A DNA stretch of 64,000 nucleotides from a virus. Lineage: Duplodnaviria > Heunggongvirae > Uroviricota > Caudoviricetes. Location: IMG/VR virus record IMGVR_UViG_3300042456_000759. One strand, 5' to 3'. This document shows, piece by piece, positions 1 to 64,000 of this stretch. Numbering within the stretch: position 1 is the first letter of the stretch; each line of letters opens with the position of its first letter. Made by a program: the position numbers and the translations under genes. Below the pieces are notes generated by a model. That model did no database searches. It was not told the DNA's origin and was given only the letters and a program-made list of their open reading frames with translations.

Positions 1-462
1 TATTTAAATTTATTTTACATTCATCACATAATAACTGTTTATTATTAAAACCAGTATCAATAATTTTACTACAAGAATAGCATAATGTTGCTCCATTACC
101 ACTATTAAATTTTTGTATTGGTATATTCAGTCTATACCTTGCTTCTTTTTCTGGTTCGATATTTGGAATTCCAGAAAATCTACCCCAGCTGTTATTACAA
201 TGATTACATTTATATAATAAACCACCATCATATAATCGAGAATACTCCATCAATGTAATATCATTCTGAAAATATACAGGTTTATTTTTATCATAACCAT
301 AACTTTCTGCTACTTTATATATATCTTCATCAGAATAATTTTTATAATAATCATACTGAGGATGATTTATATCAGTTTTAGCATTCATAAAATGTTCTAG
401 AATATCTTGTCTTTTTAATTCTTGATTACACTGAGGACATTTATTATAAATTATTTCATCTA
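1..462 (-). CDS. Cys-rich zinc-finger-like protein, partial (start ATG at 462-460, runs off window start)
   Basis: Manual reverse translation gives MIDEIIYNKCPQCNQ...KCNHCNN...CYSCSK...CDECK with no stop before the window edge. Several CxxC pairs. Confidence 0.45.
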
Positions 463-726
463 TCATATTAATAATAAAATTTTATTGTTTGAACTTTTTG
501 GGTATTTTTTATAAAATACATTAATATCTTCAAGATATAACACGTCATTCCAAAAATCAAATCCTTCTATAGTATCAGTCCAATTAAATCCTCCAGTGGT
601 TAAAGCCACTTGTATTTGATTAAGAAAAGGTTTAATATTTTTAGGATTACCTTGCTCCTTTTGTCTTTGGAGCATTAGCTCAATAACTTCAGGAGGATAT
701 ATTTGTCTAAATTTTTTTTCTGTCAT
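463..726 (-). CDS. hypothetical protein, paralog of 4156..4419
   Basis: ORF track. About 60% aa identity to ORF 4156..4419 with near-identical DNA stretches (ccagaagttattgagct[ag]atgctccaaagaca). C-terminal ILLLI tail. Confidence 0.6.
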   Translation of the reverse strand: MTEKKFRQIYPPEVIELMLQRQKEQGNPKNIKPFLNQIQVALTTGGFNWTDTIEGFDFWNDVLYLEDINVFYKKYPKSSNNKILLLI

Positions 727-1118
727 AGTTTAAATATTAATAATAAATCAGATTCTTTTATTTTAATTTTATTATTCTGGTTATCTTTGATAATACAATA
801 TCTTACATTATCTTTTATAGAAAAATAAGTATCTATAATATAATATTCTTTAGAAATTGTAAAATCTAATTCTTCTAAATAATATATATTATTTATACAT
901 ATTACTTTTTTATTAATATAATTATAAGTAGATTTTGATTTATAATTATATATAGTTATTAATCTTAAGATTAATAATACTGTTCCCATAGTAAACAAAA
1001 CTATGGATAATGTCAATAATCCTTCTACAGTTCTATTATCTAAATAAGAACAGAATAGAAGAAAAGCTAATCCAATAATTATAATGGAAATTAATATATC
1101 GTATTTATTTTTCATCAT
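723..1118 (-). CDS. hypothetical membrane protein
   Basis: ORF track. Two hydrophobic segments. ATGA start/stop overlap with upstream gene. Confidence 0.45.
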   Translation of the reverse strand: MMKNKYDILISIIIIGLAFLLFCSYLDNRTVEGLLTLSIVLFTMGTVLLILRLITIYNYKSKSTYNYINKKVICINNIYYLEELDFTISKEYYIIDTYFSIKDNVRYCIIKDNQNNKIKIKESDLLLIFKL

Positions 1119-1353
1119 CTAATAATAGTTTATATACATTAACAAAAAAACCCCATATTATAAATAGAGGCATACCGATAAAATATACTATTACAAATAA
1201 CAACATTCTAAAACTAAGAATATCATTTTCATTTTCTTCTGGTATTCTACGAAATAAAGATTTTCTATTAAATGCGTTTATAATCGTTATTATAAATAAT
1301 AATAAGTAAAAAAATAATAAGAAATCTCTTATAAATTGTAAAAAATGTGTCAT
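1105..1353 (-). CDS. hypothetical small membrane protein
   Basis: ORF track. Hydrophobic segments (FFYLLLFIITII, IVYFIGMPLFIIWGFF). Confidence 0.45.
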   Translation of the reverse strand: MTHFLQFIRDFLLFFYLLLFIITIINAFNRKSLFRRIPEENENDILSFRMLLFVIVYFIGMPLFIIWGFFVNVYKLLLDDEK

Positions 1354-1697
1354 AATATTAATAAGATTTGAGAAGTATTATTAAATTGTTTATTAAATTC
1401 ATATATTTCTTTAACTAACCAGTCTAAAATAGGAGTATTTGGATTATTAAATATAGGCCAAATTCCTTTAATTGCTTGATGACCATATAAAACTTCTAAC
1501 TTTTTAGTATAATTTTCTCTAGAGTTAAATAAATAAAGCAATATTTCATCATTTTCACCATTTATATTACAGACAAATTTGCTCAATTTTTCTAATAACA
1601 TTGATTTATCATCTACAATTAAATAAATTTTATTTTTCTCTATTCTTTCTATAATAATTTCTTTTTTCATTTTTAAGGTTTTTTGTGATCTCACCAT
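1350..1697 (-). CDS. hypothetical protein (true start probably the internal Met at about 1670, avoiding overlap with the tRNA)
   Basis: ORF track. The annotated N-terminus overlaps the 3' end of the tRNA at 1686-1757. MKKEIII is an alternative start. Confidence 0.5.
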   Translation of the reverse strand: MVRSQKTLKMKKEIIIERIEKNKIYLIVDDKSMLLEKLSKFVCNINGENDEILLYLFNSRENYTKKLEVLYGHQAIKGIWPIFNNPNTPILDWLVKEIYEFNKQFNNTSQILLIL

Positions 1698-1757
1698 GAT
1701 TCGAACATGGATTAACAGTTTAGAAAACTGTAGTTCTATCCCTTGAACTATGAGACC
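1686..1757 (-). tRNA. tRNA-Arg (anticodon TCT)
   Basis: Reverse complement folds as a canonical cloverleaf. Acceptor GGTCTCA/TGAGATC (one GU), D arm GTTC-AAGGGATA-GAAC, anticodon stem ACAGT/ACTGT with loop TTTCTAA, T arm CCATG-TTCGAAT-CATGG. Confidence 0.8.
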
Positions 1758-1764
1758 AAATAAA

Positions 1765-1800
1765 AAAAGAGAGTTAATATTTAATTAACCCTCTTTTTAA
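1765..1800 (-). terminator. hairpin plus T-run, candidate intrinsic terminator (T-runs on both sides, possibly bidirectional)
   Basis: agagagttaat-attt-aattaaccctct flanked by an A-run and a T-run. Lies just downstream of minus gene 1818..2363. Confidence 0.4.
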
Positions 1801-1817
1801 GTTATTTTACAATAATA

Positions 1818-2363
1818 TTATTGTAATAAACCAGAAGCGGATTTAATAATACGCTCCATAGCTCGTTTTTGCTTTTCTTCTTCTGAAAGGAATTGTTGCA
1901 TTTCTTTCAAGCTGTTTTCAACTTGTTCCAGACTTGCTTTATTTTTGATTTCAAAAGTTCTTTTAACAATTGCTGCATTAAACTCTTCAATAGATACATC
2001 ATTAATCTTAAATGGTTTAATTACTCCATTAAGTCCTAATTCTGAAACACTTTGATCAAATTTATTTTTTGCTTCTCTTGCAGCAGCATGTAAATAAACC
2101 AAATCAGTCAAAGTATCGATTTCCTGGATATTTTTTGAACTTAATTGAATATTAAAACAAATATCTGTTTTAACAGATTGATCTAAGTTACCTTTTAATT
2201 GATCTCGTAATTCTTCTAATTGTTTAATAGTTGTAGAAATCTTTGTTTTGTCAAGAGTTCCATCACTTTTAACAGGAAGTTCAATTTTTGGAGTTTCAAC
2301 TGTAGCTACTGCTTTAGAGTCAGCTATTGTAGTGCTTTTTGCACTTTTTTTTGGATTTGCCAT
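1818..2363 (-). CDS. hypothetical coiled-coil protein
   Basis: ORF track. Charged, heptad-like sequence. No recognisable catalytic motif. Confidence 0.5.
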   Translation of the reverse strand: MANPKKSAKSTTIADSKAVATVETPKIELPVKSDGTLDKTKISTTIKQLEELRDQLKGNLDQSVKTDICFNIQLSSKNIQEIDTLTDLVYLHAAAREAKNKFDQSVSELGLNGVIKPFKINDVSIEEFNAAIVKRTFEIKNKASLEQVENSLKEMQQFLSEEEKQKRAMERIIKSASGLLQ

Positions 2364-2430
2364 AATTTTTGTTTGTTTTTTTGATTGTTTATTGTATTTA
2401 TTAAATGATTTTTAAAAATTAAATTTATAA

Positions 2431-3426
2431 CTATTTAGAGTTATATAAAACAGAGGTATTTGTACCTAATATAGTACTTGGTACTCTTTCTACAGTAGAA
2501 GCAGCTCTTGTCCACTTAATATATTCTACATAAGTAGGTGTAATAACAGACTGTTCTTTTTGAATAGCAATAGCTCTACCAGATGCTGTAATAACAGCTT
2601 CTGCTGAGTCTCCTCTAGCTGTAGCCATTTTTTCTTGAGCTCTAGCTACAGCAGTTTGTCTATCTAATTCTGCTTGTTGTGCATTTTGAACAGCTTCTGC
2701 TTTTCTTTGTAATTGAGCAATCATAGATTTAGGAGGTCTTTGTCCAGTTTTAACTTGATCTATATCAAAATATTTACCTAATGATAATTTTAAATAATTT
2801 TCTACTGTTATTCTGTAATTATCAGCATTATTAAATATACTATCAGGAGTAAATAAATTTGTAGCATTTGTTATAGCTATATTTACAGCATTTTTAACAA
2901 ATTTATCATCAATATCACTTAAATCTTCACTTTTTGTTAAATGTGTATAAATATAAGGTAAAGCTGATTTTTTAACTGCCATATTTAAAGATGGTTTTAC
3001 AGGAATTAAAGTACCTCCTTTACAAGCTACTTCAAATTGATCAAATTCAATATGTCTAGTCTTCCTATCATATTCATTAACATCTGTAAGATAAGTGTTA
3101 TAAAAAACAACACCCTGACAATCTCTAACAATAGGAACACCTTTATTAGTTCCTAATCTATCTATTTTTAATCCATACGTATCACTTTTAATCCATTGAA
3201 CTCCTATTGGTCCTAATAACCAAATTAATAATGTAATACATAATGTTAAAATAGCTTTAGCTATTAATCGTGAGTTAGGGTTTTCATCTCCAATTTCATG
3301 ACGACTACATAAACCTTGTTCAAAGTCCTGTTGTGTATATGTTTTAACGTATTCATTAAATTTGAATATTCCTAATTGTTTTCCTATAATAAGTCCAATT
3401 ATTATAGCTAATAATAAATTAATCAT
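2431..3426 (-). CDS. SPFH/Band-7 (prohibitin/HflK-like) domain membrane protein
   Basis: N-terminal TM helix. C-terminal A/Q/E-rich helix QLQRKAEAVQNAQQAELDRQTAVARAQEKMATARGDSAEAVITASGRAIAIQKEQ typical of the SPFH coiled-coil region, preceded by a beta-rich SPFH-like core. Confidence 0.65.
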   Translation of the reverse strand: MINLLLAIIIGLIIGKQLGIFKFNEYVKTYTQQDFEQGLCSRHEIGDENPNSRLIAKAILTLCITLLIWLLGPIGVQWIKSDTYGLKIDRLGTNKGVPIVRDCQGVVFYNTYLTDVNEYDRKTRHIEFDQFEVACKGGTLIPVKPSLNMAVKKSALPYIYTHLTKSEDLSDIDDKFVKNAVNIAITNATNLFTPDSIFNNADNYRITVENYLKLSLGKYFDIDQVKTGQRPPKSMIAQLQRKAEAVQNAQQAELDRQTAVARAQEKMATARGDSAEAVITASGRAIAIQKEQSVITPTYVEYIKWTRAASTVERVPSTILGTNTSVLYNSK

Positions 3427-3449
3427 AATTTTGTTTGTTTTTTAATTGT

Positions 3450-3683
3450 TTAAATAAGTAATAAAATATTGTTTTTGATTTTTTCTTCTTTATAATGTGT
3501 TACTAATTCTTTAAAATTTTCTAAATAAACTTGTTTTGAAGGAATTATAAGTTGAGTATCTTGCTGTAAAGAAAAAGTGACATATTTAATGCCACTTTTA
3601 ATTACAGTTATTTTTATGTATGTATTGTTATAATAACATGTAAAAATATCTCCACTATAAACTCTATCTATTCTTTTTTTCAT
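3450..3683 (-). CDS. hypothetical protein
   Basis: ORF track. C-terminal NNILLLI tail shared with other genes in the block. Confidence 0.45.
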   Translation of the reverse strand: MKKRIDRVYSGDIFTCYYNNTYIKITVIKSGIKYVTFSLQQDTQLIIPSKQVYLENFKELVTHYKEEKIKNNILLLI

Positions 3684-3728
3684 TTATTCTAATTGTTGTA
3701 ATTCTTTCATATTTCTTGTTTTTTAAGT

Positions 3729-3887
3729 TTATAAATTCAGTATAGTATATATTAATAATGCTACTAATAAGCCAAGTCCAATAAACATAGCCAATGTAGA
3801 TGGTATATTTAATAAACTAAAAGCTATAAATAAAAGTATTACTAATAATACTACTGATAAAATAACCTTATTCTTTTTTGTTATCAT
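3729..3887 (-). CDS. small hydrophobic membrane peptide (52 aa)
   Basis: Manual translation MITKKNKVILSVVLLVILLFIAFSLLNIPSTLAMFIGLGLLVALLIYTILNL. ATG overlaps the TGA of the upstream gene (ATGA). Below the ORF-track length cutoff. Confidence 0.3.
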   Translation of the reverse strand: MITKKNKVILSVVLLVILLFIAFSLLNIPSTLAMFIGLGLLVALLIYTILNL

Positions 3888-4159
3888 AGTAATAATAGGG
3901 TTTTATTGTTTAATTCTTCTTCAAAAAACCAGGCTGGAAAATGTTGCTTTATATATTTGTGATCATTTGATAATTGATGATAACTCTCCCAAGATCCGTT
4001 AGTGTTAATATAATAAAATGTATCAGAACCCATTACAAATCTATTACTTATAAAATCTACTATTTCTTTTAATAATTTAACAGATTCATCACTTTTATCA
4101 TTATAAATTATTACTTTTCTTTGTCGAAGTAATTCAATTCTTTCTTTATTTAATTTCAT
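3884..4159 (-). CDS. hypothetical protein
   Basis: ORF track. C-terminal TLLLL tail. ATGA overlap with the next gene. Confidence 0.45.
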   Translation of the reverse strand: MKLNKERIELLRQRKVIIYNDKSDESVKLLKEIVDFISNRFVMGSDTFYYINTNGSWESYHQLSNDHKYIKQHFPAWFFEEELNNKTLLLL

Positions 4160-4419
4160 AATAATAATAAAATGTTTTTTAATTCTTTCTTTGGATATTG
4201 TTTATAAAAAACTTCAAACTGTTTATAATTTAATACTTTATCCCAAAAACACCAACCTTCAATAGTTCTTATCCAGTTAAATCCTCCTGAGATTGTACCT
4301 GTCATAATGTCTTTTAAAAAAGGTTGAATATTTCTAGGATTTCCTTGCTCCTCCTGTCTTTGGAGCATCAGCTCAATAACTTCAGGAGGATATATATCTC
4401 TAAATTCTTGTTCTGTCAT
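4156..4419 (-). CDS. hypothetical protein, paralog of 463..726
   Basis: ORF track. Shared IYPPEVIELMLQRQ.EQGNP.NI.PFL...GGFNW..TIEG..FW core with ORF 463..726. Confidence 0.6.
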   Translation of the reverse strand: MTEQEFRDIYPPEVIELMLQRQEEQGNPRNIQPFLKDIMTGTISGGFNWIRTIEGWCFWDKVLNYKQFEVFYKQYPKKELKNILLLL

Positions 4420-4423
4420 GATA

Positions 4424-4765
4424 TTAATTTATTAACATAAGATTTAATAATATCCAAGGATTTTCATCAATATATTTATTTAATTCTTCATTAGAATTAA
4501 ATCTTATAATATGTTTATCTCCTGAATTCATATGTATCTCAAGAATAGGTTTATCATAAACTATATTATTTTCAATAATATAGTTTGAAAAATTAGTTGT
4601 AGTCATAAGATCACAATCATGATATTTTAAATGTTCAGGTTCTACTTCTTGATATAAACCAAAAAAATAACGTTTTATTTTTTCAGGATGATAAATCCAG
4701 AAACTTTTTTGTTTATAAGATTTATAAACAATTGATATATTGTCTTTATTTATATATTTATCCAT
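4424..4765 (-). CDS. hypothetical protein
   Basis: ORF track. Confidence 0.5.
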   Translation of the reverse strand: MDKYINKDNISIVYKSYKQKSFWIYHPEKIKRYFFGLYQEVEPEHLKYHDCDLMTTTNFSNYIIENNIVYDKPILEIHMNSGDKHIIRFNSNEELNKYIDENPWILLNLMLIN

Positions 4766-4861
4766 ATTTATAGATTTATAAGTTATGTAAATGTTTTTTC
4801 ATATCTTTCATAATAACAAAGAATGTACTTGAATATTTCATTGTTGTTTAATTTTTTTAAT

Positions 4862-4936
4862 TAGTACGAGTAATAGGATTCGAACCTATGCTACCTCTTC
4901 CAGGATGAGGCGTACTACCATTATACTATACTCGAA
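4862..4936 (-). tRNA. tRNA, identity uncertain (anticodon loop TCCTGGA, possible CTG-Gln or CCT-Arg, with a 1:72 mismatch)
   Basis: GGATTCGAACC on the plus strand is the reverse complement of a T arm ATAGG-TTCGAAT-CCTAT. D stem GTAT/GTAC with an ATGGTA loop. Acceptor CGAGTA/TACTCG. Anticodon stem CCTC(A)/(A)GAGG has a terminal A-A mismatch and position 33 is C. Confidence 0.55.
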
Positions 4937-5314
4937 AATTTTTATAAGGAGTAGCATCGTTTCATGAAACGACACTCGGATGTAAGTTATACCATCCTAA
5001 TACTTCTTCTCTTTTTGCCAAACAGATATAAATCTAAAAGTTATAATCATGATTATAATAACTTTTAATATATCTTCATATATATAATTTATATCAATAT
5101 GAGAACCTTAAACTCATAGAAGAACATACAAATAAGGTTGTATGGATATCCTAGTTTTTAACCTAAAAACACAGAATACATATCAAGTATTCATTTTATA
5201 AAAGGGTTGATTTTATACTCTGCACTACCTTGTCTTTTTAATTGGACTTAAAGTATTTTATAGACTTTAAGAGACACAGGAGCCCCACAACTTGTTAGGT
5301 TTCCGCCATAATGG

Positions 5315-5404
5315 TAGTCAGGACAGGATTCGAACCTGTAAATTGTAAAGGGGTTACGACCTTACTAATTCTATTTTTGCGTCTACCAATTCCGCTACCT
5401 GACT
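5315..5404 (-). tRNA. class-II-like tRNA (Leu/Ser/Tyr-type D arm) with a non-canonical extended central hairpin; CCA encoded (5312-5314)
   Basis: Acceptor AGTCAGG/CCTGACT, D arm GCG-GAATTGGTAGA-CGC (identical to E. coli tRNA-Leu), T arm ACAGG-TTCGAAT-CCTGT. The central 39 nt forms an 11-bp hairpin with loop TCGTAAC rather than a 5-bp anticodon stem. Confidence 0.5.
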
Positions 5405-5558
5405 ATTATTAATCAATCATATCTGAATGAAACTGAAATGGATCTTCTAAATATATATGGTAATAATATTTTACATCATCATCCAATAACCCATCTAATT
5501 CAACAGAGTACTTATTTTTAAATTCTTCTAAAGTTAGCATTATCACGTAATATTTTAG

Positions 5559-5730
5559 TAGTCAGGACAGGATTCGAACCTGTATACTTATAGTTAAAAC
5601 TCTGTCGCTACATCAGGAGAGGTACATTCATACTTCACTGTAGTTGTCGGTATGCCAAAGAGTTAATCCCCGAACATGGACTATAAGCCTTCTCAACCAA
5701 GAGACGGTCTACCAATTCCGCCACCTGACT
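5559..5730 (-). ncRNA. tRNA-like gene, paralog of 5315-5404, with about 80-nt central insertion
   Basis: Identical 5' acceptor and D region (AGTCAGGTGGCGGAATTGGTAGAC) and identical 3' T arm and acceptor (ACAGGTTCGAATCCTGTCCTGACT) as 5315-5404. 172 nt in total. Confidence 0.4.
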
Positions 5731-5881
5731 ATATTATTTTTTATGTATTTAACAACACCCAAACAATTGATTACGTAAAATTCTACTATTAACCATCTTT
5801 TTAACTTAACCCACCAAGGGTCTTTTTTCATCTTATCCAGCATTCTCTGAACTGTTTTACTTCTCATATTAATATTTTTTG

Positions 5882-6107
5882 TAGTCAGGACAGGATTCGA
5901 ACCTGTAAATAAACACTTACCATCTTGGTTATTAACAGCTCCTACTCTGATTTCGGAGAGTTTGATAAGTCCCTAAACCACATCTGAGGATTTTTATTAT
6001 TCCAGAACTTTGGTTCTTGGTGGTGAAATCCGTTAGGCTTTTAATTAGGGGTCTACTTGTTTATTCCAATACTCAGCTATAGGCATTACCAGTTCTGCCA
6101 CCTGACT
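5882..6107 (-). ncRNA. tRNA-like gene, third paralog, with about 135-nt central insertion
   Basis: Same 24-nt 3' end (agtcaggacaggattcgaacctgt on plus) and the same acceptor 5' end AGTCAGGTGGCAGAACTGGTAATGCC. 226 nt in total. Confidence 0.4.
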
Positions 6108-6147
6108 GGATAACCCTCTCTATAAAAATAGAAAGGGTTTTTATAAT

Positions 6148-6726
6148 TTATTCCTTATTAGTTCTAAAAACTACATCAGTTTTATCAGACAATATAGGTC
6201 TATAAATTATTGGTTTTCTTCTTCCAACAACAAATTTAGAAGGAATTGTTAACAATAAACTATCATGTTCAAATTTTAATTGCTGTAATTCATTCTCAAT
6301 ATATGTAAAGTCATTACGTTTAGATTCAATTAAATTAATTAAATCATTATACATATCAAGAACCCTCGTATAAGTTATAGAAGGATTATTTTGTTGTACC
6401 CAATACCACATTAATTCTTTATTAGGACTTTGATTAGACATTTGAATTAACATAATATTAGCAAAACCTGTATCAGCAAATTTAATTACATTATATTTTT
6501 CTAATACAGTTTTATACATATTTTGATATGTAGTTTTTCTTTTTTCTTCTGTACGATAAAAACGTTGTTTTATCATAACTTCTTGATTTACAACACTAAT
6601 TGTAAATCTCGTTATTACAAATAATGTATAAATTAAACAAATTAAAGCAATTATTCGTAATAAGATAAATAAATATTTTTTCATTGAGATGTTTTTAAAA
6701 ATGTGAATATGAGAATTAATTTTCAT
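6148..6726 (-). CDS. hypothetical membrane-anchored protein
   Basis: ORF track. N-terminal TM segment LFILLRIIALICLIYTLFVI. Confidence 0.5.
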   Translation of the reverse strand: MKINSHIHIFKNISMKKYLFILLRIIALICLIYTLFVITRFTISVVNQEVMIKQRFYRTEEKRKTTYQNMYKTVLEKYNVIKFADTGFANIMLIQMSNQSPNKELMWYWVQQNNPSITYTRVLDMYNDLINLIESKRNDFTYIENELQQLKFEHDSLLLTIPSKFVVGRRKPIIYRPILSDKTDVVFRTNKE

Positions 6727-7468
6727 TGTATAGTTTTTTAAAAGATTTATTATAATCTATTTGATTAATCATTGTAAGAAATAAAAATATCATAAAAATA
6801 ACTACTCCTACAAAACTAACTGCTAATATAAAACTAGGTTTAGATAATACTAATAATGAAGCTAAACTAATTGCTATTAAAATATAAGTTAATATACAAC
6901 TAAATATAGATTTAGTTAAGAATCCAATTATTGCGTTAAATTTATTATAAGAATTTCCTCTTTCTATAACGTAAAATTTCTCATTATAATAAAATAATAA
7001 TGTAGGATTTTTAATAAAACATCCATTATTAAAATGTAACGCATCATCATAAATCCGAGCAATAAAGTTACCTTTATCTGACTCTTTTGTAAAAAGTAAA
7101 AAAGGATTAAAAGGATATAAAAAGAACATATTATTTTTGATTTCATATTCAGAAGAAATAATAGATGCTTTTTCATCTTCTAAAAATGCAGTTAATTTCT
7201 TTAAATAGTCCTTATTATAAGATCCTTTATAATAGTTGGATTTAACTAAAACCAAGTTAAATCTTTTCATTTCTTGCTGTAATTCATAAGCAGATAAAGC
7301 TTTAATATTAGTTTTATCTGTCATATTCTGAGCATCTTTAATATCAGCACATATCTTCCGATTTTTAGAAACCTTAGAATTAGGAGCTGCTAAATCTAAT
7401 AAACTTAATGCTTTTTTTAATTCAGGGTCTTCTAATAACTTTACGTCATTTATAAGTTTTTCATTCAT
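6716..7468 (-). CDS. hypothetical membrane protein
   Basis: ORF track. C-terminal multi-TM region. Confidence 0.5.
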   Translation of the reverse strand: MNEKLINDVKLLEDPELKKALSLLDLAAPNSKVSKNRKICADIKDAQNMTDKTNIKALSAYELQQEMKRFNLVLVKSNYYKGSYNKDYLKKLTAFLEDEKASIISSEYEIKNNMFFLYPFNPFLLFTKESDKGNFIARIYDDALHFNNGCFIKNPTLLFYYNEKFYVIERGNSYNKFNAIIGFLTKSIFSCILTYILIAISLASLLVLSKPSFILAVSFVGVVIFMIFLFLTMINQIDYNKSFKKLYNEN

Positions 7469-7479
7469 TTTTTTTTATT

Positions 7480-7719
7480 TTAAGTGAGTTTTTGAAAACG
7501 ATAACTATCAATTTCAATTATTCCTTGAGGAATAGACACAGTATATGTTATACTGTTTTTATACTTTAAAATATTACCAAAGTATTCTTCTTCTTTAATT
7601 AATTCCCCTTCAATTGTTTCATTTTCATTAAATGATATTAATTCAGAAAATATAGAAGTTTCACTAGATGAAATTGATACTATGGTAGATTTTAAAGCTT
7701 TAAATTGCGTTAATGTCAT
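7480..7719 (-). CDS. hypothetical protein
   Basis: ORF track. Confidence 0.4.
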   Translation of the reverse strand: MTLTQFKALKSTIVSISSSETSIFSELISFNENETIEGELIKEEEYFGNILKYKNSITYTVSIPQGIIEIDSYRFQKLT

Positions 7720-7725
7720 TATATA

Positions 7726-8154
7726 TTAAGAATTTAAATATGTATAAGCTTGACAATAAAGTTCTAATCTATCGAATGTCTTTTTAGAAAGGTTTTTAAG
7801 TCTTGTAATTTTAGAATTATGTTCTAAATCAGCCAATTTAATAGCTTTAGCTATTGGATTATAAGCTAATTTTTTAATATAATCCATATAAACTTCTTCA
7901 GGTTTATGAGTTAATAATTGTAAAATAGTGATTATTTCTAAAGAAAAACCTTGATCTAACAAATATTGTTCTGTATAACCTCCTGCATATTTATCTTCAA
8001 ATAAATCATGTAATACTCCGCAAATCATTGCTGTTTCTCCTAAATGACTTACTTTATTCATTACATATAATAAATGTAATATATAAGGTTTATTTCCTTT
8101 ATCGTATGTATGTTCGAATGCTTCTGAGGCAATTTTAATAGCTGTAGCTAACAT
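7726..8154 (-). CDS. HD-domain small alarmone hydrolase-like protein ((p)ppGpp hydrolase, SpoT/Mesh1-like HD fold)
   Basis: Motifs in SpoT-HD order and spacing: His pair (EHTYDKGNKPYILH), HD dyad (CGVLHDLFEDKY), and KLADLEHNSKITRL, which matches the SpoT/RelA KLADRLHNMRTL helix. Confidence 0.6.
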   Translation of the reverse strand: MLATAIKIASEAFEHTYDKGNKPYILHLLYVMNKVSHLGETAMICGVLHDLFEDKYAGGYTEQYLLDQGFSLEIITILQLLTHKPEEVYMDYIKKLAYNPIAKAIKLADLEHNSKITRLKNLSKKTFDRLELYCQAYTYLNS

Positions 8155-8182
8155 ATTTTATATTTTTAAAGTGAAAAAAATT

Positions 8183-16994: not shown

Positions 16995-17032
16995 CTAGTT
17001 TACCAACTTGAAAGTTAAAACTCCTCCCTAAC

Positions 17033-17434
17033 TTAATAGGAAGGAGCTGAATCAAAAGCACGTTTCATGTCAAGTTCTCTCAACCTTTCCTCTCTTTCAT
17101 TGTGTTCTTTGAGAAAATCAATTAAAGACTGCTGATTATTAGCATTTATCCTGTCTTCAATAGTTTTGAGTACATAAGGACAAGCATTATCAATCCAATC
17201 ACTTCTGTCAAATTTACCTTTAATAACCTTATGGTTATAAAAGCAAGGATCAACAAACTCAGGACACATGAGACAATTGTCTAGACTGTGGCTATCAATA
17301 GTTTTACCTGAAGATGTATGAACTAACAAAAGCTCATATCTAATACCGTTGTCAAAGACTTCAATATGGTAAGAACTTGCACCTTTGTTAAATATGTAAT
17401 CCATAGGATCTAACTTTTGAAATGTAGTAGTCAT
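17033..17434 (-). CDS. hypothetical Cys-rich protein
   Basis: ORF track. CLMCPEFVDPCF...ACPY. Confidence 0.45.
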   Translation of the reverse strand: MTTTFQKLDPMDYIFNKGASSYHIEVFDNGIRYELLLVHTSSGKTIDSHSLDNCLMCPEFVDPCFYNHKVIKGKFDRSDWIDNACPYVLKTIEDRINANNQQSLIDFLKEHNEREERLRELDMKRAFDSAPSY

Positions 17435-17831
17435 AATTAATTTGTTTTTGAGTTTTAATTTAATAATTATCCAATAATACTAATAGTACTAAATGGAACA
17501 GCTTGTCTAAAAGTAGGAAAATCCACATATAACATACGTGAACTATTTAACCCTGATTTACAATCATTGTAGTCTTCAATACTACAAGTTCCTTCAAGAT
17601 TGTGATAAGAACAATATACTTTGTACATAATATATATCAATTTTATAGAGTTTTATTCTCTTTTTGAGTTTATAATGCAAAGCTATCTTATTAGCCCCAA
17701 CTTTTTTCCCATATCCTTTAAAATCAATGCTTTACAAAGATTGTAAAAAGAATATGTAGGGAAATAGACACTTAATCATCTCTTTGTTTTACAAAGTACT
17801 TTGAAATTCAAAGTGTATAAGTGCTTGATTA

Positions 17832-18020
17832 TCAGTTAGTTGTAAGGATTTTTACTTTAAGATTTTGTAGATTCCAGAGATTTACGAGGTGATTAAGGAA
17901 ATGTTGTTCGATTTTAATATCATATTCAACTTTTTCAGGAGATTTAATTATGACATAATTATCTCCATTTAATTGTTGTACTACAATATCATATTCAGGA
18001 TGTAAATTAGGCTTATTCAT
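17832..18020 (-). CDS. hypothetical small protein
   Basis: ORF track. Confidence 0.35.
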   Translation of the reverse strand: MNKPNLHPEYDIVVQQLNGDNYVIIKSPEKVEYDIKIEQHFLNHLVNLWNLQNLKVKILTTN

Positions 18021-18265
18021 GATGAAATATTGGTTTTTTTATGAGAAATATGTTCAAATATTTGGTATATATTAAAATATATCATATCTTATATTATAAT
18101 ATAAGAGATAATAAATATAATATTCTCAAAAATGACCCTCAGCAGGATGCTTTACGAAGAAGGGTGTATAAAACTGCTGTTAGATTATTTATCACTATCA
18201 TATGTTATAATCAATATATCCTTAATCGTACCAGTAGATCCTTATATCTCTGGATTTTTAGTTTG

Positions 18266-18339
18266 TGGACATTACAGGAATTGAACCTGTGACCTTCTGA
18301 TTATGAGTCAGACGCTCTAACCAACTGAGCTAAATGTCC
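18266..18339 (-). tRNA. tRNA-Met (anticodon CAT; could also be a lysidine-modified Ile2)
   Basis: Canonical cloverleaf: GGACATT-TA-GCTC-AGTTGGTTA-GAGC-G-TCTGA-CTCATAA-TCAGA-AGGTC-ACAGG-TTCAATT-CCTGT-AATGTCC-A. Confidence 0.85.
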
Positions 18340-18412
18340 TACACGAATGAACAATAACTTTAATACATTATTATAAGTTATATGCCCACCCACCCACCAC
18401 CTTGGTATATAA

Positions 18413-18440
18413 AAAAAGGGCCGAAGCCCTTCTTTTATGA
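18413..18440 (-). terminator. GC-rich hairpin flanked by A- and T-runs (bidirectional intrinsic terminator)
   Basis: aaaaaaagggc-cgaa-gcccttctttt, immediately after the stop of 18435..18917. Confidence 0.6.
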
Positions 18441-18917
18441 AAACGCACCTACAACAGGTTGTTGTACTAAGTTGGTTGGTGCAGTTCTTTGAGCGGTTCC
18501 TTCAGAGCGTGCAATTGCAGCATTCTTAGCTTGCTGCATGTAGAGTCCTAACAACTCTTCCTTAGTAACACCTTTAGTTTTGGCAATGGCTGTTGCTTTT
18601 TGGATTAATGTAGCACTCCTTTCCAATGCAGTTTCTATGCGTTGCTCATAACGTACGTTATTCAACGCTTTAGTAGCACCTGCTACCTGATACATTGGAA
18701 ATCCCGTAATTTGGTCATTTCCCGCATAAATTGGCTCAATTTCTTTGCCTTTCAGAGCGGCTGCTGCTGTTTCCGTAGCTGCTAATAATACACGTACCAA
18801 AGGTTTCTTAGCATCAACCACTACATGATGGTTTTCTGCTAAATTGGTTGGAAAATCAGCTGTTGGTTCAGCAAATCCGTAGCGTCCCTTTACAAGGGTA
18901 ATTTTTAACTTACTCAT
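18435..18917 (-). CDS. hypothetical Ala/Lys-rich protein with atypical (GC-richer) codon usage
   Basis: ORF track. Local GC is about 40% against about 29% genome-wide. Uses cgc/cgt/ctc/gcc codons that are rare elsewhere in the window. Confidence 0.6.
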   Translation of the reverse strand: MSKLKITLVKGRYGFAEPTADFPTNLAENHHVVVDAKKPLVRVLLAATETAAAALKGKEIEPIYAGNDQITGFPMYQVAGATKALNNVRYEQRIETALERSATLIQKATAIAKTKGVTKEELLGLYMQQAKNAAIARSEGTAQRTAPTNLVQQPVVGAFS

Positions 18918-19194
18918 TTTTTTACGTTTTAATTTGTTTTTAATATGGCGCTTAGTTATATGGGGGTAACCCGCTCACCAATTCAACAATGGGGCTAAAT
19001 TTTGGGTCGGACCCTATGTATTCTAGATATTACAGTTTTTATATATTACAGTTTTTTTATTATAGAAAAGGGGGAGGGGGGTATTATATAGATATTAGAT
19101 TTGATGGGGGGGTATAAATACATAAAAAATAATTTTAAAAGTTAAAAAGTAGTTAAATATATATTACAATTTATATATAGTGATTAAATGGGGT

Positions 19195-19202
19195 TAACTT
19201 TG
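19195..19202 (+). promoter_or_regulatory. candidate Bacteroidetes-type -7 promoter box (TAnnTTTG) upstream of the GroES-like gene
   Basis: TAACTTTG lies 22 nt upstream of ATG 19224. No clear -33 TTG is seen. Confidence 0.3.
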
Positions 19203-19223
19203 TATTATAAAATAGTATAATAT

Positions 19224-19514
19224 ATGGAATTTAAGAAAGTAAAGGGTAGGGTTTTATTAGTTGAGGAACCTCCTAAGGATTTAGTAAGTGCTGGTGGTAT
19301 AATTATACCTGATGGAGCTGAGTCTAGTGTTGAGATGATTAAGAATTGGTTATGTTTAGTAGTTGGTGTAGGGGATAGTTGTCATGAGGATTATGAGGTT
19401 GGTCAGGTTGTAGTAATAGATCCTAGTTTACAGTATGTAGGATATACGGATCCTGATAATAAGCGTAGTAGGATGTTTATTCCACAGGACAGGGTATTAG
19501 CAATTTATAAATAA
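19224..19514 (+). CDS. GroES-like co-chaperonin (Hsp10 family)
   Basis: KGRVLLVEE...SAGGIIIPDGAE (mobile loop), VVGVGD, VGQVVVIDP, DRVLAIY. About 96 aa, colinear with GroES and T4 gp31-type proteins. Confidence 0.75.
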   Translation: MEFKKVKGRVLLVEEPPKDLVSAGGIIIPDGAESSVEMIKNWLCLVVGVGDSCHEDYEVGQVVVIDPSLQYVGYTDPDNKRSRMFIPQDRVLAIYK

Positions 19515-19528
19515 ATAAAATAATAAAT

Positions 19529-19807
19529 ATGGAAGATCAAAAAGTAGGACCTAGTCCTGAGCAGTTAAAGATGATGCGTTCTAATTATGTACGAACAATG
19601 AAGGATGATGTACAGATTTTAGAGTTAGAGCAACGATTTTGGAAGGCTAAGTATGAGTCATTGTTATACAAGAGTGAGCATGCTAAGTTAGAGGGGATTA
19701 TTAGTCAGCAATTAAGTGAGATGGAGGCTATGACAGCTCAGATGCAAGATGAGGTATTAAATGCTCAAGAAAAAAGTGATAATGTAGGAGAAGATGTTAG
19801 TAATTAA
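19529..19807 (+). CDS. hypothetical coiled-coil protein
   Basis: ORF track. Confidence 0.45.
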   Translation: MEDQKVGPSPEQLKMMRSNYVRTMKDDVQILELEQRFWKAKYESLLYKSEHAKLEGIISQQLSEMEAMTAQMQDEVLNAQEKSDNVGEDVSN

Positions 19808-20153
19808 GGATTATATTAAGGTAGTTAATATAGATGATTTATTAAGGATCATATTAAAGGTTAAGGGTATTGAGTTTAATGTTTCATTAAGTGATGCTCA
19901 ATTAAATTTAATATTAGACTTTTATTATTACGGCATTAATGATGTTGCTTATAAGAATCACTTAGATAAGTCATTACGATTAGCTAATTATTATAAATCC
20001 AAGGCTACTATAGATAACAATAAGAGTTATTTAAAGAAAATGAAGGTTTTAGTAAAGGATACAAAGGGGGATTTAATTATATCCCCTTTGTATTTACCTT
20101 TAAATTTAGGTGGTAAGATATTATTAAACTTAAATATATTACATGATAAGTAA
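19794..20153 (+). CDS. hypothetical protein
   Basis: ORF track. Confidence 0.45.
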   Translation: MLVIKDYIKVVNIDDLLRIILKVKGIEFNVSLSDAQLNLILDFYYYGINDVAYKNHLDKSLRLANYYKSKATIDNNKSYLKKMKVLVKDTKGDLIISPLYLPLNLGGKILLNLNILHDK

Positions 20154-20541
20154 GATAGATATAGTATATAATAATGTTGCTAATAAGTATGGGTTAGATG
20201 AGAAGTTAGTAAAGTCAGTAGGTTCTGCTGTATTTTCTCATTTAAAGGATAAGATATTAAGTTTAGAAGAGGGTTCTTGTTATTTATCACATTTCGGATC
20301 ATTTATTTTAAAGAGTCAAAAGATTGAGAATCAGGTACATAAGTATTTAGCAATGCGTAGATATAAATGCAGTAAAGATCCTAATTATGTAAATAAGCCT
20401 ATATCTAAAGCTGCTAAGAAGTTATTTTCTACATATTTAAATGTAATATTACCTTTTAAGAAGAAGAAGATAGAGTTATCTGAGAGACAAGTTGAATTTT
20501 GTAAAAAGCAATATGAATCATATGAAAAAGATATTAATTAA
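20143..20541 (+). CDS. hypothetical protein
   Basis: ORF track. Confidence 0.45.
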   Translation: MISKIDIVYNNVANKYGLDEKLVKSVGSAVFSHLKDKILSLEEGSCYLSHFGSFILKSQKIENQVHKYLAMRRYKCSKDPNYVNKPISKAAKKLFSTYLNVILPFKKKKIELSERQVEFCKKQYESYEKDIN

Positions 20542-20938
20542 AATATTAGCCTTTTTTGGAATAAAGGCTACAGAAAAAACTTTAAATAAGGCTCATATAA
20601 AGTCTTATTTACAAGCTAAGATACGCAGAGGGTTATTAAGTCCAGCAGCGTCTAAGTTATTAACAGCTGAAGCTAAAGAATATTTTGGTTTACCATTATA
20701 TAAGCAAGAGATTATAATTTGGCGTACATATAATTTACAGTTTAATAATCAGGGTAGGGAATGTTTAAAGAAGAATGAGTGTCCTTGTGGATGTGTTACT
20801 TCTGAGGTTTTATTAGCTGATTCAGCTTGTGACCAGGGTTGTTTTCCTGAGATGTTAACTTTATCTGAGTGGAAGCAATTTAAGAAGAAGCATAAATTTG
20901 AAATTGATTTAGAAAGAAAAAAAGTTATATTATGTTAA
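20492..20938 (+). CDS. hypothetical protein with Cys cluster
   Basis: NECPCGCV...CDQGC. Confidence 0.45.
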   Translation: MNFVKSNMNHMKKILIKILAFFGIKATEKTLNKAHIKSYLQAKIRRGLLSPAASKLLTAEAKEYFGLPLYKQEIIIWRTYNLQFNNQGRECLKKNECPCGCVTSEVLLADSACDQGCFPEMLTLSEWKQFKKKHKFEIDLERKKVILC

Positions 20939-21237
20939 TAGGTAATAAAGAAATTGATTTTGGGATAGTAAAAGAGGGTTTAGTTCCTCAAGAGACTATT
21001 GAATTAACAAATATGTTTTCTAATAATATTATGATTACAGGTGCTACAGCATCATGTGGTTGTACGAAACCTTATGTAAAGATAGGGATCTTAGAATCTG
21101 GGATGTCTACAAATGTTACAATTGGGATTAATACATCTGGGAAGAAAGGAGCTATTAAAAAAACAGCAAGTATCAGTTATACTAATAATGGTATTCCTGA
21201 GAAATATGTTATCACAGTAAAAGTAACAGTAGAATGA
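20932..21237 (+). CDS. DUF1573-like beta-sandwich protein (Bacteroidetes-associated family)
   Basis: IDFGIVKEG...TIELTN...ITGATASCGCTKP pattern typical of DUF1573 (F.FG.I..G; SCGCT). Confidence 0.5.
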   Translation: MLIGNKEIDFGIVKEGLVPQETIELTNMFSNNIMITGATASCGCTKPYVKIGILESGMSTNVTIGINTSGKKGAIKKTASISYTNNGIPEKYVITVKVTVE

Positions 21238-21743
21238 TATTAAATTTAAATAGTGAAGTTAATCTAGACATGTTGGATAGAATAGTAGATTGTTATAATA
21301 GCATTCATCCAGAAGAAAGTTTAGATATATATTTTGCTTCAATAGGTGGTGATATAGCAATTGTTCATGCTATATTAGATATTATTGAGAAGAATAAACA
21401 TAGAACACGATTAATTGGATATTCTCACTTATTTTCAAGTGGGTTTAAGTTATTTTTTCAAGCTAATTGTGAAAAGAAGTTATTACCTTATGTAGATGGG
21501 ATGTATCATTTATCTAAGACTTTTGGGGTTGGTTTAACTGAAGGAGCTGTGGTTCATAATGGGGAATATGAGAATTTCTTAAAGAAGAAAATTAAAAGTT
21601 TTCCTACTTTAGAAGATACTTCTAAGTATGTAGATTTTACAGAAGATGAAATAGATCGGATTAAAAATAATTATGATGAATTTTTTACACATGCTCGATT
21701 AGAAAAAATGTTAAAGTTTAATAAGAAGTATTTAGGATTATGA
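21234..21743 (+). CDS. ClpP-like serine protease (peptidase S14 fold)
   Basis: Aligns with the ClpP core: DIYFASIGGDIAIVHAILDII (ClpP DIYLYINSPGG..AIYDTM), FSSGF (catalytic Ser context AASMG), MYH (MIHQP His). Confidence 0.5.
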   Translation: MILNLNSEVNLDMLDRIVDCYNSIHPEESLDIYFASIGGDIAIVHAILDIIEKNKHRTRLIGYSHLFSSGFKLFFQANCEKKLLPYVDGMYHLSKTFGVGLTEGAVVHNGEYENFLKKKIKSFPTLEDTSKYVDFTEDEIDRIKNNYDEFFTHARLEKMLKFNKKYLGL

Positions 21744-22417
21744 TTGGTGTAAAGGAGTTATTAAAAGGTTTAGGTCCTAAAATTGATTGGGATAAGAAAG
21801 CCAAGCAAAAAGCTAAAGATTTAGGAGTTTCAACGGAATCTATTTTAAAAGAGTGGGAAGAAGCTAGAGATAAGGGTATATATAAAGGAAATAGTTTACA
21901 TGAATCTAAACAACAAGAATATGCAGATTACGATAACTATATTAGATATGAGTATAGTAAAATTGATTCTAGTTCATTTGTGTATAATCCTTTAAATTAT
22001 ATAATTGAGGAGGGTTATATTTATGATGAGAAACCTTTTGTTCATCCTAAATATAGTTTAATAGGTATTCCTGATAGGGTTCAGGTTATTGATAATAAGG
22101 TTTATATTGATGATTTTAAATCAGATAAGGCTATTTATAAGACAGCTAAGTTATTTAAGATTGGAAAGTTTTATCAGAAGTATATGTTTCAAGAACCTAT
22201 ATCTCATATAGATTGGTGTAATTATAGGGAGTATAATTTACAATTATCTTTATATATGAGGTTAATATTAGATAATAATAGGAAGTTACGTCCTGGAACA
22301 ATGAGGATATTACATACGATTCATGATGAAGATACTTTAATGCCTATTGAAGAGGTTATTTATGAAGTTCCTTATTTAAGGAAAGAAGTTACAGCAATAT
22401 TAAAAAAATTAAAATAA
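21740..22417 (+). CDS. hypothetical protein, possible PD-(D/E)xK nuclease fold
   Basis: GIPDRV...VYIDDFKSDK resembles D...(D/E)xK. Weak. Confidence 0.3.
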   Translation: MIGVKELLKGLGPKIDWDKKAKQKAKDLGVSTESILKEWEEARDKGIYKGNSLHESKQQEYADYDNYIRYEYSKIDSSSFVYNPLNYIIEEGYIYDEKPFVHPKYSLIGIPDRVQVIDNKVYIDDFKSDKAIYKTAKLFKIGKFYQKYMFQEPISHIDWCNYREYNLQLSLYMRLILDNNRKLRPGTMRILHTIHDEDTLMPIEEVIYEVPYLRKEVTAILKKLK

Positions 22418-22418
22418 A

Positions 22419-22691
22419 ATGAATAAATTACTTATATTATCAAAAAAGTCATGTGGACCATGTCAAGCATTAAAAATGTTTATTAATACTTTAAATGATG
22501 AATGTCAAGAAAAGGTTAAAATAATTAGTGATGAGACAGTTACATTAAATGAATTATATGAAGAAATGAAAAAAGTTGAAAGTTATGCTTTTCCTACTTT
22601 AGTATTAATCAGTGATGATTCTAGTAAAATAGTTAACGGTTTTGGTGCACAAACAGCATTATTAATTAAAAATCATTTATCATGCTTTTAA
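22419..22691 (+). CDS. thioredoxin/glutaredoxin-like protein (CGPC active site)
   Basis: KKSCGPCQALK, 90 aa. Confidence 0.55.
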   Translation: MNKLLILSKKSCGPCQALKMFINTLNDECQEKVKIISDETVTLNELYEEMKKVESYAFPTLVLISDDSSKIVNGFGAQTALLIKNHLSCF

Positions 22692-23053
22692 TTAGAACAA
22701 CAACAGGAAAATCATTAATCCACGGTTATGGGTTATATGCTGCTGAGTATATAGAAAAAGGTAGACCTATTTGGTTTAAATCAGATAAAGATATTGAGAT
22801 TCCTATGTCTCAAATTCCATATGAATATAGAGAATATTTGGATAGATATGCTACAGTAGAAAAGAAAGGGTTAGAACAAATTTATAATTTAGATTGTGAT
22901 GACGCTAAGTTTATAAATCATTCAGAAGATCCTAATATTGTTTTTATTGGGAATATAGGTATTGCTATTTCTGATATAGAAATAAATGAAGAAATCATTT
23001 GTGATTATAGAACTATTACAACACCAGAACACTTTGAATTATTAATGCTATGA
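22682..23053 (+). CDS. SET-domain protein (putative lysine methyltransferase)
   Basis: GYGLYAAEYIEKGRPI (GxG / SET-N), FINHSEDPN (NHSxxPN), EIICDY (ExxxDY post-SET), 123 aa. Confidence 0.55.
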   Translation: MLLIRTTTGKSLIHGYGLYAAEYIEKGRPIWFKSDKDIEIPMSQIPYEYREYLDRYATVEKKGLEQIYNLDCDDAKFINHSEDPNIVFIGNIGIAISDIEINEEIICDYRTITTPEHFELLML

Positions 23054-23292
23054 AAAGAAATATAATACAACGTCTATATGACTCTAAACAAATTACATTT
23101 GATGAGATGTTAATCTTATTGGATATACAAGAACCTATTGTTATTAATAGTCCAATGTATAGTCCTCCTCCTTATATTTATACAAATCCTCCTTATGTTG
23201 TCACTTGTGATAGTACGACTACTATTGGTCAGAATGCATATAGTGATACTTTTAAGACATATGATCCAAAAGAATATAAAGAAAGTAAATGA
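23050..23292 (+). CDS. hypothetical Pro/Tyr-rich protein
   Basis: ORF track. Confidence 0.4.
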   Translation: MKRNIIQRLYDSKQITFDEMLILLDIQEPIVINSPMYSPPPYIYTNPPYVVTCDSTTTIGQNAYSDTFKTYDPKEYKESK

Positions 23293-23801
23293 GTCCACAA
23301 TTATTTGAAATAGATAAAACCAGGGGTAGATTATTAATAACTCCAAATGCTTATATGATTGCAGACGTAAAGGATGTTATTGATAAATATAAAGATAATG
23401 CTGAACCTTATTTAGCTTATTGTCATTTAATGTCTGCTATAGATAGTCCTTTAAGGAATTTATCAGATGAGGAAAAAAGAGAGAGTGCTATTATAGAAGT
23501 ATATAGTACTATTGGTGAATTTGATAGTGATGATCCTATTTTGGATAGATGTATAGAAAGATTAAAGAGTTTATATATTACACCTATCTATAGATTATTT
23601 GAATTAGCTGAACAAGAGATACATAATATGATTTATTACTTATCTACTACACCTATGTCTTCTGAAGATTTAGGTCAAAGAAAGTCTATTTTACAAGATT
23701 TAGGAAAGATTGCTGCTTCTGTTTCAGCTACAAAGAAAACAGTATTAGAAGATTTAAAACAGAATACAAGAGGTGATCAAGAGGTTGGTCAAATACGATA
23801 A
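23289..23801 (+). CDS. hypothetical protein (position is compatible with a small terminase subunit)
   Basis: Immediately upstream of the large terminase. No motif seen. Confidence 0.35.
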   Translation: MSPQLFEIDKTRGRLLITPNAYMIADVKDVIDKYKDNAEPYLAYCHLMSAIDSPLRNLSDEEKRESAIIEVYSTIGEFDSDDPILDRCIERLKSLYITPIYRLFELAEQEIHNMIYYLSTTPMSSEDLGQRKSILQDLGKIAASVSATKKTVLEDLKQNTRGDQEVGQIR

Positions 23802-23803
23802 TT

Positions 23804-26026
23804 ATGTCATTATTAATTGAATATCCATTACATATTCCTACATATGATTCTAGCACAGATCTATGGTCGGAAACAACTTTTTCTAATAAAGAGGAGTTTA
23901 CAGAATATCTCGAAAGTCAATTTAAACTTCCAGGACAGTATAATTTAAAGAATACTAAGAAATGGAAAGAGATGGCTATTAAATATGTAACATCTTGTAC
24001 TAGACCTAATTTAGAAGGGGGTTTATATTCTAATACTGTAAAAGGAACTGCTTCATATATTAAATTCTGGAATTTTGAAAGAGATAAATCTAAAAAGGGA
24101 GTAATTTACGATAATGTATATGTTCCTCCTTTTTATTATTTTTATTTAAATTATTGTCCTTTTCATGATGCAGTTAGAGGAAAAAAAGGGTTTGCTTTAG
24201 TTCATGATAATGATTTATATTTCTTTCATTATTTAATGTTATGTTTATTAAAAGGTAAACATGCTGTTGTTTTAAAAGCTCGTCAAAGAGGATATTCTTT
24301 AAAAATAATGGCTGTATTATTTTGGTCATATGTTTGGTTTGAAGGTACTGTTAATACAATTGGGGCTATTGATGAGGGTAAAGTAGTTAAATCCTGGAGA
24401 TTCTTAGAACGTTATAAATCTCATTGTGATCAAAATACTTCTTCTGCCTTTAAACGTGGACCTGTTAAACCTAAATTATTAGAATGGCTTGAGCGTATAG
24501 ATTTAAAAGATGGTGGATTTTTTGGAAAAGATAGTACTTTAAAAGGTGTTACCTTTCAAAAGAGTTTTGATTCAGGTGTTGGTGGTGCTCAAACTTTCTT
24601 CTTTTATGAAGAAGCAGGTATTACTCCAACAATGTTAAAAACAATTGGTTATATACGTCCTGCATTAGAAAGAGGTTCATTAACAACTGGTACAATTATA
24701 TGTTCTGGAGCTTTAGGAGAACTTGATGATGCTCAAGATTTACAAGAAATATTTTATCATCCTAATTCTCATAACTTTTTAGCAGTAACTAATATCTGGG
24801 ATAAAGATCCAACAAAACATGGTCAACCTTGTGGTTTGTTTATTTCAGAAGCTTATAATATGGAAGGTGTTGATGATTTAACAGGTAAACCTTTTTATGA
24901 TGAAGATGGTAATTCTGATGTAGATTTGTCTTTAGCTTGGATTCAAAAAGAAAAAGAGAAACTAAAAGCATCTGGTAAAAATGCTGAATTGATTCAATTA
25001 GATTTATCTCAAAAGATTACATCTCCTGAAGAAGGGTTTGCTGCTAGAAAAGATGGTTTCTTTCAAGCTAGAATATTAAAGTCTCATAAAGATAGAATGG
25101 TTGTATCTAAACCTACTATAACAAAGTGTGAGTTATATGAAGATAGGGATGGAAATGTAAGATGGCAACATGTAGATAGAAGGGCTATTACTGAGTTTCC
25201 GTTTAAAGGGGAAGCTGATGCTGATAAACGAGGAGCAATATGTATTTCTGAGTTTCCTCAAATTGAAAAAGGTTCTTCTGAACCTCCTTCTCGTATGTAC
25301 TTTGCAGGAATAGATCCTATTCAAACTGATATTACAACTACATCTGAATCTTTATTTTGTATATATATATTTAAAAATAGAACCAGAGTTAAATATAAAG
25401 ATCCTGAGACAGGAGAATTAAAAATTAGAAATGAGGGATATAAACCTGTGGCTTGGTATTTAGGAAGATATGATGATAGAAAGAAAACAAATGAGCAAGC
25501 TGAATTCTTATTAAGAATGTATAATGCTTATGCTCTTGTAGAAAACAATGTTACTTCTTTTATTGATCATATGAGGGGTAAGAATTTAGATCATAAGTAT
25601 TTAATGCCAGCATCAGAAGCTAAACGTATAATGGGAGAAGACGTTGTTATTGAAGATGATGTACATAGAAATTATGGAATTTATATGTCTCCAAATGGAA
25701 AACTTAAACAGTTTATCTTAAATAAAGAAAAAGAATATGTAGGAGATGTCTTAGATGTTGTTAGAAAACCGTCTGGAGAAGTAGTTCGAACTATCTATGG
25801 ATGTGAAAGAATTATAGATGTAGGTTTAATAAATGAAATGATTGGATATGAGAAACGGTTTAATATTGATAGACTTGTAGCTTTTGGTTTAGCTTTATCT
25901 GCTTGTGAAATGTATATTAATTCAGGAATAACATCAGAATTTGATGATACTGAAGAAGAAGAAGATGTTGTATCTATTCAACCTTCAAAAGGTTTCTTTT
26001 CACAAAGATTACGATTTTCACATTAA
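23804..26026 (+). CDS. terL: terminase large subunit
   Basis: Walker-A-like VVLKARQRGYS (terminase K.RQ.G.S/T variant). 740 aa. Followed directly by the portal gene. Confidence 0.6.
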   Translation: MSLLIEYPLHIPTYDSSTDLWSETTFSNKEEFTEYLESQFKLPGQYNLKNTKKWKEMAIKYVTSCTRPNLEGGLYSNTVKGTASYIKFWNFERDKSKKGVIYDNVYVPPFYYFYLNYCPFHDAVRGKKGFALVHDNDLYFFHYLMLCLLKGKHAVVLKARQRGYSLKIMAVLFWSYVWFEGTVNTIGAIDEGKVVKSWRFLERYKSHCDQNTSSAFKRGPVKPKLLEWLERIDLKDGGFFGKDSTLKGVTFQKSFDSGVGGAQTFFFYEEAGITPTMLKTIGYIRPALERGSLTTGTIICSGALGELDDAQDLQEIFYHPNSHNFLAVTNIWDKDPTKHGQPCGLFISEAYNMEGVDDLTGKPFYDEDGNSDVDLSLAWIQKEKEKLKASGKNAELIQLDLSQKITSPEEGFAARKDGFFQARILKSHKDRMVVSKPTITKCELYEDRDGNVRWQHVDRRAITEFPFKGEADADKRGAICISEFPQIEKGSSEPPSRMYFAGIDPIQTDITTTSESLFCIYIFKNRTRVKYKDPETGELKIRNEGYKPVAWYLGRYDDRKKTNEQAEFLLRMYNAYALVENNVTSFIDHMRGKNLDHKYLMPASEAKRIMGEDVVIEDDVHRNYGIYMSPNGKLKQFILNKEKEYVGDVLDVVRKPSGEVVRTIYGCERIIDVGLINEMIGYEKRFNIDRLVAFGLALSACEMYINSGITSEFDDTEEEEDVVSIQPSKGFFSQRLRFSH

Positions 26027-26080
26027 AAATTATTTTCATTTTTAATATTAATACTGTAACTTATATTGTAATACTATATA

Positions 26081-28843
26081 ATGGCAAAAAGAAAACAGGT
26101 CAAGTTACCTACTCAAAGTGATAAGAAGTCTTTAATTGTTACATCTAGACAAATATTAAATGGATGGACAAAAGGTATTGGCTATAGTAAATTATGGGCT
26201 ATATCTCCTATTCAGATGGTTTCTAAGTTTGAAAAGACTGATGAATGGAAGATGTGGAATTTGGATTGGTTTGAAAGAATAGCTTATAATGATCTATCAA
26301 AAGAATGGAAAGCTTTAGCCAAGGATTATGAAATGGCTGAAGGAATTTTAAATCCTGAAGATTATGGTAAGAATGGAGAATATGAGGGTTATGTTGAAGA
26401 TATTGTTGAAGAAACTCAACAGTTCATGCCTATTATGTTCTTTCCTATTATACCTCCTATTGTTAATTTATTTGTAGGAGAATATATTAAACGAGATTCT
26501 AGAATTATTGTACGTGGAGTTGATGATTACACTGTAAATGAAAAATTATCATATAAAAAAGATATGATATTAGGTATTCTTGTTGAAAAAGCTAAACAAG
26601 ACATTCTTCAAAAATATCAAGAGATAGGCTTAGATCAAAATAATCCTGAACAAATGCAACAGTTTGAAGCAGAAATGAATCATGCTGAACAACTTGTACA
26701 ATCTGAACTGAAGTTCAAAACCTATCAAACAATGGGTGAACAATGGGCTAATAGAATGATTGAATGGGATAATCTTCGTTTTAAAATGAAAGAATTACAA
26801 GCATTATCCTTTAGAGATGTAATTGTTGCAGATAAGACATTTTGGCATATTAGATCTTTAGAAGATGACATTGTACCAGAAGTCTGGAATCCTAGATATA
26901 CTTTTTATCATAAGTCACCTGATAAACGTTGGGTATCTGAAACTAATTATGCTGGAAGGCAAATGTATATGTCTTTATCTGATATATTTAGAAATTATGG
27001 ACATATAATGAAAGAGAGTGATTATGAGTTATTACGTTCAACTCATCAATTCAAGTCATTAACTACAGATAGTCAATTAGTGAATGCTGTTGCTGGTACT
27101 AATTTAGGTGATAAATCTAATTGGACTGACTTTTCTCAACAATATCCAGAAAATATAACTGATGTAACTTATGAAAATGCGTTATTAAATGAAAAATTAA
27201 AAAAACAGTTATCTATATATGAACAATCTTTAAAAAAGAGAGATGATTATGAAGATACCTTTGATTACTTTTTAAGAAATGATTTATTAAGAGTTACAGA
27301 AGTTTATTGGAGATCATACAAACGATATGGTACATTAGCTAAATATAATGAATCAGGAATGTTAGAATTAGATACTATTGATGAAGATTACATTATTACT
27401 GATGAACCTGTTTATGATAATTCTATTTCTAAAAAGAAATGTAGAGAAACATTAATAGCAGGTGAACACATTGATTGGTATTGGAAACCTGAGATTCGAT
27501 TTGGTGTAAAGATTGCTAGAACATCATTATCTGGATCTCAATATCCAGGAGCATCGTTTAACAATGCTTTGTATTTAAGTGGAGAACCTATTGATTTACA
27601 ATTAGATAGATTACCTGTTGAGGGTATGGTATTTTCAGATAGAAATACTAAATCTGTATCTCTTGTAAGAAAATTATCTCCACCTCAAATCTGTTTTAAT
27701 ATTGTAAATAACCAAAATATAGATATGTTAGCTAATAATTTAGCTAATGGAAAGGTTATTATGATCGATCAGAATTATATTCCAAAGAAATCTTTTGATG
27801 GTACTTGGGGTAAACATGCTATGAATAAATGGCTTGAAATTATTAGAAATAATAATATAGCTTTAATGGATGGTTCACCAACCAATAATCCAACTGGTAC
27901 AGGATTTTCTCATTTCCAAGTATTAGATTTTAGTAATACTCCAGATATATTAAGAAATATACAATTAGGATTATATTATAAAGATATGGCATTATCTATC
28001 TTAGGTATAACTCCTCAAAGAACTGGTACGGTACAAGCATCTGAATCAGCTACAGGTGTACAAGCAGCTCAGATTAATTCCTATGCTCAAACTGAATATT
28101 TATTTGATAGGCATTTAAATGAATTAATGCCAAGAGTAAGACAGTTAATGTTAGATTCTGAGCAATACTTAGCGTCTACTAAACCGAATGTAAAAGTGTC
28201 TTATACTAACTCTGATTATGAAAATGTATTATTTGAAGTTCAAGGTGAAAAATTATTATTACCAGAATTAAAATTATTTTGTCAATCTACTTCTGATATA
28301 AAAGCTTTAGTAGAGAAAATGCATGGATTAGCTTTACAAATTAATACTGCTGGAGCAGAGATGTCTGATTATATGAAGTTATTAAAATCTCAATCTCCAT
28401 CTGAAATTATTGAGCAATTAGAAAAATCAGAAGAGAATCGTAGACAACAAGTTGAAGCTCAACGTGAACATGAACAAAAAATGTTAGAACAACAACAGGC
28501 TTTTGCTAAAGAGCAGCAATTAAAAGAATTAGAACGTGAAGATTATTGGAAAGAACGTGAAGATCAAACAAAACGATATATTGCTGAAATAAGTGAATTG
28601 GGTGGAATTCAAACTGATGCAAATGCTAATAGTGAAATAGATTCACTTGAAAACTTAAAAGAATATAATAAACAACAGAACTTTCAAACTGAACAAGGTT
28701 TAAAAGAACGACAAGTTGAAAGTCAAATTAAAAATCAGTCTAAACAAAATCTTTTAAAAGAAAAAGAATTAGTAACAAAAATGGCTATAGAAAAAGAAAG
28801 ATTAAAAATAGCCAAAGAAAATAAAAATCGTTATGATAAATAG
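26081..28843 (+). CDS. portal protein (920 aa) with Q/E-rich C-terminal coiled coil
   Basis: Size and position after terL. Long acidic coiled-coil tail. Confidence 0.5.
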   Translation: MAKRKQVKLPTQSDKKSLIVTSRQILNGWTKGIGYSKLWAISPIQMVSKFEKTDEWKMWNLDWFERIAYNDLSKEWKALAKDYEMAEGILNPEDYGKNGEYEGYVEDIVEETQQFMPIMFFPIIPPIVNLFVGEYIKRDSRIIVRGVDDYTVNEKLSYKKDMILGILVEKAKQDILQKYQEIGLDQNNPEQMQQFEAEMNHAEQLVQSELKFKTYQTMGEQWANRMIEWDNLRFKMKELQALSFRDVIVADKTFWHIRSLEDDIVPEVWNPRYTFYHKSPDKRWVSETNYAGRQMYMSLSDIFRNYGHIMKESDYELLRSTHQFKSLTTDSQLVNAVAGTNLGDKSNWTDFSQQYPENITDVTYENALLNEKLKKQLSIYEQSLKKRDDYEDTFDYFLRNDLLRVTEVYWRSYKRYGTLAKYNESGMLELDTIDEDYIITDEPVYDNSISKKKCRETLIAGEHIDWYWKPEIRFGVKIARTSLSGSQYPGASFNNALYLSGEPIDLQLDRLPVEGMVFSDRNTKSVSLVRKLSPPQICFNIVNNQNIDMLANNLANGKVIMIDQNYIPKKSFDGTWGKHAMNKWLEIIRNNNIALMDGSPTNNPTGTGFSHFQVLDFSNTPDILRNIQLGLYYKDMALSILGITPQRTGTVQASESATGVQAAQINSYAQTEYLFDRHLNELMPRVRQLMLDSEQYLASTKPNVKVSYTNSDYENVLFEVQGEKLLLPELKLFCQSTSDIKALVEKMHGLALQINTAGAEMSDYMKLLKSQSPSEIIEQLEKSEENRRQQVEAQREHEQKMLEQQQAFAKEQQLKELEREDYWKEREDQTKRYIAEISELGGIQTDANANSEIDSLENLKEYNKQQNFQTEQGLKERQVESQIKNQSKQNLLKEKELVTKMAIEKERLKIAKENKNRYDK

Positions 28844-28984
28844 CATTTCAAAACTATTTAATACAGTTTATATTCTCTAAATGTAATTAATTTTATTAAT
28901 GAATATATTTTGTTCTAATATATAAATGATATACCTTATATTATAAAAGAGGTATTGGAAGACCTAAATTAAATAAACCGACAT

Positions 28985-30112
28985 ATGGCATTTGAAATTA
29001 CTAATTGGGATGATTCCCAAAAAACAGAAAGTCTTTTAGAGGGCTTTGAAGTTATTAAAGAAGATATAGCTCTTGACAAATCTGGATTAGAAGATCCTGA
29101 AAAAGATCCAAACGTATTAGTGGATCCAATTAAGGAAAAGACAGATGATAGTCTTTTAGAGAATTTAGATAAAGAGAAAAAAGGTGATAAACCTGATGAT
29201 TCTCTAGGAGAACTAGATTCGATTGCAAGTGCAGCTGCAACATTATTAGCAGAACAAGGTGTAATTTCATTATATGAAGATTATGAAATTAAAACTAAAG
29301 AAGATTTAGTTGCTCTTGTTAAAGATAATATTCAAGATAAATTGTCTGAAGTAAATGAATATATATTTCAGGAACAATTACAAGCTCTACCTCCTCAATT
29401 TCAATCTATAATGAAATATGGTTTATCTGGAGGAACTGATGTTAAATCTTTATTAGAATCTTGGGGTGAAGCTGAAAGAGTATTTTCAATAGATATTACT
29501 TCTGAAGCAGGTAAAGAACAAGTTGTTAGGGATTATTTAAGATTGACTAAGTATGGTAGTGATGAAGAAATCACTCAAGATATTCAGACTTGGAAAGATT
29601 TAGGGACGTTAGATAAAAAAGCTGAAGCATTTAAACCTAAATTAGAAGAGTATCAAATGAAGGTTATTGCTGCAAAAGAAAAAGAAGCTGATGATGCTAA
29701 CCAACTAGAGTTGCAATATACTCAACAATATATTAACGCAGTAGGTCAAGTTCTTGCAAAAGAAGATATAAATGGGCTTAAATTAGATAAACAAACAAAA
29801 CAATTTATTTATCAGAATGTACAACCTATTTATCAATCTCAATTAACAGGAAAACCTATTGACGCTTTAGAAGCAGTAGTTGAAGAATTAAAATATGGTC
29901 AGAATGCTAATCCTGAATTTTATTCTCAATTATTACTTTTTGCTACACAGCCTGAAGTGTTTATGGAAACATTAAAGTTACAGTTAAAAAACAATGTAAC
30001 CATAGAACAAGAAAGGAAGTTAAGAAGGCAAGTTAAAGAAGGTGTTTCTGGTACACCTTTAGATGATACGAATAAAAGATCTTCTAAAAGACCAGAAGAA
30101 TTAAAATGGTAA
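28985..30112 (+). CDS. acidic scaffold-like protein
   Basis: Highly acidic, helical, low complexity. Lies between the portal and capsid candidates. Confidence 0.4.
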   Translation: MAFEITNWDDSQKTESLLEGFEVIKEDIALDKSGLEDPEKDPNVLVDPIKEKTDDSLLENLDKEKKGDKPDDSLGELDSIASAAATLLAEQGVISLYEDYEIKTKEDLVALVKDNIQDKLSEVNEYIFQEQLQALPPQFQSIMKYGLSGGTDVKSLLESWGEAERVFSIDITSEAGKEQVVRDYLRLTKYGSDEEITQDIQTWKDLGTLDKKAEAFKPKLEEYQMKVIAAKEKEADDANQLELQYTQQYINAVGQVLAKEDINGLKLDKQTKQFIYQNVQPIYQSQLTGKPIDALEAVVEELKYGQNANPEFYSQLLLFATQPEVFMETLKLQLKNNVTIEQERKLRRQVKEGVSGTPLDDTNKRSSKRPEELKW

Positions 30113-30135
30113 AATAAAAATTAAATTTATAACAG

Positions 30136-31833
30136 ATGAATCCACATGGTATTTTTTTCCGCCAAACCAGCTTAGGTGATGCTCAGTCTCACTTGAATAT
30201 GACTAATTTGGCTATGAGAGTAAACCAATCTGACAATATTAAGGATTTAGGTTTAATCACTTTCTGGTCTCAGGCTATGAAAAGTGAGATTCCTATGTTT
30301 AAATGGTCAGATTTTGACACTAACAATATTATTGAACATGACGGTGACTATTTAAAATATAAAGTTGCTGTTAAAACTGACAATCTAATTCGAATTGTCC
30401 AAGACTTATCTGGTACAGATGAGCCTGGTGCTGACGATAGTAAATTCGAATTGATGGTTGATTCAGATGCGTTTGGTCCAGGGACTTTACTTAAACCTTC
30501 TCAGTTTTCTGAGTTTGCGTTATTAGTAACTCCTGATCAAGTTCGTAAAGTTGGTGATCATGCAATTATTACTTGCCAATTTATTAGTACAACTTTAAAT
30601 AGTGTTCCAAAAGAATACTTACAACCTGGACAACCATTAGGTCGTTTTGGTTCGTTACGTTCACCTGAATATGGTCAGGAATGGACTCCTTGGAAGTTTA
30701 AAGGTATGAACTCTGCAAAAGAATACTTAATTAAAGTATCTAATGCTGAAGTTAATGCTCATTACTGGCTCTCTGATAAAGTTTGTCAATTTTCAGATGG
30801 TACTTCTGATGCTTCAATTACATTGAAGAACTATTATATGAAAGTAAAAGAATACTTCCGTGTAAAAGATGTTAAAGATCCTACAGTTCCTGATTTAAAT
30901 CATCCTAAGTCTGATATGACAATGGAAGAAATGAAAACTGCTTTGAAATCAGGTCGTGCGTCAGGAGCATTTGCTTATTTAATGGATGATATTTCTTATG
31001 GTATTATTCATAATGATGAGGCTCAAATGTTAATGTGGTCTCCTGGAGGTTCTAAAAAAGCATACGATGGTCAAGAAGAAATTCAACTTCCTACAGGTTT
31101 ATGGTTCCAATTAAAATCTGGATATGTTAATCCTTTCAATATTTATAATTTTGATTTAGGTTTTATTGAAACAGGTTTACAAAACTACATCTTAGGTCGT
31201 AGAGATTTCACTACTATTGGTTCTGAACCAGAAATTGTATTAGAAACAGGTTGGGCTGGTATGTTAATGGCATCTCAAGCAATTCAAGCTAAATATCAAA
31301 ATTCTGGATTTGGTACAACAGTTATGTTACATAATCAAGAGTTTGGTTTCTTGCAAGGAAAGTCTCATAATCTACAAGCTAATGCTACTTTGTTTACAGG
31401 ATGGACTATTCCTGGGGTATATAAAGTACAAATCAAATATAGTCCTGCTTTTGATAATACTTGGGAAGCATCTGATTTAGATAATCCTATGGTAAGTTCT
31501 CCTTATGGAACTTGGAGATTGTCTTCTTTCTGTTTTATTGCTTATCATGTAAATTCTAAAAAAGATAATATTTATTTGATTCGTAAAACAAATCCAAAAG
31601 TACGACATTATGTGATTGCTGGTACAGAAACACATCCTATGTATCGTAACATGTCTTCTGGATTTATGGATGGTGGATCTACATATAGTCACCTTGCATC
31701 TACACATACTTCAGGATTTGGTGCTTTCTTACGCAAACCTGTAGGTACAGTTTGGGTAAAAGATCCTACACAAGTTTTAGTATTTTTGCCTTATAATCCA
31801 AAAACAGGTCGTCCATTTGGAAACCTTATGTAA
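30136..31833 (+). CDS. candidate major capsid protein (565 aa)
   Basis: Gene order portal-scaffold-capsid. No motif confirmation. Confidence 0.4.
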   Translation: MNPHGIFFRQTSLGDAQSHLNMTNLAMRVNQSDNIKDLGLITFWSQAMKSEIPMFKWSDFDTNNIIEHDGDYLKYKVAVKTDNLIRIVQDLSGTDEPGADDSKFELMVDSDAFGPGTLLKPSQFSEFALLVTPDQVRKVGDHAIITCQFISTTLNSVPKEYLQPGQPLGRFGSLRSPEYGQEWTPWKFKGMNSAKEYLIKVSNAEVNAHYWLSDKVCQFSDGTSDASITLKNYYMKVKEYFRVKDVKDPTVPDLNHPKSDMTMEEMKTALKSGRASGAFAYLMDDISYGIIHNDEAQMLMWSPGGSKKAYDGQEEIQLPTGLWFQLKSGYVNPFNIYNFDLGFIETGLQNYILGRRDFTTIGSEPEIVLETGWAGMLMASQAIQAKYQNSGFGTTVMLHNQEFGFLQGKSHNLQANATLFTGWTIPGVYKVQIKYSPAFDNTWEASDLDNPMVSSPYGTWRLSSFCFIAYHVNSKKDNIYLIRKTNPKVRHYVIAGTETHPMYRNMSSGFMDGGSTYSHLASTHTSGFGAFLRKPVGTVWVKDPTQVLVFLPYNPKTGRPFGNLM

Positions 31834-31947
31834 TATTAAATGCTGTTGGGTGAAGAAAAACAGCTGTTAAACTAAAAGCACATCTTTTTATGAAAGGAAA
31901 AGGAAAAGGGAAGAAAAAAGGTTGTTAACCTAAAAAAATAAACCAAT

Positions 31948-33012
31948 ATGTCAAGTAAAAAAATTAATAGCTCAACTGATGCTATGGAAGAAAAATCAGT
32001 TTTTGATAATCTAGTGTTTGATCAAGACGTTCAATTAGAAGATCTTTTAGATAATGAAAGTCCTATAATTGAAAAGAAAAGAAGTAAATATGCTTCAATA
32101 GTTCATAATAGCTCTGAGACTTATAAAGATAAGTCTAAAGTTGCTGAACTTGGATTAGATTTATTTCCAGGTTTTTCAAGAGAAATGGAACTAGCAGCTA
32201 TTGAAAGGGGTCGTAAAAACTTCTATCTTACAGGTTTAGATGAAACATTATATAAAGAACAATGGGAAAAAGATTTTTTAAAAGAGTCTTTGATTATTTT
32301 AGAAAAGAATTTTGGTAAAGAAATTCATGATCCGTTTAATCATGAATTTTGGAAAACAAGATCATTAGTTATCAGAGATGATGAAGTTCTTTTAGATTTA
32401 GAAAATCCTGAAAATTTATTGACATATTGGAATATAAAAGGGGGAGGTTATCCTTTTGTTGCAAAATCACCAGATGAATTATCTCGATTAAATGTTCGTT
32501 TTTATTTAAGTGAACCTCATTTAGAATATAGTACAAAAGGAGATGATGATCGTTTAAAAGATAAAGCCATTGCCTTATTAACTGAGATAGATGAAGGTCC
32601 TTCAGGTTTTTCAACAATGTTCTTTATTCATAAGAACTTAATTACTTCAAATGAAGGAATAACAAAAAACACTCCTAAAAAGTTAATATACAATTCTTTG
32701 AGACGTTATATTGATGGAGATTACGCTCCTACGAATAGAAAGAAAATTGCTCCAAAATTATTTATAGAAGCTGTAAATCTTTATAAAAATAATAGTAAAA
32801 AAGCAACTACTATAGCTATTGTAAATGATGCTATCTATTTTGGAAAGATATCTACTAATAAAGATAATCAGTTTATTAGTAACATAACTTCTCATAATTT
32901 TAGAACTACTGATAAAGTTAAATTAATAGACAGTTTAATGTCTCCTGCAAATCAAGAAGAATTAATTACTTTATACAAAGAAATTGAATTAAATTGGAAT
33001 AAACTTAGATAA
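31948..33012 (+). CDS. structural-module hypothetical protein
   Basis: ORF track. Confidence 0.45.
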   Translation: MSSKKINSSTDAMEEKSVFDNLVFDQDVQLEDLLDNESPIIEKKRSKYASIVHNSSETYKDKSKVAELGLDLFPGFSREMELAAIERGRKNFYLTGLDETLYKEQWEKDFLKESLIILEKNFGKEIHDPFNHEFWKTRSLVIRDDEVLLDLENPENLLTYWNIKGGGYPFVAKSPDELSRLNVRFYLSEPHLEYSTKGDDDRLKDKAIALLTEIDEGPSGFSTMFFIHKNLITSNEGITKNTPKKLIYNSLRRYIDGDYAPTNRKKIAPKLFIEAVNLYKNNSKKATTIAIVNDAIYFGKISTNKDNQFISNITSHNFRTTDKVKLIDSLMSPANQEELITLYKEIELNWNKLR

Positions 33013-33710
33013 TGCATCCTACTCTTGTTCAAATAAAGCTAGATGAAAGATTAAATAAACTTGCTAGTGAGAATTATGTTAACATTGAATGTTGGCAAAA
33101 AAGAGAAGCTATAAATAAAGCTCAATTAGAGTGGGTTCGTAGACAAATACACGGTATTAATTTAAGTAAAGAAGGTGATGAACAAAGTAGAATACGTGTT
33201 GATGATCTTCAACATTTAATTGAATATCAAGATTTAAATACTACTAACAAAGGAATATATACTGAATCTGAAACTTTACCAGAAAATTATGGTTGGTTTA
33301 AATCAGTAAGGATTTATGGAAGTTCCGAAAATTGTTCTGATCAACTCATTTTAGATATTCATCAAATAGAAGAATCTAATGTAAATGAATGGTTAAACGA
33401 TTGGTCAAAACAACCATCTTTTGAATTCAGCCAATGTTTTTATACCCTTGCTAATAATAAAGTCAATGTTTATACCAACAAGGAATTCAAAATTTCTAAA
33501 TTAACGCTAGTATATTATAGATTTCCTACTAAGTTTGATATTGAAGGTTGTGAATGGTATGATGGTTCAAATGGTGTGGATAAGGATTTAAACTTTAAAG
33601 ATGATGTGGCTGAATTAATTATAGATGAAGCTGCTTCGATTTTAGCTGGTGACACAGAACATATATCTGCATATCAGATAACTAATAAAAGAAAAGAAGA
33701 AAATAATTAA
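33012..33710 (+). CDS. structural-module hypothetical protein
   Basis: ORF track. Confidence 0.45.
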   Translation: MHPTLVQIKLDERLNKLASENYVNIECWQKREAINKAQLEWVRRQIHGINLSKEGDEQSRIRVDDLQHLIEYQDLNTTNKGIYTESETLPENYGWFKSVRIYGSSENCSDQLILDIHQIEESNVNEWLNDWSKQPSFEFSQCFYTLANNKVNVYTNKEFKISKLTLVYYRFPTKFDIEGCEWYDGSNGVDKDLNFKDDVAELIIDEAASILAGDTEHISAYQITNKRKEENN

Positions 33711-33730
33711 AAATTTAAAATTAAAATAAA

Positions 33731-35929
33731 ATGACAAACAAATTTCATGTACTGGATCATCCCATGCTCCTTTATGCTGGACACACTACAACAGGTCATA
33801 CAAAAGACTTGAAAGCTGGTATTATAGGATTATTTGATGATAAGAATGGAACTGCTGTTACCGCAACTACTATTAAAGGTAATAAACCTGTTCGATTTGC
33901 TCAAGGATCGTATCATTCAAAAGACAACTTAGGTCTTTTTTATAGAGGTCTTAGAAATTCTTTAAAAACTGCTGACTTCTTACCTAAAGATGTTATGCAT
34001 ATTGAGTTCTCTCCATTTGCTCTTTCTCAGAATGAAAAATGGATATTTGGTTGGGATGGAATAAACGACTGTGAAACTCTTAAATTTGAATGTGGAAAAA
34101 CTCATAAATTCCGTGTTCGTATTTTTGGTGAAGGTGTTTATAACGAATTTACTAAACAAATTTTAAGAGATGTATCTGTAACTACTGCTTGTTGTGATTC
34201 AGATGAATGTGCTGAAGGATGTCCTGATAACTCTATTCATTGTCGTAATTATACTAAAGCTTTAGTTAAGGCTATTAATTCTGATGTTGAAATTTCTAAA
34301 TTTGTAAAAGCTGAAGTAGTTTATCCTGAGATTGCTGCCAAAGTATTAACACATAAAAAAATGTGTTTATCAGTTTGTGATAATGGAGATCAAGAAGCTT
34401 TAAGTGCTATTCAACGTGCTTATCCATCATTAACAATTACAAGAACAGGACGAGTTGGAAGTACTAGTACTTATCAAACAAACTGTATCTTAAATGCAAC
34501 TAGTGTTTCTAACTATACTCCATCAACAGATGTTTTATTATCTGTATGTAATACTTGTCAAGCTGGATTTACATTAGTAAACGGTAAAGATGTTTACACA
34601 ATTGTAAGAAATATTGCTGATTATACTAATACAGCTGATGTAATTGCTGATTATGTTGCTGCTTCTGTAGCTACTATTCCTACTACTGATGTTACAATTG
34701 GTACAGATACTATTACTGAAAATGCTCATAAATTTGTCACAGGTCAAGCTGTAACTTATTCTAATGGTGGTGGAACTACTTTAGCTGGTTTAACAAACGG
34801 AACGGTTTACTATGTTATCAAAACTGGAGTTAATTCTTTCAAAGTTGCTACAACTGCTGCTAACGCTTTTGCAGGTACAGCTATTGATTTAACTGGTACA
34901 GGTAATAACGCTCAAACTTTTACTCCAGTATTTACTGCTACTGAAATTGCTCACACTCCTACAACTGTTGTATTACAATTAGTTGTTGATGCTGGTGCTG
35001 CTGTTGCTGCTGTTGATGCTGGTGCTGGTATAGATGCTGTTACTAAAGGAGCTTCAATTCCTTCAGTATGTAGTCCTTCTGCTCCTTCAGCTATTGCATG
35101 GACTCAATGTGCTAGTGGTCATGTTGCTACAAGAACTTTGACAGCAATTATTAGTAAAGATTGTAATGGTTCTTCTAATAGACTTGCAGAAATTCAGGCT
35201 TATTATTCTACTGATCATACTATTACAGGAGTAACATTGCTTGAAGCTGGTGCATGTGAAGATAAATATCAGATCACTCAGCAAAGTGAATGTATGGGAC
35301 CTGATGGTTGTTTAACAGAAGAATTACCAGTATATGCTAATATTGGTTCTTTTGAAGGAGTAATGTGGGGTGAAGATCCTTGTGTTGAACCTGCTACTCC
35401 TGCTGAACAAAACTTATGTGGTATTCGTTTAGAAGTAAGTTCTAGTTACGATCGTTTTGGAAATTGTTCTTGGGTTCCTGAAGATTACTACACTTTCAAA
35501 CCTACTATGATGGAAATCTGGGAAGTTGAAGAAGATGGTGCTCCTTGTAAGAAACAAGTTACAGCTCGTAAATTGCAAAATGCAGAACAAGCTCGTCAAT
35601 CAGGTGAATGGGTTGCTCGTGAATATATTAACTTGGCTGCTTATTTATATCATAGTGCTTTTGAATCTGATCCACGTCTTCGTGAGATTTTAGATCAGAC
35701 TATCTATCAAATTGTTGATAAAAAGGCTTTCTATAATGTATTTTATATTAAGTATAAACAATATAGAGGTAGTAATTTTGAAGGTAATATGCAAAATGCA
35801 GAAACTTATGAAATTCCAATCGTTCTTAAAGAAGGTATTGATGTGACTCCGTTCATTAATTATCTTAACTCTATGTTTGGACCTATGGGAATCATGGTTC
35901 AGCCTAGAATTGGACAACCAAACTATTAA
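33731..35929 (+). CDS. large virion structural protein with Thr/Ala/Val-rich repeats and Cys-rich segments (732 aa)
   Basis: ORF track. Low-complexity T/A/V repeat region 34600-35050. Confidence 0.45.
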   Translation: MTNKFHVLDHPMLLYAGHTTTGHTKDLKAGIIGLFDDKNGTAVTATTIKGNKPVRFAQGSYHSKDNLGLFYRGLRNSLKTADFLPKDVMHIEFSPFALSQNEKWIFGWDGINDCETLKFECGKTHKFRVRIFGEGVYNEFTKQILRDVSVTTACCDSDECAEGCPDNSIHCRNYTKALVKAINSDVEISKFVKAEVVYPEIAAKVLTHKKMCLSVCDNGDQEALSAIQRAYPSLTITRTGRVGSTSTYQTNCILNATSVSNYTPSTDVLLSVCNTCQAGFTLVNGKDVYTIVRNIADYTNTADVIADYVAASVATIPTTDVTIGTDTITENAHKFVTGQAVTYSNGGGTTLAGLTNGTVYYVIKTGVNSFKVATTAANAFAGTAIDLTGTGNNAQTFTPVFTATEIAHTPTTVVLQLVVDAGAAVAAVDAGAGIDAVTKGASIPSVCSPSAPSAIAWTQCASGHVATRTLTAIISKDCNGSSNRLAEIQAYYSTDHTITGVTLLEAGACEDKYQITQQSECMGPDGCLTEELPVYANIGSFEGVMWGEDPCVEPATPAEQNLCGIRLEVSSSYDRFGNCSWVPEDYYTFKPTMMEIWEVEEDGAPCKKQVTARKLQNAEQARQSGEWVAREYINLAAYLYHSAFESDPRLREILDQTIYQIVDKKAFYNVFYIKYKQYRGSNFEGNMQNAETYEIPIVLKEGIDVTPFINYLNSMFGPMGIMVQPRIGQPNY

Positions 35930-35985
35930 TTAACAAATTAATCCTGCAAGGTGGGTGGGTCTAACCCATCCACCTTTTTTAGTTT

Positions 35986-36519
35986 ATGATATCAACATTA
36001 ATATTAAATATAGAATCAAAGAATGATCCTTACTATTTTGTAATAACAGATAGAAGTCATTATAATCCTAATCTTCCTGTAACTTGTGGGACATTAGAGA
36101 TAAAAGTACCAGGTGCAAAACATTCTGTATTTTTTAATGTTTTACCTAATTTCTCAACATCATATAACGCAAGTTCGTTAAGAATTCAAATTGCATCATC
36201 TCATGATACTTTAATTCCTTTACCTGATGGACCTTATTATGTAAAATATAGTATTAATCCAAATGAGCAGTTATATGTAGAGTATGTATTTTATAATACA
36301 GCTATGTTAAAATCTAAATACTTTGAAAAAGTATGTAGTTTTTTTGAGAATAAATGTGACTATACTATCAAACAGCAAAATGAAAAGATTGAAGAACTTT
36401 GGACTATTTCAAATAACTTAGATTTAATTAAAATTGCTGCTGAAGAATGTAATAATGTGCAAGAAGCTACTTTATTATATAATAAAACTTTTGAATTAAT
36501 AAATAAATACTGTGATTAA
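35986..36519 (+). CDS. tail/baseplate module hypothetical protein
   Basis: ORF track. Confidence 0.4.
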   Translation: MISTLILNIESKNDPYYFVITDRSHYNPNLPVTCGTLEIKVPGAKHSVFFNVLPNFSTSYNASSLRIQIASSHDTLIPLPDGPYYVKYSINPNEQLYVEYVFYNTAMLKSKYFEKVCSFFENKCDYTIKQQNEKIEELWTISNNLDLIKIAAEECNNVQEATLLYNKTFELINKYCD

Positions 36520-37048
36520 TTTTAATACTATCCATAAACAATTAGATAAATTAAACTGCTTAATGTCAGACATTAAGTTAAGTTCATTATATAATGAAGA
36601 TTATGGTATTTCATGCGGTATTGATTTTACAAAACCTAATAACAATTTAAAGTTTTTAAAAGTAAAAAAAGATATTCTTGAATATTATTCTCAATTTTCA
36701 AAACAAGAACTCGAATTATTACAAGCAAGTAAAAGATTAACTAATAAAAAATTAAAGAAAACCGTATCATTAGATGATGAAATGTATTACTGGTTATTAT
36801 CTAACTTTAACTCTATTAATTCTTCTTTGAATTTATTAAATAATTCAGTTGATAAAAATGCTGTGTTTACTCAATCTACTCCTTCAGTTACATGGGTTTT
36901 TGAGCATAACTTAGGATTTAATCCAACTCTTCAAGTCTTAGATCTAAACAATAATCCTATTTTAGGTTTCACAAGAACAGATGATTCAGTTAATAAAGTA
37001 ACTTTGACTTTTAATATTGCTATGTCTGGAAAAATATATGCTAGTTAA
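36512..37048 (+). CDS. tail/baseplate module hypothetical protein
   Basis: ORF track. Confidence 0.4.
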   Translation: MINFNTIHKQLDKLNCLMSDIKLSSLYNEDYGISCGIDFTKPNNNLKFLKVKKDILEYYSQFSKQELELLQASKRLTNKKLKKTVSLDDEMYYWLLSNFNSINSSLNLLNNSVDKNAVFTQSTPSVTWVFEHNLGFNPTLQVLDLNNNPILGFTRTDDSVNKVTLTFNIAMSGKIYAS

Positions 37049-37050
37049 TT

Positions 37051-37515
37051 ATGTCAGGAGGAATATTAGGCGGAGCTTTAAATGCTAATAATCAGCTGAT
37101 TAATAATTTAGCTGATCCAATTAACAATTTAGATGCTGTTAATTTACAGACATTAAAGTCCAATGTATCTATTGAAGTATATAATGCTGGAGAAAATATT
37201 AATTCTCATACTGCTGTTGTTCTAATTAATAATTTATTATATGCAGCAGATAGAACTAATCTTTCTCATTATTTTGCTTTTGTAGGATTTACATTAACTT
37301 CTGTGGTAACAGGTAATGTCGTTAATGTTCAAACTAAAGGAGTTATATCTTTAGCTGGATGGGGTTTGACTCCTAACGCTTATTATCAGTTGGATAACGG
37401 ATCTGGTATGATTACTACAACTCCTCCTTCTGGATCAGGGTTTACTCAAGTTGTAGGATTAGCTGAAAGTGCAAATAGTTTATTAATATTAAAAAACATT
37501 CCAATCTTAACATAA
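37051..37515 (+). CDS. tail fibre-like protein (N-terminal ADP...DAVNLQ motif)
   Basis: NNLADPINNLDAVNLQTLK resembles the conserved N-terminal motif of phage tail fibre proteins. Confidence 0.45.
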   Translation: MSGGILGGALNANNQLINNLADPINNLDAVNLQTLKSNVSIEVYNAGENINSHTAVVLINNLLYAADRTNLSHYFAFVGFTLTSVVTGNVVNVQTKGVISLAGWGLTPNAYYQLDNGSGMITTTPPSGSGFTQVVGLAESANSLLILKNIPILT

Positions 37516-37516
37516 A

Positions 37517-38017
37517 ATGCCAAAATTAATTAAAGTAAATCCTAACGGATCTCAACAAGAATATGCAGGAATAACATCCTCAGCTGGAGCTGGTTCTTCT
37601 GCTGAATTTCCTATTTTAGATGGTGCTGGAAGATTAGATATTACATTTATGCCTGTAGGTGTAGGTCAAGATTCTGTTTCAGCTACTGCTGGTGAAAACC
37701 TATCTTCAGGAAATTTTGTTTATTTCGATGGTACAGGACAGGTATTAAAAGCAGACTCAACAGCGTTAGCTAAACAAGCTAGAGGTTATGTAAATTCTGC
37801 TTTTATTAGTGGTGCTACTGCTACTGTTTTTTTTGATGACACAAATACAGGTTTATCTGGATTAACTCCAGGAGCTACGTATTACCTTGATACAACAGCA
37901 GGTGCTGTTACTCTTACACCACCTACATCTGTTAATAACATTGTTCAAGAAGTAGGATTTGCTACATCTTCTACATCTTTAAGAGTAAATATTCAAGAAC
38001 CTATAATTAGAGCTTAA
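37517..38017 (+). CDS. Gly/Ser/Thr-rich fibre-like protein
   Basis: ORF track composition. Confidence 0.4.
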   Translation: MPKLIKVNPNGSQQEYAGITSSAGAGSSAEFPILDGAGRLDITFMPVGVGQDSVSATAGENLSSGNFVYFDGTGQVLKADSTALAKQARGYVNSAFISGATATVFFDDTNTGLSGLTPGATYYLDTTAGAVTLTPPTSVNNIVQEVGFATSSTSLRVNIQEPIIRA

Positions 38018-38277
38018 TGGCTAATGTTAAACCTATAATATTAAATGCATCTGGTGTTTTGGAAGAATTAAGTAGTTCTAATACTTTAATTATTCCTACA
38101 TTAGCATCTCATCCTGGAACTAATGCTCCTTCAGGATTTGTTTATATTTATAGTTTGACTTCTGATAATTCAATTTATCAAAAGGATTCAGCTGGAGTTG
38201 TTACTAAATTAACAAACGATTCTTCAGGAGGATTAACTGAAGATGACGTTATAGGATTAATACTTTGTTTAGGATAA
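38017..38277 (+). CDS. small tail-module protein
   Basis: ORF track. Confidence 0.35.
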   Translation: MANVKPIILNASGVLEELSSSNTLIIPTLASHPGTNAPSGFVYIYSLTSDNSIYQKDSAGVVTKLTNDSSGGLTEDDVIGLILCLG

Positions 38278-38278
38278 T

Positions 38279-38809
38279 ATGAAAAAATTTATTGCACCCG
38301 ATTATGTATTTATACCAGGAATATCTGGTGTTGGTTATGTTGAGATAAACTTACCTAATTTTAATATTAAAAAATTAGTTTCGATTATTAATTCAACTAA
38401 GGGAGAGATTATATACTTACCAACAAGTCCATCTAAAACATTTGATTCTATTAATGATAATATAGTTATATTAAAATATAACACATCAGCTCATGCAAGT
38501 GACGATATATTACATATTGTATATGAAACTTCTGATGAATATGATTTGCTCGATACAATTTTATATGTGTTAAATAATATTTTTGAAAAATTACCAAGAA
38601 CAGATAATGCAGATAGAAGTGCTGTAAACGTAGAAACAGGTACAATAGCTGTATCCTCTTTACCTACTTTAGCATCAGTAACAACAGTTTCGACTGTAAG
38701 TACAGTAGGTACAATTCAAAACTTTGCAGGGGGAAACGCTGCTGGAGTTCCTATGCATCTTTCAAATATAGGTTCTTATCATTTATATGATAAAATATCT
38801 ATAAGTTAA
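38279..38809 (+). CDS. tail-module hypothetical protein
   Basis: ORF track. Confidence 0.4.
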   Translation: MKKFIAPDYVFIPGISGVGYVEINLPNFNIKKLVSIINSTKGEIIYLPTSPSKTFDSINDNIVILKYNTSAHASDDILHIVYETSDEYDLLDTILYVLNNIFEKLPRTDNADRSAVNVETGTIAVSSLPTLASVTTVSTVSTVGTIQNFAGGNAAGVPMHLSNIGSYHLYDKISIS

Positions 38810-38819
38810 ATAATATAAT

Positions 38820-40268
38820 ATGGCTATTACAAATAATTTAAAAAAACTTATTCATAGAAAATCTCCAGAATATTTGGCCCCTTTAGCTCTTAATACAGCT
38901 GCTGGTACTACTTTAGTAGGTGATAAAAGAAATTTAAACCCTAATTCTGTTATCTATGCAATTATAAATTCCACATCTGTTCATAGATATGATGGGGATG
39001 AGGATTCTTGGTTACAATTACCTGTAACTGGAGCAGCTGGAGCTGGTGGAGCTGGAAGTTGTGCTGATTATAGAGGATTAAGTGCTATGGGAGGTATTTT
39101 TACTCAACAAGCAACCGCAGGAGGAGTTGCAACAATTACTACTAATAGAACTATAGTACGAAATCTAAGTGGTAGAAGGATTAGAGTTATAGGAGGTTTA
39201 GGATTAGGGTTTGATGGTACTATTTTTTCTAACACTATAGGAGCAAACTCTGTAATTACAACTTCTGGGTCAACTACTTTTGATAACACTACTCAATATC
39301 AAATTTTTGCAGGTTCGTTATGGTATCAAAATGCTGGGACAGCTGGAGGATTTGTTGTTTATGATGCTGCAACGAATGTATGGACATCAAGAGCTGTAAC
39401 TGGAGCAGCTTCTTGGGGAACAGACGGTTATTTAGTAGCTACTCCAGGAGGAGCTGAGATTTTCTTAACAAGTACAGTTACTTCTGCTGCTTCTACTACT
39501 TTAACCGATACAACTAAGGCTTGGTTAACAAATCAATGGGCTAATCATCAAGTAAGGATCTCTGCTGGTACAGGTGTTGGGCAGATTAGAACTATATCGT
39601 CTAATACTGGTACTGTTTTAACTGTATCTTCTGCTTGGACTGTTAATCCTGATGCTACTTCTACTTATATTATAGAAGGAAACGATGATTATTTTTATCT
39701 ATTAGGAAATAATGCAGTTACTTTATATAGATATAGTGTCTCCGCAAATACATGGACTACTCTAACTCCGACTGCTGCTAGAGCTGGTGCTCCTGGAGCA
39801 GGAATGTCTGGAAGTTGGGTTTCTTCTGTTCCAACATGGGCATTAAATAGTAACGGTTCTCCTAATGCGTTGACTGTAGGTTCTACTGTTTATAAACAAA
39901 ATGGAAGATATATTTTATCTTTTAGAGGAAATGCTACTAATACTTTAGATCTGTATGACATATCTGCTAATACTTGGATATCAGGTGTAGATTATGGAAA
40001 TCGTAATGAAACTTTTACATTAGGTACAAATAGCGTTGATTATAAAGGAGATATCTTTATTATGAAAGAAGCTACGCAAAGAGTCTTAAAGTTTTCTATA
40101 GATGATTGGGCTATGAAATCTTTTACTTATAATCCAATACCACAAGGAACAGCTGTAGTAGGTCAAAAATTAGCTATATTGCCGTATGTTGATGGTGCTG
40201 ATGAACTTGTTTTTTTATATGGTGCATCTCATACACGAACTGATTTTATAAGAAATCTAATAATCTAA
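38820..40268 (+). CDS. Gly/Thr/Ser-rich tail fibre or spike-like protein (482 aa)
   Basis: Composition and position. Confidence 0.4.
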   Translation: MAITNNLKKLIHRKSPEYLAPLALNTAAGTTLVGDKRNLNPNSVIYAIINSTSVHRYDGDEDSWLQLPVTGAAGAGGAGSCADYRGLSAMGGIFTQQATAGGVATITTNRTIVRNLSGRRIRVIGGLGLGFDGTIFSNTIGANSVITTSGSTTFDNTTQYQIFAGSLWYQNAGTAGGFVVYDAATNVWTSRAVTGAASWGTDGYLVATPGGAEIFLTSTVTSAASTTLTDTTKAWLTNQWANHQVRISAGTGVGQIRTISSNTGTVLTVSSAWTVNPDATSTYIIEGNDDYFYLLGNNAVTLYRYSVSANTWTTLTPTAARAGAPGAGMSGSWVSSVPTWALNSNGSPNALTVGSTVYKQNGRYILSFRGNATNTLDLYDISANTWISGVDYGNRNETFTLGTNSVDYKGDIFIMKEATQRVLKFSIDDWAMKSFTYNPIPQGTAVVGQKLAILPYVDGADELVFLYGASHTRTDFIRNLII

Positions 40269-40276
40269 ATAAATAT

Positions 40277-40591
40277 ATGAAACTATACATAGTGATAGCT
40301 GCTCAAATTGCTGTTAATGAAAAAGGTCAATCTGTTATATTATATGATGATTCGACTGAAAAGTTTATACTTGATCCTGACGAATTAGAAGAAGGAGTTA
40401 TAGCTCCTTCAATATTATATCAAAATTATTTACAAAATAAATTTAAAGATTCTCCTCAGTTTAATATAATAAGGCAATTATTAAATGTAGATACATCAAT
40501 TGATATTGATGAAATTTTAGTGAATGAAGCTAAATCAAAATTATCTGAAGAAGAATTAAACGCTATAATCCAAAAATATACTAAAGAATAA
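40277..40591 (+). CDS. small acidic protein (possible fibre assembly or chaperone)
   Basis: ORF track. Immediately precedes the paralogous fibre genes. Confidence 0.3.
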   Translation: MKLYIVIAAQIAVNEKGQSVILYDDSTEKFILDPDELEEGVIAPSILYQNYLQNKFKDSPQFNIIRQLLNVDTSIDIDEILVNEAKSKLSEEELNAIIQKYTKE

Positions 40592-40594
40592 TTC

Positions 40595-42526
40595 ATGAAG
40601 CCTATAAATAGACCTAATTCAAATCAAAACTTAATAGTATCGTCTAATACTATTACATGGGAGGGTCCTAACATTCCTTGTATAGAGTTATGCACAGGAG
40701 ATACTGTTAGTTCTGTAGTATATAAAATAGCAGAACATTTATGTTCTATATATTCTAATATAGAAGATCTTAAAACTTTAGATTTAAAATGTGTCATAGA
40801 AAATTGTAATTCTTCTTGTGATTTAAAGGATTACTCTTTAAAAGCTATATTTGAAGTTTTGCTAAATAACGATTGTAAATTAAAAGAATTAATTGATTCT
40901 TTAGAATTTCAAATAAACAATATAGCTGAAGGAGGGTTAATATTATCTCTGGATTTATCTTGTCTTGAAACTCACTTTAATACTTTATGTATTGATAAGA
41001 ATCAATATACTTTAAATGATTTATTGCAATGTTTTATATCTATGATCTGTGATCAAGAGACTAAAATTAAAGATTTATCTGATCGTATTCAATCATTAGA
41101 AGTATTAATTACAAACTTACAAAATACAGTAGTTACAGGAACATATACAGAACCTTCTTTTACTACATGTGCTAATACATTACCCTTAAATCATAGTAGT
41201 ATAACACCTATTTTAGCTCAGTTAGCTTGTGATTTAAGAACTGACATAGGTACTGCTACAGAGATAGCTTCAGCTTTATCTCAACGATGTTTATCTGATT
41301 ATCTTTCTAACTCGGATATTATATTAAATCCAACTAATTTAGCACAAGATGATTTTAATAAATGGGTAATTATATGTGATTTATTAGATAGAATAAAATC
41401 ATTAGAAACAAATTGTTGTTCACCTTCATGTGATGATATTAAATTAGGATTTTCTTCAGTATATACAGTATCAAGTCAAACACTTACTTTAACATTTGCC
41501 AATAACACAGGTACTTCAATTCCTGTAGGATTTATAGATAACGGTTCTACAATCACTTTAAGTGATACTTCTAATAATACTATAACCTTACCTATAACTT
41601 TATCTAATGGTCTTATATGGATATCTCCTTCTTTATCGTTAGATTTCTCAAATCCTGTTACAGTAAAAATTAATAGTAATTTTATAGATAATTTAACTGG
41701 ATTAATATGTTTGGATTGTTTTGGTCAAACTATTCCTGCTCAAGAAATTGAATGTGAAATATGTAAAATCTGTGCAGCTAATGGAAATGTAGGAGATGAA
41801 ATTCAAATCACTTATACTACAGCTTCTAACTCAACTCCACAAACAGTTATATTAACTCAAGGAGCTTGTTTAAGTTTTGAGGTTCCTACAGATAAACCTA
41901 GTATATCTCAAGTTATTACTTTAACTCCAGGATCTGTAATTAACTTAACAAAAAATAGTGACTGTCCATCTGATGTTGTGATTCCTTTAAGTGTAGATCC
42001 TACTTGTTGGTTTTTCCCGCTACCTAAAAATGAACCTTTTACTCAAACTATTGTTGAAGGATTTGATTGTGCGTCTCCAAATACAGGACTGGTTCGATTT
42101 GGATACAACGTGGATTCATCTAAAATATACGAGTTTGTTGAATTAGATGCTAATATAGGTATCATTCCTTTATCTGGTAAAATAGCTAATGTTGCAAATG
42201 CTATACCAGGTGTAGGGACTGTAGGATCTTATTCTATTTCAACAAGTCCTAATACACCTACTTATACAAGTATGTTTATTGATTGTAATGCAGTTGAGGG
42301 AGCTATTGTTTATGGTGGGGGTGGTGAGTTTGATACATGTCAATTCATGTCTGGGCAATCATTTACTTTAGATACGTTAGGTTTTCAGATAGGTCCTAAT
42401 TATGGAATATATTTAAAAATAATTGGGCAACCTAGTACTTCAATTCCAGAAATAAAGTTATTCGATCCGTTTAGTAATCAACATTTTTATACCAAAGGTC
42501 AATTAATAAATTCATGTCCATGTTAA
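40595..42526 (+). CDS. Cys-rich fibre/receptor-binding-like protein, paralog 1
   Basis: N-terminal block GPNIPCIELCTGDTVSSVVYKI...LKCVIENCN...LKELID and C-terminal block TCWFFPLPK...KGQL...C.C, both shared with 42514..45009. Confidence 0.5.
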   Translation: MKPINRPNSNQNLIVSSNTITWEGPNIPCIELCTGDTVSSVVYKIAEHLCSIYSNIEDLKTLDLKCVIENCNSSCDLKDYSLKAIFEVLLNNDCKLKELIDSLEFQINNIAEGGLILSLDLSCLETHFNTLCIDKNQYTLNDLLQCFISMICDQETKIKDLSDRIQSLEVLITNLQNTVVTGTYTEPSFTTCANTLPLNHSSITPILAQLACDLRTDIGTATEIASALSQRCLSDYLSNSDIILNPTNLAQDDFNKWVIICDLLDRIKSLETNCCSPSCDDIKLGFSSVYTVSSQTLTLTFANNTGTSIPVGFIDNGSTITLSDTSNNTITLPITLSNGLIWISPSLSLDFSNPVTVKINSNFIDNLTGLICLDCFGQTIPAQEIECEICKICAANGNVGDEIQITYTTASNSTPQTVILTQGACLSFEVPTDKPSISQVITLTPGSVINLTKNSDCPSDVVIPLSVDPTCWFFPLPKNEPFTQTIVEGFDCASPNTGLVRFGYNVDSSKIYEFVELDANIGIIPLSGKIANVANAIPGVGTVGSYSISTSPNTPTYTSMFIDCNAVEGAIVYGGGGEFDTCQFMSGQSFTLDTLGFQIGPNYGIYLKIIGQPSTSIPEIKLFDPFSNQHFYTKGQLINSCPC

Positions 42527-45009
42527 ATTTATCATTTACAAATTATAATGCTGAAGAATTTGTTTGGGATGGTCCTACTATCTCATGTTTAAATTTATGT
42601 CATGGGGATTTGGTTTCTGATGTAGTTTACAAATTAGGTAAGAAAGTTTGTGATTTAGTGGATGACTTAAATTTTGAAGATTTAGATCTAGAATGTTTAA
42701 TTGATAAATGTAATGATTCTTATTGTTTAGATGATAGATCTTTAAAGAATTTATTTATCTTATTAAATCATAACGATTGTTCCCTAAAAGAACTTATTGA
42801 TGCTTTAGTTGATTCATTTAATGATAAAAAAGTCATTAATTTAAAATTGGATTTAACTTGTCTAAAAAATTGTTTAGATATAACTCCTCCAAAATATCAA
42901 TTCTTATGTGCTGATAACGGATCTGTAGGGGATTCTATCTCTATTACATATTTTACATCTGAAGACCCTACACATCAAACTCTTACTTTATTAAATAAAG
43001 AATGTAAACGATTTAACTATCCTAGTCAAACGATTACTATAGTTAGTTATACATCATTAAATCCTGGATCACTAATTCAACCTATTGTTAGGCTATCAAT
43101 AGGATTTAGTAATTGTTCTGATTGTGAAAATTACATTACAGAAATATTTAATATAAATGGAGAATGTTATAAACAGCAGGATATTAGTATCTCAAATATT
43201 TTGCAGTTTCTCATTTATAGATTATGTTGTATTGAGGGTATTCTAGTAGATATGGATACAAGGGTTTCTGATATGGAATCTTTATATTCATCTATTGTTA
43301 ATTCTTGGTCAGTTTATACTGAACCTTCTATTACATCTTGTTTATCTGTAAATCCTTTATTACATTCATTATTAACGAGTAGATTAGCTAATACTTTATG
43401 TGATATTAGAGATTCGCTAGGTAGTTCTTTGGATATTCAAAAAACAATAGCTAAATCTTGTGAGGTATCTTGGATAAGTATTGACTTACCTAATGTGTGT
43501 TTTCCTAGTTCTCCAAATAGGGTAGTTAATAATGTTATTATTGGTGGTATTAATTATCCTATTAATGTAGCTGTGGGAGTAGGGGACCCTATATCTATAG
43601 TAAATGCTTTAAATAATAATTTACCTGTTTCATTAGCTTCTTTCTCATTTAATCAAAATTTAAATCAGTTAGTTTATATTAATCAGTCATCAAGTCCTAT
43701 ATTGATATTTATGACAGATTGTTCAGGTTTAAGTTCCATAGTTATAAACTTTGTTGAATTTTCTAGCTCTGTTTATAATTTAGCTCAAAACTCTGAAAAT
43801 CAATGGTATTTGTTATGTAATTTAATTTCACGAGTTAAAGCTAAAGAACTTTCTTCATGTTGTATTCCTTCTTGTAAAGATCTTAAAATCAATTTTGCAG
43901 AGGTTTATATTGAAGATGAAGGTGTTTATAGTTTATTATTTAATAAAAACTATGGGAACATTATACCAGCAGGTTGGGTTGATTGTGGTTCTAAGCTTAC
44001 TGTAACAGATAGTAATAATATATCCTATACTTATGATATTGAATTCCAACAAGATTTTACATATGATTTGGATTTATCTGGTTTAAATACTGGAAAACCT
44101 TTGACGTTGAATATCAAAACTTGTTTATCTAACGGATCTTTGACTTGTAAAGAATGTATTACTAAGACTCTTCCTGCTGTTCAAGATGCTTGTAGTTTAT
44201 GTAGAATATGTGCTGGTGGTTCTGTATCAACTGATCAAATTAAAGTTACTTATACTACAGCTGATAATGATAATATAAGAAGTTCGATATTAAGTTCAGG
44301 TATGTGTTTAACTTTTAAAGTTCCTGAAGAATCACCTATTATTACTTCAATAATGATTTTAAGAGCTGGATCAGATATAGAATTATATGTTGATCCATCT
44401 ACTCAATGTTCTGAAAATATTATACTACCTCAACCTAAGATTAATACATGTTGGTTCTTTCCAATACCTTTATCTGAATCTTTTAATATTAATATGAAAC
44501 AATGGCAGAATCTATCTCCATTCTTTAAATTAGATTTTGATTTTTCAGAGAATTTAACAAACTCCTTTAAGTTTAAGACTTTAAAAAGTGATGTAGGTAT
44601 AACTAATTTATCTCCAACAAATACATTGGATGTAGAGTTAATAAATGCAAATTCTTCATTACCTCTTGGAGTTCCAGCAGGTTCAATGAATCCTGATGAA
44701 ATAATTATAAAACCTTCAGTCCCTACATATAGTCTTGGAGCAATTGCTAGTGTGACAACATGTGGTCAGATCGTTGGTACTCATTCAGGTGATACAAATG
44801 CTCCTGGAAGAATTACAGTTGGTATTACAAATGCAGGTTCACAGCAAGAATTGACTTTTGATTATTATAATGAAAATAATTTAGGACTTATTTTAGAACT
44901 TCAAGGACAAGATCCTTCAAATATTCCTGAGTTAACAATTACAGATCCAGTAACAGGAACAGAAATGATAATTAAAGGACAATTATACGATGATTGTACT
45001 TGTCAATAA
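42514..45009 (+). CDS. Cys-rich fibre/receptor-binding-like protein, paralog 2
   Basis: Same N- and C-terminal blocks as 40595..42526, with a divergent central region. Confidence 0.5.
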   Translation: MSMLNLSFTNYNAEEFVWDGPTISCLNLCHGDLVSDVVYKLGKKVCDLVDDLNFEDLDLECLIDKCNDSYCLDDRSLKNLFILLNHNDCSLKELIDALVDSFNDKKVINLKLDLTCLKNCLDITPPKYQFLCADNGSVGDSISITYFTSEDPTHQTLTLLNKECKRFNYPSQTITIVSYTSLNPGSLIQPIVRLSIGFSNCSDCENYITEIFNINGECYKQQDISISNILQFLIYRLCCIEGILVDMDTRVSDMESLYSSIVNSWSVYTEPSITSCLSVNPLLHSLLTSRLANTLCDIRDSLGSSLDIQKTIAKSCEVSWISIDLPNVCFPSSPNRVVNNVIIGGINYPINVAVGVGDPISIVNALNNNLPVSLASFSFNQNLNQLVYINQSSSPILIFMTDCSGLSSIVINFVEFSSSVYNLAQNSENQWYLLCNLISRVKAKELSSCCIPSCKDLKINFAEVYIEDEGVYSLLFNKNYGNIIPAGWVDCGSKLTVTDSNNISYTYDIEFQQDFTYDLDLSGLNTGKPLTLNIKTCLSNGSLTCKECITKTLPAVQDACSLCRICAGGSVSTDQIKVTYTTADNDNIRSSILSSGMCLTFKVPEESPIITSIMILRAGSDIELYVDPSTQCSENIILPQPKINTCWFFPIPLSESFNINMKQWQNLSPFFKLDFDFSENLTNSFKFKTLKSDVGITNLSPTNTLDVELINANSSLPLGVPAGSMNPDEIIIKPSVPTYSLGAIASVTTCGQIVGTHSGDTNAPGRITVGITNAGSQQELTFDYYNENNLGLILELQGQDPSNIPELTITDPVTGTEMIIKGQLYDDCTCQ

Positions 45010-45043
45010 ATAATTAAATAATAATAAAATAAATAATAATAAA

Positions 45044-47386
45044 ATGAGTTGTTCATCTTTAAATCCTTGCGGTACTTGTTTACAATGTACTCAATCATAC
45101 CAATGTCCTCCAGCACCTTGTAATACAGGTTGTCTTTATGATGTTCCTTCGGATTGTGTGTTTACTTCTAAGGATTTAGATCTTTGTGGTAATACAATTG
45201 CTTTAGGTACAAAGCTAACAGATGTATTAGAAAGTATTATGGAAGCTGCTTGTGATGGTATAGAGATTATAAATCAAGATACTAGAGTTAAGATTTCTGC
45301 AAATGATACTACTACAGGATATCTTGAAAATAAAATTATAGAAGGTAATGGTATTAACATTACAAAAAATAATGTAGGTGCTAATGAAAGTTTAACAGTA
45401 GCCGTTCAAGCCTCTTCTCAACCTAATAACTGTTTATCTGTTTTACCAGATGGAGTATTTGTAGCGTGTCCTACATCATCAGCTAGTACATTAGTTCAAA
45501 CAACTGATACATCTACAATTGACTTTACAACTACATCTATCCCAGGTGGTTATAATGTAACTGGCGCAGTTAAGATTGATAATACAGCTGGAAACGTATT
45601 AACTATTGGTGCTAATGGTTTATATGTACCGACTCCTCCTACTGCTATTCCTTTAGGAATAACTGCATTAGATACTTTTACTATAGATACTACTGCTACA
45701 TTAGTTGGTTCTAATTATAATGTTAGTTCTCAATTACGAATAGATCCTGCATCTACTTTACCTTATTCTATTGGTCCTAGTGGATTAAAATTAGATTGCT
45801 GTGCTACAGGTAATACTTTATTAACTGTTACAGATTCATCTACATTAGATTTGACTTTAACTCCTATTTCAGGAGGTTATAATTTAACTGGTGCTGTTAT
45901 TTTATCTCCTAATGCTAATAATGGTTTGCAGTTACTTGGTAATGGTTTATATTATCCTAATGCTGGTGCAACAATAGGTGTTCAAGATACTAATAGTATA
46001 GATTATACTTTGTTACCAGGGAATGTTGTTACTGGAAGCTTAAAATATCAAGATAGTAACACTATCAACTTAGATGTTCCTAACTCTAGTGGTTTAACAG
46101 CTCATGTTAAATTATCTACTGATGGAGGTAATATTCTTGTGAATGGTACAGATGGAGCTTTATATGTTCCTGCTTCAGGTGTAGCTTATTCTACTGATTC
46201 ATGTAATATAGCTCAAGCAGGTACTGATGGAGATATTTACGTTCCATTTGTAGATCAACTTTCATTTATTGAAATATATAATGATGGAACTAATTTATTG
46301 TTACGTTTCTCTGGAATCTCTAATGTTGCTGCTGATTATGAAGTTGAATTTAGAGGAACTACAGGTAGTCCTTTAAATTGGGTAAATGGGGATATTAATT
46401 TTGTATCTCAGACAAGTGGAGTATTGACTTATACAATAATTGGTACAGCTGCTGCAAGAGCCGCATGTGAAGTAATTGGAGTTAGAGTTAGGACGTTATG
46501 TTCTCCAATTGAAAGTCAATGGATTTCAGCTTATTATCATCCTGATGATGATTTAGAATTTATTTCTAGCAATAATACTGTTTCTGTTGCAACTACATCT
46601 GATTGTGGTATTTTGGATGTAACTATTGATAATACAACTACATGTGCTCCTTTTATATCTACAGATTTTAGTAGAACATTAGTAAATTATGATGGTAATG
46701 TATTTTTAAGAGTGTTTCACTCACCTACTACTAATAATTACGATCATGCAGATGTCAGAGTATTTTATACAGATACAGATGGTCTTGTTGCTTCAGTGCA
46801 TCAAATTATATCTACGTATAATAATACTAATGTTCCTGCATACATTTTATTACCAAACTTTGATAAATCTATAAATCAAAATGCAACAATACGTTTTTCT
46901 CGTATTTGTGATTTAACTCATGCTACTGATGTATCAGCTCCATTGAATGTTACTCTTGCTTGGAGTAATTCTACTTATTGTAATGATGATGTTTGGAAAT
47001 TATTAGGAGCAGGATCGTATGTATCAGGTGGATTCTGGACAGCTAACTTTGCTGTGCCTCCTTCACCAGCAGCGTATAAAGTAACAGGTCGAAGAGAATT
47101 AAAGCTTGCTGGAACTATGACATGTAGAGTTACTTTTACAGGAGATAGCGGTTGGTTTAATGTAATAGATCTTACAACAATTACATGTTTTCCTTTACCT
47201 ACTATAACTGTTGATTATTTTCCTCCTCAACAAATGGAAATAAACTTATTAACAAATGTATTAGGTGAACCTACTGTACTAGTTAGACGTAGTGGTAATT
47301 TCTTACAATTAAGATGTATATCAAACGGTATAGCTTTTACAAATCATACATTAGTAGTAGCTCTTTCTTCAATTATTATAAATTAA
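45044..47386 (+). CDS. Cys-rich fibre-like protein, paralog 3 (N-terminal Cys motif only)
   Basis: CGTCLQCTQSYQCPPAPCNTGCLYDVPSDCVF...LCGNTIALGTKLTDVLESI resembles the N-terminal Cys-rich module of the two upstream genes. Confidence 0.45.
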   Translation: MSCSSLNPCGTCLQCTQSYQCPPAPCNTGCLYDVPSDCVFTSKDLDLCGNTIALGTKLTDVLESIMEAACDGIEIINQDTRVKISANDTTTGYLENKIIEGNGINITKNNVGANESLTVAVQASSQPNNCLSVLPDGVFVACPTSSASTLVQTTDTSTIDFTTTSIPGGYNVTGAVKIDNTAGNVLTIGANGLYVPTPPTAIPLGITALDTFTIDTTATLVGSNYNVSSQLRIDPASTLPYSIGPSGLKLDCCATGNTLLTVTDSSTLDLTLTPISGGYNLTGAVILSPNANNGLQLLGNGLYYPNAGATIGVQDTNSIDYTLLPGNVVTGSLKYQDSNTINLDVPNSSGLTAHVKLSTDGGNILVNGTDGALYVPASGVAYSTDSCNIAQAGTDGDIYVPFVDQLSFIEIYNDGTNLLLRFSGISNVAADYEVEFRGTTGSPLNWVNGDINFVSQTSGVLTYTIIGTAAARAACEVIGVRVRTLCSPIESQWISAYYHPDDDLEFISSNNTVSVATTSDCGILDVTIDNTTTCAPFISTDFSRTLVNYDGNVFLRVFHSPTTNNYDHADVRVFYTDTDGLVASVHQIISTYNNTNVPAYILLPNFDKSINQNATIRFSRICDLTHATDVSAPLNVTLAWSNSTYCNDDVWKLLGAGSYVSGGFWTANFAVPPSPAAYKVTGRRELKLAGTMTCRVTFTGDSGWFNVIDLTTITCFPLPTITVDYFPPQQMEINLLTNVLGEPTVLVRRSGNFLQLRCISNGIAFTNHTLVVALSSIIIN

Positions 47387-47391
47387 AATAT

Positions 47392-47502
47392 ATGACAACT
47401 AAAATAGTAATAGTCAATAAATGTGGGAAAGGAAATGGTTGTGTTATAACTATTCTTCCTGCAATGATTCAAAAAGAAAAACTTGAATTGTTACGACTCT
47501 AA
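47392..47502 (+). CDS. small protein (36 aa), possible swapped-hairpin AbrB/MazE-like fold
   Basis: MTTKIVIVNKCGKGNGCVITILPAMIQKEKLELLRL. Internal Met of ORF 47314..47502. Weak. Confidence 0.25.
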   Translation: MTTKIVIVNKCGKGNGCVITILPAMIQKEKLELLRL

Positions 47503-47543
47503 ACAGCTTCCATAAAAATTTCTTTGTTGGTTTAGAAATTTTG

Positions 47544-47572
47544 ATCCCTCTTTTTTAAGAGGGATTTTTTAA
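47544..47572 (+). terminator. strong intrinsic terminator ending the structural operon
   Basis: atccctc-ttttttaa-gagggat followed by tttttt. Confidence 0.65.
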
Positions 47573-47934
47573 TTTATACTAATATAATCAAAATTTGATG
47601 AAAATCTATATTTTTTCATTTCACTTTCTCTACCTTCAAAATGGTCTAAGATAAAATCTATAAATTCATTTAAAGGTACATCTCCAGTTACTTCTATTAG
47701 TTTTTCATCTTCCATTATCATTATTAATCTTTCTTCTTTCATAAATATATTTAAAGTGTAAAATTAATAAACTTTTTCTAAATATATTTTTTTATATTAA
47801 ACTTATTTTATACCTTTGTTATTCAGAAGAATAATTCTGGTAGCCGTGAGAAGCTAAACATCAACTTTAATAATTAATAAACTTTTTTTAAATTCGTATT
47901 ATTATTCAATAATATGTTTAGCTTCTCACAACAA

Positions 47935-47964
47935 AGCCCAGAGTTTCTACTTTGGGCTTTTTTT
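47935..47964 (+). terminator. hairpin plus T7 run (candidate terminator/attenuator inside the annotated N-terminus of ORF 47914)
   Basis: gcccagag-tttct-actttgggc followed by ttttttt. Confidence 0.4.
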
Positions 47965-48753
47965 ATGGAAATGATTCAAAAATATAAGTTATTAGCATTT
48001 ATTACTCTTTGTAAAAAGAGTAGGAATAACTCTGTGTTCTTATATCAGAATGAATCTTCAGTTAAAAGAAGTAAAGAGTTAGGTGTTAGTTTTAATACGT
48101 TCAAAAAGTTTAAAGTTATTTGTTTAGAGAATTCCTTATTAAAAGAAGTTAATGGTCATTTAATATTTGTTAAAATGTTAGATGTTTTAACCTTTCTAAA
48201 CGATGGTATTATTTGTGAGAAAAATCTAACATTTAACAGATTTATATTATTTTTTAACTATGTAACATATAAGAACATTAGTTATAAGAACATATATAAT
48301 CAAATTAGAAAATCATTAGTATTAAAAAATTATAAGCAACAGGAATATAATATTAAAAGAAACAAATCTTTCATTAAAGATTTAGGTCACGGTAATAAAA
48401 AAGCAATTAAAGTATTGATTAAACAAGCTAGGAGCTTGGGTAAATCAACTACTGAATATCTCAAATGTTTACCTAAACATAAAGAAAGAATAGTATCTGG
48501 GAAAAATCATATTTCTAAAATAATAGGAATGTCTCCTTCAACAGGACAAAGGTTATTAAAAGAACTTTCTAAAAAAGAAGTTACTAGAATTGTCATAACT
48601 AAACAGCTATCTAAAAATATTCAAGGATATGATTTAGATTTATTGAGATACCTGAATCCAGGTAAAGCTGTTCATTTGACTAAATCAGGAACTTTCATGT
48701 ATTTAGGTTCTTTAATCTCTTTAAAAAAGACTTCCCCTAAAAATTGCTTTTAG
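47965..48753 (+). CDS. basic, Lys-rich protein with two HTH-like segments (start probably at 47965 rather than 47914)
   Basis: VKRSKELGVSFNTFKKFKV and ISKIIGMSPSTGQRLLKEL are HTH-like. The upstream part of ORF 47914 overlaps a terminator hairpin and an inverted repeat. Confidence 0.35.
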   Translation: MEMIQKYKLLAFITLCKKSRNNSVFLYQNESSVKRSKELGVSFNTFKKFKVICLENSLLKEVNGHLIFVKMLDVLTFLNDGIICEKNLTFNRFILFFNYVTYKNISYKNIYNQIRKSLVLKNYKQQEYNIKRNKSFIKDLGHGNKKAIKVLIKQARSLGKSTTEYLKCLPKHKERIVSGKNHISKIIGMSPSTGQRLLKELSKKEVTRIVITKQLSKNIQGYDLDLLRYLNPGKAVHLTKSGTFMYLGSLISLKKTSPKNCF

Positions 48754-48789
48754 TAGGTATCAAAACGTTAATTTTAAAAAAATAATAAG

Positions 48790-49005
48790 ATGTTTAATTA
48801 TAAAGAAGATAATGAATTTTGCATAAAACAATTGTGTTCAGAAAAAGGAGTTTCTGTTATAGAACGCGGTAACACTTTGATAATCAAAGAGTTAACTGTA
48901 AATCAGTTATTAAATTCTGTTCATAATTCAAAGAATAATTTTTATAAAAGATTTAAAGACAGGGAATCTTTATATTTTTATTGTTCAAATCAATTAAAAA
49001 AATAA
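48790..49005 (+). CDS. hypothetical protein
   Basis: ORF track. Confidence 0.4.
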   Translation: MFNYKEDNEFCIKQLCSEKGVSVIERGNTLIIKELTVNQLLNSVHNSKNNFYKRFKDRESLYFYCSNQLKK

Positions 49006-49017
49006 TATATTTGCAGT

Positions 49018-49233
49018 ATGAAAGATAATGTAAATCATCCACCTCATTACAATCAAGGGATTGAAGTAATAGATTATATAGAATCATGGGGATTAGATTC
49101 TGATGCTTATTTGTTCAATGTTATTAAGTATATAACCAGGGCAAAGTTTAAAAACAATGAACTAGAGGACTTAAAAAAAGCAAGATGGTATTTAGATAGA
49201 AAAATTCAAAACTTAGAATCAAATGCAAAATAG
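49018..49233 (+). CDS. DUF3310-like phage protein
   Basis: N-terminal VNHPPHYNQGIEVIDYI matches the DUF3310 NHP.HY...GIE.ID signature. Confidence 0.5.
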   Translation: MKDNVNHPPHYNQGIEVIDYIESWGLDSDAYLFNVIKYITRAKFKNNELEDLKKARWYLDRKIQNLESNAK

Positions 49234-49894
49234 TGTCGAATTAATAGGTTATTATGGTTCTGATATAACTCATGCTCAATCTGCTTGGACTTCTACTGTC
49301 AGAGATTTATCTGAAGAGAAATTAAATAGAGTTGATAAATTATTAGCTTCATTAGCAGAAGCTGGACATCATACTCCCTTTGAAAAGTCCAGTTTACATT
49401 TTTTAGTTAATGTAGATCAAGCAACTCATATTCATTTATTAAAACATCGTATTTCTGTTTCTATAAATGGAGAAAGTGCTCGTTATAAAGAATTAAAAGA
49501 AGACAAATTTTATCTTCCTGTAGATTGGATTAATATTAAATATCAAGGATCAGATACAGAACGGATTGAAGGTATAGGTAATAAAGATTGGTATAGAATT
49601 TTAGAAGATTATACAAAGATGGGAAATGTATTATATCATCAAGCTATAAAAGATCTTACCCCAATATTAGGTAAAAAAAGAGCAAAGGAATCTGCTAGAT
49701 TCTTTAAAACAATTAATTCTCAGATAACATTAGATATAATGTTTAATTGGAGAAGTTTTGTTCATTTTTTAAGATTACGAAACGATGAAGCTGCTCAATT
49801 AGAAGTAAGAGAATTAGCTAAGACTATGTTAGATTTAGTTAAAAATATTGAAGGAAATCCTTTTCAACATACAATAAATGCTTTCAAATTATGA
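49223..49894 (+). CDS. thyX: flavin-dependent thymidylate synthase ThyX
   Basis: ThyX signature KHRISVSINGESARY (RHR.7-8S.RY-type), 223 aa. Confidence 0.75.
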   Translation: MQNSVELIGYYGSDITHAQSAWTSTVRDLSEEKLNRVDKLLASLAEAGHHTPFEKSSLHFLVNVDQATHIHLLKHRISVSINGESARYKELKEDKFYLPVDWINIKYQGSDTERIEGIGNKDWYRILEDYTKMGNVLYHQAIKDLTPILGKKRAKESARFFKTINSQITLDIMFNWRSFVHFLRLRNDEAAQLEVRELAKTMLDLVKNIEGNPFQHTINAFKL

Positions 49895-50559
49895 AACCTG
49901 CAAATAGAGAAAGAAAAAATGAAATAAAAGCTATAAACGCTGTTCAATTAAATGATGAGCAAAAAGAAGCAAAACGTTTAATTATTGAAAATCAAATTGT
50001 AATAGTTACAGGTAGAAGTGGGTCAGGTAAATCGTTAGTATGTGCTAATGTAGCTTTAGATTTTCTAAAGAAAAAACAAGTAGAATGCATTTATAATACT
50101 AGAGCTGTAATTGAAGTAGGTAAAACTTTAGGTTTTTTACCTGGAGGACTAGATGAGAAATTCGATCCTTATATGGAAGCAATTATTGAAAATTTAAATA
50201 AATGTTGCACCGATAAGACTGAAGTTACTAGATTAATTGAGCAAGGTAAAATTAAGGCTTTAATTCCTCAATATATTAGAGGAAAAACAATGAATGATAT
50301 TTTAATTGTTGAAGAAAGTCAAAACTTAACTTCTCATGAAATGTTAGCAATTGTTACTCGTTTAGGTAAAGAAGGAAAAATTGTCATAAATGGAGATAAT
50401 GATCAACAAGATATTAAAACTCCAGATGGTTCTATGAACGGTTTAACATATATGATTAACATGTCAAAAGTGATTCCTGAGATTCAACATATTCATTTAA
50501 AAGAAAATCATAGAAGTGATTTAGTCGGAAAGATATTAGATTATGCATACAATAGATAA
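49891..50559 (+). CDS. phoH: PhoH-like ATPase
   Basis: Walker A GRSGSGKS, FLPGGLDEKFDPYMEAI, Walker B/PhoH block ILIVEESQNLTSHEMLAIVTRLGKEGKIVINGDNDQQD. Confidence 0.8.
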   Translation: MKPANRERKNEIKAINAVQLNDEQKEAKRLIIENQIVIVTGRSGSGKSLVCANVALDFLKKKQVECIYNTRAVIEVGKTLGFLPGGLDEKFDPYMEAIIENLNKCCTDKTEVTRLIEQGKIKALIPQYIRGKTMNDILIVEESQNLTSHEMLAIVTRLGKEGKIVINGDNDQQDIKTPDGSMNGLTYMINMSKVIPEIQHIHLKENHRSDLVGKILDYAYNR

Positions 50560-50830
50560 TTCAGGTGTATATTTATTGGCGTGTCCTTATGCTGGTACAA
50601 CTATGTTAAAAATAGGATTTGCCAAAGATGTTAAAAAGCGCATAAAGACTCATAAGTCATCTAATCCTTTATTAGAAGTTATAGGATATATTTATTCAGA
50701 AGATTACAAATGGTTAGAAAAAGACATTCATAAAAAATGTGCTAAATATAAGTATTCAACTGAATGGTTCTTTTATAAAGAAGAAATAATAAATTATTTT
50801 AAACAACATGAACAATTTAGAAACATTTGA
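50543..50830 (+). CDS. T5orf172 / GIY-YIG-like domain protein (putative homing-endonuclease-associated)
   Basis: GVYLLAC...KIGFAKDVKKRIKTHKSSNP...EWF matches the T5orf172 (MUG113) GIY-YIG-like pattern. Confidence 0.5.
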   Translation: MHTIDNSGVYLLACPYAGTTMLKIGFAKDVKKRIKTHKSSNPLLEVIGYIYSEDYKWLEKDIHKKCAKYKYSTEWFFYKEEIINYFKQHEQFRNI

Positions 50831-51050
50831 TGATCTTACAGGGCTTTATGATAAATTAAAGCCACAATATTATATAGGTTATGATACATACAAAGTAGGT
50901 GACGTCTCATATAAGATAATGGAAGGTTTTGACGTACATTTAATGTGGGGTCCTTCTAAAGAAATGAAGGAAGGAGATAAATTATTAAAAAACATAGATA
51001 TATGTCTAGAATTAATTGATGAATATGAACGAGGAATATCAAAAATATGA
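50808..51050 (+). CDS. hypothetical protein
   Basis: ORF track. Confidence 0.35.
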   Translation: MNNLETFDDLTGLYDKLKPQYYIGYDTYKVGDVSYKIMEGFDVHLMWGPSKEMKEGDKLLKNIDICLELIDEYERGISKI

Positions 51051-51210
51051 TTTAGTTGTAGAATATAATAATCATATTGAACAACTATTAAATGAAAGAC
51101 CTGATAAACGTAAGAAAACATTATACAAAGACTGGCTCAAAGAGATTAATCATTTCGCAAGAGAAGCAAATAAACTTGCAAAGTTCCCTATTTATGGGAT
51201 TTTCAAGTAA
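51016..51210 (+). CDS. hypothetical protein
   Basis: ORF track. Confidence 0.35.
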   Translation: MMNMNEEYQKYDLVVEYNNHIEQLLNERPDKRKKTLYKDWLKEINHFAREANKLAKFPIYGIFK

Positions 51211-51276
51211 TTAACATTTAGATAACTCCGTTTCGAGCGAAATTGATAGTATATTTGTAATCTAAAAGAAAATAAT

Positions 51277-51438
51277 ATGAAAAGAATTCACACACTGTTG
51301 TTACTGAATCCAAGTTATTGTAAATGGGGATCTGAGCGTTTAGCTATTAAAACAGGTTTAGCGGTATCAACTATTAATCGGTTTAAAAAAACAGAATTAT
51401 TTAAACAAATTAAATCAAATTATTTAAGAGGATTGTAA
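51277..51438 (+). CDS. small HTH-like protein (53 aa)
   Basis: Manual translation MKRIHTLLLLNPSYCKWGSERLAIKTGLAVSTINRFKKTELFKQIKSNYLRGL. The HTH-like segment is SERLAIKTGLAVSTINRF. Followed by a terminator hairpin. Confidence 0.3.
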   Translation: MKRIHTLLLLNPSYCKWGSERLAIKTGLAVSTINRFKKTELFKQIKSNYLRGL

Positions 51439-51450
51439 TCCTCTTTTTTC
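51427..51450 (+). terminator. intrinsic terminator
   Basis: agaggat-tgta-atcctct followed by tttttt. Confidence 0.5.
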
Positions 51451-51451
51451 T

Positions 51452-51841
51452 ATGGGAAAGGTTTCTAAAAAGAATATAGAAAATAATGAAAAACAATGGT
51501 TGTTTTTTTACACATTACTTCAATCAAAGGGAAAGTTTTCTGAAATATCAGGGGATCCATTATACGGAGAGTTAAATTCAACATGGTTTCATCATATTTA
51601 TCCTAAATCTAAATATCCAAATTTACGATATTGTCCTGAGAACATTATCATAGTAACTCCAGATGAGCATAATGCTATTGAACTTGGTCAAAGTTTTCCA
51701 GAGTTAGAAAAAAGAAAAAAGAATATAGCTGAAAAATACGATATATTAATAGAAGATACTAAAGAATATTTAAATGAGTATTTAAATCCAATTTACGAAC
51801 ATGTTAAGTCAAAGACAAACTTTTTCAAAAAAAGCAATTAA
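51452..51841 (+). CDS. HNH endonuclease-like protein
   Basis: HHIYPKSKYPNLRYCPENIIIVTPDEHNAIE (HH...N...H pattern). Confidence 0.45.
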   Translation: MGKVSKKNIENNEKQWLFFYTLLQSKGKFSEISGDPLYGELNSTWFHHIYPKSKYPNLRYCPENIIIVTPDEHNAIELGQSFPELEKRKKNIAEKYDILIEDTKEYLNEYLNPIYEHVKSKTNFFKKSN

Positions 51842-52079
51842 ATCAATCTTAAAAGATTTAGATTTTGAAAAGATTCATAAAAAGTATAGAAGAAAAATTG
51901 TAAAAACAAATTTAGTCGATTTTGTTTTTGAAGTAATAGCGGAAGATTATCATATCTCTTTAGAAAAAGAAACATCTAGCATATTACTTATTTCTACAGA
52001 CAATTTTGAGGAATATTTGAGTTATATATTTCAATTCTACGACATATTAAATGAAAATAATGAAAAAACCAACGATTAA
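51801..52079 (+). CDS. hypothetical protein
   Basis: ORF track. Confidence 0.35.
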   Translation: MLSQRQTFSKKAIKSILKDLDFEKIHKKYRRKIVKTNLVDFVFEVIAEDYHISLEKETSSILLISTDNFEEYLSYIFQFYDILNENNEKTND

Positions 52080-52809
52080 ACGATTATATTTTGATATAGA
52101 GACTTCCTATAATATAGGTTCTTTTTGGGGATTAGGAAAACAATATATATCATATCAAAATATAATTCATGAAAGAGCTATAATCTGTATATGTTACAAA
52201 TGGGAACATGAAAATACAGTACATCATTTAACATGGGACGCTTCTCAAAATGATAAAAATATGCTTGAAAAGTTTTTAAAGATAGCAAATCAAAGTGATG
52301 AATTAGTTACTCAGAATGGAGATAATTTTGATATTAAATGGTTAAGAACCAGGTGTTTATATCACGGTATTCCAATGTTTCCAACATATTCGACATTAGA
52401 TACTTATAAAAAAGCTAGATCTGGATTTAAATTTAATAGTAATTCATTAGATTATATGGCTCAGTTTCTAAAAATGGGAAGAAAGAATAAAATGTCTTTA
52501 TCAGATTGGGATGATATAATCTTAAGAAAAGATACTAAAGCTTTACAAAAAATGGTTACATATTGTAAAAAGGATGTAACTTTATTACAGAATATCTATA
52601 AAAAACTATCTCCATATATTACCCATTCTACTCATCATGGAACGTTACAAGGAAAATCTACAGTATCTTGTCCAGAATGTACTAGTGATGAAATGGTTGT
52701 CTCTAAACATAGAGTAACCGCAGCAGGTATTAAGAAAATACAATTACAATGTAAATCATGTGGAAAATATCACACAGTTTCAGAAACAAGTTTAAATAAA
52801 ACAAAATGA
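52051..52809 (+). CDS. stand-alone DEDD-type 3'-5' exonuclease (PolB-exo-like) with C-terminal zinc ribbon
   Basis: Exo I YFDIETS, Exo II NGDNFDIKWL, Exo III YCKKDV. C-terminal CPECTSD...CKSCGKYH. Confidence 0.55.
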   Translation: MKIMKKPTIKRLYFDIETSYNIGSFWGLGKQYISYQNIIHERAIICICYKWEHENTVHHLTWDASQNDKNMLEKFLKIANQSDELVTQNGDNFDIKWLRTRCLYHGIPMFPTYSTLDTYKKARSGFKFNSNSLDYMAQFLKMGRKNKMSLSDWDDIILRKDTKALQKMVTYCKKDVTLLQNIYKKLSPYITHSTHHGTLQGKSTVSCPECTSDEMVVSKHRVTAAGIKKIQLQCKSCGKYHTVSETSLNKTK

Positions 52810-52997
52810 AAATAGATCACACTATTGAAATCTTATTACAAGGTATAAGTGCATATAAAGAAAAAATATCAAATATTATCCTTTTTTATGACAAACCGTT
52901 GCCTAAAGCAGCAGTAGAAGAAATAACAGAATATGAAGAAAAAATTAAAGAATTAAAAAATGTAATGGATTTTTTAGAAAAATATAAAAATAATTAA
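52806..52997 (+). CDS. hypothetical small coiled-coil protein
   Basis: ORF track. Confidence 0.35.
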   Translation: MKIDHTIEILLQGISAYKEKISNIILFYDKPLPKAAVEEITEYEEKIKELKNVMDFLEKYKNN

Positions 52998-53063
52998 AAT
53001 CAATTATCAACTTGTCTTTTAACCACCTGTAAAATCAGGTGGTTTTTTAATTTTTAAAATTAA

Positions 53064-53654
53064 TTGTCATTCACAATAAAAATTAGTAACTTATATTGTA
53101 CTTTTATAGTTATGGAAGATAATATTAATAAGCAGAACTTTATTTTAGAAAAGCTTTTAGATAAAGCCAAGGATAGAGGAGCTGTATATAAGTACCCATT
53201 AAAAATGGAAGATATCCCTAAAATGCCTCGTTTTAGAGATACTGATTTTAGATATAGGGTTGTTGAAGAAGCTTATAATCATTGGAGAGCTGATATTAAT
53301 AATCAAAGTAGAATAAGTAAGTTTACTATAAGAGATTTTCAGCGTGTATGGAAATATATAGCTGATGAGTTATTTGCAGAGTTAGAGAATAATTTTCAAG
53401 GAGTAAGATTACCAGAACAGCTTGGAGAGATGTATATAGGAGTTCCTCCTAATTTAGAATATTATGTAATTGTAAATAGACCTAATCATAAGCATATTGT
53501 CTGGCGTAATAAAGTTAAATATTGCAATGTTAATTTAAGATATTGTTACTTTAGTACTTTTCATAAAAGATATCGATCAGCTATGTTAAGGGATGATTTT
53601 TATAAAAGTGCAAAAGAGAAAATGCATATATTTCCTCATAAAAAAAATAATTAA
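53064..53654 (+). CDS. hypothetical protein (alternative start at 53112)
   Basis: ORF track. Confidence 0.4.
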   Translation: MSFTIKISNLYCTFIVMEDNINKQNFILEKLLDKAKDRGAVYKYPLKMEDIPKMPRFRDTDFRYRVVEEAYNHWRADINNQSRISKFTIRDFQRVWKYIADELFAELENNFQGVRLPEQLGEMYIGVPPNLEYYVIVNRPNHKHIVWRNKVKYCNVNLRYCYFSTFHKRYRSAMLRDDFYKSAKEKMHIFPHKKNN

Positions 53655-54322
53655 TGTTAGTATCAGAAGCCATATCTCAAGTAAAAAATGATTTAAAATT
53701 AGTTCATGCTGATAAGCGTGTCACTAATAAATTCATTTATTCATTGTTAACTAAACATGCTGCTTGGTTGATTAAACGAGAGTCTGATCAATTACGTTTA
53801 ATTAAGTCTGATAATATATGGCAAACATTACATTGCATAGAAACAATAGATGTTCCTACTACTGATCCTTGTTGTAAGTTTAAATCAAAGTGTTCTATAT
53901 TAAGAACTAAAGATAAACTACCTGAAACTTTTGAAGATAGTTGGGGAATATTAGTGAAGCACGTAGCTTCTATTGATAATTCTCAGGATTTACATCCTAT
54001 TAAGATGTCTGAATGGACTAGAAAATTAGATAATCCTAATTTTAAATATGATAAAACTAAATATTATTTTTATAAAGATGGATATCTTTATTTTCCTAAT
54101 ATAACCTGGAAATTAGTTACGATTACTGGATATTTTAAAGATGATATAACTAAATATAATTTATGTGATGAAACATCTCAAACTTTAAATTGTTCTATAT
54201 TAGATACGGAATGGAGAGTTCCTTTACATTTACAATCTATGATTATAGATTCAGTATTAAAAGAATTGACAGCAACTTATCTTCAGATTCCTTCACAAGA
54301 AACAAAAATTGATAAACAATGA
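53654..54322 (+). CDS. hypothetical protein
   Basis: ORF track. Confidence 0.45.
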   Translation: MLVSEAISQVKNDLKLVHADKRVTNKFIYSLLTKHAAWLIKRESDQLRLIKSDNIWQTLHCIETIDVPTTDPCCKFKSKCSILRTKDKLPETFEDSWGILVKHVASIDNSQDLHPIKMSEWTRKLDNPNFKYDKTKYYFYKDGYLYFPNITWKLVTITGYFKDDITKYNLCDETSQTLNCSILDTEWRVPLHLQSMIIDSVLKELTATYLQIPSQETKIDKQ

Positions 54323-55212
54323 CATTAGATCATATAAAATATATAACTTTTTCTCAATTAATGAGTTCAGTAGAATCTGATATGGATTCTTTTGCGGATT
54401 CAGGAATGATTGATAGATCTAAGTATATCAAAACAGTAAGGAAAGTTAATTCAGATTTAGGTATTAGAATAAATAAAGAAAAAGAAAAGGTATTACCTAT
54501 TAAAAATTATAAAATTCAATTACCTGATGATTTTGAATATTTACAATTAGCTCTACTTTGTAAAGAAAATCCAACTTCATATAGTGTATCTGATTCTGTA
54601 GATCCCGCTAAATTAGTTCCTGTAGTTACTTCTTGTAATATTCCGAGTGGTTGCAGTCAATGTCCTAAACCATCATGTTCAGGAGAAGGTTCTGTTAATT
54701 TATGTGGTAACTGTTATAAGATCTATGAGTATCAAGCTCAAGATTTAACTATTGTATATGACACAAATTGTCCTGTAAAATTAACAAAAAGAAGTCATAA
54801 TTATTGCGCAGATTCATGTTTAAACCTATTATGTTCTTCTGACAAGTATAAATATACATTAGACTTAGATGATAGAATTATGACTATATCAGGAATTAAA
54901 GAAGGGTATGTTTATATTAATTATTTAACTGATATGGTAAATGATGATAATGAGGTTTTAATTGTAGATCATCCTTTAGTTAATGATTTTTATGAATATT
55001 CCGTAAAGGAAAAGATGTTAGAGAATTTTTTATTAAATTCTGATGCTGATGTAGCTAATAAATTAAAATATGTAATTGATCAAAAACGATTAGCTCGAAT
55101 TGAAGCTATGAATTTTGTCTATATGCCAGAGTATACAGAAATAGTAAGTTATCAAAATGCTAAAAGACAAAACTTTTATAATAGATATTTTAAAGCATTT
55201 GAACGATACTAA
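54319..55212 (+). CDS. hypothetical Cys-rich protein
   Basis: CNIPSGCSQCPKPSCSGEGSVNLCGNCYK. Confidence 0.45.
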   Translation: MTLDHIKYITFSQLMSSVESDMDSFADSGMIDRSKYIKTVRKVNSDLGIRINKEKEKVLPIKNYKIQLPDDFEYLQLALLCKENPTSYSVSDSVDPAKLVPVVTSCNIPSGCSQCPKPSCSGEGSVNLCGNCYKIYEYQAQDLTIVYDTNCPVKLTKRSHNYCADSCLNLLCSSDKYKYTLDLDDRIMTISGIKEGYVYINYLTDMVNDDNEVLIVDHPLVNDFYEYSVKEKMLENFLLNSDADVANKLKYVIDQKRLARIEAMNFVYMPEYTEIVSYQNAKRQNFYNRYFKAFERY

Positions 55213-55637
55213 TGACATTATCTAAATACATATATGTAGATGCACAGTATGAATATACTTTAGAGATTATTTTTACAACGGATGTAAAACGATCTTTGAA
55301 AGCACTATATAAGAAATGGGATTTAGATGAAGAACCAGATGATTGTGAAGCATGTACTGTAACATGTCAATATGAGGATCATAATGATATAACTAAGTAT
55401 GCATTAGTGTTTAATGTAAATAATTTATCTCATAATATTATATCTCATGAGCTTTTACATTTAGCTTGTTTTATTTTAGATGATAGGAATATAGATTTAA
55501 AAGGAGGTAATGATGATTATGAAAATGCAGCTTGGTTAATTGGACATTTGACTGAAATAGTATATCAAGCTATATCTAAAGAAAAATATAAAATCAAACC
55601 AACTGCAATCAAAGCAAAAATTAAAAAAATTGGATAA
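55212..55637 (+). CDS. small protein with HExxH motif (possible zinc metallopeptidase)
   Basis: IISHELLHLACFILDD contains HELLH. No other support. Confidence 0.3.
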   Translation: MTLSKYIYVDAQYEYTLEIIFTTDVKRSLKALYKKWDLDEEPDDCEACTVTCQYEDHNDITKYALVFNVNNLSHNIISHELLHLACFILDDRNIDLKGGNDDYENAAWLIGHLTEIVYQAISKEKYKIKPTAIKAKIKKIG

Positions 55638-58600
55638 ATCTTCTTTAAATAATTACACAAATTATCCCAGTAAAGGATTAAACATGGATTACTCAGAAAT
55701 GAGTAATAATAAAGACATGTGGGTATATGCTAGAAATGTAGTTTTAAATTCTCAAAATGGAGATCTTCTTCATATAGAAAACGAACCTTCTACATTACAT
55801 TGTGTTGATTTTCCATATACATATATTAGCTCTATCAAATTAAAAGATAACAGATATGCTGTATTTACAACAGATAATTTTTATTCTGAAATAGGTATAT
55901 TTGATGCTCAAAATTGTAGTTATTCTAGATTAGTAAATGACAGTTGTTTAAACTTTTCAACTGATAATCCTATATTTGGTCATTCAAAAGAAAACTATGA
56001 TGGATCAGAATCTATATATTGGGCTGATGGACAACGTAATGAATTAAGAACTTTAAATATATCAAAGATTTCATATAGATATACTGAAGATGATGACAAT
56101 TGTAAAACTAAAACATATTCTACAGATTTAGATTGTAATGAATTATCTTTTACAAAAAAAATAAATATCCCAGAAATTAAATCTGAAAAAGGTTCATTTG
56201 GTACATTAAAAAACGGAACATATCAATTTGCAATAGCTTATTCATCTAATAATCAACGTATTACAGATTATTTCTCTACTACTCATCCTGAACAAATATG
56301 GTCTCATAATAAGAGTAACGGTTCAATTGATATTACAATATCTAATTTAGATGTTGATTTTGAACGATATCAATTATTAGTAATAGCCAATATAGATAAT
56401 CAAACTATCTATAAAATATTAGGAGAATACAATATTAATCAAGTTAATCATTCTATTATAACAATAGAAAAACCAGAACATATATCTATTCCTCAAGAAG
56501 AAATATCTATTAAAAGAACTTATTATCAAAAAGCAGATTATTTAGTTGCAAATGATCAGTTTTTATTTTTAGCAGGAGTTTCTTCTAGAAAAGAATTAAA
56601 TTATCAAAAACAAGCTTTAGACATTGTTTCTAAATATGTTGTATATAGAGTTCCTTTAGATCACTATTCTACATTTAATGATCCAGGTTATTATAGAGAT
56701 GAAGTTTATTCCTTTTCTATTCAATGGTTATATGATGATGGTGAATGGTCTTCTTTAAGTCATATTAAAAATAGAGATGCTAAATCAGTTGAACTCCAAA
56801 CAGTATATGGGGATGATACTTTTTCAGATACAGAATGTTCCAAACCTAGTCCAAATTATTATTGGCAAATATATAATACTGCTGAAAAACCTTCTTTTAA
56901 AAATCAAGAATTTTTAACATGTGATAGAACTATATTATCAGAAGGTTTAATGGCTTATCATGAATCTACTGATTTATATCCTGATAATAAGTCGTTATTT
57001 GGAGAATATTCTTGTACGCCAATTAAACATCATAAATTTCCTGATGAATCTATTGTTCCTCGTTATACTGTTTTAGATGGTAGAGTTTACTTAAACATAT
57101 TAGGTGTTAAGTTTGAAAATATTTCACATCCTATCGATGAAAATGGACATATCCGCAAAGATATAAAAGGGTATAGAATTTGGAGAGGAGACAGATCTAA
57201 TAATAGAAGTGTTATAGCTAGGGGTGTATTTACGAATGTCAGAGAATATACTGATCAAAAAACAAAAAAGACATTTAAGTATTCCAACTATCCTTATAAT
57301 TATACTAAATCTGATTTATTTATATCTGAAAAACAAACTTATAATAAGCAGAATGGAGAAAAAGATTATATAGCTCCAAAAACAGTTAAAACTGATGAAT
57401 TTACTTTTTATTCTCCACATTGTTTATTTGACAGAGTTGGATTAGGAGATTATGTAACTTTTAATAGTCAAGAAACAGCCAATGTTGAAGGTTTTTTCAG
57501 TTATGTAAATAAACATCCTAAAGCTAAATTATTATCAGATAAAGTTATTTATTATGCTACTGTAATTGGTGCTATTGATGGTGTAATGAGAGCTTTTGTA
57601 GGAGCTAAAACTGAAACAAAATATACAGACGGTTCTGTAACCACAGAAGCAGGTACAGGAGGAAAAGTAGTTTCATACCGTCAAATGAAACAAGTCCAAA
57701 GAACTAATGATATATTAAAGTCTGTAGCTAATTTAGATGCTGGATCAGGTTCAGCAGCTGAAAAAGCATTATTAAAAGCGTTATCTTCATTAGCTAAATT
57801 TGGAGCATTTGCTTATTTTATGGCTGAAACAGCTCAAAAAGTAATTGATACAGTATATAATGTAACATCATGGAAAGAATATGCTATACAATATAATTCC
57901 AGAGCTTTTTTTAATATTCAAAATATAATTAAAAAAGAGAATTATAGAAGACGTATTGATACTTATCAATATTTATCATCAGGATTAAATACATTAGTTG
58001 CTTCACCTACAGAAACATATAATAATTTATATAAAGAAGATAATGTATTTATAAAGTTAAATAAATCTGTTAAGTTATTAACAGGAGATAATTCTCAAAT
58101 TTTAATTTCTAAATCTAATACTTGCGGAGAGGTTGATGTACCTATTGAGACTAAAGCTACTTTATATTATGGAACTGTAAAACGAACATATCCTAATCAA
58201 TATGGTCAATTAGATACAATTAATTATGTAGCTACCAATGGGACTTATTATAAAGTAGATGCAAATCCTTCATTATTAACTACTTATTCTACTGGGTTAA
58301 TATTAGGAGGAGATTGTTATATTAATAAGTTTTCTGTCAATAATCCAACTGATTTATTTTCAGATCCATTATATGAAGTACCAGATGGATTTCCTTATAA
58401 CTATAGAAATTATAAAGCATTAGCGTATCCTAGATTCTGGGCTGATACTACTCCGTATGAGTTTTTAAATATCATTCCTACTCCAAGTATTACAAATAAA
58501 TCATCATTTCCAAAAGAATCAAATCTACCAAGACAGAAATACAATTTAGATTGTAAGAACAAAAAAGGTTTTTCATTAATTAATGATTCTCATTTTTATA

Positions 58601-60228
58601 CATCTATAAATGGTGTATTTGAGTTTATTGTTGAATCAGATTATAATTTAGATTTAAGAGATTGGAAAAAAAGTAAACCTGATTTTTATACTCAGAATCC
58701 TGATTTAAAGCATTTGTTTAAAAATAAAGGTTCTGAGAGAGGATTTGAAGAATTTATATATGATAAGAGTTTATCTAAGAAAATGAACGATGAATACTTT
58801 TATCAACAAGCTTTAGATTATGATCCGACCACGGATCATCCTTATAAAAAGAATAAGACTGTTTATTCTTTACCTGCATTTGTTGATCAGAAGTTTGATA
58901 GTTGGTTAACTTTTCTACCAAATAATTCATTTAATTTTTCAAATTCCCAATTTGGGAACTTAACTTCTATTCAAATTATTAGTGATCAGAAGTTATTATT
59001 TTTATTTGATAAATCTTCTCCATATATAACACCTGGAAGAGCTGAATTAAAAACAGTAGATAATGAAACGGTATATTTAGGAGACGGTTCTTTAATTCGA
59101 GATCCGAGACCTTTATTGATAACGGATGATAATTTTGGAAACTGTCAATCTCGATATGCGTTTAATAATACAAAGTTTGGATTTTTTTATCCTTCTCAAA
59201 GAAAAGGTAATTCTTTTCAATTTTCATCTAATTTAGATGAGATATCAAGAAATGGAATGTATTTCTTTCATAGTAAAGAATTACCTTCTAAGTTATTACA
59301 ATCTTTTTCTAATTATAAAAATAATGATAATCCTTTTAATGGTGTAGGATTAACATCTGCGTATGATCCAATTAAAGAAATATATTATTTAACAAAGATT
59401 GATTTTGTTCCTATATTTACAGAAATTACATATAATGAAAAAGATAATAGATTTTATTATAACAATAAACAAGTGTCCTTATCTGATAGAAGATATTTTG
59501 CTGATGCTGGGTGGACTATATCATATAGTCCTTCATTAAAAGCTTATATCTCTTTTCATGATTATAAACCTGTTGAATATTTAGTAGGGGAAAGAAACTT
59601 TTTTTCTGTAATTAATCATAATAATAAATCTTCGATTCATCAACATAATGTTAGGTGTGATTCATATTGTAACTTTTATGGAGTAGATTATCCACATGCT
59701 TTTACATTACCCATTAATAATGGTCCTGAAGTTCAAGTATTAAATTCAATAGAGTTTCAGTCAGAAACTTATTTATATAATAATAATTGTAGAGATAGAT
59801 ACCATGTTTTAAATGAATCTTATAACAAAGCATTAATATATAATACTGAACAATGTTCAGGATGGTTAACTTTAAATGCCAAACAAAAACAAAAGATGTC
59901 ACAACATCTTAAATACGATAAAGTTAATTTTAATAATTCAACACAATCTTATGATATTTATGTAGATAAAGTAGAACAAAAATATAGATTTAATCAATTT
60001 AGAGATATTTCTATAAATAGAAGTTTATCACAACCTTTATTATTAACAGATCATACAGGTTATAATTTCATCTTAAATCCTTTATCGATAGATTATAATA
60101 AATCTATATATGAAAAAACTTTATTTAGGCATTCTCATTCTAGATTATATTTAGAAAGAACTGTTTCTGGTCCTAATAAATTAATATTTTATTTATCAAA
60201 TTCTCAACAAGTTAATTCTCCAAGATAA
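55630..60228 (+). CDS. giant virion-associated protein (1532 aa)
   Basis: ORF track. Asn/Tyr/Ser-rich. No catalytic motif recognised (no DxDGD). Confidence 0.55.
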   Translation: MDKSSLNNYTNYPSKGLNMDYSEMSNNKDMWVYARNVVLNSQNGDLLHIENEPSTLHCVDFPYTYISSIKLKDNRYAVFTTDNFYSEIGIFDAQNCSYSRLVNDSCLNFSTDNPIFGHSKENYDGSESIYWADGQRNELRTLNISKISYRYTEDDDNCKTKTYSTDLDCNELSFTKKINIPEIKSEKGSFGTLKNGTYQFAIAYSSNNQRITDYFSTTHPEQIWSHNKSNGSIDITISNLDVDFERYQLLVIANIDNQTIYKILGEYNINQVNHSIITIEKPEHISIPQEEISIKRTYYQKADYLVANDQFLFLAGVSSRKELNYQKQALDIVSKYVVYRVPLDHYSTFNDPGYYRDEVYSFSIQWLYDDGEWSSLSHIKNRDAKSVELQTVYGDDTFSDTECSKPSPNYYWQIYNTAEKPSFKNQEFLTCDRTILSEGLMAYHESTDLYPDNKSLFGEYSCTPIKHHKFPDESIVPRYTVLDGRVYLNILGVKFENISHPIDENGHIRKDIKGYRIWRGDRSNNRSVIARGVFTNVREYTDQKTKKTFKYSNYPYNYTKSDLFISEKQTYNKQNGEKDYIAPKTVKTDEFTFYSPHCLFDRVGLGDYVTFNSQETANVEGFFSYVNKHPKAKLLSDKVIYYATVIGAIDGVMRAFVGAKTETKYTDGSVTTEAGTGGKVVSYRQMKQVQRTNDILKSVANLDAGSGSAAEKALLKALSSLAKFGAFAYFMAETAQKVIDTVYNVTSWKEYAIQYNSRAFFNIQNIIKKENYRRRIDTYQYLSSGLNTLVASPTETYNNLYKEDNVFIKLNKSVKLLTGDNSQILISKSNTCGEVDVPIETKATLYYGTVKRTYPNQYGQLDTINYVATNGTYYKVDANPSLLTTYSTGLILGGDCYINKFSVNNPTDLFSDPLYEVPDGFPYNYRNYKALAYPRFWADTTPYEFLNIIPTPSITNKSSFPKESNLPRQKYNLDCKNKKGFSLINDSHFYTSINGVFEFIVESDYNLDLRDWKKSKPDFYTQNPDLKHLFKNKGSERGFEEFIYDKSLSKKMNDEYFYQQALDYDPTTDHPYKKNKTVYSLPAFVDQKFDSWLTFLPNNSFNFSNSQFGNLTSIQIISDQKLLFLFDKSSPYITPGRAELKTVDNETVYLGDGSLIRDPRPLLITDDNFGNCQSRYAFNNTKFGFFYPSQRKGNSFQFSSNLDEISRNGMYFFHSKELPSKLLQSFSNYKNNDNPFNGVGLTSAYDPIKEIYYLTKIDFVPIFTEITYNEKDNRFYYNNKQVSLSDRRYFADAGWTISYSPSLKAYISFHDYKPVEYLVGERNFFSVINHNNKSSIHQHNVRCDSYCNFYGVDYPHAFTLPINNGPEVQVLNSIEFQSETYLYNNNCRDRYHVLNESYNKALIYNTEQCSGWLTLNAKQKQKMSQHLKYDKVNFNNSTQSYDIYVDKVEQKYRFNQFRDISINRSLSQPLLLTDHTGYNFILNPLSIDYNKSIYEKTLFRHSHSRLYLERTVSGPNKLIFYLSNSQQVNSPR

Positions 60229-63200
60229 TGATTAGAAAGTTAAAAAAATATCAGCAAGGCGGATCGTTTAGAGATCAATTATTTCCTGAGAATAAACCTG
60301 TTGTAGATCAAGGTAATTTTTCAAAAGTCAAATATACACCAGCTCAAAAAGCTGCAATGCAAAATGCAAATCTTGTTAGAAAAAATGAAGAAAAAAAGAA
60401 GTTACAAGATGAGATAGCTGCAAGACAATCTAAAGAAAAAGGAACGCCATATAAACTTCCAACAGGAGTAACTAAAAAATATAAAGATATGACTCTTAAA
60501 GAAAGAGCTTATGTTGATGCTCAATCTTTAAGAAATAAAGGTAGATGGAATGAAAACCAAGTTGAACAACCTTTTTTAAATACATTTAATCCTATTACCA
60601 TGTTATATGATATGGCAGCGGGATTAGGTGAAGCTCCGTTAACATCTGATGTAAGTAATTCTTATATGCCTTATGTAACAGGTGTAGTTGCACCTTTAGC
60701 TGTTGGTGCATTCGCTGGAATAGGTGCTAAAACTACAGGTCAATTTGTTAATAACTTAGTAAACCCTTTAGCTGACATAGTTAATGCAAAAAAAATTAAA
60801 GACTATCAAGAAGGATTTAAAAGAGTGTTACCTGAAAAACAATATTTGATAGGTGAATTTAGCGGAAATAAATTTAAGGAACTAAAAAAATTAGCTCTTT
60901 CTTTATCTCCAAATACAACACAGGCATTAGGAAAACTTGATGCTAATATTGCTAAGGAAATGTTAAATGATTACAGGTTTGGAGAATATTCTACAGTAAA
61001 AGATTTTAGAAGAACTGTTAAAAAAGCATTATTAGAATCAGAAAGATTAAAAAAAATAAACCCTAATGTAGACTTTTCAAGAGACTTAGGAATCCAAAGT
61101 TGGATGTTAAAAAAACCTGAGAATTTAAAAAATTTTGCAGATGCCCAATTAATGATGGATAAGTCTTTGAGTAGTCAAAAAAAGTTTTTAAATTACATTG
61201 AGGATGAATATAATAAAAAAATAAATTTAATTAATAATTATGATGTTTTTAAAAATATAGCCGAAGAATCTCCTCAATATACTGATCTAATATATGATCA
61301 TTTAAAAAATCCTCAAGTACCTGATAATATTTTTTTAGATAATTTGGTAAAACAATCTAATACATTTATTAGAGCAGTAAAAAACCCTTTAAATAACAAA
61401 AATAAATTTTTTAATATTAGTGGAAGAAGTATAACTAAATCTGGTAAAAATACAATGGATGTAGAAGGGTTTCCTGTAAGTAACATTTACGGAGATTACA
61501 GATATAAAATAGAACCTGATGCTGAAAAAATGGCTGAAATAGCTTCTGCACCTTTAGAAGAAAAATGGTCTAAAAGATTTTTAGATAACTCTAATATTAG
61601 TAATGATAATATAAATCTAGAAGATGGGTGGTTAACTCAAAAAAGTGAAGACTATTCTAATTGGTTTAAAAAAAGAAGACAGAGAAATAATCAGGTAAAA
61701 AATGTACCAATGATTGTGGATCAGCCAATGAATATACCTCAAAAATATTTAAATTATCCTCAGCATAAAATATTTACTAGTGATTTAAATGAACAAGTCT
61801 TAAAAGGATTTGATCTATCAGAACTTAACATCTCAAATAAAGATGCTTATAAATATCTACCTGGATTTACTAGAGGGTTTAAAAAAGGTGGAATTATTCA
61901 AGATGATAGAGGACAATGGGCTCATCCAGGACAAGTGACACAAATCGGTAGTCCTAATATTACAATGCGTGGTGTAAACTATCCAGTGTTAGGAGTCGGT
62001 GCAGATGGTCAAGAAATTATGATGCAACCTGGAGGTGATTATACATTTAACCAAGCTCCAGTTACAGAGTATCCTATGATGCAAGGAGGAGGAGGGTTTA
62101 TTTCTAATTTAAAAAAAGCATATGTAGATGCTTATAATAATTATAATAGTAGAACATTTCCTGCTGAAACATTACCTCAAAGACAAAAAGCCTATCGTAC
62201 AATTAATCCTTCTAGTTATCTTGATTTACGCAATTATGGAAGATGGGTTTCGGATAAACAAAGGGATGAATCTTATGACCCCAGAAGTGAAGAAGCATTT
62301 AAATTTTATTTAGGTTTAAGTAAACCGGAAGATTTACAATATATAAGAAAATCTCAATATAGACCTACAATTAACGCTACGGATAAATATTATTATGCAG
62401 TAGATCCTGAACTTGAACAAGATATATTTAATGCATATAAAGATAAAGTAAAATTAAATGAAACTTTACAAACAGATGAATCAGAATTTGAAACAGCTTT
62501 AAGTGGAAAAGGAGCTGCTGGTTTATTAGGCAGATTTGGAGTAAGTAAAGGTCATGATGAAAATGGAGATTACTTATCATATTATGATAGATATGATTTA
62601 AAAGATTTTGCTCAAAAAAGAACAAAAGGTGTACCTTATTCAATATATAATAGAATATATTATCCTAAAAAAGAACAAGGAGGAGAAATGATTAATTATA
62701 AATCAGGTGGACAAATGATTAAACGTGCAGATGGTTCATATTCTAGACCAGGACTTTGGGATAATATTAGGAAAAATGCTGGATCAGGTAAAAAACCTAC
62801 AGCACAGATGTTAGAACAAGAACGTAAGATTAGAAATAAATATCAAGAAGGAGGTTCGACTAAACAAAATCCACCTAAAGAATATACTGATTATAAAGCT
62901 TTTAAAAAAGCTGAAAGATTATATAAAGACAGTTTAAATTTGTATAATAATAATTTAAATTATAAAAATAAATATTTAGATTTTGTAAATAAAGCTGGAT
63001 TTGATAAAACAAAAGTAGAAGAATGGCCTACAGATGGCTATGTGAATACAGAACAGCATCCTACAATAGGAGCTATTAGCAACGGTGTTTTAAAAAATAG
63101 TGGGGGTGGTTTTAGAAGAGATAGCAAAGGTAATCCTATATATTTTAATTATTTTCCATTAAAAAATGGGAAAGAATTAAAAGTTTATACAGATTCTTTT

Positions 63201-64000
63201 GTTGGCTCAATACTAAATAAAAGATATTATAACTATAAAAAACCAGTAGAACCAGTAGTATATAAACCACAATCGTCTGTCAATAAATCAAAACAATCAG
63301 TAAACGCAAATAGAACCGAAGTAATGAAGAAGCCGATAATACCAAATTTAAGCGAAGAATATCAGTATAAAAAATGGAAAGAAAGATATGGTATAGAAGA
63401 TGAGATACTGGACAGACTTCCTATGCTCCCATATTTAACAGAAGATTCTGATATCACAATGAATAGCGGTCAATTTAAGGTTCCTGCACCCGTAGTTCAG
63501 CAACCAAAAGGAAGACCTGTATATGGTCCTGGTAACACTATTATCGGATACAATAATAATATGCACTTTACTCCTGCGTTACAATATACAGGTGCACCAA
63601 ATAACGCATCTAATTTGCAGGATAAAGCTTTACTTGAGAACCCTGACGCGTTGCGTCAATACGTTTCAAAATTGGATAATTATAGATTTGATAAGGGAGG
63701 AGTATATAGTCAAGCATTAAACAATACAATTAATGGATTAAATCAATTATCTTATTTTTCTAAGAATTCTCCTGACAACGCTATGAGAGATTATTATATG
63801 AATATGTCTAATTATGATTCTAATAATAAAGATTTATATTCAACTAATCAAGACTTATATGGTAATACTTATTTTGATGAGGGAGGTTCTTATGAAGAAT
63901 TATCAAATGAATATAATGATCTTAGTGAATTACAAGCTATAGCTAGTATGGATGGAGACAATGAGTTATATGAATATCTTGCTCCTCAAATAAGTTCAGT
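60228..64000 (+). CDS. second giant protein, partial (more than 1257 aa, continues past the window end)
   Basis: Manual translation from ATG 60228, which overlaps the upstream stop by 1 nt (TAATG), shows no stop codon to the window end. Absent from the ORF track only because it is unterminated. Confidence 0.5.
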   Translation, partial: MIRKLKKYQQGGSFRDQLFPENKPVVDQGNFSKVKYTPAQKAAMQNANLVRKNEEKKKLQDEIAARQSKEKGTPYKLPTGVTKKYKDMTLKERAYVDAQSLRNKGRWNENQVEQPFLNTFNPITMLYDMAAGLGEAPLTSDVSNSYMPYVTGVVAPLAVGAFAGIGAKTTGQFVNNLVNPLADIVNAKKIKDYQEGFKRVLPEKQYLIGEFSGNKFKELKKLALSLSPNTTQALGKLDANIAKEMLNDYRFGEYSTVKDFRRTVKKALLESERLKKINPNVDFSRDLGIQSWMLKKPENLKNFADAQLMMDKSLSSQKKFLNYIEDEYNKKINLINNYDVFKNIAEESPQYTDLIYDHLKNPQVPDNIFLDNLVKQSNTFIRAVKNPLNNKNKFFNISGRSITKSGKNTMDVEGFPVSNIYGDYRYKIEPDAEKMAEIASAPLEEKWSKRFLDNSNISNDNINLEDGWLTQKSEDYSNWFKKRRQRNNQVKNVPMIVDQPMNIPQKYLNYPQHKIFTSDLNEQVLKGFDLSELNISNKDAYKYLPGFTRGFKKGGIIQDDRGQWAHPGQVTQIGSPNITMRGVNYPVLGVGADGQEIMMQPGGDYTFNQAPVTEYPMMQGGGGFISNLKKAYVDAYNNYNSRTFPAETLPQRQKAYRTINPSSYLDLRNYGRWVSDKQRDESYDPRSEEAFKFYLGLSKPEDLQYIRKSQYRPTINATDKYYYAVDPELEQDIFNAYKDKVKLNETLQTDESEFETALSGKGAAGLLGRFGVSKGHDENGDYLSYYDRYDLKDFAQKRTKGVPYSIYNRIYYPKKEQGGEMINYKSGGQMIKRADGSYSRPGLWDNIRKNAGSGKKPTAQMLEQERKIRNKYQEGGSTKQNPPKEYTDYKAFKKAERLYKDSLNLYNNNLNYKNKYLDFVNKAGFDKTKVEEWPTDGYVNTEQHPTIGAISNGVLKNSGGGFRRDSKGNPIYFNYFPLKNGKELKVYTDSFVGSILNKRYYNYKKPVEPVVYKPQSSVNKSKQSVNANRTEVMKKPIIPNLSEEYQYKKWKERYGIEDEILDRLPMLPYLTEDSDITMNSGQFKVPAPVVQQPKGRPVYGPGNTIIGYNNNMHFTPALQYTGAPNNASNLQDKALLENPDALRQYVSKLDNYRFDKGGVYSQALNNTINGLNQLSYFSKNSPDNAMRDYYMNMSNYDSNNKDLYSTNQDLYGNTYFDEGGSYEELSNEYNDLSELQAIASMDGDNELYEYLAPQISS

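What the first reader, a model, noticed from the sequence alone, without database searches (positions are those of the whole stretch)
5315..6107. Family of three tRNA-like genes with identical ends but 0, about 80 and about 135 nt of extra central sequence
Three minus-strand elements (5315-5404, 5559-5730, 5882-6107) share the same 7-bp acceptor stem (AGUCAGG/CCUGACU), a tRNA-Leu-type D arm (GGAAUUGGUAGAC or its GCAGAACUGGUAAUGC variant) and an identical T arm (ACAGG-UUCGAAU-CCUGU). They are 90, 172 and 226 nt long. Even the shortest lacks a canonical 5-bp anticodon stem. Its centre forms an 11-bp hairpin with loop UCGUAAC instead. The insertions are too short for group I introns, and bacteria lack a tRNA splicing endonuclease. 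These may therefore be tRNA-derived RNAs with another role: anticodon-nuclease decoys, processing substrates, or carriers of small embedded ribozymes. They could also be decaying tRNA paralogs.
Basis: seen in the sequence. Interest (0 to 1): 0.65.

Follow-up and report, generated by a model that had tools for sequence, protein, structure and literature searches.

The report
Anticodon-less tRNA-like RNA genes in phage
Three neighbouring phage genes encode tRNA-shaped RNAs that keep the tRNA ends and elbow but carry unrelated 40-175 nt inserts where the anticodon arm should be; they belong to a large family in uncultured phages that I could not find described, and one copy is followed by a self-cleaving ribozyme placed to cut exactly after its CCA end.

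Summary
E1 (5404..5315), E2 (5730..5559) and E3 (6107..5882) lie on the minus strand. They share the acceptor stem AGUCAGG/CCUGACU, A73, C74, U48, the T arm and a tRNA-Leu-type D arm. Their centres are unrelated. None is a decoder tRNA, an intron-bearing tRNA or a pseudogene.

They belong to a family of at least 324 copies in about 180 viral metagenome loci. I found none in cultured phages or in isolate bacterial genomes. The chassis is constant. The centres fall into about 205 unrelated classes. Thirty-three classes recur in different contigs and, in the classes I inspected by eye, keep their stems by compensatory changes. A genome carries up to eight copies, almost always of different classes.

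The elements sit in tRNA arrays or alternate tightly with small ORFs. Immediately 3' of E1's encoded CCA is a hatchet ribozyme (43.4 bits, below Rfam's threshold of 51, all 13 conserved nucleotides present). Its predicted cut falls exactly after A76.

Best reading: small RNAs on a tRNA-Leu-like chassis, matured by tRNA-processing enzymes and here by a ribozyme, possibly chargeable with leucine. The job of the variable modules is unknown. E2 and E3 are orphans with no sign of unusually stable folding.

The parts
5882..6107 (-). E3, a tRNA-like element of 226 nt. It has acceptor AGUCAGG/CCUGACU, D arm GCAGAACUGGUAAUGC, an orphan centre of about 175 nt, U48, T arm ACAGG-UUCGAAU-CCUGU, and A73 at 5882.
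   Evidence: Sequence. R1 model 54.0 bits, E 8.5e-11. No ARAGORN call and no Rfam match at threshold. The centre has no relative among 260 family centres. Centre folding z = +0.24.
5709..5867 (-). Small ORF of 52 aa (MRSKTVQRMLDKMKKDPWW...). It starts 15 nt after E3 and runs 22 nt into E2, stopping at the UAG of E2's D loop (GGUAGAC).
   Evidence: Homologues occur in 10 other viral loci. In 8 of them one element ends directly upstream of the ATG and another starts at or over the stop. L136 has only the downstream one, and L142 has none.
5559..5730 (-). E2, a tRNA-like element of 172 nt. After the D arm comes a 3-4 bp hairpin, then a domain of about 100 nt closed by a 9-bp stem (GCUUAUAGU/ACUAUAAGU) that ends 2 nt before the T arm.
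   Evidence: Sequence. R1 60.6 bits. Folds. Orphan centre. Centre z = +0.87.
5409..5546 (-). Small ORF between E2 and E1: 45 aa from the GTG start, with an internal ATG 2 codons in. Its TAA TAA stop lies 1 nt before E1.
   Evidence: No PHROG family match.
5315..5404 (-). E1, a tRNA-like element of 90 nt. After the D arm comes a 7-nt A-rich linker, then an 11-bp bulged hairpin carrying the conserved loop GGUCGUAACC, which abuts U48 and the T arm.
   Evidence: Rfam tRNA 42.6 bits with the anticodon arm skipped. R1 81.6 bits. Fold -22.6 kcal/mol, z = -2.0. The identical centre occurs in L033 and L251, and a related subclass in L022, L057, L064 and L066.
5312..5314 (-). Genomically encoded CCA (C74, C75, A76) of E1.
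   Evidence: Sequence. Encoded CCA is rare in the family: C75 is present in 8 of 174 copies.
5205..5311 (-). Hatchet-type self-cleaving ribozyme. The predicted scissile bond lies between A76 (5312) and U1 (5311).
   Evidence: RF02678 at 43.4 bits (threshold 51), E 5.5e-7, full-length alignment of positions 1-133. CAA, UGGG, GCAG and AAA are all present. The cleavage site is defined as the 5' base of P1, with U1 paired to A19 just before the CAA (PMC6561176; PMC4604424).

Best explanation
E1, E2 and E3 are genes for small non-decoding RNAs built on a constant tRNA-Leu-derived chassis. The chassis consists of the acceptor stem AGUCAGG/CCUGACU, A73, C74, U8, a D arm with A14 A15 and G18 G19, U48, and the T arm. 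The anticodon arm is replaced by a module specific to each type.

Proposed mechanism, step by step:
1. The elements are co-transcribed with the flanking small early ORFs. This is inferred.
2. The tRNA-like chassis is recognised by RNase P, which cuts between U(-1) and A1. This is inferred from the tRNA-like fold and the conserved leader.
3. The 3' end is made in one of two ways. In most family members it is made by the host 3' machinery plus CCA addition. In E1 it is made by the cis hatchet ribozyme, which cuts exactly after the encoded CCA and leaves a 2',3'-cyclic phosphate. The position is shown by alignment; the cleavage itself is inferred.
4. Excision releases a stable tRNA-shaped RNA. 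At the same time it cuts the transcript into short mRNAs whose start codons lie about 13-30 nt from the new 5' end.
5. The chassis retains every known E. coli LeuRS determinant and lacks only the parts that are dispensable for charging. The RNAs may therefore accept leucine. This is inferred.
6. Where a module class recurs, the module is most likely the working part. For the orphans E2 and E3 it may equally be tolerated filler.

What the modules bind or do is not known.
For: Family and chassis. A looser search over all loci fetched gives 324 elements, up to 8 per locus. Element lengths run continuously from 54 to 182 nt, and to 226 nt in the window.

Core nucleotides among 176 unique copies: U8 in 175, A14A15 in 150, GG in the D loop in 158, U48 in 154.

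RNA-level selection. All 3 D-stem pairs and 2 of 5 T-stem pairs show changes on both sides, and 97.4% of cells form a standard pair. Whole T stems are swapped while the acceptor stays fixed.

Not decoders. 0 of 154 have a canonical anticodon loop. ARAGORN's occasional 'anticodons' are inconsistent.

Distinct, conserved types. There are 205 centre classes. 33 recur in different loci. Compensatory stem changes were seen by eye in several of them: GUUGAA/UUCAAC versus GAGCAA/UUGCUC around a conserved loop (L140/L035/L010), and likewise in L072/L051/L118 and L052/L029/L002. Only 3 classes have two members in one locus. The E1 class is conserved in 7 contigs. Centres are on average more stable than shuffled sequence: mean z = -0.60, p = 7e-10, n = 119.

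Processing signals. U(-1) in 142 of 174, A(-2) in 124, A(-4) in 123, C74 in 170 of 174.

Hatchet. One search, with the cleavage site as defined in PMC6561176 and PMC4604424.

Precedent. Ribozymes that process the 3' ends of phage tRNAs, mostly in phages of Bacteroidota (PMC10879173).

Punctuation-like layout. 59 of 159 elements are followed within 40 nt by an ATG ORF on the same strand, against 9 of 159 on the opposite strand. 63 of 159 are preceded by an ORF stop within -12..+26. Elements flank the MRSK ORF in 9 of 10 homologous loci, on both sides in 8 of them.

LeuRS. A73, A15-U48, G18G19, A20a and the D/T-loop contacts are the determinants. The anticodon and variable arms are dispensable (PMC9976931).
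Against: There are no expression, cleavage or charging data.

E2 and E3 have no relatives, so their centres cannot be tested by covariation. They fold no better than shuffles (z = +0.87 and +0.24; whole elements z = +0.27 and -0.71).

No sequence motif is shared among centres. No protein is conserved next to the elements. There is therefore no lead to a partner.

The hatchet scores below Rfam's gathering threshold. It is the only tRNA-like/hatchet junction found: none in the 53 viral loci that have an encoded CCA, and 0 of 80 ordinary hatchets have a tRNA upstream.

The strict invariance of the acceptor sequence is not explained by RNase P, RNase Z or LeuRS, none of which reads it (my knowledge). 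Canonical tRNA-Lys(UUU) and tRNA-Ile(UAU) carry the same acceptor, so the acceptor does not by itself mark a leucine or non-decoding role.

A 2',3'-cyclic phosphate would block charging until it is removed.

Most loci were collected with the constant 25-mer itself, which biases estimates of its conservation. The ORF-anchored loci are independent of it: there 18 of 19 elements keep AGUCAGG.
Confidence: 0.5

Rival explanations
1. Pure punctuation. Only the constant chassis matters, as a cis-acting processing signal for RNase P and the 3' machinery. It would cut the polycistronic early RNA into short mRNAs. The centre would be a permissive site filled with neutral sequence.
For: The same slots beside the MRSK ORF hold elements with unrelated centres of 65-226 nt. 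In L136 one slot holds a canonical tRNA-Ile. Spacing to ORFs is tight. The E2 and E3 centres are orphans and no more stable than shuffles. No motif is shared among centres.
Against: About 60% of elements do not abut ORFs and instead sit in arrays with tRNAs or other elements, for example L009 and L030. Centre classes recur across contigs, with compensatory changes where inspected. Copies within one genome are almost never of the same class. Inserts of 100-175 nt are costly in a compact genome. Processing does not require one fixed acceptor sequence.
Confidence: 0.2
2. Acceptor-end function. The RNAs are leucine-accepting tRNA mimics that cannot enter decoding. They would act as decoys or sinks, or as amino-acid donors, for an enzyme that reads the tRNA top half. 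Candidates are LeuRS, L/F-transferase, or a host defence nuclease or transferase that targets acceptor ends. The centre would be secondary.
For: All E. coli LeuRS determinants are retained and only the dispensable arms are lost. The acceptor, A73 and C74 are near-invariant. Several copies occur per genome. E1 has an exact CCA end made by a ribozyme.
Against: This does not explain why the centres are long, diverse and conserved by class. Canonical Lys and Ile tRNAs share the acceptor. LeuRS does not read acceptor-stem sequence (PMC9976931). Charging is untested, and the host LeuRS rules are unknown.
Confidence: 0.15
3. DNA-level repeats. The conserved 5' block of about 26 bp and the 3' block of 25 bp would serve as homology arms, or as a nuclease target, for shuffling small-ORF cassettes between phages. 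They would be kept uniform by gene conversion, and the tRNA shape would be ancestral baggage.
For: There is an orphan 3' fragment after an ORF (L035 14678-14703). L138 carries an element truncated by internal deletion. The same tRNA-Ile body occurs with and without the family acceptor. ORFs are flanked by elements in the manner of cassettes.
Against: Compensatory changes in the D, T and, rarely, acceptor stems point to selection on RNA pairing. So does the conservation of single tertiary-contact nucleotides: U8, A14, G18G19, U48 and the T loop. The elements also occur in plain tRNA arrays without ORF cassettes.
Confidence: 0.08
4. They are ordinary tRNAs after all: either class II tRNAs with oversized variable arms that gene finders miss, or tRNAs interrupted by introns.
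For: The Rfam tRNA model matches E1 above threshold. ARAGORN calls a minority of family members. About 45% of members have two top-level helices in the centre, as a class II cloverleaf does.
Against: No canonical anticodon arm exists at the expected position in 154 members: 6 arms against 3.6 by chance, none with U33 and R37. ARAGORN's 'anticodons' are inconsistent and include 2- and 4-base ones. There is no group I or group II intron match. Lengths vary continuously.
Confidence: 0.03
5. They are decaying tRNA pseudogenes.
For: The anticodon arm is lost. E2 and E3 have orphan centres without unusual stability.
Against: The ends are conserved to the nucleotide in more than 300 copies across unrelated contigs while the centres differ. 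The stems covary. Leader and trailer nucleotides are conserved. A ribozyme is placed at the CCA.
Confidence: 0.02

Closest known systems
Bacterial class II tRNA-Leu and the 'minimalist' tRNA-Leu lacking anticodon and variable arms
   Same: The D arm GCGGAAUUGGUAGACGC is the same as in E. coli tRNA-Leu (my memory of that sequence). A73, A15-U48, G18G19, A20a and the T loop are present. Truncated tRNA-Leu without the anticodon and variable arms is still charged (PMC9976931, citing Larkin 2002).
   Different: There is no anticodon. The centre is a 20-175 nt type-specific module. The acceptor begins with A1-U72 and is invariant. These are natural phage genes, not laboratory constructs. Charging has not been tested.
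Theta (minimal HDV-like) ribozymes next to tRNAs in gut phages (PMC10879173)
   Same: A self-cleaving ribozyme that cuts at its own 5' end sits directly 3' of a phage tRNA-type gene and defines that gene's 3' end. The hosts there are mostly Bacteroidota.
   Different: Here the ribozyme is a hatchet, not HDV-like. It follows a non-decoding tRNA-like RNA. It cuts after an encoded CCA, whereas only 4.5% of theta-associated tRNAs encode CCA.
Hatchet ribozyme (RF02678)
   Same: A full-length match with P1-P4 and all 13 highly conserved nucleotides. Cleavage is at the 5' base of P1. About 90% of hatchets have an upstream hairpin, P0, a few nucleotides before the cut (PMC4604424). Here the acceptor/T-arm helix plus ACCA occupies that place.
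   Different: The score is 43.4 bits, below the threshold of 51. The usual upstream partner is a plain hairpin: 0 of 80 viral hatchets have a tRNA upstream.
Phage T4 stable RNAs species 1 and 2 (rnaC, rnaD)
   Same: They are small stable RNAs encoded inside a phage tRNA cluster (annotation). The 3' 92 nt of rnaC fold as a tRNA-like domain with acceptor CGGAACG/CGUUUCG and T arm CCGGG-UUCGAAU-CCCGG, without a normal anticodon arm (my reading; R1 23.5 bits). To my knowledge their function is still unknown.
   Different: There is no sequence relationship beyond general tRNA features. T4 has single copies, with no constant chassis and no variable-centre family.
Engineered tRNA scaffolds for expressing recombinant RNAs (Ponchon and Dardel; from memory)
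   Same: A foreign structured RNA replaces the anticodon arm. The tRNA body provides processing and stability.
   Different: Those are man-made. Here the arrangement is natural, diversified into hundreds of types, and of unknown purpose.
tRNA punctuation in mitochondria and the MALAT1/mascRNA tRNA-like 3'-end processing (from memory)
   Same: tRNA-shaped elements between coding regions are excised by RNase P and RNase Z and so define mRNA ends. ORF stops overlap the first nucleotides of the element in 13 of 159 cases.
   Different: This is a bacterial-virus context. Many copies lie in arrays without ORFs. The centres are diverse and conserved by class.
tmRNA and YrlA (Y RNA-like) tRNA mimics
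   Same: They keep a tRNA top half joined to a non-tRNA domain.
   Different: There is no G3:U70 and ARAGORN makes no tmRNA call. No YrlA match was found in the window; in L033 the matches were only 21-23 bits against a threshold of 69. YrlA is topologically permuted relative to these elements (my knowledge).

Membership tests
Canonical decoder tRNA (RF00005 / ARAGORN) | 7-bp acceptor stem, D arm, and T arm with a UUCRANY loop | tested here: met
   Sequence. Constrained folds. Pair counts.
Canonical decoder tRNA (RF00005 / ARAGORN) | 5-bp anticodon stem with a 7-nt loop carrying U33 and a purine at 37 | tested here: not met
   0 of 154 family members, including E1-E3. Rfam skips the arm in E1.
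Canonical decoder tRNA (RF00005 / ARAGORN) | Called by standard tRNA gene finders | tested here: not met
   ARAGORN calls none of the three. Rfam reaches threshold for E1 only, 42.6 bits. tRNAscan-SE was not available.
LeuRS substrate (tRNA-Leu identity) | A73, A15-U48, G18G19, A20a, and an intact D-loop/T-loop core | tested here: met
   Present in E1-E3 and in 85-90% of the family. Determinants as listed in PMC9976931.
LeuRS substrate (tRNA-Leu identity) | Actual leucylation | not testable with these tools
   This needs an in vitro charging assay or acylation-sensitive sequencing.
Hatchet ribozyme RF02678 | P1-P4 architecture with the 13 highly conserved nucleotides (CAA, UGGG, GCAG, AAA) | tested here: met
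   Full-length covariance-model alignment, positions 1-133, E 5.5e-7. Conserved positions as given in PMC6561176.
Hatchet ribozyme RF02678 | Score at or above Rfam's gathering threshold (51 bits) | tested here: not met
   43.4 bits. It is absent from the threshold scan.
Hatchet ribozyme RF02678 | Mg2+-dependent self-cleavage at the 5' base of P1 | not testable with these tools
   The predicted bond is 5312|5311. An in vitro transcription and cleavage assay is required.
tRNA with a group I intron | Group I intron core inserted in the anticodon loop | tested here: not met
   No intron family matches at E up to 10 in 4700-6400. The inserts are 80-135 nt and there are no anticodon-stem halves.
tmRNA | tRNA-Ala-like ends with G3:U70 and a tag reading frame | tested here: not met
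   ARAGORN makes no tmRNA call in the window. Pair 3:70 is U-A.
Theta/HDV-like ribozyme-tRNA unit | Nested double-pseudoknot HDV-like fold 3' of the tRNA | tested here: not met
   No HDV-family match in the region around the elements (4700-6400) at E up to 10, nor in the whole window at threshold, nor in 17+10 related loci. The resemblance is functional only.
The family defined here (constant AGUCAGG chassis, variable centre) | Acceptor AGUCAGG/CCUGACU with A73 and C74, a tRNA core, and no anticodon arm | tested here: met
   R1 gives 54-82 bits for E1-E3 against at most 33 for ordinary tRNAs. 159 matches in 70 loci.

The most novel reading that the evidence does not exclude
Phages, probably of Bacteroidota, carry a natural library of small RNAs displayed on one tRNA chassis. 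Each genome would hold several distinct, conserved modules in the place of the anticodon arm. All would be matured by the tRNA machinery or by dedicated ribozymes and spacer motifs, and all would end in a chargeable CCA. The RNAs would be leucine-carrying or tRNA-mimicking adaptors whose modules direct them to different targets, such as host factors, defence systems or mRNAs. This would be a modular RNA effector system with no described counterpart, and it would give the hatchet ribozyme a concrete biological job.
Probability: 0.2. Interest if true: 0.9.

Novelty: new variant of a known kind. Interest (0 to 1): 0.74.

Why it matters
If these RNAs are made as predicted, they would be a large class of phage non-coding RNAs that I could not find described. 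tRNA finders either miss them or mislabel them with spurious anticodons. That affects tRNA counts and codon-usage or recoding inferences for uncultured phages.

They would also be a natural counterpart of the engineered 'tRNA scaffold'. They would be a second ribozyme class, after theta, used to finish the 3' ends of phage tRNA-type RNAs. And they would provide a testable setting for the biological role of hatchet ribozymes.

The invariant acceptor stem points to a sequence-specific partner that remains to be found.

Tried and rejected
- Embedded ribozymes or other known RNAs inside E2 and E3: a permissive Rfam scan of 4700-6400 gave nothing credible.
- Cultured relatives: blastn of the region and of a chassis consensus against 50,697 phage records found no full element.
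- Host tRNA or prophage origin: the 25-mer occurs in only 14 genome contigs, all from MAGs, 6 of them Bacteroidota.
- Close relatives through the neighbouring 192-aa virion protein: none.
- A conserved partner protein next to the elements: clustering 3,095 ORFs from 121 loci gave only common small phage proteins. Pfam and PHROG scans of window neighbours were uninformative. The one lead was a small HD-domain protein at 7726-8154.
- The idea that hatchets generally follow tRNAs: rejected, 0 of 80.
- Recurrence of the tRNA-like/hatchet junction: absent from 53 viral loci with an encoded CCA. My single metagenome scan used too weak a pattern.
- A motif shared by all centres: none.
- Promoters or terminators inside the array: none convincing on the minus strand.
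- Literature: nine searches found no description of this family.
Full report
**1.

On the minus strand the window carries three elements:
- E1, 5404..5315, 90 nt
- E2, 5730..5559, 172 nt
- E3, 6107..5882, 226 nt

Their ends are identical. The 25-mer ACAGGTTCGAATCCTGTCCTGACTA occurs three times, against none in 100 shuffles. The local G+C content is about 26%, while the elements are 39-44% G+C.

ARAGORN finds four other tRNAs in the window and none of these three. Rfam's tRNA model reaches threshold only for E1, and only by treating the anticodon-arm region as a 33-nt local insertion.

**2. They are not decoders, intron-bearing tRNAs or pseudogenes**

I asked whether a 5-bp stem with a 7-nt loop sits where an anticodon arm should. 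Among 154 family members there were 6 such arms, against 3.6 expected from shuffled centres. None had U33 with a purine at position 37. No intron family or other Rfam family matches inside E2 or E3, even at E up to 10.

Neutral decay is excluded by the conservation pattern described in the next two sections.

**3. A large family that I could not find described**

- Pairing each match with the nearest upstream AGTCAGG gives elements of 54 to 182 nt in a continuous length distribution. The first ~26 nt and last 25 nt are constant and the centres are unrelated.
- A looser search over all loci fetched gives 324 elements, 274 of them distinct, with up to eight per locus.
- No cultured phage record contains a full element.
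- Among 185,579 species genomes, only 14 contigs carry the 25-mer. All are from MAGs and six are Bacteroidota.
- The flanking small proteins recur across these contigs.
- Start codons usually lack a purine-rich ribosome-binding site (my reading).

Together this suggests virulent phages of Bacteroidota-like hosts. That host assignment is an inference. Nine literature searches found no description of the family. One survey mentions unnamed tRNA-like candidates in IMG/VR (PMC10690425).

**4. What is constant and what varies**

Constant features:

| Feature | Count |
|---|---|
| U8 | 175 of 176 |
| A14 A15 | 150 of 176 |
| GG in the D loop | 158 of 176 |
| U48 | 154 of 176 |
| C74 | 170 of 174 |
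| U(-1) in the leader | 142 of 174 |
| A(-2) in the leader | 124 of 174 |
| A(-4) in the leader | 123 of 174 |

The T loop UUCGAAU, A73 and the acceptor stem AGUCAGG/CCUGACU are also constant.

The D and T stems behave like RNA helices. All three D-stem pairs and two T-stem pairs show changes on both sides in a 55-sequence alignment. Some members have completely different T stems.

The acceptor sequence stays fixed even in those members. It is also fixed in 18 of 19 elements that I found through a neighbouring protein rather than through the element itself. The rare variants there are compensated: AAUCAGA/UCUGAUU and AGCCAGG/CCUGGCU.

Canonical tRNA-Lys(UUU) and tRNA-Ile(UAU) genes in these phages carry the same acceptor. 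The fixed acceptor sequence therefore has a cause that I cannot name. As far as I know, RNase P, RNase Z and LeuRS do not read it.

**5. The centres**

- The 260 distinct centres form about 205 classes that share no motif.
- 33 classes recur in different contigs. In the classes I inspected by eye, the stems are kept by compensatory changes around conserved loops.
- Two members of one class occur in the same locus only three times.
- Centres are modestly more stable than dinucleotide shuffles: mean z = -0.60, p = 7e-10, n = 119.
- In constrained folds, the last helix of the centre usually ends 0-2 nt before the T stem, as a class II variable arm does. About half the members have a second helix right after the D stem.
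- Some members carry extra hairpins inserted in the D loop.

E1 belongs to a conserved class. Its 39-nt centre is identical in L033 and L251. A subclass in four further contigs keeps AAAUAGA and the loop AGGUCGUAASCCCU.

E2 and E3 are orphans, and their centres are no more stable than shuffles (z = +0.87 and +0.24). For these two I cannot tell a working module from tolerated filler.

**6. Layout**

In the window the order is: E3, a 52-aa ORF, E2, a 45-aa ORF, E1, CCA, hatchet. All are on the minus strand, with no convincing promoter or terminator inside the array.

The 52-aa ORF has homologues in ten other viral loci. In eight of them one element ends directly upstream of the ATG and another starts at or over the stop codon. 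L136 has only the downstream one and L142 has none. The centres in these slots are unrelated, and in L136 the downstream slot holds a canonical tRNA-Ile.

Across the family:
- 59 of 159 elements are followed within 40 nt by an ATG ORF, against 9 of 159 on the opposite strand.
- 63 of 159 are preceded by an ORF stop within a few nucleotides.
- 13 of those use U(-1)A1G2 of the element as the stop codon UAG.

The remaining elements lie in tRNA arrays.

**7. The hatchet ribozyme**

Window 5315..5205 matches RF02678 over the whole model at 43.4 bits with E = 5.5e-7. This is below the 51-bit threshold. The linker CAA and the UGGG, GCAG and AAA blocks are all present.

Hatchet cleaves at the 5' base of P1. 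U1 pairs with A19 just before the conserved CAA, and the nucleotide at -1 can be any base (PMC6561176; PMC4604424). In the alignment, U1 is window 5311. The cut would therefore fall after A76 of ...CCUGACU-A-C-C-A and release E1 with a complete CCA end carrying a 2',3'-cyclic phosphate.

About 90% of hatchets have an unconserved hairpin, P0, a few nucleotides upstream of the cut (PMC4604424). Here the acceptor/T-arm helix takes that place.

The junction is unusual:
- 0 of 80 viral hatchets have a tRNA upstream.
- None of the 53 viral loci with a CCA-encoding element has a hatchet.

Those CCA-encoding elements are instead often followed by one of two conserved spacers. One is about 52 nt and the other about 92 nt. 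Each runs exactly from the CCA to +1 of the next tRNA-like gene, and neither matches Rfam. The functional precedent is the theta ribozyme next to tRNAs of gut phages (PMC10879173).

**8. Most likely mechanism**

What is shown:
- tRNA-like chassis genes without anticodon arms
- selection at the RNA level
- type-specific centres
- leader and trailer conservation
- a ribozyme aligned to the CCA

What is inferred:
- co-transcription with the small ORFs
- RNase P cleavage at U(-1)/A1
- 3' maturation by host enzymes plus CCA addition, or by the hatchet in E1
- release of stable tRNA-shaped RNAs and of short mRNAs

The chassis keeps every E. coli LeuRS determinant: A73, A15-U48, G18G19, A20a and the D/T-loop contacts. 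It lacks only the arms that are dispensable for charging (PMC9976931). Leucylation is therefore plausible but untested.

I put about 0.5 on the reading 'small RNAs on a tRNA chassis, with the recurrent modules as the working parts'. The main rivals are pure punctuation (0.2), an acceptor-end decoy or donor role (0.15) and DNA-level recombination repeats (0.08).

**9. Comparison with what is known**

The closest relatives in kind are:
- minimalist tRNA-Leu
- theta ribozyme-tRNA units
- T4 species 1 RNA, whose 3' 92 nt form a tRNA-like domain
- engineered tRNA scaffolds
- tRNA punctuation

The elements fail the defining anticodon-arm test for tRNA. They also fail the tests for tmRNA, YrlA and intron-bearing tRNAs. 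They are best filed as a new family of tRNA-like RNAs, that is, a new variant of a known kind.

**10. Limits**

- Most loci were collected with the constant 25-mer, which inflates its apparent invariance.
- There are no expression or biochemical data.
- The host assignment is indirect.
- The hatchet scores below Rfam's threshold.
- My one metagenome scan used too weak a pattern and returned only chance matches.

Noticed in passing
window 4936-5204 (minus strand): About 270 nt without an ORF lie between the hatchet and tRNA-Gln. The stretch contains several perfect hairpins (for example gaatacttgatatgtattc and aagttattataatcatgattataactt). It could be another non-coding RNA or a regulatory region.
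   Followed up: no
window 13986-14060 (minus strand): ARAGORN calls a 'tRNA-Stop' with anticodon UUA. The loop reads CGUUAAG, so G rather than U is at position 33. The anticodon stem is weak, CCA is encoded, and the gene starts with A1. It may be an ochre-suppressor-like or otherwise non-canonical tRNA. I did not check whether the phage recodes TAA.
   Followed up: partly
L251 1109-1160, and also L265, L024, L248, L262, L268, L245, L250, L281: A conserved spacer of about 52 nt fills exactly the gap between one element's encoded CCA and +1 of the next tRNA-like gene. Its sequence is AGUUAACC(C)AC..UAAGACUAGAAACG(U)GGUGAC, then a hairpin with an invariant GAAAGA loop and a covarying stem, then ACAU. 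It has no Rfam match at E up to 10. It is a candidate processing module or ribozyme.
   Followed up: partly
many loci, e.g. L122, L092, L108, L078, L287, L009, L054, L111; also gut-phage loci L205, L210, L212: A shorter motif, (U)UGAC(A/G), then a 4-5 bp covarying stem with loop GAAAGA, then AA(C/U)AU, lies immediately 5' of tRNA-like genes or tRNAs. At the DNA level it also resembles TTGACA-N17/18-TATAGT. It is absent from the window.
   Followed up: partly
L251 2706-2797; L246, L266, L275, L279, L282, L285: A second conserved spacer of about 92 nt lies between a CCA and the next element (AAGAAACAAGUAAAACGCAAACGCACAGUCCCUUGAUGCAUCAGGUGAGG...CUCUGUUUCUUUUUU). It is closed by a long-range stem and has no Rfam match.
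   Followed up: no
L033 about 11170-11540 (minus strand): The last element of this array also has an encoded CCA. It is followed by about 370 nt of structured-looking, ORF-free sequence ending in a terminator-like hairpin. Parts of it resemble hatchet blocks (UAAGUGGGGC ... GGAGAUUAUAAAAU), but Rfam finds nothing.
   Followed up: partly
L139 17-416: A GOLLD RNA match (RF02032) at 100 bits against a threshold of 150, E 1.9e-25. It lies about 700 nt upstream of the first of three tRNA-like elements that flank the MRSK ORF there.
   Followed up: no
L033 13031-13101 (minus strand); L059 4958-5030; L136 1640-1713; compare L009 4877-4949 and L050 3674-3746: Canonical tRNA-Lys(UUU) and tRNA-Ile(UAU) carry the family acceptor AGUCAGG. 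The same tRNA-Ile body occurs elsewhere with a different acceptor. This implies acceptor swapping by recombination, or selection for this particular acceptor.
   Followed up: partly
L035 14678-14703; L138 1422-1486: There is an orphan 3' fragment of an element (GAATCCTGTCCTGACTAC) directly after an ORF, and an element truncated by an internal deletion. Both are signs of recombination at the constant blocks.
   Followed up: no
L135 1640-1785; also family members in L056 and L086: Some members carry an extra hairpin of 30-50 nt inserted inside the D loop, between A15 and G18. The centre is therefore not the only permissive site.
   Followed up: no
L135 52-172; L139 1111-1211; L049 13264-13356; L015 2390-2481: Some centres or D-arm positions contain a second T-arm-like hairpin, for example ACGG-UUCGAAU-CCGU.
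   Followed up: no
window 7726-8154 (minus strand): A 142-aa protein matches PHROG 990, 'metal-dependent phosphohydrolase' (E 6e-41), with a weak Pfam HD_4 match. It is possibly nucleotide- or RNA-end-related. No tRNA nucleotidyltransferase was detected among the window ORFs I scanned (1-21 kb).
   Followed up: partly
window 6110-6141 (minus strand): A 12-bp hairpin (AACCCUUUCUAU-UUUU-AUAGAGAGGGUU) sits between the stop of the upstream 192-aa ORF and E3, 4 nt before A1. It lacks a U tract.
   Followed up: no
L411 (phage T4) 1410-1501 (minus strand): The 3' 92 nt of T4 rnaC (species 1 RNA) fold as a tRNA-like domain without an ordinary anticodon arm. This is a possible cultured-phage analogue that could be studied experimentally.
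   Followed up: partly

Follow-up and report, generated by a model that had tools for sequence, protein, structure and literature searches.

We identified, in 64,000 nucleotides of phage DNA (IMG/VR record IMGVR_UViG_3300042456_000759, analysed as a whole and referred to here as the window), a gene for a 142-aa hydrolase of the RelA/SpoT (RSH) superfamily that has an intact active site, is under purifying selection and has no recognisable partner gene within the 64 kb. Our reading, to which we give a probability of roughly 60%, is that the protein is an active metal-dependent adenosine-3'-pyrophosphohydrolase of the Aph1/PbcSpo family that detoxifies the products of RSH toxins and is encoded as a stand-alone enzyme by a lytic crAss-like phage. 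We infer the substrate preference from the retention of D18 and R118 and from the properties of characterised relatives, and the biological role from the genomic context. The gene and the codons of its two principal motifs are located as follows.

7726..8154, minus strand: alarmone hydrolase gene, an ORF running from ATG to TAA and encoding 142 aa (putatively Aph1/PbcSpo-type; HD domain, RSH superfamily)
8005..8010, minus strand: codons CAT GAT of the metal-binding dyad H49-D50, read on the DNA, with E53-D54 next
7816..7839, minus strand: codons AAA TTG GCT GAT TTA GAA CAT AAT of the helix K106-L-A-D109-L-E-H-N113, read on the DNA

The original prediction had proposed a phage-encoded, stand-alone HD hydrolase of 142 aa belonging to the RelA/SpoT/Mesh1 superfamily, and the ORF is found exactly at 7726..8154; the strand, which is minus, was absent from that prediction. 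The translation of the ORF is MLATAIKIASEAFEHTYDKGNKPYILHLLYVMNKVSHLGETAMICGVLHDLFEDKYAGG...KAIKLADLEHNSKITRLKNLSKKTFDRLELYCQAYTYLNS, and its ATG matches the start of nearly all homologs in a 38-sequence alignment. H27 lies within PYILH, H49-D50 and E53-D54 lie within LHDLFED, and KLADLEHN comprises residues 106-113, of which D109 is the fourth metal ligand and N113 is the counterpart of Aph1 N114, a residue that contacts ribose (PMC10083569). It had also been predicted that the His pair, the HD dyad and KLADLEHN occur in the order and spacing of RSH hydrolases, and this was borne out, since the residues are present, their codons were confirmed and they align to the hydrolase domains of Rel enzymes.

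Homology searches returned 331 homologs at E<=1e-5 in a word-indexed database, the best at 2.5e-84 with 96% identity, and an exhaustive search returned 8,642 representative clusters at E<=1e-3, with 2,242 at E<=1e-10. H27, H49-D50, E53-D54 and the KLADLEHN motif residues were invariant in the 38-sequence alignment. Residues were tallied in 120 close homologs and in 106 wider single-domain representatives: H27, D50, K106 and D109 were invariant in both sets, H49 was present in 119 of the 120 close homologs and in all of the wider representatives, N113 was invariant in the close set and kept in 104/106 of the wider one, and E53 and D54 were retained by nearly all homologs. Comparison with the closest relative, L005, gave a dN/dS of 0.15 (11 synonymous and 7 non-synonymous differences). 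Given the numbers of homologs and clusters, the invariance of the motif residues and this dN/dS value, the motif is far beyond chance, and the gene is real and under purifying selection.

With regard to family, the Pfam HD_4 model scored 15.7 bits, under its gathering cutoff of 27.2, and TIGR00691 (spoT_relA), a model of long RSHs, gave 20.3 bits (E 1.4e-4) against a cutoff of 499. Since many homologs at 55-65% identity do have precomputed PF13328 hits, the sub-threshold HD_4 score reflects limited sensitivity of that model for a short clade. PHROG 990, 'metal-dependent phosphohydrolase', was matched at 5.9e-41. The best sequence match in the PDB was 7smg, '(p)ppApp hydrolase' (Aph1), with an E of 7.5e-22 over query residues 2-141 and chain residues 8-142; the hydrolase domains of Rel, RelA and SAH enzymes appeared in the same search at only 1e-4 to 5e-2. 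When a profile of 79 family members was searched against the PDB, Aph1 was matched at 8.6e-42 and the next match, Rel enzymes, at 4.3e-12. An AlphaFold2 model built on the 79-member alignment had a mean pLDDT of 95.7 and a pTM of 0.90, and a Foldseek search of the PDB with this model placed four 7SMG chains first (TMq 0.87-0.90, TMt up to 0.91, rmsd 1.5-1.9 A, 38% identity); the superposition of the predicted model on 7smg_A covered 141 columns at 1.5 A, with TMq 0.90 and TMt 0.91. Next came Mesh1, the Pseudomonas aeruginosa SAH, Corynebacterium glutamicum RelH, Rel and SpoT, with TMq of ~0.75 and TMt of ~0.6 or lower, and the long RSH enzymes had a TMt of about 0.2-0.35. The top 34 Foldseek matches in the PDB were all Aph1, Mesh1, SAH, Rel, RelA or SpoT, and the first HD proteins from outside the RSH group stood at ranks 35-37 (2pjq, E 0.57; YpgQ, E 0.7-1.1 and TM 0.5). 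Membership of another HD subfamily, such as the dNTPases or the cyclic-nucleotide phosphodiesterases, was ruled out, with only RSH hydrolases near the top by both sequence and fold. An HD subfamily of another kind had been named beforehand as the outcome that would count against the original prediction, and the PDB sequence, profile and Foldseek searches all returned RSH hydrolases instead. The 142-aa protein is thus a bona fide hydrolase of the RelA/SpoT superfamily.

Within the superfamily, the closest known system comes from Bacteroides caccae: it is Aph1 (PDB 7SMG), with which the family of (p)ppApp-specific hydrolases was founded (Ahmad et al. 2023, PMC10083569). The two phage-encoded proteins are alike in length (142 vs ~143 aa), are 38-40% identical over the full length, share an all-helical HD fold (TM 0.90) and the same metal and catalytic residues, and have equivalent residues at D24, N114, R119 and Y134 of Aph1. 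Aph enzymes have been told from (p)ppGpp hydrolases by a search with the C-terminal 53 residues, Y90-E143 (PMC10083569). When residues 89-142 of the window protein were searched alone, 7smg was the only match in the whole PDB (E 1.5e-9, aligned to 90-142), and no other RSH hydrolase was found there at E<=10. The Aph1 protomer lacks helix 0 and the C-terminal helix 9 of other SAHs (PMC10083569), and such a compact helical protomer fits the window protein, whose model spans Aph1 end to end and only ~60% of the longer SAHs. Mesh1, PaSAH (6YVC), C. glutamicum RelH, RelSeq and SpoT share the HD fold, the metal site and HDxxED with the window protein; however, they exceed it in length by about 30-40 residues and possess an additional C-terminal helix, superpose with a TMt of only ~0.6, are 17-25% identical, carry basic residues at the D18 position and are not detectably similar to its C-terminal 54 residues.

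A six-residue signature of Aph enzymes has been defined (D24, R96, D116, R119, K133 and Y134; PMC10083569). Since D24-K25-A26 can be read in the 7smg alignment, the PDB chain numbering is the Aph1 numbering, and the signature residues and N114 map onto the window protein as follows, with counts from the 120 close homologs and the 106 wider representatives.

Aph1 D24, window protein D18: essentially invariant in both sets
Aph1 R119, window protein R118: essentially invariant in both sets
Aph1 Y134, window protein Y133: essentially invariant in both sets
Aph1 R96, window protein K95: soft in both sets, R in only 39/106 wider representatives; a conservative change
Aph1 D116, window protein K115: K in 97/120 close homologs; D commonest among the wider representatives, yet in only 59/106
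Aph1 K133, window protein L132: L in only 3/120 close homologs; K in 92/106 wider representatives
Aph1 N114, window protein N113

D116 and R96 are accordingly soft positions, D being present in only 59 and R in only 39 of the 106, whereas L132 is a real departure, the equivalent of K133 being K in 92 of them. The two departures that lie near the active site, K115 (typical of its clade) and L132 (unusual), may alter rate or specificity; rates for the single mutants D116R and K133E are absent from the text of the Aph1 paper (PMC10083569). Given that the C-terminal region matches Aph1, that both validated specificity residues are kept and that the fold is compact, we assign the window protein, on sequence and predicted structure, to the Aph1 family. 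The label '(p)ppGpp-hydrolase-like' of the original prediction thus held for the superfamily and is sharpened here to a probable (p)ppApp hydrolase of the Aph1/PbcSpo type, with Aph1 as the closest relative and the equivalents of D24 and R119 retained.

These residues bear directly on the rival reading that the protein is a (p)ppGpp hydrolase that collapses the host stringent response and so keeps transcription and translation going. The Rel, SpoT and Mesh1 hydrolases belong to the same superfamily and use the same active-site chemistry, the departures K115 and L132 from the Aph1 signature are close to the active site, and a 2026 preprint reports that the stringent response can restrict phage. 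Many homologs are, moreover, annotated as 'guanosine-3',5'-bis(diphosphate) 3'-pyrophosphohydrolase', the other usual annotation being 'metal-dependent phosphohydrolase', but these are automatic names and not assays. When Aph homologs from different clusters were assayed, 12/12 hydrolysed ppApp and 2/12 had modest ppGpp activity, and Aph1 itself gained ppGpp activity only when both specificity residues were mutated (D24R+R119A; PMC10083569); both are invariant here. In addition, the position of the (p)ppGpp-contacting Arg-Arg of TtRel is occupied by D18-K19, and the diagnostic C-terminal region matches Aph1 alone in the PDB. We therefore consider a (p)ppGpp hydrolase unlikely. The original prediction had listed both the stringent response and toxSAS/CapRel-type or ppApp-producing abortive-infection systems as possible targets; given the ppApp activity of the Aph1 family and the retention of the D24 and R119 equivalents, the ppApp/toxSAS part of that list is favoured over the stringent-response part.

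Two further systems are informative with respect to the toxins that an Aph1/PbcSpo-type enzyme could counteract. Salmonella phage PVP-SE1 encodes gp220, which is ~40% identical to the window protein over residues 2-140 (E 2e-17) and is the sole homolog found in that genome. The PVP-SE1 SAH has been classed as PbcSpo and neutralised five of five toxSAS, i.e., CapRel, PhRel2, FaRel2, PhRel and FaRel (Jimmy et al. 2020, PMC7229694); gp220, as the only homolog found in the genome, is presumably this SAH, which serves as the functional model for the reading adopted here. Like the window protein, gp220 is a stand-alone SAH of a lytic phage with no adjacent toxin. It differs in its annotated length of 169 aa, which includes extensions at both termini, in the enterobacterial host of its phage and in keeping D at the Aph1 D116 position (NSDVRRL in gp220 vs NSKITRL in the window protein). 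The identity of ~40% to gp220 is indirect evidence for a PbcSpo affiliation of the window protein. [quoted passage not shown] 2021, bioRxiv 10.1101/2021.04.30.441581). ATfaRel and Mesh1 reverse this pyrophosphorylation, and ATfaRel restores aminoacylation (bioRxiv 10.1101/2021.04.30.441581). ATfaRel, likened to the window protein by description and not by sequence, belongs to the SAH subfamily of the PVP-SE1 enzyme and performs the chemistry proposed here, degrading (pp)pApp and removing the 3'-pyrophosphate from the tRNA CCA end, whereas it is the antitoxin of a conserved TA operon that adjoins its toxin and the window gene is without such a partner.

In the mechanism that we propose, a divalent metal (Mg2+ or Mn2+) would be held by H27, H49-D50 and D109, catalysis would be carried out by E53-D54, and a pocket formed by D18 and R118 (Aph1 D24 and R119) with N113 and Y133 would prefer adenine over guanine. 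Mutation of the HD motif abolishes the protection conferred by Aph1 (PMC10083569). The enzyme would remove the 3'-pyrophosphate from (p)ppApp and regenerate ADP or ATP, with little activity on (p)ppGpp. It might also cleave 3'-pyrophosphorylated tRNA CCA ends, since (pp)pApp and tRNA-A76-3'-PP are both adenosine 3'-pyrophosphates and one adenine-tuned enzyme could plausibly handle both. The phage would make this hydrolase without a toxin partner, and the infected cell would thereby stay productive if, in the course of infection, an RSH-type toxin of the host or of a competitor were activated or introduced. Candidate toxins are the toxSAS/CapRel-like abortive-infection effectors of the host, prophage MuF-Apk2 toxins and secreted effectors of the Apk1/Tas1 kind. 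Such a counter-defence role is consistent with the published neutralisation of toxSAS by the PVP-SE1 SAH (PMC7229694); a demonstration that a phage SAH acts as a counter-defence in an actual infection was not found in the literature examined.

We also examined the phage and the surroundings of the gene. The 64-kb window is phage DNA with a GC content of 28.4%, and a rightward block that starts at ~19.5 kb carries the genes for TerL, portal, the major capsid protein, ThyX, PhoH, crAss tail-ring proteins 1 and 2 and a crAss muzzle protein of 1,532 aa. Given the crAss ring and muzzle genes, a TerL that is only ~27% identical to that of any cultured crAss-like phage and the lack of nucleotide-level relatives among cultured phages in a megablast search, the window represents a divergent crAss-like lineage. 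Searching the literature for crAss-like phages with alarmone hydrolases returned nothing relevant. The hydrolase gene itself belongs to a leftward block (1-19 kb), which holds tRNAs and small ORFan genes and is divergent from the rightward virion block; this position would suit an early or accessory region, and the early-gene block of the original prediction is plausible. PHROG and Pfam gave no meaningful match for the genes that flank it, and the downstream gene starts 6 nt past its stop. At the right end, a giant ORF that begins at 60231 and has no recognisable Pfam domains runs off the window; stop-codon recoding, considered for the segment 60229-64000 (taken as free of ORFs) and for an ARAGORN 'tRNA-Stop', was ruled out, frame +2 being open to the window end.

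Upstream of the gene the following element was found.

8174..8220, minus strand: two adjacent hairpins, ATCTG-AGTTTA-CAGAT and then GGATAGTA-GG-TACTATCC, followed by a run of seven T; terminator-like, about 20 nt upstream of the ATG

A terminator scan of 6000-9600 gave 3 sites against 0.6 expected. The hairpin block is identical in L005, while the remainder of the intergenic spacer has diverged, and this predicted terminator-like element separates the hydrolase gene from the upstream ORF. Given its conservation, the hydrolase gene may head its own transcription unit or be under read-through control. A scan for sigma-70 promoters was uninformative, with fewer sites than in shuffled sequences.

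Partner genes were sought with Pfam in window ORFs of at least 50 aa on the coding strands, the giant right-end ORF included and TerL, portal, the major capsid protein and four small virion-block ORFs set aside; the ORFs were run as concatenated pseudo-proteins, and no RelA_SpoT synthetase or MuF domain was found at E<=0.01. Nor was either domain found in nine large proteins (six from the virion/cargo block and three from the early region) of Leptolyngbya phage Lbo-JY46, a distant crAss-like relative with a complete genome of 125 kb, which encodes its portal, TerL, ring and muzzle proteins in the same order as the window phage, at 20-27% identity. A toxin partner with a recognisable domain was thus rejected for the ORFs scanned; a divergent synthetase, or one encoded in the remainder of the genome, might still exist. 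The ORFs of the minus-strand block (1..19600) were compared by blastp with seven related loci, and full synteny was seen only with L005, whose HD protein is 96% identical. The more distant loci L001, L006/L007 and L008 (62-71% identity) have different immediate neighbours and share with the block nothing but the HD gene and a weak Band_7 match. A conserved operon partner was likewise ruled out, no neighbour being kept beyond L005. Given that no synthetase or MuF partner was found and that the neighbours are not conserved, the gene encodes, within the 64-kb window, a stand-alone hydrolase, as in lytic enterobacterial phages, in agreement with the observation that just 0.4% of aph genes are located close to MuF genes (PMC10083569).

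The distribution of homologs in cultured phages was determined by tblastn, which found them in 267 records that include Aeromonas, Streptococcus, Klebsiella, Escherichia, Cronobacter, Vibrio and Salmonella phages; they are common among strictly lytic phages, e.g., the Vequintavirinae and Aeromonas myoviruses. Since no crAss or Bacteroides phage group was among the ten most frequent organism names in this tally, the hydrolase looks like an accessory and not a core crAss gene. Homologs more than 60% identical lie on contigs of 85-136 kb, sizes typical of crAss-like phages. The HD proteins of the window phage and Lbo-JY46 are 68% identical, whereas portal, TerL and muzzle are only 26-27% identical, which points either to an unusually strong constraint on the enzyme or to gene transfer between crAss-like lineages later than their divergence.

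These data also bear on the reading that the hydrolase serves as the immunity component of a toxin-immunity pair borne by the phage, which would carry or inject an alarmone-synthetase toxin while shielding its own infection. This is exactly the role of the founder: Aph1, a homotetramer, is the immunity enzyme against the MuF-Apk2 (p)ppApp synthetase of a Bacteroides temperate phage (PMC10083569). It differs from the window protein in that it is encoded in a three-gene MuF-Apk2/Tis1/Aph1 toxin-immunity cluster, while the window gene is an orphan in 64 kb, and in the changes D116 to K115, K133 to L132 and R96 to K95. In favour of an immunity pair, the window covers 64 kb and only part of the genome, crAss-like virions eject large cargo proteins, and no domains are recognisable in the giant ORF that begins at 60231 and continues past the window end. 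However, neither RelA_SpoT nor MuF domains turned up in the scanned window ORFs or the nine Lbo-JY46 proteins, the ORFan neighbours do not travel with the HD gene in L001, L006 or L008, proximity of aph to MuF is rare in general and homologs abound in strictly lytic phages, so that an immunity pair appears very improbable. A role not in conflict but in the general metabolism of nucleotides or cofactors, with another 3'-phosphorylated substrate (NADPH, PAPS, pGpp or another nucleotide), is suggested by the promiscuity of RSH hydrolases (Mesh1 is an NADPH phosphatase and binds PAPS, according to PDB titles and bioRxiv 10.1101/2021.04.30.441581), by ThyX and PhoH in the window and by the NAD-salvage-type genes PncB and PrsA 6 kb from the Lbo-JY46 copy, but has a slim chance at best, since Aph1 is far closer than Mesh1 (TM 0.90 vs 0.77 and E 5e-9 vs 3e-4 in Foldseek), the conserved D18, R118 and Y133 are the Aph signature and no conserved linkage to metabolic genes is seen in the window.

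A more speculative extension of the adenosine-3'-pyrophosphohydrolase reading, which we regard as a long shot, is that the K115/L132 clade on large crAss-like genomes is an Aph variant retargeted to 3'-pyrophosphorylated tRNA, or to another adenosine-3'-pyrophosphate, made by an undescribed RSH-toxin abortive-infection system of the host, presumably a member of the Bacteroidota; toxSAS TA modules have been described mainly outside that phylum (PMC7229694). If this were true, the contrast between 68% identity for the hydrolase and ~27% for the core virion proteins would mean that an anti-defence gene has recently spread by horizontal transfer among crAss-like phages.

Published work already covers the family, with its structure, chemistry, specificity determinants and occurrence in phages, as well as the neutralisation of toxSAS by a phage homolog, and the present finding thus adds breadth and not a new principle. 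Its main value is that it extends the Aph1 family to divergent crAss-like phages, and it provides a natural K115/L132 active-site variant with which the specificity of Aph enzymes can be probed. If the role proposed here is right, divergent crAss-like phages would share an alarmone-hydrolase tool with enterobacterial, Aeromonas and Streptococcus phages, and this would be a hint that (p)ppApp-producing or tRNA-pyrophosphorylating toxins matter in the ecology of their hosts.

The leftward accessory block (minus strand, approximately 1-19 kb, small ORFan genes and tRNAs) and other parts of the window carry the following features.

463-726 and 4156-4419 (both -): 87-aa paralog pair, 3.4 kb between them
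2431-3426 (-), 22682-23053 (+) and 49223-50559 (+): accessory genes, including those for SPFH/Band_7, SET-domain and thioredoxin-like proteins, ThyX and PhoH
5315-5404 (-): fifth tRNA-like gene of the window (Rfam, 42.6 bits; missed by ARAGORN)
9547-10341 and 11173-11706 (both -): neighbouring genes with a common internal module
13983-14060 (-): 78-nt 'tRNA-Stop', anticodon TTA (ARAGORN call)
60231-64000 (+): giant ORF directly 3' of the muzzle gene

The two 87-aa paralogs follow the pattern MTE.. F R.IYPPEVIELMLQRQ.EQGNP... and both match part (~55-60 aa, 35-39% identity) of a 345-aa protein encoded in L008 (10426-11463), a related locus in which the corresponding gene lies directly 3' of the HD gene, which encodes the small alarmone hydrolase, and overlaps it. 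This tie between the paralogs and the hydrolase may be a coincidence. Translation of the neighbouring pair revealed the module IKEGDWV...KKIILTTDQDLIKDGVQAID.EFLEWFVKNPSCE.V, near-identical in both genes, which looks like a duplicated domain within the accessory block. In the related loci L001 and L006, the SPFH/Band_7 protein of the window showed weak conservation close to the HD gene.

The tRNA-like gene at 13983-14060 scored 41.9 bits against the Rfam tRNA model; its identity as a suppressor is doubtful, since visual inspection gives just a 5-nt loop enclosed by the anticodon stem (t30-c34 / g40-a44). No stop-codon recoding was seen in the window on the basis of stop usage in the 52 ORFs of at least 100 aa, TAA being the most frequent stop (38 ORFs) and the long ORFs being intact. 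The gene at 5315-5404 could be a tRNA with an intron or a long variable arm, given that a 33-nt insert takes the place of its 17-nt anticodon arm.

The giant ORF has at least 1,256 codons with no stop and continues beyond the window end. A Pfam search of the part inside the window returned no match, and the ORF probably encodes a large crAss cargo or virion protein. The equivalent region of the Leptolyngbya phage Lbo-JY46 (PP438436.1, whole genome, 125 kb, 32% GC; handles L009-L011) encodes a protein of 2,748 aa that carries a GNAT acetyltransferase domain at its N-terminus.

The portal, TerL, tail-ring and muzzle homologs of Lbo-JY46 showed 20-27% identity to those of the window, with matching gene order, and by sequence Lbo-JY46 is a distant crAss-like phage. 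Its database-recorded host is cyanobacterial, which would be out of the ordinary for a crAss-like phage; whether this host is correct, or a Bacteroidota contaminant was present in the culture, deserves a check. The HD protein of the window phage (7726-8154) is 68% identical to its Lbo-JY46 counterpart (L001, 6001-6429), whereas the core virion proteins of both phages are only ~26-27% identical. This difference suggests that the accessory HD gene has been exchanged horizontally among crAss-like lineages, or else that it is under unusually strong constraint.
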